A stretch of 36,315 nt of DNA from an uncultured Planctomycetia bacterium (lineage in GTDB: Bacteria; Omnitrophota; Gorgyraeia; JABMRJ01; CAYVIU01): NCBI GenBank assembly GCA_964451625.1, contig CAYVIU010000002.1, forward strand, positions 1-36,315. Reading direction: 5' to 3'. Positions 1 through 36,315 of the stretch are shown here, one piece after another. Numbering within the stretch: the first letter of the stretch is position 1; each line of letters opens with the position of its first letter. The notes below the pieces were generated by a model. The model saw only the letters and a program-made list of their open reading frames with translations. It did no database searches and was not told the origin of the DNA. A program made the translations under genes and the position numbers.

Positions 1-1
1 T

Positions 2-2353
2 GCTGCTTGGGAATGGGGTGCGTACTTAGGTGATGCATTAGAGCAGGAACTCACAAACTTGTTCGATCGCGCTATATCTTTATCCGATGGTTTAGTAGAT
101 TATATACACACACGTTTAACAATTGTAAGAAAAGAAATGCACGATAACATGAATAAGAAACTCACCGACGCAGAACTTAAAGCTGTGCTGCAAAGATTCA
201 GTGACGAAGGGGAAATAGTAGAGGGTATAATTGCGGGAAACCCGGAAATTATCACGGCCGAGCTGATTAAAGCAACAGCTGCTGAAGAGCCACCTTTAAT
301 TATTGCGGAATTAGGGCACCTGCTGGCAAAAACCTCGCCCACAGCCCAGAACCCAAAACCCGAGGCAGGCCGCAGTTCGCCGACCGAAGGCGAAACTGAT
401 GACGAAGCTGATATAGAAGAATTGAGGCAGAAGGCCATTGACGAACTAACAGCTCTTGTAAATACATATTCAGAACTTGAAGCTACTCTCTCTGTACTTT
501 CGGAATATACTCTGGGGCCTTCAGCCGAACAGACTGACGGTTTCGTTATGTTTGATCGCAGCAGTGAACCCATTGTCACATTAATAAAAATCTTGCCACA
601 GGCCAAAAAATGGACACGAATTGTTGCGTGTTTAATTACATTTCTAGATTATGACAAGATTCATCAAACTGGTAACAAGGGACGATTACTAACCTTAATT
701 GAGATATTAGAATCCCAAACCGCGAAGGGGGAAAGCTATGTAGACTCAATTAGCGCTTTAGACGCTGCTATACAGAGAGCAATTAAAGCAAAAGATGACG
801 AAGCCTCCACCTCCCCCGCAACAGAGGCGGAGTGGGTTGTTGAGAATGTGATTACCAAAAGGCAGGAACTTGCCCGATCCGTCGCAGTGCCGATACACAT
901 GAAGCCAGGGGAGGTCAACATCGAAGAACTCATCCAGAAATGCGCCGTTAATCTGCTCTATGAGATTTTCTTGACCGAAGGTGAAGCCCGGATGAGTGAG
1001 AGACTAACCGCGTTAAAAACAATGCCTGCCAATAGTGGCAAAGTGCTCGTTAACGACAAGGGTTATAGATTAGATGAAATGGCAAGAAAGATAATAAAAA
1101 CGGCTCAAGAAAAAACAGAAGGTCATGCTTCAGACATTATATTTGAATTTTTCGATAGGCAGGAAGCCGAGCTTTTGGAGCAAATAAGAGCCGGCTATAT
1201 GGAGCAAGTAGAAATTACAAATGGCCAAATACGTCCCGGACTATGGAGAAGGTATGACGAAATCTTTAACCGTGTAGCAAGTCAGCTAAAAACTGATTTT
1301 ATAGAAGCAAGTTCGCTTAATCATCAACCGCTTACACCTCAATCAATAATCGCGGTTAAAGGAGATTTTATGACATTAGAAGAGGAGCTTATGGCTTTAT
1401 TAGATCGCGTTATCTCATTATCCGATGAAATAGTGGATTATGTGCATAGGCATTTAACAGTTGCAAGAGAAGAATTACAGGAGAACATGAATAAGAGGCT
1501 CAGCAAATCAAAACTTGAAGCCCTACTGCAACGATTTAGTGATGAAGAGAGAAGGATAGAAGGCATAGTCTCTGGAGATCCAGAAATTCTCACCGCCGAA
1601 ATAGCAAAGGCAACAGCTGCCGAAGAGCCACCTTTAATTATTGCGGAATTAGGGCACCTACTGGCAAAAACCTCACCCACAACAGGAGCAATTCTTCCTA
1701 TGGAAAAAGGATTTGAAGGTATGAGAAAGGTAATAGCCTTAAAGCTAGATGAGTTAAGGCGTGGGGAGAGAGACAAACCCGTACTGATTGTTATATGCGG
1801 CAAATCAGGCACTTTAAAGAGCACTACAAGCAAATATATAGAATTATTACGTTTTGGCTTAGGTCCTGACGAGGTAAAAGTTTTTGAGCATGATGAGCAG
1901 AGAAGCATGATTTATTATGATTATAAAACATCAAGGCAAAACTTCCCAAATCTAAAACTTGTGATTGTAGAGGGGTATAACACAATCCCTGGCTGGTCAA
2001 ATGCCCATAACCCGGATTTAGTGGTAGAGTTTATATCTGATGATGACGTAAAGCTGGAGAGAATAAAAGGACGGGGATGGCCAGAAGAACGCACCAGAAG
2101 ATTAGCCGAGGCACCGAAAATTGAGTATGACAAAATAAGTTTAGTAATCGATACCAGCAATCTCGATGAATTTCTCCAGAAAGCAAAAACATTTTTTGGC
2201 CATCTAGAGAACGCTAATCGTGCCAAATCCTCAGAGTCCGAAGAAAACTCCACTTCCCCCGCAACAGAAGCAATTCTGCCTTCCCCAACACAAATGACCA
2301 ACTTCGTAGGCGAAGAAGTCAGAGAGTGCCACAAATCCTTCACCGGGGCGTAA
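2..2353 (+). CDS. Large repeat-containing protein, 5'-truncated by the window edge; C-terminal P-loop (uridine kinase/PRK-like) domain with degenerate Walker A
   Basis: The reading frame is open from nt 2, with no stop before the TTG at 59 used by the ORF track. Residues encoded at 29-58 (GDALEQELTN) already align with the start of the second internal repeat copy (GDFMTLEEELMA), so the ORF enters from upstream. The C-terminal part has VLIVICGKSGTLKSTT (Walker-A-like, but GxxxxLKS) and LKLVIVEGY (hydrophobic strand plus E, Walker-B-like). Confidence 0.75.
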   Translation, partial: AAWEWGAYLGDALEQELTNLFDRAISLSDGLVDYIHTRLTIVRKEMHDNMNKKLTDAELKAVLQRFSDEGEIVEGIIAGNPEIITAELIKATAAEEPPLIIAELGHLLAKTSPTAQNPKPEAGRSSPTEGETDDEADIEELRQKAIDELTALVNTYSELEATLSVLSEYTLGPSAEQTDGFVMFDRSSEPIVTLIKILPQAKKWTRIVACLITFLDYDKIHQTGNKGRLLTLIEILESQTAKGESYVDSISALDAAIQRAIKAKDDEASTSPATEAEWVVENVITKRQELARSVAVPIHMKPGEVNIEELIQKCAVNLLYEIFLTEGEARMSERLTALKTMPANSGKVLVNDKGYRLDEMARKIIKTAQEKTEGHASDIIFEFFDRQEAELLEQIRAGYMEQVEITNGQIRPGLWRRYDEIFNRVASQLKTDFIEASSLNHQPLTPQSIIAVKGDFMTLEEELMALLDRVISLSDEIVDYVHRHLTVAREELQENMNKRLSKSKLEALLQRFSDEERRIEGIVSGDPEILTAEIAKATAAEEPPLIIAELGHLLAKTSPTTGAILPMEKGFEGMRKVIALKLDELRRGERDKPVLIVICGKSGTLKSTTSKYIELLRFGLGPDEVKVFEHDEQRSMIYYDYKTSRQNFPNLKLVIVEGYNTIPGWSNAHNPDLVVEFISDDDVKLERIKGRGWPEERTRRLAEAPKIEYDKISLVIDTSNLDEFLQKAKTFFGHLENANRAKSSESEENSTSPATEAILPSPTQMTNFVGEEVRECHKSFTGA
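29..343 (+). repeat. Intragenic repeat module, copy 1 (~105 codons)
   Basis: Copy 1 reads LFDRAISLSDGLVDYIHTRLTIVRKEMHDNMNKKL...ATAAEEPPLIIAELGHLLAKTSPT. It aligns collinearly with copy 2 at 1361-1681. Confidence 0.9.
1361..1681 (+). repeat. Intragenic repeat module, copy 2 (~107 codons)
   Basis: Copy 2 reads LLDRVISLSDEIVDYVHRHLTVAREELQENMNKRL...ATAAEEPPLIIAELGHLLAKTSPT. The last 24 codons (1610-1681) are identical in protein to 272-343, with only 3 synonymous nucleotide differences. Confidence 0.9.
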
Positions 2354-2362
2354 AAGGCATTG

Positions 2363-2388
2363 TTGCAGAGCCTAAAATGTGATATACT
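2363..2388 (+). promoter_or_regulatory. Candidate extended -10 promoter for the nucleotidyltransferase-fold gene
   Basis: TGaTATACT lies at 2380-2388. TTGCAG at 2363-2368 is only 14 nt upstream, so the -35 element is poorly placed. The site sits in the 59-nt gap after the stop of the large ORF. Confidence 0.35.
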
Positions 2389-2412
2389 AACTATAAATAG
2401 GGAAGATAAGAG

Positions 2413-2949
2413 ATGAACTTTAACCTGATATTAAAGTATCTACTTGAGCTGTTCAACAAGAACAACATTCCATACGCGCTTATCGGCGGCCTGGCCATGG
2501 ATATGCATGGTGTTATAAGGACTACGCAGGATGTTGATTTCCTGGTTCCCTTGGAAGATATAGAAAAAATAGAAGAATATTTATTAAGCCGCGGCTATAA
2601 AAAATTATTAAGAAATAATAATGTCGCCAATTATGCCTCTGATAATTTTGAATTAGGGAGAGTAGACTTTCTTCTTGCGCACAGAAAGTACGCAAAAGAG
2701 ATGCTTAAAGATGCAGTATCTTTTGAATTGAAATCAAGCCCTTATAAATTGAAGGTGGCCCGATTGGAAGATTTGATAGGTCTTAAGGTGCAGGCCCATT
2801 TTAACAGCAAAGAGAGAAAAACCGACGACATCAAAGATATAGAGAACATAATTAAGCAGTTCGGGCCTAAGCTTAATTATGACAAAGTTAAAGAATATTT
2901 TTCTGTTTTTAATGCCCAGGATCTGTTGGATAAGCTATGGAGAAGATAG
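2413..2949 (+). CDS. Minimal nucleotidyltransferase-fold protein (DUF2204/DUF6036/AbiEii-like class)
   Basis: The N-terminal signature ALIGGLAMDMHGVIRTTQDVDFLVP matches the pol-beta-type NTase pattern (GG/GS ... DxD). The protein is 178 aa. A GGGAAG-type purine stretch precedes the ATG. Confidence 0.7.
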   Translation: MNFNLILKYLLELFNKNNIPYALIGGLAMDMHGVIRTTQDVDFLVPLEDIEKIEEYLLSRGYKKLLRNNNVANYASDNFELGRVDFLLAHRKYAKEMLKDAVSFELKSSPYKLKVARLEDLIGLKVQAHFNSKERKTDDIKDIENIIKQFGPKLNYDKVKEYFSVFNAQDLLDKLWRR

Positions 2950-3177
2950 ATGCTCAGTGAACAGGATAAGAAAGAAATGCTGGAAGATGCCCTCAGTGAA
3001 GACAGGCGAAAGGCATTTGAAGAAGCCGATAGGAGAGCAGAAGTCTTTACTAAAAAATATCAGGCCTCTATGACCGCTGACAAGGCCATTAAATTTCTGA
3101 TGGATACCCAGGAGCTTATAGGGCCATTTCCCATTTCAAAGATCGTATCTAACTCCTCACAGAACTTCAAGCTGTAA
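2950..3177 (+). CDS. Small charged helical protein, translationally coupled partner of the NTase-fold gene
   Basis: The ATG immediately follows the upstream TAG (TAGATG). The 75-aa product is rich in E/K/D/R. I recognise no family. Confidence 0.45.
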   Translation: MLSEQDKKEMLEDALSEDRRKAFEEADRRAEVFTKKYQASMTADKAIKFLMDTQELIGPFPISKIVSNSSQNFKL

Positions 3178-3190
3178 AAAACCTTCCCTA

Positions 3191-3219
3191 TTGACATTTG
3201 CCCATAATTATGATATTAA
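3191..3219 (+). promoter_or_regulatory. Sigma70-type promoter upstream of yggS
   Basis: TTGACA (3191-3196), a 17-nt spacer, then TATTAA (3214-3219) preceded by TGa. The TTG of the -35 hexamer is the artefactual start used by the ORF track. Confidence 0.5.
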
Positions 3220-3232
3220 TGATAAATTGCTT

Positions 3233-3916
3233 ATGAGTAAAGAGAATCTTAGTAATATCATTAAAAGGATAAAGAAGGCTGCAAAGACCGCCCAGAGGGA
3301 CCCTGAGGAGATAAGGCTTGTCTGCGTCACAAAGGGCATAGATCCGTTCAGGGTGAACGAGGCTGTGATCGGCGGCATTACAGACATTGGCGAGAACCGT
3401 GTCCAGGAAGCGCTCACTAAAAAACCCCAGGTGATGCCGGGTGTAAAGTGGCACCTTATCGGGCATCTCCAGACCAACAAGGTAAAAGACGCGCTCACGC
3501 TTTTTAACCTTATCCATTCTGTTGATAGTGTAAAGCTGGCCAACAAAATCGATAAAGAGGCAAAGCTTCTCAATAAAACCATAGACATACTCATACAGGT
3601 CAATATTTCAGGCGAAGAATCAAAGTTCGGAGTTAAGCCTGAAGAGCTGGAAATGCTTCTCAATGAAGCCTCAAAGCTTGAAAATATAAAGGTCTCGGGT
3701 TTAATGACAATAACTCCGTTATCCGATGATCCTGAGACAGTGCGGCCGCATCTTAAAAAATTAAAAGAGCTTTTCGATAACATAAAAAATAACATGAACC
3801 TTCCAAATGTTGAGATGAAATACCTCTCCATGGGCATGAGCCAGGACTTTGAGGTAGCCATCGAAGAGGGTGCGAATATTTTAAGAATCGGAACCGCGAT
3901 TTTCGGAGGAAAATAA
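3233..3916 (+). CDS. yggS: YggS-family pyridoxal-phosphate homeostasis protein (PLPBP)
   Basis: Motifs RLVCVTKG, DIGENRVQEA and WHLIGHLQTNKVK are typical of YggS/YlmE. The start is set at the ATG of MSKENL because upstream codons overlap the promoter. Confidence 0.9.
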   Translation: MSKENLSNIIKRIKKAAKTAQRDPEEIRLVCVTKGIDPFRVNEAVIGGITDIGENRVQEALTKKPQVMPGVKWHLIGHLQTNKVKDALTLFNLIHSVDSVKLANKIDKEAKLLNKTIDILIQVNISGEESKFGVKPEELEMLLNEASKLENIKVSGLMTITPLSDDPETVRPHLKKLKELFDNIKNNMNLPNVEMKYLSMGMSQDFEVAIEEGANILRIGTAIFGGK

Positions 3917-3917
3917 T

Positions 3918-4724
3918 ATGGCCAGAAAAATAGGCATAATAGGGTGCGGGAATATGGGAGAAGCGATATTGAGGGGAATAATCTCTAAGAAAATCGCGTC
4001 CCGGAGGGATATCTTTGTCTCTGACCTGAACTCCGCAAAGCTTAACTGTATAAAAAAGATACATAAGGTGAATGTGACATTCAATAACTCCATGGTGACT
4101 GAGCGCTCTGATATAGTTATCCTTGCAGTGAAGCCCCAGAAGATGAACGAGGTACTAAGTGCGATTTCCGAGGAGCTGGATACGAAAAAGCTTGTTATAT
4201 CCGTAGCCGCAGGCATTACCACGAAAAAAATAAAAAAGCTCCTTGCAAAAGGCACGCCTGTGGCCAGGGTTATGCCGAACATGCCTGCGTTGATAGGAAA
4301 GGGTGTAAGTGCAGTATGCCTTAGTGGTGTTTCATCTAAATACAGAAAAGACATTCTTAATATCTTCTCCTCTATAGGAAAGGTTGTCCAGGTAAAGGAA
4401 AAGGATTTCGATGCTGTAACCGCCATCAGCGGAAGCGGCCCTGCGTACTTTTTCTATCTGGTTGAGGTGTTGGTAAAGACAGCTATTTCATTAGGGTTAA
4501 AAAAAGACGTGGCCATAGACCTTGCCATGCGCACAGCACTCGGTTCGGTTGAGCTTCTGGCAAAGTCCGGGCTTGATCCTGTTACATTAAGGAAGAAGGT
4601 CACCTCAAAAGGCGGGACGACTGAGGCGGCATTCAAACTGTTCAAAAAGAAAAAATTGGAAGAGATTTTGAAGACAGGTATTAAAAAGGCAAAGAAGCGT
4701 TCCAAAGAATTAAGCGGAGGTTAA
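3918..4724 (+). CDS. proC: Pyrroline-5-carboxylate reductase
   Basis: Rossmann N-terminus KIGIIGCGNMGEAI. The C-terminal motif SKGGTTEAA is typical of ProC. A GGAGGA RBS lies upstream. Confidence 0.93.
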   Translation: MARKIGIIGCGNMGEAILRGIISKKIASRRDIFVSDLNSAKLNCIKKIHKVNVTFNNSMVTERSDIVILAVKPQKMNEVLSAISEELDTKKLVISVAAGITTKKIKKLLAKGTPVARVMPNMPALIGKGVSAVCLSGVSSKYRKDILNIFSSIGKVVQVKEKDFDAVTAISGSGPAYFFYLVEVLVKTAISLGLKKDVAIDLAMRTALGSVELLAKSGLDPVTLRKKVTSKGGTTEAAFKLFKKKKLEEILKTGIKKAKKRSKELSGG

Positions 4725-4725
4725 T

Positions 4726-5022
4726 ATGTTTGTATTGAGCCAGCTATTTTCAAGCCTTGCACTTTTGACGAGCATGCTTTTTAACGTGATTTACTTCCTT
4801 CTTGTTATAAGGATAATCCTTTCATGGTTCGGGGTGAATCCGTACAATGAGCTTGTCCAGATACTTTTCAGGATCACTGATCCGATACTGGCACCTTTCA
4901 GAAGGCTGCCCCTGCGAATAGGGATGATAGATTTCTCACCGATCGTGGCATTTCTGGTGATAGCGTTTTTAAGGAACTTCATAGTAGGGGTCCTTACACA
5001 GTTGGCGCACAGATTCGGATAA
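4726..5022 (+). CDS. yggT: YggT-family membrane protein
   Basis: A 98-aa two-TM protein with ITDPILAPFRR...IDFSPIVA, in the conserved yggS-proC-yggT context. Confidence 0.85.
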   Translation: MFVLSQLFSSLALLTSMLFNVIYFLLVIRIILSWFGVNPYNELVQILFRITDPILAPFRRLPLRIGMIDFSPIVAFLVIAFLRNFIVGVLTQLAHRFG

Positions 5023-5033
5023 AAGGAGAACAC

Positions 5034-5897
5034 ATGGGAAAGATAGGGATTATAGGCGGAAGTGGATTATATAATATAGAAGGTATAAAGGTTATAAAGG
5101 CCGAAAAGATAAAAACACCTTTTGGCGAACCGTCAGATGAGTTTATCATAGGCGAGCTTGAGGGGAAAGAAGTTGTATTTTTACCAAGGCATGGAAAGGG
5201 CCACAGGATACTCCCAACAGAACTGAACTACAGGGCCAATATCTACGGCATGAAAAAACTCGGCGTGGAGCGCATCATCTCAGTTACGGCTGTCGGAAGC
5301 CTTAAGAAGGAATTGAAGCCCCTTGATATGGTGACAGTGAACCAGTTTGTGGACAGGACCAACCAGGCGCGGAAGACCACATTCTTCGGTGAAGGGGCAG
5401 TGGCGCACATTGCGTTTTCACATCCTGTATGCGGCGATGTTTCAGATCTTCTTTACAAAACCGGAAAAGATTTAAGTCTCACGATGCACAAAGGCGGCAC
5501 TTATGTAAACATGGAAGGCCCCGCGTTTTCAACTCTGGCTGAATCAAAACTTTTCAGGTCCTGGGGCATGGATGTAATAGGCATGACAAACATGCCTGAG
5601 GCAAGGCTTGCAAGAGAGGCGGAGATTTGCTATTCCACGCTTGCCATGGTTACAGATTATGACTGCTGGCACACCGAAGAGGGCATTGAGTCTGTGACAA
5701 TAGAGCTCATCATACAGAATCTCATGAAGAATGTAGAGAACGCGAAGAAGTTATTGAAAAAAGTCATTCCGCTTATCCCGGAGGAAAGAAAATGCCCGTG
5801 CGCCACTGCACTCAAAGACGCAATCATCACAAGGCCTGAGGCAATCCCGGATAAGACAAAGAAAAAACTGGATATCATTATCTCAAAATACCTATGA
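5034..5897 (+). CDS. mtnP: S-methyl-5'-thioadenosine phosphorylase (MTAP family)
   Basis: IGIIGGSGLY, FLPRHGKGH, NYRANIYG and GMTNMPEARLAREAEICY are typical MTAP-family signatures. An AAGGAG RBS lies upstream. Confidence 0.9.
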   Translation: MGKIGIIGGSGLYNIEGIKVIKAEKIKTPFGEPSDEFIIGELEGKEVVFLPRHGKGHRILPTELNYRANIYGMKKLGVERIISVTAVGSLKKELKPLDMVTVNQFVDRTNQARKTTFFGEGAVAHIAFSHPVCGDVSDLLYKTGKDLSLTMHKGGTYVNMEGPAFSTLAESKLFRSWGMDVIGMTNMPEARLAREAEICYSTLAMVTDYDCWHTEEGIESVTIELIIQNLMKNVENAKKLLKKVIPLIPEERKCPCATALKDAIITRPEAIPDKTKKKLDIIISKYL

Positions 5898-8611
5898 CAG
5901 ATTACAAATCCACATTAAATCTGCCGAAGACCAATTTTTCAATGAAGGCAAACCTTCCCAACAAGGAGCCTATGCAGCTCTTAAAATGGAACGACGCCGG
6001 GATTTACGAACTTCTAAGAAAAAAATCCAAAGGCAGACCCAAATTCATCCTGCATGACGGCCCGCCATACGCGAACGGAAACATACACATGGGCCATGTC
6101 CTCAATAAGATCCTGAAAGACATTGTTGTAAAATTCAATTCCATGAAAGGCAATGACGCCCCGTATGTCCCGGGCTGGGACTGCCACGGCCTGCCTGTAG
6201 AGCACCAACTCTTCAAAGAACTCAAGATGACAAAGTCCGACATAGACCAGGTCGCCTTCAGGAACAAGGCCTATAAATACGCGATGAAATATGTGAAGAT
6301 ACAGCGCGATGAGTTTAAGAGACTGGGCATCTTCGGCGATTGGGAGAACCCGTACCTTACACTGGATACAAAATATGAAGCAGGCATAATGCGCTCATTC
6401 GCTGCATTGGTCAAAAAGGGATTCGTATATAAAGGGCTTAAACCTGTAAACTGGTGCGCAACCTGCGAGACTGCCCTGGCCGAGGCAGAAGTGGAATATG
6501 CAAACCATAATTCCCATTCGGTGTTTGTAAGGTTTAAATTGGTCAGTGAAGACGCATATTTTGTTATCTGGACAACCACACCCTGGACGCTTCTGGCAAA
6601 TGTCGCGATAGCGGTTCACCCTACATTGGATTACGTGCTTGTAAGCACCAGATACGGAAAGCTCTATCTCATGAAAGACCGGCTCGACGCTGTAATGAAT
6701 GCAGTCGGAGAGAATGAATTTAAGGTTATAAAGACCATAAAAGGAAAAACACTCGAAGGCCTCCAGGCAAAACACCCGTTCATAGAGAGAATCTCAAAAA
6801 TCGTTTTGGCTGATTATATAACAACGGAAGAAGGCACAGGCTGTGTGCATATTGCGCCGGGCCACGGAGAGGCAGACTATATAACAGGAAAAAAATATAA
6901 GCTCCCCACCATTATGCCCATAGATTCGAAAGGTAAAGTCGATGATTCGGTGCCTGAGTTTAAGGGATTAGGGATAAAAGAGGCGAGCTTGAGCATTATT
7001 GAAAAATTAAAAGCATCAAAAGGCCTTTTGGCCTCCGGGGAAATCACACATTCGTATCCGCACTGCTGGAGATGCAAGAATCCCATCATATTCAGGGCAA
7101 CCGAACAGTATTTCATGGGGGTTGATATCAACAATCTCCGCGGGAAAATGCTCTCCCTCATAAAAAAGGTAAAATGGATCCCTGCCGGAGGCATAGAGAG
7201 AATCTCCAGCATGGTGAAGCTGAGGCCTGACTGGTGCCTTTCAAGACAAAGATACTGGGGGGTGCCGATCCCGGCCTTTTACTGCGTCAAATGCAAAGAA
7301 CTTCTCCTGGATGCAAAGGTTATTGAGCATGTCGCCGGCATTGTAGAGAAAGAAGGCTCTAATGCATACTTTATTAAGGATACAAAAGAACTTATCCCGT
7401 CCGGCACAAAATGCAAAAAGTGTAAAACAGGCGAGTTTATCAAAGAAAAGGATATAGTGGATGTGTGGTTTGAGTCAGGCGTGAGCCATCAGGCCGTCCT
7501 CAAGCCTGAAAAATTATATCCGGCGGATTTATACCTCGAAGGTTCTGACCAGCACCGCGGATGGTTCCAGACAGCCTTGATTACAGGGGCGGCCATAGAC
7601 GGCATTGCGCCGTACAAAACTGTCCTCACGCACGGCTTTGTAGTGGATGGCACAGGCAAGAAGATGTCCAAGTCTTTGGGGAATGTAATCTCGCCGCAGG
7701 ATGTGATGAAGACACACGGCGCGGATATCCTGAGGCTCTGGGTGGCATCCAGCGATTATTCCACGGACGTAAGGCTCTCGGATGAGATATTAAAAAGGCT
7801 CTCTGACAGCTACAGGAAGATCCGCAACACATTAAGGTATCTATTGAGCAATCTTTATGATTATGATGCGAGCAAAAAACTGGATTATAAAAAACTCCTT
7901 GAAGTGGACCGCTGGGCCCTTGCCAGGACAAAAGGACTCCTTGATAAAGTGAATGATGCCTACGCAACGTATAATTTTCATGTTGTATACCGTTCCATAT
8001 ATGAATTCTCCACGGTGTTTTTATCAAGCATATACCTTGATGTCCTGAAAGACAGGATGTACACGTTCGGCGTCGATTCAACAGAACGCCGGAGCGGCCA
8101 GACAGCCATGTATGAGATCGCATCGGCCCTCATAAGGATGCTTGAGCCGCTTATCCCATTTACGGCAGAAGAGGCATGGCAGAGCCTCACCAAAAAAGAT
8201 GAAAGCGTGCATCTGGCAAACTGGCCGGAACTTGGCGGAATCAAGCCGGACAAAACAGTAGAGGAAAAGTACACCCGGATACTCGCATTAAGAGAAAAAC
8301 TTCTCATACTCCTTGAGGCAGAGAGGATTGCAAAGCGCATAGGAAGCCCGCTTCAGGCAAAGGTTGTTTTATCATTTAAACTCAACAAAGATTATAAGTT
8401 CTACAAACTTCATGAAAAAGAGCTTCCGACCATGTTTATTGTCTCACAGGTCGAAGTCGCTGAAGATACAAATCAAAAAGAAGATATAAAAATAGATATA
8501 AAAACAGCGGGCGGGGCAAAGTGCCAGCGCTGCTGGAATTACAGTGAAACAGTGGGAAAAAATAACAAACACCCAGGCTTATGCACCAGATGCCTGGGCG
8601 CGTTGAACTAA
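5894..8611 (+). CDS. ileS: Isoleucine--tRNA ligase
   Basis: HIGH-type motif PYANGNIHMGH, KMSKS motif, a CP1 editing region and a C-terminal CxxC...CxxC zinc finger. ATGA overlap with mtnP. Confidence 0.97.
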   Translation: MTDYKSTLNLPKTNFSMKANLPNKEPMQLLKWNDAGIYELLRKKSKGRPKFILHDGPPYANGNIHMGHVLNKILKDIVVKFNSMKGNDAPYVPGWDCHGLPVEHQLFKELKMTKSDIDQVAFRNKAYKYAMKYVKIQRDEFKRLGIFGDWENPYLTLDTKYEAGIMRSFAALVKKGFVYKGLKPVNWCATCETALAEAEVEYANHNSHSVFVRFKLVSEDAYFVIWTTTPWTLLANVAIAVHPTLDYVLVSTRYGKLYLMKDRLDAVMNAVGENEFKVIKTIKGKTLEGLQAKHPFIERISKIVLADYITTEEGTGCVHIAPGHGEADYITGKKYKLPTIMPIDSKGKVDDSVPEFKGLGIKEASLSIIEKLKASKGLLASGEITHSYPHCWRCKNPIIFRATEQYFMGVDINNLRGKMLSLIKKVKWIPAGGIERISSMVKLRPDWCLSRQRYWGVPIPAFYCVKCKELLLDAKVIEHVAGIVEKEGSNAYFIKDTKELIPSGTKCKKCKTGEFIKEKDIVDVWFESGVSHQAVLKPEKLYPADLYLEGSDQHRGWFQTALITGAAIDGIAPYKTVLTHGFVVDGTGKKMSKSLGNVISPQDVMKTHGADILRLWVASSDYSTDVRLSDEILKRLSDSYRKIRNTLRYLLSNLYDYDASKKLDYKKLLEVDRWALARTKGLLDKVNDAYATYNFHVVYRSIYEFSTVFLSSIYLDVLKDRMYTFGVDSTERRSGQTAMYEIASALIRMLEPLIPFTAEEAWQSLTKKDESVHLANWPELGGIKPDKTVEEKYTRILALREKLLILLEAERIAKRIGSPLQAKVVLSFKLNKDYKFYKLHEKELPTMFIVSQVEVAEDTNQKEDIKIDIKTAGGAKCQRCWNYSETVGKNNKHPGLCTRCLGALN

Positions 8612-8623
8612 AGGGGGACAATC

Positions 8624-9010
8624 TTGAAAATGAATAAAGCCGAACTCACGAAGTATAAAACCGCACTCCTCGAACTCAGGGAAAAGGCCGCGGGCGAGGT
8701 CAACCATATAGAAAACGATACATTGAAAAAATCACAGCGTGATGCCTCAGGAGACCTCTCAGGCTACTCGCTTCATATGGCTGATATGGCCACCGACAAC
8801 TATGACCGGGATTTTTCCTTAGGCCTGGCCGCATCAGGCAGGGAGGCAGTCCTTTTAATAGATGAAGCCCTCAAGAGGGTGAAAGATAAAAGCTTCGGAG
8901 CATGCCTCGGCTGCGGTAAAAATATAAAAAAGACCCGTCTGAAAGCCATTCCTTATGCCCAGTACTGCATAAAGTGTCAGTCTAAAGAAGAAAAGAGACA
9001 AAAAACCTAA
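8624..9010 (+). CDS. TraR/DksA-family C4 zinc-finger protein
   Basis: C-terminal CLGCGKNI...YCIKCQ (CxxC-N17-CxxC) after a coiled-coil region with a DNYDRD tip-like motif. The start could instead be the ATG at 8630. Confidence 0.85.
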   Translation: MKMNKAELTKYKTALLELREKAAGEVNHIENDTLKKSQRDASGDLSGYSLHMADMATDNYDRDFSLGLAASGREAVLLIDEALKRVKDKSFGACLGCGKNIKKTRLKAIPYAQYCIKCQSKEEKRQKT

Positions 9011-9011
9011 T

Positions 9012-9443
9012 ATGGCGCTTCTTTTTATTTCAGGGTTAGTGCTGGCGGTAGACCAGCTGCTTAAATCAAAGATAAGTTCGCTCCTTTTCCCGGGCGAATC
9101 ATACCCGGTTATAAAGAAGTTTCTGTACATAACGGTTGTCCACAACAAGGGCGCGGCATTCGGCCTGTTTAAAAGGGGCACCAATGCATTTGTGTTTATA
9201 ACTACGGCCGCCATCCTTTTCATCGTTTATTATCTCCCGAGACTGAAAAAAGAGGCAATCTTCGGCAGGCTCGGCCTCGCATTTATACTGGGCGGTGCGG
9301 TGAGCAACCTTATAGACAGGGTGAGGCTCGGCTACGTTGTGGATTACCTGGATCTCAGGTTCTGGCCAGTGTTCAATATAGCCGATGCTGCAATAACAGT
9401 AGGCGCAGTCCTCTTCACAATCGAACTCTTACGAAACAAATAA
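9012..9443 (+). CDS. lspA: Lipoprotein signal peptidase (signal peptidase II)
   Basis: NKGAAFG and VVDYLD...FNIADAAITVG motifs. Classic position downstream of ileS. Confidence 0.93.
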   Translation: MALLFISGLVLAVDQLLKSKISSLLFPGESYPVIKKFLYITVVHNKGAAFGLFKRGTNAFVFITTAAILFIVYYLPRLKKEAIFGRLGLAFILGGAVSNLIDRVRLGYVVDYLDLRFWPVFNIADAAITVGAVLFTIELLRNK

Positions 9444-9451
9444 CCAAAATA

Positions 9452-9472
9452 TATCGAAGCTAAGCTTCGATA
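9452..9472. repeat. Palindromic hairpin carrying the GAAGCTAAGCTTC repeat core (family A)
   Basis: TATCGAAGC-TAA-GCTTCGATA forms a 9-bp stem with a 3-nt loop. It is followed by an A-run rather than a T-run. The same 13-mer core recurs twice at 26804-26856. Confidence 0.85.
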
Positions 9473-9478
9473 CAAAAA

Positions 9479-10171
9479 ATGCATCCGATACTGTTTAAAA
9501 TAGGGCCTGTTACCCTTTACAGCTACGGGGCGATGGTGGCCGCGGCTTTTTTAATCGGCACACTCCTGGCCATGAAGGAATTAAAGAAAGACCCTGTAGT
9601 GAAGCCGAACGAATTAATCGACCTCGTCCTCTACGGCCTTATCTCCGGCATTATAGGGGCGAGGCTCCTCCATGTATTGCTGAACCTTGAATTTTATATA
9701 GAGGCCCCCGTCCAGATATTTTTTATTCAAAGGGGAGGGCTTGCATTCCACGGGGGAATACTCTTTGCGATACTAGCGGCATTCCGGTATCTGGCAAGAA
9801 GAAAGATCTCTTTCTGGAAAGTTGCGGACTTTATGTGTAGCTATGTGGCACTGGCCCATGGCATAGGAAGAATAGGGTGCTTCTTAAACGGGTGCTGTTA
9901 CGGCAAATGGGGCAATCCCACACAGATTTATTCTGCAGTGGGACTTTTTACGATATTTCTTATTTTGAGGCCGTTGTACAGGACAAAACACTTTGAAGGC
10001 CAGATATTCCTGGCCTATCTCATGATCTATTCGGCATTCAGGTTTCTTATGGATTTTATGCGGGCGGATCTCGAGCCGGTATTCGGGAGCCTTACATCCT
10101 CGCACTTAATTAGCATAGCTGTTTTTGTAACGGCAATCTGGATTTATGGAAAAAATAAAATTAGAGGTTGA
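9479..10171 (+). CDS. lgt: Prolipoprotein diacylglyceryl transferase (short form)
   Basis: YGAMVAAAF, GARLLHV and GIGRIGCFLNGCCYG motifs in a polytopic membrane protein. Confidence 0.88.
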   Translation: MHPILFKIGPVTLYSYGAMVAAAFLIGTLLAMKELKKDPVVKPNELIDLVLYGLISGIIGARLLHVLLNLEFYIEAPVQIFFIQRGGLAFHGGILFAILAAFRYLARRKISFWKVADFMCSYVALAHGIGRIGCFLNGCCYGKWGNPTQIYSAVGLFTIFLILRPLYRTKHFEGQIFLAYLMIYSAFRFLMDFMRADLEPVFGSLTSSHLISIAVFVTAIWIYGKNKIRG

Positions 10172-11054
10172 GGGTGCAGCCGGGCGCCTGGATATATATC
10201 TGGCCAAAAAGCTTTCAAAAAAATTATCGCGCTCTTTTATTCAAAAACTTATTGACGGCGGAAACGTATTGCTGAACGGCAAGGCCGTTAAACGCAATTA
10301 CAAAGTTATCTCCGGCGATAAGATTGATATAACCGTCCCTGACCCTGTTGAAACAAAAACATCCGCGCAGAATATCCCGCTCAATATCGTGTATGAAGAC
10401 GGTGACGTCATTATTGTAAACAAGCCCGCGGGCATGGTCGTGCACCCCGCAGCGGGAAATTTCACAGGCACGCTTGTAAATGCACTGCTCCATCACACAA
10501 AGGATTTATCGGGCATAGGCGGCGTCATGCGCCCGGGCATTGTGCACAGGATTGATAAAGAAACCTCCGGGCTTTTAATCGTCGCCAAAAATGACACCGC
10601 TCACAAAAACCTGGCAGGGCAGTTCAAGGCCCACACAGTAAAAAGGAAATACATCGCTGTTGTAAGGGGCGTTGTGCAGCTTAACCAGGGCACCATTGAG
10701 GCCCCCATCGGCAGGCACCCCAGGGACAGACAGAAGATGGCGGTGGTTTTTACAAGGTCAAGGCCCGCTGTCACGCATTACACCGTTATAAAACGCCTCA
10801 AGGATTACACTGTACTTGAGCTTTCTCTTGAGACAGGCAGGACGCACCAGATAAGGGCGCATATGAGCTATTTCGGCCATCCGCTCGTAGGCGACGGCAC
10901 CTATGGAAAGAGGCACGGCTTCGAAAGGCAGGCGCTTCACGCAAAGATACTCGGCTTCGAGCATCCCGTTCTCAAAAAGTACATGGAGTTTGACTCAAAA
11001 CTGCCCGAGGACATGGAGAATCTCATCCAAAGGCTCGAGAAAAACAAGAAATAA
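10146..11054 (+). CDS. rluD: RluA-family 23S rRNA pseudouridine synthase (RluD-like)
   Basis: N-terminal S4-like domain (RLDIYLAKK), catalytic HRIDKETSGLL, and TGRTHQIRAHM. It overlaps the end of lgt by 26 nt. Confidence 0.9.
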   Translation: MEKIKLEVEGAAGRLDIYLAKKLSKKLSRSFIQKLIDGGNVLLNGKAVKRNYKVISGDKIDITVPDPVETKTSAQNIPLNIVYEDGDVIIVNKPAGMVVHPAAGNFTGTLVNALLHHTKDLSGIGGVMRPGIVHRIDKETSGLLIVAKNDTAHKNLAGQFKAHTVKRKYIAVVRGVVQLNQGTIEAPIGRHPRDRQKMAVVFTRSRPAVTHYTVIKRLKDYTVLELSLETGRTHQIRAHMSYFGHPLVGDGTYGKRHGFERQALHAKILGFEHPVLKKYMEFDSKLPEDMENLIQRLEKNKK

Positions 11055-11056
11055 TT

Positions 11057-11084
11057 TTGCTTTATACTAAAGTTATGGTATAAT
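11057..11084 (+). promoter_or_regulatory. Candidate extended -10 promoter
   Basis: TGgTATAAT at 11076-11084, with a weak -35 (TTGCTT at 11057-11062, 16-nt spacer). GGAG lies 5 nt before the ATG at 11109. Confidence 0.4.
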
Positions 11085-11108
11085 TATATAAATAATCCCG
11101 GAGATAAT

Positions 11109-11963
11109 ATGCCCAATAGCCTGAGGTTGGGGATCGGCCTTTTAATACTGGCAAGCGTGTTTTTCCTATGCGTATCCCTGGCATTGTTTGTTATGCACGG
11201 AAGCGAAAAGGAAAAAAGGGTCTCCCTGGAAGAGCGCCTGGACAGCGTCCTGGCAGCAAACAAAGAGCTCGAAAAAGACCTTGATGAAATCACCCTTATG
11301 AATAAAGGCCTTGAGTCTAAACTCTCAAGTTCCCGCCAGCAGTTAAAGAGCCTTTCAGAAAGCCATTCCAAAGAAAAAGAATCCCGGCAGCTTCTCATGA
11401 GCGACCTTGAAAGGGAAAAGGAATCAGTCCAGCGCCTCATGAATGAAATCACGAGCGAGAAAGAGGGGAAGGAAGGCCTTGTTGAAAAACTTGCGCAGGC
11501 CGAGGGCGATTATGAAAGGCTGAAAAACCAGCTGGCAATGATCATGAAGGCAAAAGAAACCCTCGAGAGAAAAGTAAAAGAGATTATTTCCAAAAAGGGC
11601 GTGGAGCTTGACAGGATAGTTGTCCAGCAGGGCGCGCCTTCAGAATTTGCCCCCGAAGAAATTTCATCCATGCGGGAAGGTTCCGGATTTTTTGAAGAAG
11701 AATCTTTTGAAGACACGGGTGCTGACGGATTCCAGGGCGGGGAAGTACTCATTGTAAATAAAAAATTCGGCTTTGCCATAGTCAATATGGGCAAGTACGA
11801 CGGCCTTGGCCTGGGCGATCTCCTCGGGGTCTACAGAAAAGATAAGTTTTTGGCCGAGGCCCAGGTGGAAAAATTGTACGATAGGATGTCCGCCGCCACA
11901 CTCCTGCCTCAATATAAAAAGATAACCCTGAAACCGGGCGACCAGGTCAGTGTTTCAAGATGA
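11109..11963 (+). CDS. Membrane-anchored coiled-coil protein with a small C-terminal beta-rich domain (unassigned family)
   Basis: One N-terminal TM segment (LGIGLLILASVFFLCVSLALFVM) is followed by ~130 aa of heptad-like E/K/L-rich sequence. Then comes an acidic linker and GEVLIVNKKFGFAIVNMGKYDGLGLGDLLGVYRKD...LKPGDQVSV. ATGA overlap with aroA. Confidence 0.7.
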   Translation: MPNSLRLGIGLLILASVFFLCVSLALFVMHGSEKEKRVSLEERLDSVLAANKELEKDLDEITLMNKGLESKLSSSRQQLKSLSESHSKEKESRQLLMSDLEREKESVQRLMNEITSEKEGKEGLVEKLAQAEGDYERLKNQLAMIMKAKETLERKVKEIISKKGVELDRIVVQQGAPSEFAPEEISSMREGSGFFEEESFEDTGADGFQGGEVLIVNKKFGFAIVNMGKYDGLGLGDLLGVYRKDKFLAEAQVEKLYDRMSAATLLPQYKKITLKPGDQVSVSR

Positions 11964-13249
11964 AGATAACCCCAGCCAGATGTATTGCCGGCACCATTTC
12001 CATTCCGGGTGATAAATCCATTTCACACCGCGCTGTAATGCTCGGCTCCCTTGCCGAGGGCGAAACACAAATAAAAAATTTCCTTACCGCAGAAGACTGC
12101 CTTTATACACTAAAGGCGTTTCAGGCGCTCGGGGTTGATGCAGCGCTTTCCGGGACAGATATTTCTATTAAAGGAAGGGGGCTCTCTTCTCTCAAGGCCC
12201 CGAAGAAAGAAATCTATCTCGGCAACTCCGGGACAGGCATGCGCCTTATCTCAGGGATCCTTTCGGCCCAGGGTTTTGAAAGCACCCTGACAGGCGATGA
12301 ATCGCTTTCAAAAAGGCCCATGGATAGAATCATTATTCCTTTAAAGCTCATGGGCGCGGCCATAGACGCAAGAAATAATAAATTCCCCCCGCTTAAAATA
12401 AAGGGAGGGAACTTAAAGCCCATTACGTATAAAAGCCCCGTTGCCAGTGCACAGGTGAAGTCGGCAGTGTTGCTTGCAGGGCTTTTTACAAAAGGCAGGA
12501 CCACTGTCATAGAGCCGGCAAAATCCCGCGACCATACCGAGAAAATGCTCAAGCTTCTCGGGGCCGATATAAAGGTAAACGGGCTCAAGGTCTCTTTAAG
12601 CGGCCCGGCCACCCTTAAAGGAAGTCAGATAGAAATCCCGGGCGATCCGTCAAGCGCGGCATTCTTTGTGGTTGCGGCAAGCCTTTTAAAAGGGTCAGAT
12701 ATCAATATTGTAAATGTGCTGCATAATCCGACGCGCATTGCCTTTATCGAAACCCTTAAAAAGATGAATGCCTCTCTTGCAATAAAAAATATCAGAACTG
12801 TAAGCGGCGAAGAAGTCTGTGACATTGCTGTTAAATCATCAACTCTTAAGGGTGTAAATATTGAAAAAGGGTCAATCCCCAAGCTGATAGACGAATTACC
12901 TGTATTGATGGTGGCTGCATCATTCGCGAAAGGCCGGACCAGTATTAAAGGCGCAGGGGAGCTGCGCGTTAAGGAGACAGACAGGATAAATTCCATTACC
13001 GCGAATCTAAAGAAGATGGGTGCGGATATAGAGGTAATAGAGAGTAATATAACTATAGAGGGTAAGGCGTCACTCAAGGGGGCGGATTTCAAAAGCTTTG
13101 GCGACCACCGCACAGCAATGTCAATGGCCACAGCCGGCTTGGCTGCCGCAGGTGAATCCACCATAGATGATACGGACTGCATAAACACCTCTTTCCCGGG
13201 ATTCCTTGAAATGCTGGATAAAGTAAGGAATTTCGACCGCGTAGGTTAA
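11960..13249 (+). CDS. aroA: 3-phosphoshikimate 1-carboxyvinyltransferase (EPSP synthase)
   Basis: PGDKSISHRAVML, LGNSGTGMRL, RVKETDRI and GDHRTAMS motifs. The last 7 codons lie inside an inverted repeat. Confidence 0.95.
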   Translation: MKITPARCIAGTISIPGDKSISHRAVMLGSLAEGETQIKNFLTAEDCLYTLKAFQALGVDAALSGTDISIKGRGLSSLKAPKKEIYLGNSGTGMRLISGILSAQGFESTLTGDESLSKRPMDRIIIPLKLMGAAIDARNNKFPPLKIKGGNLKPITYKSPVASAQVKSAVLLAGLFTKGRTTVIEPAKSRDHTEKMLKLLGADIKVNGLKVSLSGPATLKGSQIEIPGDPSSAAFFVVAASLLKGSDINIVNVLHNPTRIAFIETLKKMNASLAIKNIRTVSGEEVCDIAVKSSTLKGVNIEKGSIPKLIDELPVLMVAASFAKGRTSIKGAGELRVKETDRINSITANLKKMGADIEVIESNITIEGKASLKGADFKSFGDHRTAMSMATAGLAAAGESTIDDTDCINTSFPGFLEMLDKVRNFDRVG

Positions 13250-13287
13250 GTGAATCTAACTCCACCAAACCTACGCGGTCGAAATTC
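13228..13287. repeat. Perfect 20-bp inverted repeat with 20-nt spacer (family B, ACCTACGCGGTCGA core)
   Basis: GAATTTCGACCGCGTAGGTT (13228-13247) is the exact reverse complement of AACCTACGCGGTCGAAATTC (13268-13287). The left arm encodes the aroA tail and stop. No T-tract follows. Confidence 0.9.
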
Positions 13288-13304
13288 TAATCACTAAAAA
13301 ATAG

Positions 13305-13333
13305 TTGACACATAATTACAGTTTTGTTATAAT
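13305..13333 (+). promoter_or_regulatory. Consensus sigma70-type promoter upstream of mreB
   Basis: TTGACA (13305-13310), a 17-nt spacer, then TATAAT (13328-13333) preceded by TGt. It lies 35 nt upstream of the mreB ATG. Confidence 0.6.
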
Positions 13334-13367
13334 CCAACTATATCCTAAGTAATAATATAAAGGTTAT

Positions 13368-14456
13368 ATGTCCACTATAATATCCACAATTAAAAATGTA
13401 ACTTCCGGCTTTTCAAAACTCTTCAATACCGTCCTGGGACTTTTTTCCAATGACATGGGCATAGACTTAGGCACTGCCACTACCCTTGTTTACATAAAGG
13501 GCCAGGGGGTCGTTCTCTGCGAGCCATCGGTGGTCGCGATTGAAAAAGGCTCATCAAATGTGCTTGCGGTAGGAGAAGAGGCAAAGAGGATGCTGGGCAG
13601 GACGCCCGGCAACATAGTTGCCATAAGGCCCATGAAAGACGGGGTAATTGCCGATTTCGAAATCACCGAAAGCATGCTCCGTTATTTTATCAAGAAGGTC
13701 CACAACTCCCGCCGCCTGGTAAGGCCGCGCATGGTGATCGCCATTCCATCAGGCATAACAGAGGTGGAGAAGAGGGCGGTCAAGGATTCAGCGCTTCATG
13801 CCGGCGCAAGAGAAGTCTTCATGATAGAGGAACCCATAGCCGCTGCAATAGGCGTGGGGCTTCCCATTGAAGAGCCCGCAGGAAACATGATTATTGATAT
13901 AGGCGGCGGCACCACTGAAATCGCCGTTATATCTTTGGCAGGCGTTGTATTTTCCAAGTCCATCAGGATCGGCGGCGATGAGATGGACGATGCAATTATA
14001 AATTATCTCAGAAAGACATACAATCTCATGATCGGCGAAAGGACTGCCGAGGAGATAAAGATCAAGATAGGCTCGGCTTATCCCCTGGAACAGGAACTCA
14101 CCATGGAAGTCAGGGGCCGCGACCTTGTGGCAGGGCTTCCGAAGATGCTGAACATCACAAGCGAAGAAATAAGAGAGGCCATGGGCGAACCAGTAAGCCA
14201 GATCATAGAAAGCGTACGCATTACCCTTGAAAGGACCCCGCCGGAATTATCAGCCGACCTCATTGAAAGAGGCATTGTTATAGCCGGAGGCGCATCGCTC
14301 TTGAGAGGCCTCGATAAACTCATACAGGAAGAAACAGGCCTCCCGGTTCACGTGACAGAAGATCCGTTAACAGCAGTTGCACTCGGTACGGGCAAGGTCT
14401 TAAGCGAAATCCGCTACCTCAAAAAGGTAACCCTTTCCCACAGACTGGAGTCTTGA
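13368..14456 (+). CDS. mreB: Rod shape-determining actin homolog MreB
   Basis: [23 protein letters not shown] and [14 protein letters not shown] motifs. It carries an N-terminal extension of ~15 aa beyond the usual amphipathic start. Confidence 0.97.
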
Positions 14457-15211
14457 GATTTTCAAAGCTAACCGCCACACTCCTTGCAGTTCTTATACTT
14501 CTATTACTTGTACAAAGAAGCGCAAGTAATATAAGGGCAAGGGTCTTGGACAGGGCCGCCTCCTCAATAAAGGCAGCCGATAAAATCACCAAAAAACTTC
14601 CCCCTCTGAAAAAATCCCAGCAAACCCAGAATCAAAGATTGCAGACAAAGGTAAAAATACTTGAGGCAAGGCTTGCCCAGCTTCAGGAGCTCTCCCGTGA
14701 AAACACAAGGCTGAGAGAACTGGTCGGCTTCCGTAAAAAGATTTCATACAAGACCATCCCCGCCAAGGTAATGGGCAGGGACCCGTCCAATTGGAATAAT
14801 ATTGTATTTATAGACAAGGGCGCCTCCTCCGGAATGAATATTGATACCGGTGTTACAAGCGCGAAGGGGCTCGTGGGGAGGGTCATCGAAGCAGGTGAGG
14901 CGGCCTCAAAGGTCATGCTTATAGAAGATCCCGATTCAAGGATCGCCGCAAGGGTCCAGAGGACGAGGGCCTCAGGCCTTGTCGCAGGGACACTGAGCCA
15001 CAGGTGCAGGATGATTTACATATCCCCCGATGCGGACGTGAAGATAGGGGACATGGTTGTGACCGCAGGGACGAGCAGTACGTTTCCCGAGGGCCTTTTG
15101 ATAGGAAAGATCACGGATATTTTCGAGGATAAGGGAGGTTTGTACCTGTCTGCGATCATCAAGCCTGCGGCAGACCTGGAAAGGCTGGAAGAGGTATTGT
15201 GCATAAAATAA
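14453..15211 (+). CDS. mreC: Rod shape-determining protein MreC
   Basis: N-terminal TM segment, coiled coil with [11 protein letters not shown], and a beta-barrel region GLVGRVIE...VVTAG...[13 protein letters not shown] start overlaps the mreB stop. Confidence 0.9.
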
Positions 15212-15696
15212 CGCGCCCGCGGCTGTATCTGGGGATTTTTTTTATTGCGCTGCTGGAGATTGTATTTTTTTCCGGGATAAAGCTCTTCGGCGTGCAGCCG
15301 GACATACTCCTTCTGGCTGTCATATTTTTCAGTTTGTTTTTTGACCGGGAGAATGCCCTTGAGGCAGGCCTCGCTGCCGGGATCATCAGGGACGTTCTGT
15401 CAATCGGGTTTTTCGGATCAAACGCAGTGCTCTTTTTTGCGCTCGCCTTTATTGCATCGCTTTTCCGCGATAAGATATACAAGGATTTTTTTCTGGCGCA
15501 GATTTGTTTTGTAGCGGCCCTGACAGCGCTTTTTTACCTGGGAGGATTCTTTTTTAAAAATGCCGCATCCAGTTTTGCCCTGAGCTTCCCCGAAGGCCTG
15601 CGCTGGGTTATTCTGCCCGCAGTATTGTACACCTCTATTATCTCGCCCCCGGCCTTCTTTTTACTGGATAAGATTTTTCATATAAGAAGAGTGTAG
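15199..15696 (+). CDS. mreD: Rod shape-determining protein MreD
   Basis: A 165-aa polytopic membrane protein directly after mreC. GTG start overlaps the end of mreC. Confidence 0.8.
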   Translation: MHKITRPRLYLGIFFIALLEIVFFSGIKLFGVQPDILLLAVIFFSLFFDRENALEAGLAAGIIRDVLSIGFFGSNAVLFFALAFIASLFRDKIYKDFFLAQICFVAALTALFYLGGFFFKNAASSFALSFPEGLRWVILPAVLYTSIISPPAFFLLDKIFHIRRV

Positions 15697-15699
15697 AAA

Positions 15700-17417
15700 A
15701 TGAAAATAAAGATTTTAGGCACAATAATATTTATACTGTTCGTGTTTCTTGTTGCGGGCCTCTTTTATCTGCAGGTCATACGCGGGGGCCACTATCTTGA
15801 AGAGTCTTTGTCCAACCGCATACGCCTGGAAGTCCTCCAGGCCCCGCGGGGAAGGATACTGGACCGGAACGGCAGGCTCATTGTAGGGAACAGGATCTCT
15901 TTTGATATTGCCGTTATCCCCCAGGAGATCAGTGAGAAAAAGGAAAAGGTCTTTTCCGGCCTGGGTGCGGTCCTGGGCATCCCGGTTTCGGAAATAGAAA
16001 ATACTTATAATAAAATCAAAACCAGCCCGCCCCGGCAATAGTCAAGCGCGACATAGGCAAGGAAAACGCCATCCGCCTGGAAGAAAAAAGGCTCAACCTG
16101 CCCGGTGTGGTGATCCAGACCAGCCCCCTGCGCAATTATGTTTACGACAGCACCGCCTGCCACGTTATAGGCTATCTCGGCCACATAAATAAGAAAGAGC
16201 TTACAAAGCTGCGCAACTACGGATACCAGAGAAGGGATCTCATCGGCCGCTCCGGAGTAGAAAAATATTATGACAATTACCTTAAGGGAAAAGACGGCGG
16301 CTCTCAACTGGAGGTCAACAACCGCGGCCGCCAGCTGAGGATGCTCGGCATAAAAGAGGCGGTTGCCGGAAAAGACATCAGCCTTACGATAGATATTGAT
16401 TTACAGGTCTTCATAGAAGAAAGCATGGGCGGGCACAGGGGGGCGATAGTCGTTATGGATTCAACTAACGGCGAAATACTCGGCATGCTGAGCAGGCCCG
16501 GTTTTGACCCGGACATGTTTGTCTCCGGGGCAAGCCCCGGGGCAATAAGCTCCTTTTTCAAAAGGTCTGATTTTCCCTTGGTGAACCGCGCGATAAGCGG
16601 CAGATATCCTCCGGGATCTGTATTCAAGGTTGTAGTGGCGTCCGCTGCCCTGGATAAAGAAAAGATAAATACACGCACGCATCTCGGATGCAAGGGGAGT
16701 TATACATTAGGAAGAAGGGTGTTCAGGTGCTGGAAAAAAAAGGGCCACGGTTCCCAGAATATCAGAGAGGCCATAAAAAATTCATGCAACGTATTTTTCT
16801 ATCAGATGGGCAGGATCGCGGGCGCCGATAACATTACAGAGTTTGCGAAAAAATTCGGTTTTGGAAAATCTACGGGCATTGACCTGCCGGGCGAGGTCTC
16901 AGGGCTTGTGCCCGGGAGGATGTGGAAGATGATGTCGATGAGGGAGAACTGGTATGAAGGCGACACCGTGAATTTTTCAATAGGCCAGGGATATCTCCTG
17001 GTCACGCCTCTGCAGATTGTAAGGATGATGGCGGCCTCGGGAAACGGCGGAAGGCTTATCCGGCCCCATGTTGTTAAAAGAATAGACGTGGTTGATGCCG
17101 CCTCACCTGATCCAAAACCAATCAGGATTTCGAAAGAGGCCCTCGAGATTGTAAAGGAAGGCCTGGATATGGTGGTGAACGCCGAGCGCGGCACGGGCCG
17201 AAAGGCACGCGTTAAAGGCCTTGACATCGGAGGCAAGACCGGCACTGCACAGGCAGGCAAAGACAAGACACACGCGTGGTTCTCAGGATTTTCTCCCGTG
17301 GATGACGCAAAGATGGCAGTGGTTGTTTTTCTGGAGCACGGGGGGAAGGGCGGCCTGAGTGCCAGTAAGATTGCCGGAGAGATATTCGGCAAGCTTCACG
17401 AGTTGGGATATTTATGA
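15700..17417 (+). pseudogene. mrdA: Penicillin-binding protein 2 (elongasome transpeptidase MrdA) interrupted by a 1-nt frameshift
   Basis: ORF 15700-16041 carries the TM anchor plus RGRILDRNG. ORF 16107-17417 carries the SxxK (SVFK), SxN (SCN) and KTG motifs. The second frame is already open and PBP2-like from 16014 (PAIVKRDIGKENAIRLEEKRLNLPGVVIQ). One extra C in the run at 16030-16033 would fuse both into one ~572-aa protein. Confidence 0.88.
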
Positions 17418-18508
17418 GAAATATATTACGTGATATAGACAGGCCATTGCTCATCGTGACGCTGGCCATATTTTTGATCGGGCTGGTCTCTATCTACAGC
17501 GCCACTCATGTATACGGCGGCTCGTTTAAAATATCCAATTTTGTCTTTAAGCAGATTATATGGATGCTCCTTTCCCTTGTAATATTTTTTGTTATCCTGA
17601 AGCTGGACTACCAGCGCCTCATAGACTGGGCCCACATAATCTATGCGGCCACCCTCGTCCTTCTCTTTCTCGTACTTATAATAGGCAGGACAAGGTTCGG
17701 CGCGCAGAGATGGTTCAGCATAGGAGGGCTTACACTCCAGCCGTCAGAGTTTGTGAAGATCGCATTCATACTTTCCCTGAGCGCATACCTCGGATACAAG
17801 GCAAGGTATTCGTATCGCATAAAAGACCTGGCCGCACCTTTCCTTATAATGGCCCCGGCATTTCTGATGATATTCATTCAGCCTGACCTGGGCACCGCAC
17901 TCACACTTGTCCCGATACTCCTGGTAATGCTTTTTATAAGGGGTGTAAATCCAAAACACCTCTTAACCATTATAGCCGCAGGTATTTTAAGCATACCCGC
18001 CGCCTGGCCTTTTTTAAAAGAATACCAGCGCGACAGGCTCCTTGTTTTTATAAATCCAAACATTGACCCGCTCGGCGCAGGATACACGGTGATCCAGTCA
18101 AGGATAGCCATAGGCTCAGGCACGTTCTTCGGCAAGGGCTGGCTTGCCGGCACACAGAATCAGCTTAACTTCCTTCCCGAGCGCCATACAGATTTTATAT
18201 TTTCAGTGATAGGGGAGGAGTGGGGGTTCGTAGGAAGCACGATCCTCGTGCTTCTATATGTAATACTTATTTACAGGGGCTTGAGGATAGCCTATAACAC
18301 CACGGATTCTTACGGAAAACTCGCTGCCTGCGGCATAGTTTGCATGCTTGCGTTTCAGATTGTAGTCAATATGGGAATGGCAATGGGGTTCATGCCTGTT
18401 GTGGGGCTGCCCCTGCCTCTTTTAAGCTACGGCGGCTCCTCGCTTCTCATGGTCATGACCTCGATCGCAATACTCCTCAATATCGGCATGCGCCGCACGA
18501 GATTCTAA
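17414..18508 (+). CDS. rodA: Peptidoglycan glycosyltransferase RodA (SEDS family)
   Basis: FtsW/RodA/SpoVE signatures (RFGAQRWF, QPSEFVKI, FLPERHTDFIF, GLPLPLLSYGGSS). ATGA overlap with mrdA. Confidence 0.95.
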   Translation: MRNILRDIDRPLLIVTLAIFLIGLVSIYSATHVYGGSFKISNFVFKQIIWMLLSLVIFFVILKLDYQRLIDWAHIIYAATLVLLFLVLIIGRTRFGAQRWFSIGGLTLQPSEFVKIAFILSLSAYLGYKARYSYRIKDLAAPFLIMAPAFLMIFIQPDLGTALTLVPILLVMLFIRGVNPKHLLTIIAAGILSIPAAWPFLKEYQRDRLLVFINPNIDPLGAGYTVIQSRIAIGSGTFFGKGWLAGTQNQLNFLPERHTDFIFSVIGEEWGFVGSTILVLLYVILIYRGLRIAYNTTDSYGKLAACGIVCMLAFQIVVNMGMAMGFMPVVGLPLPLLSYGGSSLLMVMTSIAILLNIGMRRTRF

Positions 18509-18528
18509 TGACAGGGGTAAAGTGAGAT

Positions 18529-20253
18529 ATGGATAAGGTTGTTTTTGAAAAGATGTTGGGTGAAGTGCAGAAGCCGGGCCGGTATATAGGCAATGAATAT
18601 AATTCCGTAAAAAAGGATTTATCCGGCGTAGACATAAAGTTTGCCCTGTGTTTTCCCGAGATGTATGAAATAGGGATGAGCCATCTCGGCTTCAAGCTTT
18701 TATACCACCTCTTAAACGAAAGAGCGGACATCGCATGTGAAAGGGCATTTGCCCCTGCCCCCGATTTTGAGGAACTTCTCAGAAAAAATAACCTGCCCCT
18801 CTTTTCCCTTGAATCAAAAAGGCCGTTGAAGGATTTTGACATTATCGGTTTTTCGCTTTCCTATGAAATGACATTTACAAATGTCCTGAACATGATGGAC
18901 CTTGCCGGGATCTCTCTTTTTGCAAAAGAACGCGGCGAAGGGGACCCGCTTATAATAGGCGGAGGCGTGGCGGCGTTCAACCCTGAGCCAATCCATGAAT
19001 TTTTTGATTTATTCGTCATAGGAGAATCAGAAGAAGTTATTTTTGAAATTATCGAAGAATACAAAAAGCACAAAAAGAAAACAAAAAAACGGGATTTGCT
19101 AAAGGCCCTCTCAAAAATAAAAGGTGTCTATGTCCCCAGTCTTTATAAAGCAGAGTACAACGCCGATGGGACGCTCGCGTCTTTAAAACCCACAAACAGC
19201 GCCGCCCCCGCCGTTATCGAAAAAAGGATGATAAATGACCTGGATAAATCTTTTTATCCGGAAAAACAGATTATCCCCTACATAAGGGTCGTTCACGACA
19301 GGGCCAGCCTCGAGATCATGCGCGGCTGTCCCAACAAATGCAGGTTCTGCCAGGCATGGGTGATATATCACCACAAAAGGGAACGCTCTCTGCCGAGGAT
19401 AGTTGAGCTCTCCGGAAAGAGCCAGCGTCTTACAGGGTATGATGAAGTTTCTCTGCTCTCTCTTTCGTCGGGCGACCATTCCGAGATAAGCGGCATCATC
19501 GGCCGGCTGGCGGACGAGTTTAAAGCTAAAGGCGTTTGCATATCGCTTCCGTCTCTGAGGATCGAGGAGGCGGTGAGGGAGTTCCCCGAAGTTTTAAAAA
19601 AACTTGGGATTCGCGGCCTGACATTCGCGCCCGAGGCCGGCACGCCCCGCATGAGAAAGATAATAAACAAAAATATTGATATCGCGCACCTTGAAGAGAC
19701 CGCCGGGCAGCTCTATAAATCCGGATGGAGGAGGGTGAAGCTGTATTTTATGATAGGCCTCCCCGGGGAAGGAGAAGAAGACCTCAAGGGCATCGTAAGG
19801 ATTGTCCACAAACTAAAAGGCAACATCACCCTGTCGATCTCATCCTTTATGCCGAAGGCACACACACCTTTCCAGTGGAGGGCCATGGATTCTCCCGATG
19901 AACTTGAAAATAAGTTCCTTTTCATAAGAAATAAGATAAAATCGAGGAGGGTAAAGATAAGCTTCCATGACAAGCGCCTGGGTTCTCTTGAGGCAGTTTT
20001 CTCAAGGGGCGACAGGCGCCTTGCCGGGGTTATATACGAAGCATTCAAAAACGGCGCAAAGTTCGACAGCTGGAGCGAGCACTTTAAATTTGAGGCATGG
20101 CAGGATGCCTTCAAAAAGACACGCACAGACCCCGGCTTTTATATTTACCGGAAAAGGGGCTATGAAGAGATTCTGCCGTGGGCACACATAAAAACGGGCA
20201 TCTCCACCGAATACCTTATTAAGGAATCCAGAGACGCGGACAACAGTATTTGA
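18529..20253 (+). CDS. B12-binding-domain radical SAM protein, TIGR03960-like
   Basis: N-terminal KPGRYIGNEYNSV, a B12-binding-like region, and CPNKCRFCQ (CxxxCxxC) in the radical SAM core. Confidence 0.85.
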   Translation: MDKVVFEKMLGEVQKPGRYIGNEYNSVKKDLSGVDIKFALCFPEMYEIGMSHLGFKLLYHLLNERADIACERAFAPAPDFEELLRKNNLPLFSLESKRPLKDFDIIGFSLSYEMTFTNVLNMMDLAGISLFAKERGEGDPLIIGGGVAAFNPEPIHEFFDLFVIGESEEVIFEIIEEYKKHKKKTKKRDLLKALSKIKGVYVPSLYKAEYNADGTLASLKPTNSAAPAVIEKRMINDLDKSFYPEKQIIPYIRVVHDRASLEIMRGCPNKCRFCQAWVIYHHKRERSLPRIVELSGKSQRLTGYDEVSLLSLSSGDHSEISGIIGRLADEFKAKGVCISLPSLRIEEAVREFPEVLKKLGIRGLTFAPEAGTPRMRKIINKNIDIAHLEETAGQLYKSGWRRVKLYFMIGLPGEGEEDLKGIVRIVHKLKGNITLSISSFMPKAHTPFQWRAMDSPDELENKFLFIRNKIKSRRVKISFHDKRLGSLEAVFSRGDRRLAGVIYEAFKNGAKFDSWSEHFKFEAWQDAFKKTRTDPGFYIYRKRGYEEILPWAHIKTGISTEYLIKESRDADNSI

Positions 20254-20278
20254 CAATGACTTATATATAATGTATACT
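20250..20278 (+). promoter_or_regulatory. Sigma70-type promoter upstream of the diguanylate cyclase gene
   Basis: TTGACA (20250-20255, overlapping the upstream stop), a 17-nt spacer, then TATACT (20273-20278). AGGAGG lies 6 nt before the ATG at 20351. Confidence 0.5.
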
Positions 20279-20350
20279 TTTCTAATGTATAGCATAAAAT
20301 AATAATATATGTATCCTATAAGGCCGGGGTAAAGCGGCAGGAGGCATGAA

Positions 20351-21781
20351 ATGATTAAGAAATTTATGAAAAAGAGGAGTCTGGTGCCCAAGGGCTTAAG
20401 ATATAAACTCATGATAGCATTTTCTTTAATGAGCGTTATACCGCTTTTGATATGCATGTATCTTGTCAGCACCTTCATATTCCCGAATGTGGAAACCATG
20501 GGCCAGGTAAGCATCATAGTCCTTTTTACCATATCGATTGCGTTCCTCGGGCTGGTCCTGGCAAAGCGGCTGGTTGACCCTGTGGTGGATATGGCCATTG
20601 AGGCAAAGATCATAGCCGGCGGCGAATACGATCACACTATAAAGACAGACAAGGAAGACGAAATAGGCGAGCTCGGAAAATCCATAAACACAATAACGAA
20701 AGAAATAAAAGAGTACATGAGTGAGCTCCATTCCTACAGCGTGCGCACAAAAGACATAAATCTCGAGATCCAGAAAAAGATATTAGCGCTCTCGAACCTC
20801 CTCCAGATAGGCGACATGATTGCCGCCTCCGAAGACATTGAAAGTATCCTGAACCTTGTCGTTGACAAAACCGCTGAAATCTCAAAAGACGGCCTGGCCG
20901 CACTTTACCTTTTAAGAGAAGACCATGAGGATACCGATGAGCTGGAGCTTTACGCATTCCATGGCAACGGCAAGAATGATCTCAAATCCATGCGTTTCCG
21001 TCTCGGAAGAGGATATGTCGGCCGCGCCATAGGCGCAAAGATAGGCATAACCATTGATGCCTCCACCAAGATGACAAAAGAGCTCGAAAGCGTTAAACAG
21101 GATTTTCAGGTGGAGAACTGTTTGATCATGCCTGTTGTCGTGCGCAGAAAGGTGATGGGTTTTCTCTTTACGGGAAACAATGAGGAAAAATTCAGGTTTT
21201 TAAAAGATGACCTTGAGCTGACAAAGGTTCTGGCAAAACAGATCGGCATAGCCATAGAAAACGACCTCCTGACAAGAAAGGCCGAACAGCTCGCGTTTAA
21301 AGATGACCTCACAGGGCTCTATAACGAGAGTTTTATAAAGAGCCGCCTTGATGAAGAAATCCACCGGGCGATACTGTGCCAGAGGCCGTGCTCGTTTCTC
21401 CTGTTTAATATCGACAATTTCACGAAATACCGCGATGCCCACGGGGAAATGGCCACTGAAGAGCTGCTCAAAATGGTTGCGCGCATATTAAAGGAAAACG
21501 CCACCGAGCTGGGCAAGGTCTCCCGCCTCGGAGGGGATGAGTTCGCCATAGTACTGCCTGAAAAAAATAAAAAAGAGGCATACGACACTGCAGAGGACAT
21601 ACGGAAAAAAGTACAAAAATTTGCCGAAAAGTCAAAAGAGAAAAATCAGGGCCTCCTAACCGTAAGTGCAGGCGTGAGCGAGAACCCCATCGACGGGGCA
21701 ACCGCGGAGGATTTGTTAAAAAAGGCCGTAGATGCCTTGAAGACTGCAAAAAAAGAAGGTAAAAACAGGGTTATAGCGTAA
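20351..21781 (+). CDS. Membrane-bound HAMP-GAF-GGDEF diguanylate cyclase
   Basis: Two N-terminal TM segments, a HAMP-like DEIGELGKSINTITKEI, a GAF-like middle region, and an intact RLGGDEF active-site motif. No RxxD I-site occurs at the usual position upstream of GGDEF. Confidence 0.9.
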   Translation: MIKKFMKKRSLVPKGLRYKLMIAFSLMSVIPLLICMYLVSTFIFPNVETMGQVSIIVLFTISIAFLGLVLAKRLVDPVVDMAIEAKIIAGGEYDHTIKTDKEDEIGELGKSINTITKEIKEYMSELHSYSVRTKDINLEIQKKILALSNLLQIGDMIAASEDIESILNLVVDKTAEISKDGLAALYLLREDHEDTDELELYAFHGNGKNDLKSMRFRLGRGYVGRAIGAKIGITIDASTKMTKELESVKQDFQVENCLIMPVVVRRKVMGFLFTGNNEEKFRFLKDDLELTKVLAKQIGIAIENDLLTRKAEQLAFKDDLTGLYNESFIKSRLDEEIHRAILCQRPCSFLLFNIDNFTKYRDAHGEMATEELLKMVARILKENATELGKVSRLGGDEFAIVLPEKNKKEAYDTAEDIRKKVQKFAEKSKEKNQGLLTVSAGVSENPIDGATAEDLLKKAVDALKTAKKEGKNRVIA

Positions 21782-21800
21782 GCGAGAAAGGAGTTTTAGA

Positions 21801-22865
21801 ATGAAAACCGATATAAAAACATTATTGAGGCTGGTAATAAAAGAAGGCGCATCCGACCTTCACCTTGCAGCGGGCAAGCCGCCGCAGATACGCGTTGATG
21901 AAAAGATACTCTCCACAAAATACGACAAACTTATGCCGGCCGATACAAAGGAACTGGCCTACAGCATACTGTCCAAAGAGCAGATTGCCAGGTTTGAGCA
22001 AACCAAAGAGCTCGACATGTCATTCGGCCTGGAAGGCCTGAGCCGTTTCCGTGTAAATGTATATTTCCAGCGGGGCTGCATAGGGGTGGCTGTCAGGGCA
22101 ATACCTTTTAAGATAATGAGTTTTACAGAATGCGGCCTGCCCATTGATATAACAACGGACTTTTGCAAAAGGCCCAAAGGCCTGGTGCTTGTAACAGGGG
22201 CCACCGGCAGCGGAAAATCCACCTCACTCGCGTCAATGATAGACACGATAAACAAGGAAAGGGAGTGCCACATAATAACCGTTGAAGACCCGATAGAATT
22301 TGTCCACACGCACAAAAAGGCCATCGTAGAGCAGAGAGAACTGGGTGCGGACACACTTTCATTCGGCAACGCGCTTAAACATGTCCTGAGGCAGGACCCG
22401 GATGTCATATTGATAGGAGAGATGAGAGACCTTGAAACCATAGAGAGCGCGCTTATAATCGCCGAGACAGGCCACCTTGTATTTGCAACCCTTCACACAT
22501 CTGACTGCGTCCAGACGATAAACAGGATCATAGATGTTTTCCCGGCGCACCAGCAGTCCCAGATACGCGTTCAGCTTTCGTTTGTCCTGCTCGGGGTGCT
22601 GTCACAGCAGTTGATTCCAAAGGCAAAAGGAAAGGGGAGGGTGCTGGCAACAGAGGTCATGGTGGCCAATGCCGCTGTCCGCAGCATGATAAGGGAACAA
22701 AAGGCGCACCAGATTTATTCAGTTATCCAGACAGGCCAGAAGGCCGGCATGAAGGCCATGAACCAGGCCCTTCACGAACTTTGCGTAAAGGGTGAGATAA
22801 CGCGTGAAGATGCATTTGCAAGAAGCACTGATCCTGTTGACCTGACAAGATTGTTCGGGCGTTAA
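21801..22865 (+). CDS. pilT: Type IV pilus retraction ATPase PilT
   Basis: Walker A GATGSGKST, DPDVILIGEMRD, ETGHLVFATLHT, and the PilT-specific AVRSMIREQKAHQI. Confidence 0.93.
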   Translation: MKTDIKTLLRLVIKEGASDLHLAAGKPPQIRVDEKILSTKYDKLMPADTKELAYSILSKEQIARFEQTKELDMSFGLEGLSRFRVNVYFQRGCIGVAVRAIPFKIMSFTECGLPIDITTDFCKRPKGLVLVTGATGSGKSTSLASMIDTINKERECHIITVEDPIEFVHTHKKAIVEQRELGADTLSFGNALKHVLRQDPDVILIGEMRDLETIESALIIAETGHLVFATLHTSDCVQTINRIIDVFPAHQQSQIRVQLSFVLLGVLSQQLIPKAKGKGRVLATEVMVANAAVRSMIREQKAHQIYSVIQTGQKAGMKAMNQALHELCVKGEITREDAFARSTDPVDLTRLFGR

Positions 22866-22883
22866 CAATACACAGAGGCAAGA

Positions 22884-23336
22884 ATGAGTCCGATAAGAAG
22901 GATGGTTACAAAACAATTGGGTGAACTCCTCCTGGAGAGGGGCGTTATAAATAAAAAACAGCTTGAAAAATCCCTCCAGATCCAGAAGGAAAAAGGCGGG
23001 CTCCTGGGCCAGGTCATGGTGGGCCTGGGCTATGCCACCGAAGAAGAGATCGCCCAGGTCATAACCATCCAGTACGGTTTTCCATATCTGCCGCTGACCG
23101 GTTATGAAATAGACCCGGAGAGCGTAAAGCTGGTTCCCCGGCAGGTTGCGACCCAATACGGCCTTATTGCCATAGATAAGATCGGAGACACCCTTACTCT
23201 GGCCATGTCAAATCCCCTCAATATCCAGGCCATAGAAGACGTTGAGTTCATAACCAAATGCAAGGTCCAGTCTTTTGTATGCACCCTTTCAGACGTTAAT
23301 ACGGCGATATCAAAATATTACAAAAAAGAAAAATAA
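22884..23336 (+). CDS. Stand-alone T2SSE_N / MshEN-like domain protein (no ATPase domain)
   Basis: The 150-aa product aligns with the N-terminal domains of both downstream PilB paralogs. It contains two 24-residue motifs (QLGELLLERGVINKKQLEKSLQIQ and LLGQVMVGLGYATEEEIAQVITIQ) separated by the 5-residue spacer KEKGG. Confidence 0.8.
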   Translation: MSPIRRMVTKQLGELLLERGVINKKQLEKSLQIQKEKGGLLGQVMVGLGYATEEEIAQVITIQYGFPYLPLTGYEIDPESVKLVPRQVATQYGLIAIDKIGDTLTLAMSNPLNIQAIEDVEFITKCKVQSFVCTLSDVNTAISKYYKKEK

Positions 23337-23342
23337 ACCGAT

Positions 23343-25073
23343 ATGGCTCAAGCCCTTTCAAGAGAAAAACTAAACAAGGAACTTATTAAAAAGGGCGTTG
23401 TCTCAAAAGAAAACCTGGAGAAGGCCCTTTCCATCCAGAAGCAAAAAGGCGGCAAGCTGAGCGATATCCTCGTGGAGAACGCCTTCGTCGACAGAAAGAC
23501 GCTCATGTCTTTTCTGAGCCTGGAGCTGGGTATTCCCCCGATAGACCTGTCCAGGTACAAGATAGACCAGAAGATCCTGGAACTTATCCCTAAAAAGATA
23601 GCCCGCCATTATCAGATCGTCCCCATATCAAAAATAGGAAACCTCCTTACAATTGCAATGGCGGACCCGCTGAACATATTTGCGACAGATGACATAAAAA
23701 CATTGACCGGTCTCAAGCTCGGCGTGGTTATCTCCACCGACAAGGATATAAAAGATGCGCTTGACCAGTATTACGGTGAAAAGGCCCACCAGGTTATTGA
23801 AAAAATCATAGAGGGCATCGAAGAGGAAAAAAATATCCATATGGTAGAAGGGGGATCCGCCGAACAAATGGATTCCCTGAGCCTCATAAAGCTCACACAG
23901 GAAGCGCCGATAGTTAAAATCACAAACCTGCTTTTAAGCGAGGCCGTAAAATTAAAGGCCAGCGATATCCTCATAGAGCCGATGGAAACAGAGCTCAGGG
24001 TCCGCTACCGGGTGGACGGCATTCTCCAGGAAGGCCGCAGCCCCGCAAAAAGCATGCAGCAGGCCATAGTATCGCGTATTAAGGTAATGAGCCTGTTGAA
24101 CATCGCAGAGCGCAGGCTTCCGCAGGACGGAAGGTTCAAGATAAAAATAGATGAGCGGGAGGTGGATTTCAGGGTATCGGTTCTCCCGTCAAGCTTCGGG
24201 GAAAAGGTGGCCTTGAGAATCCTTGATAAGAGCCAGGCCACACTTGATGTGAAAAAACTCGGGTTTGAAGACGCACCCCTTTTAGAACTCAAAAAGGCCT
24301 CCGGCTATCCCCACGGCATGATACTTGTCTGCGGCCCCACCGGCTGCGGCAAAACCACAACGCTCTATTCAATTCTTAAAGACATAGACACCCCCGAAAA
24401 AAACATAGTTACCGTGGAAGACCCGGTGGAATACCAGCTCAAGGGAATAAATCAGGTTACAATCCATCCTGACATAGGCCTTACATTCGCCAGCTCATTA
24501 AGGTCTATTTTAAGACAGGACCCCGATATAATAATGGTCGGCGAGATAAGGGATTTTGATACAGCAGACATTGCCATCAAGGCAGCGCTCACAGGCCATC
24601 TGGTACTCTCCACCCTCCACACAACGACTGCGTGCGGGTCTATAACCAGGCTTGTAAACATGGGCGTGGAGCCGTTTTTGATGGCGTCATCCGTAATTTT
24701 AGTCGCGGCCCAGCGCCTCGTAAGAAAGCTCTGCCCGAAGTGCAAAGAAAAATATAAACTCCCCGAAGGTGAAAAAAAAGAACTAGGGCTTTCGGAAATA
24801 AAAGAATCCGTATTTTACAGGGCAGCCGGATGTAAATCCTGCATTGACACGGGTTATAAAGGAAGGATAGGCCTCACAGAAACGCTTTTTCTCTCACCCA
24901 TGGTAAGGGAGCTCATTGCAACAAAGGCGGGAGAGGCCCGGATAAAAATTCAGGCGAGGAAAGACGGCATGAAATCCTTGAGAGAAAACGGTATACAGAA
25001 GGCCGTCTCCGGGATCACATCGCTTGAAGAAGTATTAAGGGTGACGGTCGGAGACCAGGAAGTAGGCGTATAA
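23343..25073 (+). CDS. pilB: Type IV pilus assembly ATPase, PilB/GspE family, paralog 1
   Basis: T2SSE_N domain, Walker A GPTGCGKTT, DPDIIMVGEIRD, TGHLVLSTLHT, and tetracysteine CPKC...CKSC. Confidence 0.9.
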   Translation: MAQALSREKLNKELIKKGVVSKENLEKALSIQKQKGGKLSDILVENAFVDRKTLMSFLSLELGIPPIDLSRYKIDQKILELIPKKIARHYQIVPISKIGNLLTIAMADPLNIFATDDIKTLTGLKLGVVISTDKDIKDALDQYYGEKAHQVIEKIIEGIEEEKNIHMVEGGSAEQMDSLSLIKLTQEAPIVKITNLLLSEAVKLKASDILIEPMETELRVRYRVDGILQEGRSPAKSMQQAIVSRIKVMSLLNIAERRLPQDGRFKIKIDEREVDFRVSVLPSSFGEKVALRILDKSQATLDVKKLGFEDAPLLELKKASGYPHGMILVCGPTGCGKTTTLYSILKDIDTPEKNIVTVEDPVEYQLKGINQVTIHPDIGLTFASSLRSILRQDPDIIMVGEIRDFDTADIAIKAALTGHLVLSTLHTTTACGSITRLVNMGVEPFLMASSVILVAAQRLVRKLCPKCKEKYKLPEGEKKELGLSEIKESVFYRAAGCKSCIDTGYKGRIGLTETLFLSPMVRELIATKAGEARIKIQARKDGMKSLRENGIQKAVSGITSLEEVLRVTVGDQEVGV

Positions 25074-25074
25074 T

Positions 25075-26793
25075 ATGTCCCAGTTTATAAAAGAAAAATT
25101 ACAAAAACTCCTTATAGGGTCGAAACTCATAAAGGAGTCTGATTTTAAGAAGGCCCTCGGCGTCCAGAAGAAAAAGGGAGGCGGCCTTGGAAAGATACTT
25201 GTAGCCCAGGGCTCCATTACAGAGAGGGACCTTCTCATAATCCTGAGCCGCGAGCTTAATGTTCCCCCGATAGACCTCTCAAAGTATAAAATAGACCCGA
25301 AGGTGGCCCAGCTTGTCCCTGAAAAAATAGCAAAGCAGTACGAACTTGTCCCTCTTTCAAAAATGGGCAACCGCCTCACTGTCGCGATGACAGATCCGTT
25401 GAACCTCTTTGCCATCGACGACATAAAAACACTCACCGGCTATGACATAGACATGGTCCTGGCAACCGAAAGCGATATCAAGGCCGCCTTAAGCAATATC
25501 TACGGTACCACAATAGCAGAAGTCACAAAACTCATAGATGAGTCCAAAAAAGGCGCAGATGTAGAGATGGTGGAGGCCGCGGACATAGATATAGGGAACC
25601 TTGCCGAGGAATCCAAAAAGGCGCCGATCGTAAAGGTGGTAGACCTTATTTTAACAGAGGCAATAAAAAGGAGGGCAAGCGATATTCACATAGAGCCCGG
25701 CGAGGATTCGTTGAGGATCCGCTACCGCATTGACGGCAATCTCCAGGAAGTGCTGAACCTGCCCAAGAAAAATCAGAATGCGGTACTGGCAAGGCTCAAG
25801 ATCATGTCAAGGCTGGATATCACTGAAAACCGCATTCCCCAGGACGGGAGATTTAAGATAAGGCTTGAGGAAAAAGAGATAGATTTCAGGGTCTCTGTTT
25901 TGCCCGTGGGATTCGGCGGAAAGGTCGTATTAAGGGCGCTTGATAAAGCCAACCTCAGTATCGGGCTTGATAAGCTCGGGTTTCTGCCCGGACCCCTTGA
26001 AACATTCAGAGAGGCGATTAAAAACCCTTACGGCATGATACTTGTTACAGGCCCCACGGGAAGCGGTAAATCCACCACGCTTTATTCCATATTAAACCAA
26101 TTGAACACACCGAAGGTGAATATAATTACAATAGAAGACCCTGTTGAATATCAGGTCGAGGGTATCACGCAGATCCAGGCAAACCATGACATAGGCCTTA
26201 CATTTTCAAGCGGCTTGAGGAGTCTCCTGAGACAGAGCCCGGATATAGTGATGATCGGCGAGATAAGAGATTCTGAAACCGCCGACATCGCGGTGAAGGC
26301 CTCGCTGACAGGAGAGCTTGTCTTCAGCACCCTGCATACAAATGACGCTGCCGGGGCAATAACGCGCCTTGTAGATATGGGCGTGGAGCCGTTTCTAATA
26401 GCATCAAGCCTTGTGCTTACAGTGGCCCAGAGGCTCTGCAGAAAGATATGCCCCGCCTGCAAGGTGCCTGTCAATATCCCGGAGGCAGTCCTTAAGAACG
26501 CCGGGATTCCCTTAAGCGATCTCTCCAGGAAAAAAGGCGGCAAGGTGGTTTTTTATAAAGGCAAGGGATGCAAAAAATGCGACCACACCGGCTACCATGG
26601 AAGAATGGGCACGCTTGAGACGCTTTTAATAGATGACAAAATCAGAGACCTGATAATACAGAAGAAAACGAGCGACGAAATAAAACAATACGCCGTCAGT
26701 AAAGGGATGAAGACTTTAAGGGACAACGCCCTTTTTAAACTGGCATCAGGCTTAACAACATTAGAAGAGGTCCTAAGAATCGCATCGGAATAA
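25075..26793 (+). CDS. pilB: Type IV pilus assembly ATPase, PilB/GspE family, paralog 2
   Basis: T2SSE_N domain, Walker A GPTGSGKST, SPDIVMIGEIRD, TGELVFSTLHTNDAAGA, and tetracysteine CPAC...CKKC. Confidence 0.9.
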   Translation: MSQFIKEKLQKLLIGSKLIKESDFKKALGVQKKKGGGLGKILVAQGSITERDLLIILSRELNVPPIDLSKYKIDPKVAQLVPEKIAKQYELVPLSKMGNRLTVAMTDPLNLFAIDDIKTLTGYDIDMVLATESDIKAALSNIYGTTIAEVTKLIDESKKGADVEMVEAADIDIGNLAEESKKAPIVKVVDLILTEAIKRRASDIHIEPGEDSLRIRYRIDGNLQEVLNLPKKNQNAVLARLKIMSRLDITENRIPQDGRFKIRLEEKEIDFRVSVLPVGFGGKVVLRALDKANLSIGLDKLGFLPGPLETFREAIKNPYGMILVTGPTGSGKSTTLYSILNQLNTPKVNIITIEDPVEYQVEGITQIQANHDIGLTFSSGLRSLLRQSPDIVMIGEIRDSETADIAVKASLTGELVFSTLHTNDAAGAITRLVDMGVEPFLIASSLVLTVAQRLCRKICPACKVPVNIPEAVLKNAGIPLSDLSRKKGGKVVFYKGKGCKKCDHTGYHGRMGTLETLLIDDKIRDLIIQKKTSDEIKQYAVSKGMKTLRDNALFKLASGLTTLEEVLRIASE

Positions 26794-26803
26794 AAGGTTG
26801 AAA

Positions 26804-26856
26804 GAAGCTAAGCTTCCAGCCATAGTTTAGTTTTACGTGGCAGGAAGCTTAGCTTC
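26804..26856. repeat. Inverted pair of family A repeat (GAAGCTAAGCTTCC / GGAAGCTTAGCTTC)
   Basis: 14-bp perfect arms at 26804-26817 and 26843-26856, extendable by 3 bp after one mismatch, with a 25-nt loop. It lies in the 83-nt pilB2-pilC gap. The core is identical to the hairpin at 9452-9472. Confidence 0.88.
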
Positions 26857-26876
26857 AGCGAATAGAGGAGGAACGA

Positions 26877-28091
26877 ATGCCCAGATATAAATATATTGCG
26901 AAGGAGAAGAGCGGTAAATCGGTGACAGGGGTGCTGGAGGCCGGCGACCAGCATGAACTCATCACGGTCCTCAGAAAAAAAGAGCTCGTCATAGTTTCAA
27001 TAGATGAAGAGACCTCAAAACTGAAGGCCCTTTCCTTTTCATTCGTAAAAACCAAAGTAAAACTCGATGACCTTGTAATATTTTCAAGGCAGCTGGCAAC
27101 CATGGTGGAGGCAGGCATACCCCTTGTAACCGCGCTCGATATTCTCGGAGAGCAGCTGGAAAACAAGACCTTTAAGGATGTAATTTTAAAAGTGAGGGAC
27201 GATGTTGAGACAGGCAGCTCCCTCTCCGAAGGCATGGCAAAGCACCCTAATATTTTCTCAAATCTTTTTGTAAACATGGTAAAGGCAGGGGAAACCAGCG
27301 GTACCCTGGATGAGATCCTGGACAGGGTGGCGACATACCTGGAAAAGACAAGCGCCCTCCAGAAAAAGGTTAAAGCCGCAATGATATACCCGGCCGTAAT
27401 CACAACCATGGCCATTCTGGTCACAGCAGTCCTTTTGATAAAAGTCATACCCGTCTTTAAAGAGATCTATTCCGGTTTCGGAGCAGAACTCCCCAAGCCG
27501 ACAGCAATCCTTATAGGTACCAGCGAATTTGTAAGAAGGTATTTTATCTTTTTTGTTGCCATGATAGCGGGCGGTATATTCATGCTTAATCGCTATGCCA
27601 AAACCGAAAAGGGGAAATTGACAATTGACAAAACCGTCCTCAGGCTGCCCGTATTCGGGATCCTCTTAAGGAAGGTGGCGGTGAGTAAGTTCACCCGCAC
27701 CCTTTCCACTCTTATAAGGAGCGGGGTGCCCATACTGAATTCACTGGAAATCGTGGGAAAGACTGCCGGCAACAAGGCAGTGGAGGTTTCGGTGGAGGAG
27801 GTCCGCTCAAGCATAAGGGAGGGGGAGAACATTGCCGAGCCCCTGGCCAAGAGCAAGATCTTCCCGCCCATGGTCATCAGGATGGTCTCTGTAGGGGAGA
27901 AGACGGGTGAGCTTGAAAAGATGCTCTCCAAAATAGCCGATTTCTACGATGAGCAGGTGGATGCCGCTGTAAGCGGCCTGACCAGCATGATAGAGCCCCT
28001 CATAATAGCCTTTTTGGGGGTGGTTATAGGCACCATAGTTATCTGTATGTTCTTACCAATATTCAAGATATCGACATACATCTCTGTGTGA
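26877..28091 (+). CDS. pilC: Type IV pilus platform protein PilC (GspF family)
   Basis: Duplicated T2SSF domains (FSRQLATMVEAGIPL and FTRTLSTLIRSGVPI) with three TM segments. A GAGGAGG RBS lies upstream. Confidence 0.93.
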   Translation: MPRYKYIAKEKSGKSVTGVLEAGDQHELITVLRKKELVIVSIDEETSKLKALSFSFVKTKVKLDDLVIFSRQLATMVEAGIPLVTALDILGEQLENKTFKDVILKVRDDVETGSSLSEGMAKHPNIFSNLFVNMVKAGETSGTLDEILDRVATYLEKTSALQKKVKAAMIYPAVITTMAILVTAVLLIKVIPVFKEIYSGFGAELPKPTAILIGTSEFVRRYFIFFVAMIAGGIFMLNRYAKTEKGKLTIDKTVLRLPVFGILLRKVAVSKFTRTLSTLIRSGVPILNSLEIVGKTAGNKAVEVSVEEVRSSIREGENIAEPLAKSKIFPPMVIRMVSVGEKTGELEKMLSKIADFYDEQVDAAVSGLTSMIEPLIIAFLGVVIGTIVICMFLPIFKISTYISV

Positions 28092-28093
28092 TC

Positions 28094-28122
28094 TTGACTA
28101 TGGGATATACATATGATATACT
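28094..28122 (+). promoter_or_regulatory. Sigma70-type extended -10 promoter upstream of the first pilin
   Basis: TTGACT (28094-28099), a 17-nt spacer, then TATACT (28117-28122) preceded by TGa. It would give a leader of ~175 nt. Confidence 0.5.
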
Positions 28123-28303
28123 TGTCTTGTCAGCCTGAAAGGGCACCCTGATTTAACCAGGGAATGGCCCGCCAGGGGTTCTTTGATATAACTCCTTTCT
28201 GGTAAATGAGTTAAGTAGATATAGGGGCATTATACATATCTCCCTGATATTGCTTGACTTAGGAAAGAGGCTGATCTGACCAGTTTTGGTGAGGAAGGGG
28301 GTA

Positions 28304-28642
28304 ATGAAAATGATGAATAGGAAAGGCTTTACGCTTGTTGAAATTATGATAGTTGTAGCAATTATTGGTCTATTGGCAGCGATAGCCATTCCTAACTTCG
28401 TGACTGCCAGAGGAACAGCCCAGACAAACACCTGCTTGGCAAATATCAGGACAGTTCAGAGCGGACTTGAATTGGCCGCGTTTGAAACTGGTGCATCTAT
28501 TCTCAGCTTAGCTGATGATGCAGCTGTAACAGCAATAGTTGAACCCAACTATATCAGAAATATGCCAGGTTGTCCTACAACAGGTGCTTATTCCACAGAT
28601 GCAACCGGTGTCTTGGCCTGCTCAGTACACGGCAGCCCGTAA
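28304..28642 (+). CDS. pilA: Type IV pilin, probable major subunit (prepilin-type N-terminal cleavage/methylation domain)
   Basis: MKMMNRKG/FTLVEIMIVVAIIGLLAAIAIPNF shows a class III signal peptide with G-1, F+1 and E+5. The start is chosen at the ATG after the GAGGAAGGGGG RBS rather than the TTG at 28286. There are three Cys, including a C-terminal pair. Confidence 0.85.
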   Translation: MKMMNRKGFTLVEIMIVVAIIGLLAAIAIPNFVTARGTAQTNTCLANIRTVQSGLELAAFETGASILSLADDAAVTAIVEPNYIRNMPGCPTTGAYSTDATGVLACSVHGSP

Positions 28643-28681
28643 GTAGGAAAAGGCTAAAAAAAGCCTGTTTCAACAACAATC

Positions 28682-28715
28682 GGCGGCAAGGTTAAATCTT
28701 GCCGCCTTTTTATTT
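28682..28715 (+). terminator. Rho-independent terminator after the first pilin
   Basis: GGCGGCAAG-GTTAAAT-CTTGCCGCC (9-bp GC-rich stem) followed by TTTTTATTT. Confidence 0.8.
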
Positions 28716-28725
28716 ACCCACCAGT

Positions 28726-28774
28726 TCGACCTACGCGGTCAAACTAACGCGGTCGACCTACGCGGTCGAGAATT
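28726..28774. repeat. Tandem copies of family B repeat (ACCTACGCGGTC core)
   Basis: The sequence is TCGACCTACGCGGTCAAACT AA CGCGGTCGACCTACGCGGTCGAGAATT. The second copy matches the right arm of the aroA-proximal inverted repeat (ACCTACGCGGTCGAAATT) except for one inserted G. Confidence 0.8.
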
Positions 28775-28786
28775 GTTCCTCCTGCC

Positions 28787-28815
28787 TTGACTTTACCCTA
28801 TATATATGATATATT
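28787..28815 (+). promoter_or_regulatory. Sigma70-type extended -10 promoter upstream of the second pilin
   Basis: TTGACT (28787-28792), a 17-nt spacer, then TATATT (28810-28815) preceded by TGa. The layout is very similar to the promoter at 28094-28122. Confidence 0.5.
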
Positions 28816-28826
28816 TTAGTAATATT

Positions 28827-29177
28827 ATGCTTTTATTGTATCATAAAGGGTTTACGTTTGTTGAGATCCTGGTAGTGGCGGTATTGCTTGGTGTTATAGC
28901 AGCTGTCGCAATTCCTTCTTTTCTGAATATGAGGGCCGCCACCAACACCAACATCTGCGTTGCCAACCTGAGACAGATCAACAGCGCAGTGGAGCAGTGG
29001 GGCCTTTTAAGCGGACTAAACGAAGGCGGATCATTAACTCCATACGAAGATGAAATCTACGACTACATCCGAGGCGATAAACCCACCTGTCCTTCCGGAG
29101 GGACGTACACCTTAACCAATTTAGGCCAGCATCCGCAGATAAGATGCAATGTCGCAGGCCACGCACTTTCCGAATAG
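28827..29177 (+). CDS. Type IV pilin-like protein, paralog 2
   Basis: MLLLYHKG/FTFVEILVVAVLLGVIAAVAIPSF with E+5. It shares TNxC-x-x-N-L-R and CPSGGTY motifs with its neighbours. The alternative start at 28806 lies inside the predicted promoter. Confidence 0.78.
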   Translation: MLLLYHKGFTFVEILVVAVLLGVIAAVAIPSFLNMRAATNTNICVANLRQINSAVEQWGLLSGLNEGGSLTPYEDEIYDYIRGDKPTCPSGGTYTLTNLGQHPQIRCNVAGHALSE

Positions 29178-29188
29178 GAGAAAAGTTG

Positions 29189-29551
29189 ATGAAAAAAAAG
29201 GGACTAAGCCTTGTCGAAGTCATGCTGGTCGTGGCTGTCGTAGGAATACTTTTACTTGTAAGTATTCCTAATTTTATATCAAGTACGGGCCGTGTAAGAA
29301 GAGATACCTGTATAAACAACCTGCGCCGCATAAACCTGGCCAAAGAGCAGTGGGCGCTTGAAACAGGTATTGAAGTAGGAGACCAGGGCAGTACACCTGT
29401 AGCAGCAGACCTTGATACCTATATAAAAGACGGGACAGCCAGCCTTGCATGCCCGCTTGACGGAGCCGATAGTTTTAGTACAAGCTATACGATAAACACC
29501 TTTGGCACAGACCCGGCCTGTAATATTTCACCGGGAGACCATAATATATGA
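29189..29551 (+). CDS. Type IV pilin-like protein, paralog 3
   Basis: MKKKG/LSLVEVMLVVAVVGILLLVSIPNF with E+5. AGGAG lies 8 nt upstream. It shares the DTCINNLRRI motif. The ORF-track start at 29144 overlaps the preceding gene. Confidence 0.8.
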   Translation: MKKKGLSLVEVMLVVAVVGILLLVSIPNFISSTGRVRRDTCINNLRRINLAKEQWALETGIEVGDQGSTPVAADLDTYIKDGTASLACPLDGADSFSTSYTINTFGTDPACNISPGDHNI

Positions 29552-29958
29552 TGAATAAAAAAGGCATGAGCCTTGTAGAAGTGATAGTTGCCCTCGCGCT
29601 TCTGGTGCTTTCTATAGGAAGCATCCTGGGTGTATTAATACAGAACATGAATACAGGAAGGACCATAGACTACAGCTATGTTGCCACCAACCTTGCCAAA
29701 AACAGGATTGAGAGATTGAGGGAGGTAAGGCGTGACAGGGGCTATGCCGATCTTGCAAACTGGGGAGAAACCGATGTGGCAATAGACCGCGACGGCGTCC
29801 CTGACAATGAGGGAGATTTCCAGCGCACCACCATTGTTGACGCAGCGTACGGCACCAATCTTACCCAGGTTACAGTGCAGGTAAAATATGCGCCGCGCGG
29901 CGTATTTGTAACAGCTCAAACAGAACTTATAACATTATTATCGCCATATTATGAATAG
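29548..29958 (+). CDS. Minor pilin, PilV/GspI-like
   Basis: MMNKKG/MSLVEVIVALALLVLSIGSILGVL with E+5, 136 aa. ATGA overlap with the preceding pilin. Confidence 0.7.
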   Translation: MMNKKGMSLVEVIVALALLVLSIGSILGVLIQNMNTGRTIDYSYVATNLAKNRIERLREVRRDRGYADLANWGETDVAIDRDGVPDNEGDFQRTTIVDAAYGTNLTQVTVQVKYAPRGVFVTAQTELITLLSPYYE

Positions 29959-32113
29959 CAACAAAAAGGGAATGAGCCTTGCTGAGATCCTGATCGCCTC
30001 TGCGGTTACATTTTTAGTCCTGAGTGTTTCATTTACGCTCTGGAGTATTGCCGAGACAGCCTGGTATGGTGAACGCGCCAGGGCAAAAACCCTTATGGAA
30101 TTGGAAATCGCCATGGAAAGGATAAAAAAAGAACTGCGCAGCTCAACCGGGGACCTTATGTTTTTCTATCCCGAAGATGCATCCGTGTATGAGGCAGTAA
30201 GCTTTCCAATAGCAGTGGATAATGACGGCGATGGTTTCATAGAACTCGACAACAACAACACCCCGGATGAACCAACAGATGACACCATTATATGGGACCG
30301 GACCGTTATATACCATGTTTTCAATACAGGTACAAGCATGGATCTAAGGAGGACCATCTTTGATCCGCGTTCCAGTCTTAACGATACCCAAAGGCAGTCT
30401 CAGATTGACAGCGTAATTGCAAACGGCGCGGCAATAGGGAGCACCCCTAACAATGCAAATGCATCAACAAGAACCATCTTCAGCAAAGAAGTTCTTTCAG
30501 AGCAGGATGCCATTTTACTTCAAATTGCCCCCAAGCTGCGTGAGTTTGACGGGTATAGCGCTGCATTAGATAGGAGTTCCAATGTGAGCTTTGGAAGCAT
30601 ACCGCTTGCCGGCGAGTACCACACCATAAGTTTTAAGACAACAGGCCAAAATACTGCATCATCGAGCTTTGGCCTGGGCGTGGACCTTTTCAGGATCACC
30701 CCCAGCGGCTCTGACAGGGAAGGCGAAGATTACACTTTCCTGAAGCACCCTGACAATTCAGTCGGCGTATCTGCCACGTCCGGCGACACGACCACAAGAG
30801 AAGACATGAGTTCCTACGGCAGCTGGAGCGGTGACCATCACCTCGAGTATGAGGCAAACGGCGTGGACGACTATATAACACTAAGGTTTTATAACGACGC
30901 CTGGAGGGAATCAAACTTTGATTCAGGAACAAGCGACCTGGTGGTTGCAGAGCTCAGCGCCAGGACAGGGGTCTTTGACAACCTGATTGCTTCCTCTGAC
31001 GGCATAGTGCGGCTTGAAGGCGGAGGAAGCGTATGGTTTGCATCAGACCAGACAGGGGCTGTTGTGCAGACAATTGATGTCATCCCTCCGGCAGGAGGCA
31101 GCACAATCAGAAACGTGATCTCCGGAGGATTTATCGGTGAAGACGGAAGGCTCATAAGAGTGAAATTCGCTGCAGGCTCAACCGGCCCCCTAACCATAAG
31201 CCATGCATTTATCTGCAAAAGAAAAGAAGCGCAGGACCCGAGTGAGGCCCAGGACGGCGAGGCACCCTCAAGCAGTATTACCTTTTCAGGAGGCGCAAGC
31301 GTTGTTATAGCCGCAGATGATTCAGTATGGTCGGACTGGATAGACCTTGGCGCAAACATAGACAAGAGCAACGACTATTTTATCAGTATTCATCTTCCCC
31401 AGCCAAATGGCACACAGCACAGCCTTGCCTATTGGGAAGATGCAAGCGGGCTGGGCCATTCATATACAAGGACAGGCGGAGATTTTGCCGGCACCCTTAT
31501 CTGGGCCGCAGCCGGCACTGAAGACACCAACGTTTACGTGCTTGAAGAAATCGAGGCAAGCTATGTTGACAGCGGAAACTTTACCTCGCAGATCTATGAT
31601 ACAGGTATTGCCAATCCGGGATTTGCAACAATGACCTGGGACATCACAAGGAACAATTATCCTGACGCAAACTGTATTTTAAGGGCAAGATCAAGTGACG
31701 ATAAAGACAGCCTCCTGGCTGATTCTGACTGGTCAGATGAAGTTGCAGTCAATACATTTTCGGCAGTCCAGGGGAGCGCAGGCATAAGTGCAATAGGCAC
31801 AGGCCGGTACGTGCAGTTTAACGCAGATTTTATTTCAACAGGTACTGACCCGGGGGAACAGACCGCTGATCAGTACGATATGAGTTCAATATTGAAAGCA
31901 GTGGCCATTTACTGGCCGGGTGCCACAACAGCGTGTGCCCTGAGCGGATATTTTACAATGAAGCCGAGCTATGGCATCTTCACCGTGGAAATAGACGGCC
32001 AACCTCTTACGAAAGGCTTTGAGGTAAAACTTGAACTGGCCGAGGAAATCTTCGGAACCCTGGTGGAGCGCACCCTTACAACTGAAGTTGAGCCGCGGAA
32101 CACAGGACTATAA
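29951..32113 (+). CDS. Large pilin-like protein (PilW/GspJ-like N-terminus plus ~650-aa extension), candidate tip/adhesin subunit
   Basis: MNSNKKG/MSLAEILIASAVTFLVLSVSF with E+5. The remaining ~650 aa belong to no family I recognise. It contains a DNDGDGFIE calcium-loop-like motif. Confidence 0.7.
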   Translation: MNSNKKGMSLAEILIASAVTFLVLSVSFTLWSIAETAWYGERARAKTLMELEIAMERIKKELRSSTGDLMFFYPEDASVYEAVSFPIAVDNDGDGFIELDNNNTPDEPTDDTIIWDRTVIYHVFNTGTSMDLRRTIFDPRSSLNDTQRQSQIDSVIANGAAIGSTPNNANASTRTIFSKEVLSEQDAILLQIAPKLREFDGYSAALDRSSNVSFGSIPLAGEYHTISFKTTGQNTASSSFGLGVDLFRITPSGSDREGEDYTFLKHPDNSVGVSATSGDTTTREDMSSYGSWSGDHHLEYEANGVDDYITLRFYNDAWRESNFDSGTSDLVVAELSARTGVFDNLIASSDGIVRLEGGGSVWFASDQTGAVVQTIDVIPPAGGSTIRNVISGGFIGEDGRLIRVKFAAGSTGPLTISHAFICKRKEAQDPSEAQDGEAPSSSITFSGGASVVIAADDSVWSDWIDLGANIDKSNDYFISIHLPQPNGTQHSLAYWEDASGLGHSYTRTGGDFAGTLIWAAAGTEDTNVYVLEEIEASYVDSGNFTSQIYDTGIANPGFATMTWDITRNNYPDANCILRARSSDDKDSLLADSDWSDEVAVNTFSAVQGSAGISAIGTGRYVQFNADFISTGTDPGEQTADQYDMSSILKAVAIYWPGATTACALSGYFTMKPSYGIFTVEIDGQPLTKGFEVKLELAEEIFGTLVERTLTTEVEPRNTGL

Positions 32114-33232
32114 ATGAATAAAAAAGGAATAGCATTTTTAACTACAGTTATAATACTCGGCATAATAACCCTTGTATGCGCCGGGCTTACATTTGTTGTT
32201 ATCAATGATGCGTACAGCATAAAACAGCTGCGCTATGCCACACAGGCATTTTGCCTTGCAGAGGCAGGTGTTGAAGAGGCAGTACGCACACTTTATGATA
32301 CAGGCTTTGACACCTCCGGATACCCGATGGCAAACATTGCATTGGGAAACGGCACTTACAGCGTGGCCCTGACAAATCATCCCACGGATGACCTGGTGCT
32401 GATTACATCTACAGGTACTGTCCGGGGTGTTTCGAGGACAGTTGAGGCGATGGTCAGGGACAATACCATTGATGCATTTACTTATCCGGTCCTCTGCGGC
32501 GGCAGGCTTTTTATAGCGGGAGGACTGGCACTTTTTGGAGGAGCGAACACACAGGTTTACGGCGGGGATGTACGCTCTAACAGCGCCAATCAGAACTGGG
32601 CCGTGTATGTCGGCGGCCTTATAACAAGCGGCTATGTGGACGAAGACGCATATGCATGTGGGAGAATCAGGAGGAGCTGGTTAGGTGTTATAAACGGCGA
32701 TGAAAACCCAAACTCTCCTGCCGTTGAGATGCCGCCTTTCGACGCAAGTTTTTTTGATTATTATAAAGACCTGGCACAAAACGGAGGTTTGTATTATAAT
32801 GGGCACAAGACATTTACGGCCGGTACATACACACCGGGAAACGGCGTAATGTTTGTAAACGGCAATGCGACCGTGCGGGGAAACGTTACAATAAACGGAT
32901 GCCTGGTTGCGACTGGCCAGATTCGCGTTAACCCCAATTTTGGAAATTATACATTTACACAGAACCAGGTAGGGAACCTCCCCGCGCTCATGACCAAGGG
33001 AGGGAACATAGGAATATATTGCCCGTCCACAATAAACGGGCTTATATATACAAGCAACAGAATTACAACCTTTTCACTTCCGGTATTGGGGGTCATAGAT
33101 ATAGACGGTATTGTGATAGGAAAAGGCGGCGTATTTTTATATGCAGTGACACAGGTAGATTTTGTGCCTCAGACTGTGCCGGGCATCCCCGGAACTGATT
33201 CACCGGTGCAGATAGAGGCATGGAGCGGATAA
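32114..33232 (+). CDS. PilX/GspK-like pilin-like protein lacking Glu+5
   Basis: MNKKG/IAFLTTVIILGIITLVCAGLTFVV has a PilX_N-like hydrophobic helix with no E at +5. The C-terminal half is rich in G/N/T beta-strand-like repeats (GNATVRGNVTINGCLVATGQIRV). Confidence 0.65.
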   Translation: MNKKGIAFLTTVIILGIITLVCAGLTFVVINDAYSIKQLRYATQAFCLAEAGVEEAVRTLYDTGFDTSGYPMANIALGNGTYSVALTNHPTDDLVLITSTGTVRGVSRTVEAMVRDNTIDAFTYPVLCGGRLFIAGGLALFGGANTQVYGGDVRSNSANQNWAVYVGGLITSGYVDEDAYACGRIRRSWLGVINGDENPNSPAVEMPPFDASFFDYYKDLAQNGGLYYNGHKTFTAGTYTPGNGVMFVNGNATVRGNVTINGCLVATGQIRVNPNFGNYTFTQNQVGNLPALMTKGGNIGIYCPSTINGLIYTSNRITTFSLPVLGVIDIDGIVIGKGGVFLYAVTQVDFVPQTVPGIPGTDSPVQIEAWSG

Positions 33233-34107
33233 TGGCCACTAAGGAAAAAGTAATAATAGGGCTTGATATAGGCAGTACATCTCTCAAATACGCAAACCTC
33301 GTCCAGATCAAGGGCGGCTTTGAGCTTGCCGGCTTTGGAGTGCGTGATTTAAATGAGCTGAAGGACCTGGCAAAAGAACTCCCCAATAAAAACGTAAACA
33401 TATCAATCTGCGGCCCGGCCGTTATCGTCAGATACATACAGCTTCCGAAGATGAAGGAAGAGGAGCTTGCCAGCTCCCTTGAGTTTGAAGCCGAAAAATA
33501 CATACCGTTTAACATATCCGATGTGATACTCGACCACCAGATTCTGGAAAAAGACGCAGCCGAGAAAATGAAGGTTCTCCTTGTGGCCGCAAAAAAGGAT
33601 CTGGTCCAGGGCAGGATAAAACTGCTGGAGGACGCAGGCCTTGTGCCCAACATTATAGATGTCGATTCCTTTGCCGTGATAAACGCCTTTACATTAAATA
33701 ATCCCACTCCTGACCCGGATAAGGTGATGGCACTCCTTAATATGGGCGAGAGGATCAACAGCGTAAATATTATTTCAAACAACATCCCCTACTTCACCCG
33801 CACGTTTACGACAGGGGCCGCGGATGCGCTGGAAGAGGCCAGGATTGCGGATATGTCCAATGAGATAAGGGCCTCATTCAGTTATCTTGAAAATCAGATC
33901 GGAAGAGGCATTGACCAGATATACATAAGCGGCATGTCCTCCGGGATGGAGGGGATCATCCGTATTTTGAACGAAACCCTCGGGGTGGAAACAAAGAACT
34001 GGGACCCGACCGCCATACTTGCGGTAAGGGATACGGTGCCGAAGGAAGGCTTGAACAATATCAAAAACGAACTCGCCGTCGCAATAGGCCTGGCATTACG
34101 GGAATAA
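33232..34107 (+). CDS. pilM: Type IV pilus assembly protein PilM (actin-like fold)
   Basis: VIIGLDIGSTSLKYA and the family-typical IIDVDSFAV and VNIISNNIPYFTR. The start is taken at the TAATG overlap; the ATG at 33220 is an alternative. Confidence 0.9.
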   Translation: MATKEKVIIGLDIGSTSLKYANLVQIKGGFELAGFGVRDLNELKDLAKELPNKNVNISICGPAVIVRYIQLPKMKEEELASSLEFEAEKYIPFNISDVILDHQILEKDAAEKMKVLLVAAKKDLVQGRIKLLEDAGLVPNIIDVDSFAVINAFTLNNPTPDPDKVMALLNMGERINSVNIISNNIPYFTRTFTTGAADALEEARIADMSNEIRASFSYLENQIGRGIDQIYISGMSSGMEGIIRILNETLGVETKNWDPTAILAVRDTVPKEGLNNIKNELAVAIGLALRE

Positions 34108-34110
34108 AAT

Positions 34111-34776
34111 ATGATTGAAATAAATCTACTGCCAAAAGAACTGAAGAAGAAGAGATCGCAGTTTAAGATGCCCGACATAACGTTCATCTTTATGCCTGCT
34201 GCAGTCGGACTTGTGGGGCTTCTTATTTTGGTCCAGGTGCTGCTTACCGCCACCATTGCCTATAAGAGTTCGCAATACAAAGGCCTCGATAAAAAGTGGA
34301 ACAAAATACTTCCTGAAAAGACACAGATAGATTCCATCAAGGGCCAGATAAGGGGCGTCCAGAAAAAGGTAGACGCGATCGACAAGCTTATTGTTAAAAG
34401 GACCCTCTGGTCCCGCCGCCTGAATGATATAAGCGACTCAATGATCCCGGGTATCTGGCTTGTCAAGCTGTCCATAGATGAGAAGACCGTACATTTTAAG
34501 GCCAAAACCAAGTACCTGCCCTCAAGAAAGAGAAAGGCATCCGCGGCAGCCGGCTCGGAAGAAAAGGCGAAGGTTGTAAGGTATCTCAACATAGAGGGAT
34601 GTGCCTCAAGCACATACGGGGACGAGACCGCCACTGTCGGAAGATTTATCGAAAGCCTCAAAGAAAACGAAAGCTTTTTTGAAAGCTTTTCTGAAATCGA
34701 GCTCGAGCTCATCGAGAGAAAAGTAATAAAAGATATCGAGCTCATGAAATTCAGGCTTAGTTGTTATTTTAAATAA
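34111..34776 (+). CDS. pilN: Type IV pilus assembly protein PilN
   Basis: N-terminal IEINLLPKE, a single TM segment and a coiled coil, directly after pilM. Confidence 0.85.
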   Translation: MIEINLLPKELKKKRSQFKMPDITFIFMPAAVGLVGLLILVQVLLTATIAYKSSQYKGLDKKWNKILPEKTQIDSIKGQIRGVQKKVDAIDKLIVKRTLWSRRLNDISDSMIPGIWLVKLSIDEKTVHFKAKTKYLPSRKRKASAAAGSEEKAKVVRYLNIEGCASSTYGDETATVGRFIESLKENESFFESFSEIELELIERKVIKDIELMKFRLSCYFK

Positions 34777-34787
34777 AAAGGCAGGAT

Positions 34788-35387
34788 ATGAAATTATTTG
34801 ATACAGAAAAATTGAAGAGCCACCTTAAGCTGGGTAAGGACAAGAAGCAGACAGCAATCCTTATAGTGCTCATTATTGTACTGGCCATTGTCATGTACCT
34901 CCTTTTATTGTTTAAGCCTGCCCTGACGAGCCTTACAGATCTGCTCCCCAAGGTATACAACAAAAACGCAGAGCTTAAAACAGCCCTGAGGGATATAGCA
35001 AATCGTGAAGCGATAGAGAAAAAACGCGATTCGCTCATGTCAAAGGTGGAAGAATATGAAAAGATGCTCCCCGGCAAAAAGGAAATCCCGAAACTCCTCG
35101 AAAACCTTTCAGAAGTGGCGGCAAAATCCGGGGTTAAAATCCTGAGCATAAAACCCGTCAAGCTTACGGACAAAGAACGCGCCCAAAGCGCGAGCTACCA
35201 GGAAGTGCCTGTTCAGATAAGCGCAAAGTGCGGCTACCACCAGCTTGGAAAGTTCCTGGAACGCCTTGAGACAGGCCCAAGGCTCATGAAGGTGAGCGAC
35301 ATAGAGATACAGGGCGACACCAATGCAGTCACCGAGCACAGGGTAAAATTGATGATAGTTACCTACACCTTAACAAAGGGTAAATAA
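34788..35387 (+). CDS. pilO: Type IV pilus assembly protein PilO
   Basis: TM segment, coiled coil, and a ferredoxin-like C-terminus (YQEVPVQISAKCGYHQLGKFLERLE...RLMKV). Confidence 0.85.
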   Translation: MKLFDTEKLKSHLKLGKDKKQTAILIVLIIVLAIVMYLLLLFKPALTSLTDLLPKVYNKNAELKTALRDIANREAIEKKRDSLMSKVEEYEKMLPGKKEIPKLLENLSEVAAKSGVKILSIKPVKLTDKERAQSASYQEVPVQISAKCGYHQLGKFLERLETGPRLMKVSDIEIQGDTNAVTEHRVKLMIVTYTLTKGK

Positions 35388-35740
35388 TGCTAAAAGCCTT
35401 CACAGCAATTTTTATATTACTTCTGCTAACGGGCCAGGTGGCCGCGGAAGAAACATTTACATATAACTCCGAAGGAAACCGCGACCCGTTCATACCCCTC
35501 ATAACCGAAAACATAAAGTTCGGCTCGGGCCTTGTGGGTGTGGAGACTGCCGATGACCTGAACCTCGAAGGGATAGTCTGGGACCCTGAAGGAGAGTCAG
35601 TGGCAATACTAAACGGCATGATATTAAAGGAGCATGAGCAGATAAACAATGTCAGGATTACAAAGATTGAATCTACAAAGATCACCTTAATGATAAATGA
35701 TGCGGAATACACCATAAAATTGATTAAAGAGGAGGAATAG
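35387..35740 (+). CDS. pilP: PilP-like pilus assembly protein (secreted, not lipidated)
   Basis: A signal peptide without a lipobox Cys, RDPFIP, and then LNLEGIVWDPEGESVAILNG...ITKIESTKITL, a PilP-type beta domain. Confidence 0.7.
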   Translation: MLKAFTAIFILLLLTGQVAAEETFTYNSEGNRDPFIPLITENIKFGSGLVGVETADDLNLEGIVWDPEGESVAILNGMILKEHEQINNVRITKIESTKITLMINDAEYTIKLIKEEE

Positions 35741-35744
35741 TGCT

Positions 35745-36315
35745 ATGATAAAGAATAAAATATTTTTGAGTACCCTCGCATTCATATTTTTGTTCTCTAC
35801 AACTGTTGTGGGCGCCGAGGAGGATGCCCAGGCAGTGGCGGCTGAGGAGCTGAAGGCTGCCGGCGGCGGGGAAGCCTCTGCCGCAGGGGAAGAAACCTCT
35901 CCCGGCAACGTAACAATGGACTTTAAAAACGCCGATATATCAAACGTCCTGAGAATCCTGTCCTATAAGAGCGGCGTCAATATCGTGGCCGGCCCTGAGG
36001 TGAAGGGCATGGTTACGATTCGGCTCACTGATGTCCCCTGGGAGAAGGCGCTCGATGTGGTATTGAGGACATACGGTTTCGCATACGAAAGGGTGGGGAA
36101 CATCATAAGGGTAACCACAATCGAGAGCCTGAAACAGGAAGAACTTACAACCGAGGTCTACAGCCTGAGCTACGGCAAGGCAGAGGACGTAAACGAGGCC
36201 ATAGAAAACATGCTTACCGAACGCGGCAAGACAAAGTTTGATGAGAGGACAAACACCCTTGTTGTTACAGATATCCCGACCAACCTTTACAAGATAAGCC
36301 AGGTCATAGAAAAGC
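35745..36315 (+). CDS. pilQ: Type IV pilus secretin PilQ, 3'-truncated by the window edge
   Basis: This ORF is not in the ORF track because it runs off the edge. It has a signal peptide MIKNKIFLSTLAFIFLFSTTVVGA. An N0-like domain follows (VTMDFKNADISNVLRILSYKSGVNIVAGPEVKGMVTIRLTDVPWEKALDVVL). A secretin N1-type domain comes next (EVYSLSYGKAEDVNEAI...TNTLVVTDIP). Confidence 0.9.
   Translation, partial: MIKNKIFLSTLAFIFLFSTTVVGAEEDAQAVAAEELKAAGGGEASAAGEETSPGNVTMDFKNADISNVLRILSYKSGVNIVAGPEVKGMVTIRLTDVPWEKALDVVLRTYGFAYERVGNIIRVTTIESLKQEELTTEVYSLSYGKAEDVNEAIENMLTERGKTKFDERTNTLVVTDIPTNLYKISQVIEK

Follow-up and report, generated by a model that had tools for sequence, protein, structure and literature searches.

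A stand-alone MshEN domain protein encoded next to pilB1 in Omnitrophota, a candidate c-di-GMP sensor of the type IV pilus extension motor

Results

A stand-alone MshEN gene in a pilus motor gene cluster

The window analysed here is the whole stretch of 36,315 nucleotides that forms positions 1 to 36,315 of contig CAYVIU010000002.1 (assembly GCA_964451625.1, Omnitrophota). It carries a set of type IVa pilus (T4aP) motor genes, all on the forward strand, with a short additional gene directly ahead of pilB1. The features are as follows.

20250..20278, + strand: promoter-like site TTGACA-17-TATACT, 5' of the GGDEF gene (11/12, a consensus match only)
20351..21781, + strand: membrane HAMP-GAF-GGDEF gene, operon opener (Pfam; synteny)
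21801..22865, + strand: pilT, retraction ATPase (TIGR01420, 484 bits)
22874-22878, + strand: Shine-Dalgarno-like AGAGG, 5 nt 5' of the mshEN ATG (read from sequence)
22884..23336, + strand: stand-alone MshEN/GSPII gene, mshEN (ATG to TAA ORF, 150 aa)
22914..23072, + strand: MshEN_N subdomain, 53-residue 24-5-24 c-di-GMP motif (residues 11-63), predicted four-helix bundle (NF053729, AF2)
23073..23330, + strand: MshEN_C / T2SSE_N1 subdomain, residues 64-149 (PF05157; AF2 alpha/beta elements; partial Foldseek matches)
23343..25073, + strand: pilB1, T4aP extension ATPase with a degenerate MshEN motif (Pfam T2SSE + MshEN; TIGR02538, 659 bits)
25075..26793, + strand: pilB2, the other PilB paralog; motif 1 is degenerate (Q10) and the His box non-canonical (TGE)
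26877..28091, + strand: pilC, platform protein (Pfam T2SSF x2)
28682..28706, + strand: terminator-like hairpin 3' of the first pilin gene, the first strong one on this strand past the promoter-like site

By ORF coordinates the gaps along GGDEF-pilT-mshEN-pilB1-pilB2-pilC are 19, 18, 6, 1 and 83 nt, mshEN starting 18 nt past the pilT stop and ending 6 nt ahead of the pilB1 start. Because the first strong terminator-like hairpin is met only after the first pilin gene, this arrangement suggests that GGDEF-pilT-mshEN-pilB1-pilB2-pilC, possibly with the pilin gene, form one transcription unit.

The product of mshEN is recognized by Pfam MshEN (PF05157) on residues 64-149, at 69.1 bits (cut-off 23.1), and by the NCBIfam profile NF053729 'c-di-GMP_motif' on residues 11-61, at 54 bits (cut-off 38, E = 1e-14); judged by these scores, the domain match is far above chance. 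Pfam and NCBIfam profiles detected no further domain in the 150-aa protein. It has no match to PF00437, the T2SSE ATPase domain (Pfam), and so is not a PilB ATPase; nor does it contain a PilZ, EAL or GGDEF-derived receptor domain (Pfam, NCBIfam), and so it is not a PilB cofactor of the PilZ/FimX type. TIGR02538 covers it at model positions 2-139 of 564 only (74.7 bits for a cut-off of 675.65), and on this domain content the label 'PilB' given by JGI to some orthologs is an over-annotation. The NfrB profile NF008411 also matches the protein, at 57 bits.

Motif 1 occupies residues 11-34 (QLGELLLERGVINKKQLEKSLQIQ), the spacer residues 35-39 (KEKGG) and motif 2 residues 40-63 (LLGQVMVGLGYATEEEIAQVITIQ). 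Both motifs satisfy the 24-5-24 pattern, with hG at positions 2-3, G/A/S at position 10 and Q at position 24, and positions 6, 7, 11, 12, 17 and 21 are hydrophobic in both, as the pattern requires. A basic patch (R5, R6, K10) lies at the N-terminus. The first-pass annotation of this DNA had described a free-standing MshEN protein of 150 aa with this layout, and the ORF, the profile scores and the motif residues all agree with that description. By profiles and predicted fold, the gene product is one complete MshEN/GSPII domain. In GspE/PilB-type ATPases the MshEN_C / T2SSE_N1 subdomain contacts machine components.

The AF2 model (pLDDT 88.1, pTM 0.73) has four helices followed by alpha/beta elements. 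The helices of the N-terminal bundle span residues 12-18, 24-37, 41-47 and 53-64, alpha-1 beginning at L12, and residues 1-11 are non-helical with a low pLDDT in this static model, which cannot settle dynamics. The best Foldseek match in the PDB is the Vibrio cholerae MshEN domain with c-di-GMP (5HTL, E = 1.5e-10, TM 0.65-0.70); PilF GSPII-A/B, XpsE-N and the Xanthomonas citri PilB N1 domain are also matched, with a probability of 1.00 each, and MshEN_C gives partial matches to the EpsE/GspE N1 domain complexed with GspL (2BH1 and 4PHT). By sequence, the best PDB match is PilF. PDB entries 7LKM-7LKO, named 'Pilus biogenesis protein', were considered as a solved stand-alone homolog and set aside, being the X. 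citri PilB N1 domain with PilZ.

The c-di-GMP motif is kept in the stand-alone protein and degenerate in PilB1 and PilB2

The N-domains of PilB1 and PilB2 have the same 24-5-24 frame. In place of the two Gly, PilB1 carries N11 and S40, and PilB2 has Q10 in place of the first; the spacers are KQKGG and KKKGG, respectively, and motif 2 ends in E in both. PilB1 scores 46 bits with NF053729, above the cut-off of 38, and PilB2 36.4 bits, below it. Because PilB1 remains above the cut-off, its ATPase may keep some c-di-GMP binding. The same contrast extends to the other loci: 82/83 stand-alone proteins keep both Gly and both Gln, as against 0/81 PilB1 and 0/66 PilB2 N-domains of the same loci, and conservation of the 53-residue region is 71% in the stand-alone family, 50% in PilB1 and 43% in PilB2. 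The greater degeneracy of the two PilB motifs had been pointed out in the first-pass annotation, which had concluded that the best c-di-GMP binder of the locus is a separate polypeptide; as a prediction, this is now supported for the three paralogs across 83 loci. Its remark that the conserved Arg of motif position 1 is missing in all three proteins is literally true, but Lys takes its place in PilB1 (K9, K38) and PilB2 (K8), and position 1 is non-basic in the stand-alone protein only. A single event in evolution could account for the co-occurrence of the stand-alone protein with loss of the motif in PilB.

Identity of the stand-alone protein to the PilB1 and PilB2 N-domains is 35%, less than the 44% between those two. 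In a neighbour-joining tree of N-domains the stand-alone family forms one clade in 62/100 bootstraps, a weak support with deep branches unresolved. On these identities and the tree together, a recent duplication of the neighbouring pilB1 N-domain was rejected.

The gene is conserved across Omnitrophota and is tied to pilB1

The gene is present in 83 Omnitrophota loci, and hundreds of genomes keep orthologs. Those from the 80+ loci of Omnitrophota metagenome-assembled genomes (MAGs) are 60-94% identical to the window protein, and mean identity within the stand-alone family is 66%. Among 67 aligned members G13, G42, Q34, Q63, L12, L16, L40 and K10 are invariant, and all 67 match NF053729 with E <= 1e-9. 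Where the four-helix bundle is duplicated, as in some family variants, each copy retains the motif. In other phyla the matches are N-domains of full-length PilBs, save for one Ratteibacteria MAG and one doubtful 'Actinomycetes' label. The surroundings of one distant stand-alone homolog, P0179, are unrelated to pili.

Directly downstream of the stand-alone gene, pilB1 is found in 80/80 readable loci, always as a separate ORF. The gaps between the two genes are mostly -4 to +9 nt in these 80 loci, the stop and start codons often overlapping, which is consistent with translational coupling, and the arrangement is kept in homologs of only 44-53% identity. The upstream side is variable. The first-pass annotation had placed the gene between pilT and pilB, and had suggested a switch between the PilT and PilB hexamers. 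This framing holds in the window and in about half of the loci (about 41/83), where pilT is directly upstream, but in about 37 loci without an adjoining pilT the direct upstream neighbour is the GGDEF gene, with the MshEN-pilB1 pair unchanged, and in more distant homologs it is a REC gene or rodA. Because pilT adjacency is seen in only about half of the loci, an adaptor that would couple PilT and PilB hexamers, or make them alternate, is not favoured; since, in addition, PilT has no MshEN-type partner domain and the fusions described below involve PilB1, we regard it as very improbable.

That the ORF could be what remains of a pilB after truncation or duplication, or the first part of a programmed read-through product into pilB1, deserves mention, as in the window it is in the same frame as pilB1 with only TAA ACC GAT between them. 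The first-pass annotation had named ATPase-domain debris, or absence from related loci, as signs of a remnant. Neither is seen: there is no debris, spacing to pilB1 is tight (6 nt), and hundreds of orthologs are conserved, at 60-94% identity across the Omnitrophota loci and with invariant functional residues; the N-domain tree and identities also distinguish this family from the N-domains of the adjoining PilBs. Programmed read-through or frameshifting was rejected, because the two genes share a reading frame in just 26/80 loci, as expected by chance. We give next to no credence to either origin.

Motif position 1 and the prediction of ligand binding

Motif-1 position 1 is Q11 in the window protein and Q in 74/83 orthologs, and the corresponding residue of motif 2 is L40, an L in 83/83. 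The consensus for this position was relaxed to [RKPN] in Wang 2016 (PMC5013675) and extended to R/K/L in Neissner 2024, Lys being an accepted substitute in both published forms. L40 fits the 2024 extended consensus only, neither strict R nor [RKPN], and Q11 lies outside all three published sets; the invariant K10 is directly ahead of it. In the Thermus thermophilus motor, L196 of PilF GSPII-B, equivalent to the L at motif-2 position 1, stacks on guanine, the K167L mutant (motif-1 position 1) has a KD of 2 nM, and c-di-GMP binding by GSPII-B supports twitching and adhesion (Neissner 2024). In V. cholerae MshE, G11L abolishes binding and G40I weakens it 72-fold.

From the intact Gly, Gln and Leu positions we infer that the stand-alone protein binds c-di-GMP. 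Motif conformity alone is no proof of binding, because PilF GSPII-A has a near-consensus motif and is a non-binder, its site being blocked by an N-capped extended helix alpha-1 and by inter-subdomain contacts. By analogy, the stand-alone protein might be a structural GSPII domain that binds no ligand and, encoded in trans, serves the PilB1/PilB2 motor as an adaptor or architectural subunit, for instance in docking to PilM or PilC. The Q at motif-1 position 1 and the mostly degenerate state of the upstream GGDEF protein across the phylum would fit such a role. However, the ligand-contacting Gly and Gln residues are invariant in the stand-alone protein, whereas the PilB1 and PilB2 N-domains from these genomes lose them freely although their structural role is presumably kept; all 67 aligned members reach an NF053729-level score, and the motif is kept even in the duplicated four-helix bundles. 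Furthermore, the L-T-x-x-D-K-type N-cap found five residues ahead of motif 1 (L-T-I-G-D-K in GSPII-A) is absent here, where the sequence reads I4-R5-R6-M7-V8-T9 with no equivalent in R6...T9, and the static AF2 model begins alpha-1 at L12. We consider a purely structural role unlikely.

Fusions point to PilB1 as the probable partner

Three Omnitrophota-type sequences fuse a domain of the stand-alone type to a PilB1-type protein: P0137 (765 aa), P0271 (767 aa) and P0272 (754 aa), the last with Candidatus Omnitrophota bacterium as its single source name. Each has two MshEN stretches and a T2SSE domain. Identity to the window proteins is 44% for the fused domain (E = 2e-40, against the stand-alone protein) and 52% for the PilB1-type part (against PilB1), and a flexible linker of 30-45 residues joins the two; in P0137 (locus L198), pilB2 and pilC come after the fused gene. 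A further candidate, P0164 (723 aa, 50% identity), was not retained as a fused PilB: it is an MshEN-PilZ-DUF7305 protein with no ATPase.

Because of these fusions, which are three sequences only, we read the stand-alone protein as a detached PilB1 sensor domain acting in trans. It is on balance probable that this complete MshEN domain is, as a separate polypeptide, a dedicated partner of PilB1 that restores c-di-GMP control of extension in trans. The protein would bind a single c-di-GMP in the manner canonical for MshEN, with the two guanines held by main-chain amides (G13/E14, G42/Q43) and Leu clusters, the ribose-phosphate by Q34 and Q63, and the bases capped by L40 together with Q11 or K10. 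It would then join PilB1, or the PilB1/PilB2 motor, as an extra N-terminal ring domain, a split equivalent of the (MshEN)2-3-ATPase arrangement of Thermus PilF and clostridial PilBs, and would give the motor a c-di-GMP control of extension that the degenerate N-domains of the ATPases cannot provide. Within this model the protein presumably binds PilB1 physically, and the effect of c-di-GMP would presumably be to activate extension.

The opposite effect was also considered. The first-pass annotation had suggested a decoy. In the form considered here, the free T2SSE_N1 subdomain would compete with the PilB N1 domains for docking to PilM/PilC, preventing extension until its conformation is altered by c-di-GMP, or vice versa. 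The C-terminal subdomain retains typical N1 features and gives the partial matches to the GspE N1 domain with GspL (2BH1, 4PHT), and small protein inhibitors of PilB, CpiA and PlzR, are known. Nevertheless, a competitor would hardly be expected to occur fused to PilB1 itself, as the domain does in three sequences; its retention throughout the phylum and its co-translation with pilB1 (80/80 loci) suggest a stoichiometric subunit, and the family, 66% identical on average, shows no inhibitor-like variability. An inhibitory role appears to us quite improbable.

The upstream GGDEF protein is an unlikely general source of the ligand

The GGDEF gene is syntenic in 78/79 loci with enough upstream sequence. 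In the window its product has a canonical GGDEF signature and no RxxD I-site. The signature is canonical in only 14/76 orthologs, window included, and about 70% have a non-canonical one (not GGDEF, SGDEF or AGDEF). A dedicated local diguanylate cyclase feeding the receptor is weakened as a general model by this count: because the signatures are mostly non-canonical, the simple scheme of a local cyclase and a local receptor does not hold for the phylum as a whole. A bolder proposal, which we put forward only tentatively, makes the stand-alone protein an obligate third subunit of a composite Omnitrophota extension motor composed of PilB1, a catalytically altered PilB2 and the sensor in trans, with the degenerate HAMP-GAF-GGDEF protein as scaffold or signal input, not as cyclase. 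If true, this would be the first MshEN domain regulating a secretion-superfamily ATPase in trans, with sensing, docking and catalysis re-partitioned among separate polypeptides.

Discussion

This work describes, at the level of gene content, a known receptor domain in a new form: MshEN as a separate gene product tied to pilB1. The first-pass annotation knew of no characterized stand-alone MshEN protein in a type IV pilus (T4P) operon, and our literature search likewise found none described in a pil operon and nothing on MshEN in Omnitrophota; (MshEN)2- and (MshEN)3-T2SSE architectures are known, and Supplementary Table 4 of Wang 2016 (PMC5013675) lists no plain single-MshEN architecture. The closest structural relative, V. 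cholerae MshE MshEN (PDB 5HTL; Wang et al. 2016, PMC5013675), has the same two-subdomain fold and 24-5-24 motif, with conserved Leu, Gly and Gln positions, and shares the basic N-terminal patch. It differs in being attached to an ATPase and in having R9 and R38 where the window protein has Q (motif 1) and L (motif 2), and sequence identity is only about 29%.

PilF of T. thermophilus, with GSPII-A/B/C in a (MshEN)3-T2SSE architecture (6F8L, 8PDK, 9G1W), likewise carries extra GSPII domains upstream of a GSPII-ATPase. Its nanomolar binder GSPII-B has the same L at motif-2 position 1, and binding and non-binding domains are mixed in one motor, as predicted here. In contrast with PilF, the extra domain is a separate gene product, fused in three relatives only, and the degenerate domain adjoins the ATPase, whereas the non-binder of PilF is the most N-terminal domain (A). 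The window protein would therefore work like the extra domain of multi-GSPII ATPases, yet it is not a member of this group because mshEN and pilB1 are separate ORFs in the window, and the covalent form, an extra MshEN N-terminal to MshEN-T2SSE, is met only in P0137, P0271 and P0272.

Pseudomonas aeruginosa PA3740 (MshEN_N with a divergent T2SSE_N1) is listed as tested, c-di-GMP-binding and linked to swarming (Wang 2016 Supplementary Table 3, PMC5013675). Its listed architecture has, like the window protein, MshEN-type parts only, with no ATPase or enzymatic domain, and its role is in surface motility, but its C-subdomain is highly diverged. No homology search retrieved it as a close relative. 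To our knowledge, PA3740 is not encoded in a pil motor operon. The FimX-PilZ-PilB complex of Xanthomonas and Pseudomonas (7LKM-7LKO; PMC8389850) follows the same logic as that proposed here, with unrelated receptor domains (a degenerate EAL in FimX, a PilZ adaptor) and genes that are not translationally coupled to pilB. A further comparison is with NfrB, in which an MshEN receptor is likewise paired with a co-functioning GGDEF protein, although its output is a glycosyltransferase and not a pilus motor, and the GGDEF partner is here degenerate in most orthologs. According to what Junkermeier and Hengge reportedly found in 2021, E. coli NfrB (GT2-MshEN) works with a dedicated cyclase, DgcJ, in local signalling.

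No part of the T4P machine is less well understood than the N1/MshEN domain of PilB-type motors, which is flexible and poorly resolved in structures, and the route from c-di-GMP to the ATPase is unclear (PMC11656802). A naturally detached N1 domain, with degenerate copies in cis and rare re-fused forms, would make it feasible to vary the ratio of sensor to motor, to determine the structure of their complex and to study docking apart from sensing, none of which a fused domain allows. Almost all Omnitrophota, ultra-small and possibly host-dependent bacteria, have T4aP, for which a role in host attachment has been proposed (PMC10066038); the stand-alone protein may be a phylum-wide regulatory subunit of this machine. 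Pattern searches with the [RKPN] or R/K/L motifs would miss this large and probably functional MshEN family with Q and L at position 1. The protein has so far been annotated as 'hypothetical protein' or mis-named 'PilB'.

A stand-alone MshEN gene conserved across Omnitrophota

Four genes of the window are central to this analysis:
20351-21781, HAMP-GAF-GGDEF gene, which opens the operon
22884..23336, + strand, stand-alone MshEN gene, an ATG-to-TAA ORF of 150 aa
23343..25073, + strand, pilB1, a T4aP extension ATPase with its own MshEN N-domain
25075..26793, + strand, pilB2, a second such ATPase

The 150-aa ORF reported in the first-pass annotation is real: it is preceded by an AGAGG ribosome-binding site 5 nt upstream, and gaps of 18 nt and 6 nt separate it from the pilT stop and the pilB1 start, respectively. 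Pfam detects MshEN (PF05157) as its sole domain (residues 64-149, 69.1 bits, cut-off 23.1), the NCBIfam model of the 53-residue c-di-GMP motif (NF053729) matches residues 11-61 (54 bits, cut-off 38), and on the NCBIfam PilB equivalog the protein covers the N-terminal 139 positions and none of the ATPase. The 24-5-24 layout had been correctly read, with motif 1 at residues 11-34 (QLGELLLERGVINKKQLEKSLQIQ), the spacer KEKGG at residues 35-39 and motif 2 at residues 40-63 (LLGQVMVGLGYATEEEIAQVITIQ).

A search of 5.8 billion proteins with this protein gave 2,699 matches. Stand-alone proteins of 143-155 aa make up nearly all of the best 120; the others are a few shorter fragments and two proteins in which the N-subdomain is duplicated (213 and 221 aa). 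Identity to the query is 63-94% for most of the 120, and 56% for one 213-aa variant. The few organism-named matches among these 120 come from Omnitrophota/Omnitrophica MAGs and are labelled 'hypothetical protein', while JGI calls some others 'PilB'. When one genome per GTDB species was scanned with the family alignment, at least 548 loci emerged, of which the best 80 are all of the stand-alone type and in Omnitrophota-labelled MAGs, some with automated 'Planctomycetia' labels. A gene family conserved in this way across Omnitrophota MAGs rules out that the gene is debris of a truncated pilB. More distant stand-alone homologs (44-53% identity) still lie directly 5' of pilB, behind rodA, a REC gene or a GGDEF gene; the order is GGDEF-pilT-MshEN-pilB in one Ratteibacteria-labelled MAG, and one stand-alone MshEN at 43% identity has a non-pilus context. 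Matches in other phyla are N-domains of full-length PilBs, and the 20,122 representatives that match the query include many stand-alone and many multi-MshEN proteins.

The AlphaFold2 model, computed from a 67-sequence family alignment (mean pLDDT 88, pTM 0.73), predicts four helices (12-18, 24-37, 41-47 and 53-64) and then an alpha/beta subdomain, with no helix in residues 1-11. Its top Foldseek match in the PDB is V. cholerae MshEN with c-di-GMP (5HTL, E = 1.5e-10, TM 0.65-0.70); GSPII-A and GSPII-B of Thermus PilF, the XpsE N-domain and the N1 domain of X. citri PilB also match, all of these hits with probability 1.00. By sequence, the nearest solved relatives are PilF, with its three GSPII domains, and Geobacter PilB.

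Several variants were encountered. In the 213-221-aa family members (proteins P0015, P0042 and P0128) the MshEN_N four-helix bundle is duplicated with both motifs intact. Among the variant loci (L106, 10034-10486; L121), one carries an additional stand-alone MshEN gene, located between pilB2 and pilC, and another has two in tandem, and the Omnitrophota MAG JBAZEH01 has two GGDEF-MshEN-pilB1 loci on different contigs (L009, L070). Closely related MshEN domains are fused, among cluster representatives P0153, P0155 and P0164, to a Bac_DnaA ATPase domain (454 aa), to PilZ (288 aa) or to PilZ and a DUF7305/adhesive domain (723 aa). In the Verrucomicrobiota loci L026 (4990-5967) and L031 (4152-5042), a PilB with fully degenerate MshEN motifs is preceded by an ORF of about 300 aa that ends in a weak and degenerate MshEN-like domain; an accessory N1-like protein may thus have been placed 5' of pilB independently here.

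Ligand-contacting positions are kept in the stand-alone protein and lost in both PilBs

All MshEN domains in the fetched loci were aligned to the family profile and scored at the motif positions of Wang et al. (2016). MshEN is an established c-di-GMP receptor domain and is widespread (PMC5013675).

Conservation of the c-di-GMP motifs in the three paralogous N-domains
Feature: stand-alone; PilB1; PilB2
Position-3 Gly and position-24 Gln intact in both motifs: 82/83; 0/81; 0/66
Position 3 of motif 1: G; mostly T; mostly I, V or L
Position 3 of motif 2: G; mostly S; G in 32/66
Average pairwise identity over the 53 residues: 71%; 50%; 43%

The degeneracy first noticed in the window PilBs is borne out (N11 and S40 in PilB1 and Q10 in PilB2 at Gly positions, and motif 2 ending in E in both); NF053729 scores are 46 bits for PilB1 and 36.4 bits, under the cut-off of 38, for PilB2. 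In V. cholerae MshE, G11L abolishes c-di-GMP binding and G40I lowers it 72-fold, a single Leu-to-Ala change costs more than 10-fold, and changes of R9, D12 or Q32 affect affinity at most about 5-fold. The N-domains of PilB1 and PilB2 apparently illustrate this domain when its ligand-contacting positions are not under selection. Because these positions are lost in PilB paralogs of the same genomes, the stand-alone protein has probably been retained for c-di-GMP binding, and this comparison is our main argument. Both Gly residues are missing from every PilB that adjoins a stand-alone MshEN, distant loci included, and in loci that have no stand-alone MshEN several PilBs keep them, for instance the second PilB of the WOR-3 loci. 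The stand-alone family appears to be monophyletic (62/100 bootstraps), so this correlation may reflect a single evolutionary event.

Position 1 of the motifs requires more caution. Arg had been described as missing there from all three proteins; this is amended for PilB1 and PilB2, in which the Lys found is an accepted substitute, and the non-basic position 1 is that of the stand-alone protein. Q opens motif 1 in 74/83 of its orthologs, just after an invariant K10, and L opens motif 2 in 83/83. The consensus of Wang et al. is [RKPN]; it was widened to R/K/L by Neissner et al. (2024), given that K and L occupy the two position-1 sites of PilF GSPII-B, which binds with a KD of about 6 nM, that its L196 stacks on guanine, and that the K167L variant has a KD of 2 nM. 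In view of these results L40 is a positive sign, and Q11 falls outside both consensus sets. The stand-alone protein could also be a non-binding structural domain like PilF GSPII-A, which has a near-consensus motif and a site occluded by an N-capped, extended helix alpha-1 and by inter-subdomain contacts. No N-cap sequence comparable to that of GSPII-A is present in the stand-alone protein, and in the AF2 model helix alpha-1 is predicted not to be extended.

The stand-alone gene is linked to pilB1

In a survey of 83 Omnitrophota loci, pilB1 lies directly downstream of the stand-alone gene in all 80 with downstream sequence, followed nearly always, where sequence extends that far, by pilB2 and pilC. 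The MshEN-pilB1 gap, most often -4, -1, 0 or +3 nt, is typical of translational coupling. The two genes are in the same frame in 26/80 loci, which is the chance expectation, so that their shared frame in the window is coincidental. Upstream, about 37 loci have the HAMP-GAF-GGDEF gene as the immediate neighbour, and about 41 have pilT, preceded by GGDEF. The location between pilT and pilB noted initially is therefore true of the window and not of the family, the invariant pairing being with pilB1.

Fused forms also exist. P0137, a 765-aa protein found among 50%-identity cluster representatives, begins with a domain that shares 44% identity with the window protein (E = 2e-40), continues with some 45 linker residues rich in Gly, Lys and Asn, and ends in a PilB1-type part, 52% identical to window PilB1, whose own N-domain is degenerate as in PilB1 (RVITLL, SLLNTL); on its 50-kb contig a second pilB and then pilC lie downstream. 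Searching with P0137 yielded two further fused proteins from independent contigs: P0271, of 767 aa and 84% identical to it, and P0272, of 754 aa and 66% identical; the latter has a shorter linker and the only taxon label among them, Candidatus Omnitrophota (NCBI). The next-best matches are all unfused PilB1 of about 574 aa. These sequences show the fusion to be real and secondary, and its existence ties the stand-alone protein functionally to PilB1. The resulting (MshEN)2-T2SSE architecture is already known from Clostridia, and (MshEN)3 is that of Thermus PilF.

These observations bear on two other proposals, in which the protein would be a switch between PilT and PilB, as first suggested from its position, or a c-di-GMP-gated decoy for a PilM/PilC docking site. 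The fusions to PilB1 and the 80/80 pairing argue against both. We favour a model in which the stand-alone protein serves the extension motor as a detached N-terminal sensor domain: it would bind c-di-GMP in the MshEN mode, assemble with PilB1, or perhaps with a PilB1/PilB2 motor, like the extra GSPII domain of PilF, and couple the c-di-GMP level to pilus extension. The present data establish the domain's identity, selection on its motifs, the synteny, the coupling and the fusions; that the protein binds the ligand, that it contacts PilB1 and in which direction it affects extension are what we infer. For V. cholerae MshE and Thermus PilF, pilus-dependent behaviour is promoted when c-di-GMP is bound. 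In the literature searched, including a 2024 PilB-cofactor review and a 2023 Omnitrophota genomics paper, we found no description of a T4aP motor operon with a stand-alone MshEN as a constant member under translational coupling, no motif loss in both cis copies, and no fused and split MshEN/PilB1 forms. The interest of the split arrangement lies mainly in the natural experiment that it offers on the N1 domain of PilB, which is poorly understood; the protein would also be an unannotated regulatory pilus subunit in a phylum thought to need pili for host contact.

Other components of the operon

A GGDEF gene lies at most two genes upstream of the stand-alone MshEN in 78 of the 79 loci with enough upstream sequence. 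The window protein has a canonical GGDEF signature (SRLGGDEFAIVL) and, by inspection, no RxxD I-site; none turned up either in the 13 fetched orthologs whose signature is canonical. Among 76 Omnitrophota orthologs (loci L001-L105), the signature is canonical in only 14, SGDEF in 5, AGDEF in 2, and GDDEF, GDNEF, ADDEF, SGDTF or similar in the rest, synteny persisting even where the cyclase signature is lost. The conserved GGDEF-MshEN linkage is consequently not simply that of a local cyclase with a local receptor, and the HAMP-GAF-GGDEF protein may be a scaffold or signal input.

Judging from their catalytic motifs, the tandem extension ATPases are clearly differentiated, in a way reminiscent of the PilB/TfpB pair of Acinetobacter. 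PilB1 keeps TGH at the start of the His box and has an unusual Walker A, GPTGCGKT, found in 38/74 orthologs. PilB2 has TGE at this conserved TGH, and the first His is almost always absent from its orthologs (TGQ in 43, TGE in 2 and TGH in 1 of 66); it may be a catalytically altered partner.

In the window, a promoter-like site lies 5' of the GGDEF gene, and the first strong + strand terminator-like hairpin beyond it stands 3' of the first pilin gene. The remainder encodes pilins and pilM, pilN and pilO. A 720-aa ORF (29951-32113) with a pilin-like N-terminus (MNSNKKGMSLAEILIASAV...) gave no Pfam match and is a candidate tip adhesin or giant minor pilin; the next ORF (32114-33232, 372 aa), upstream of pilM/pilN/pilO, gave no Pfam match either. 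Across Omnitrophota (loci L001, L002, L004 and others), the pilus motor operon is found in synteny with the cell shape genes mreD, PBP2 and rodA and with a Radical_SAM_N2 gene (16107-20253 in the window).
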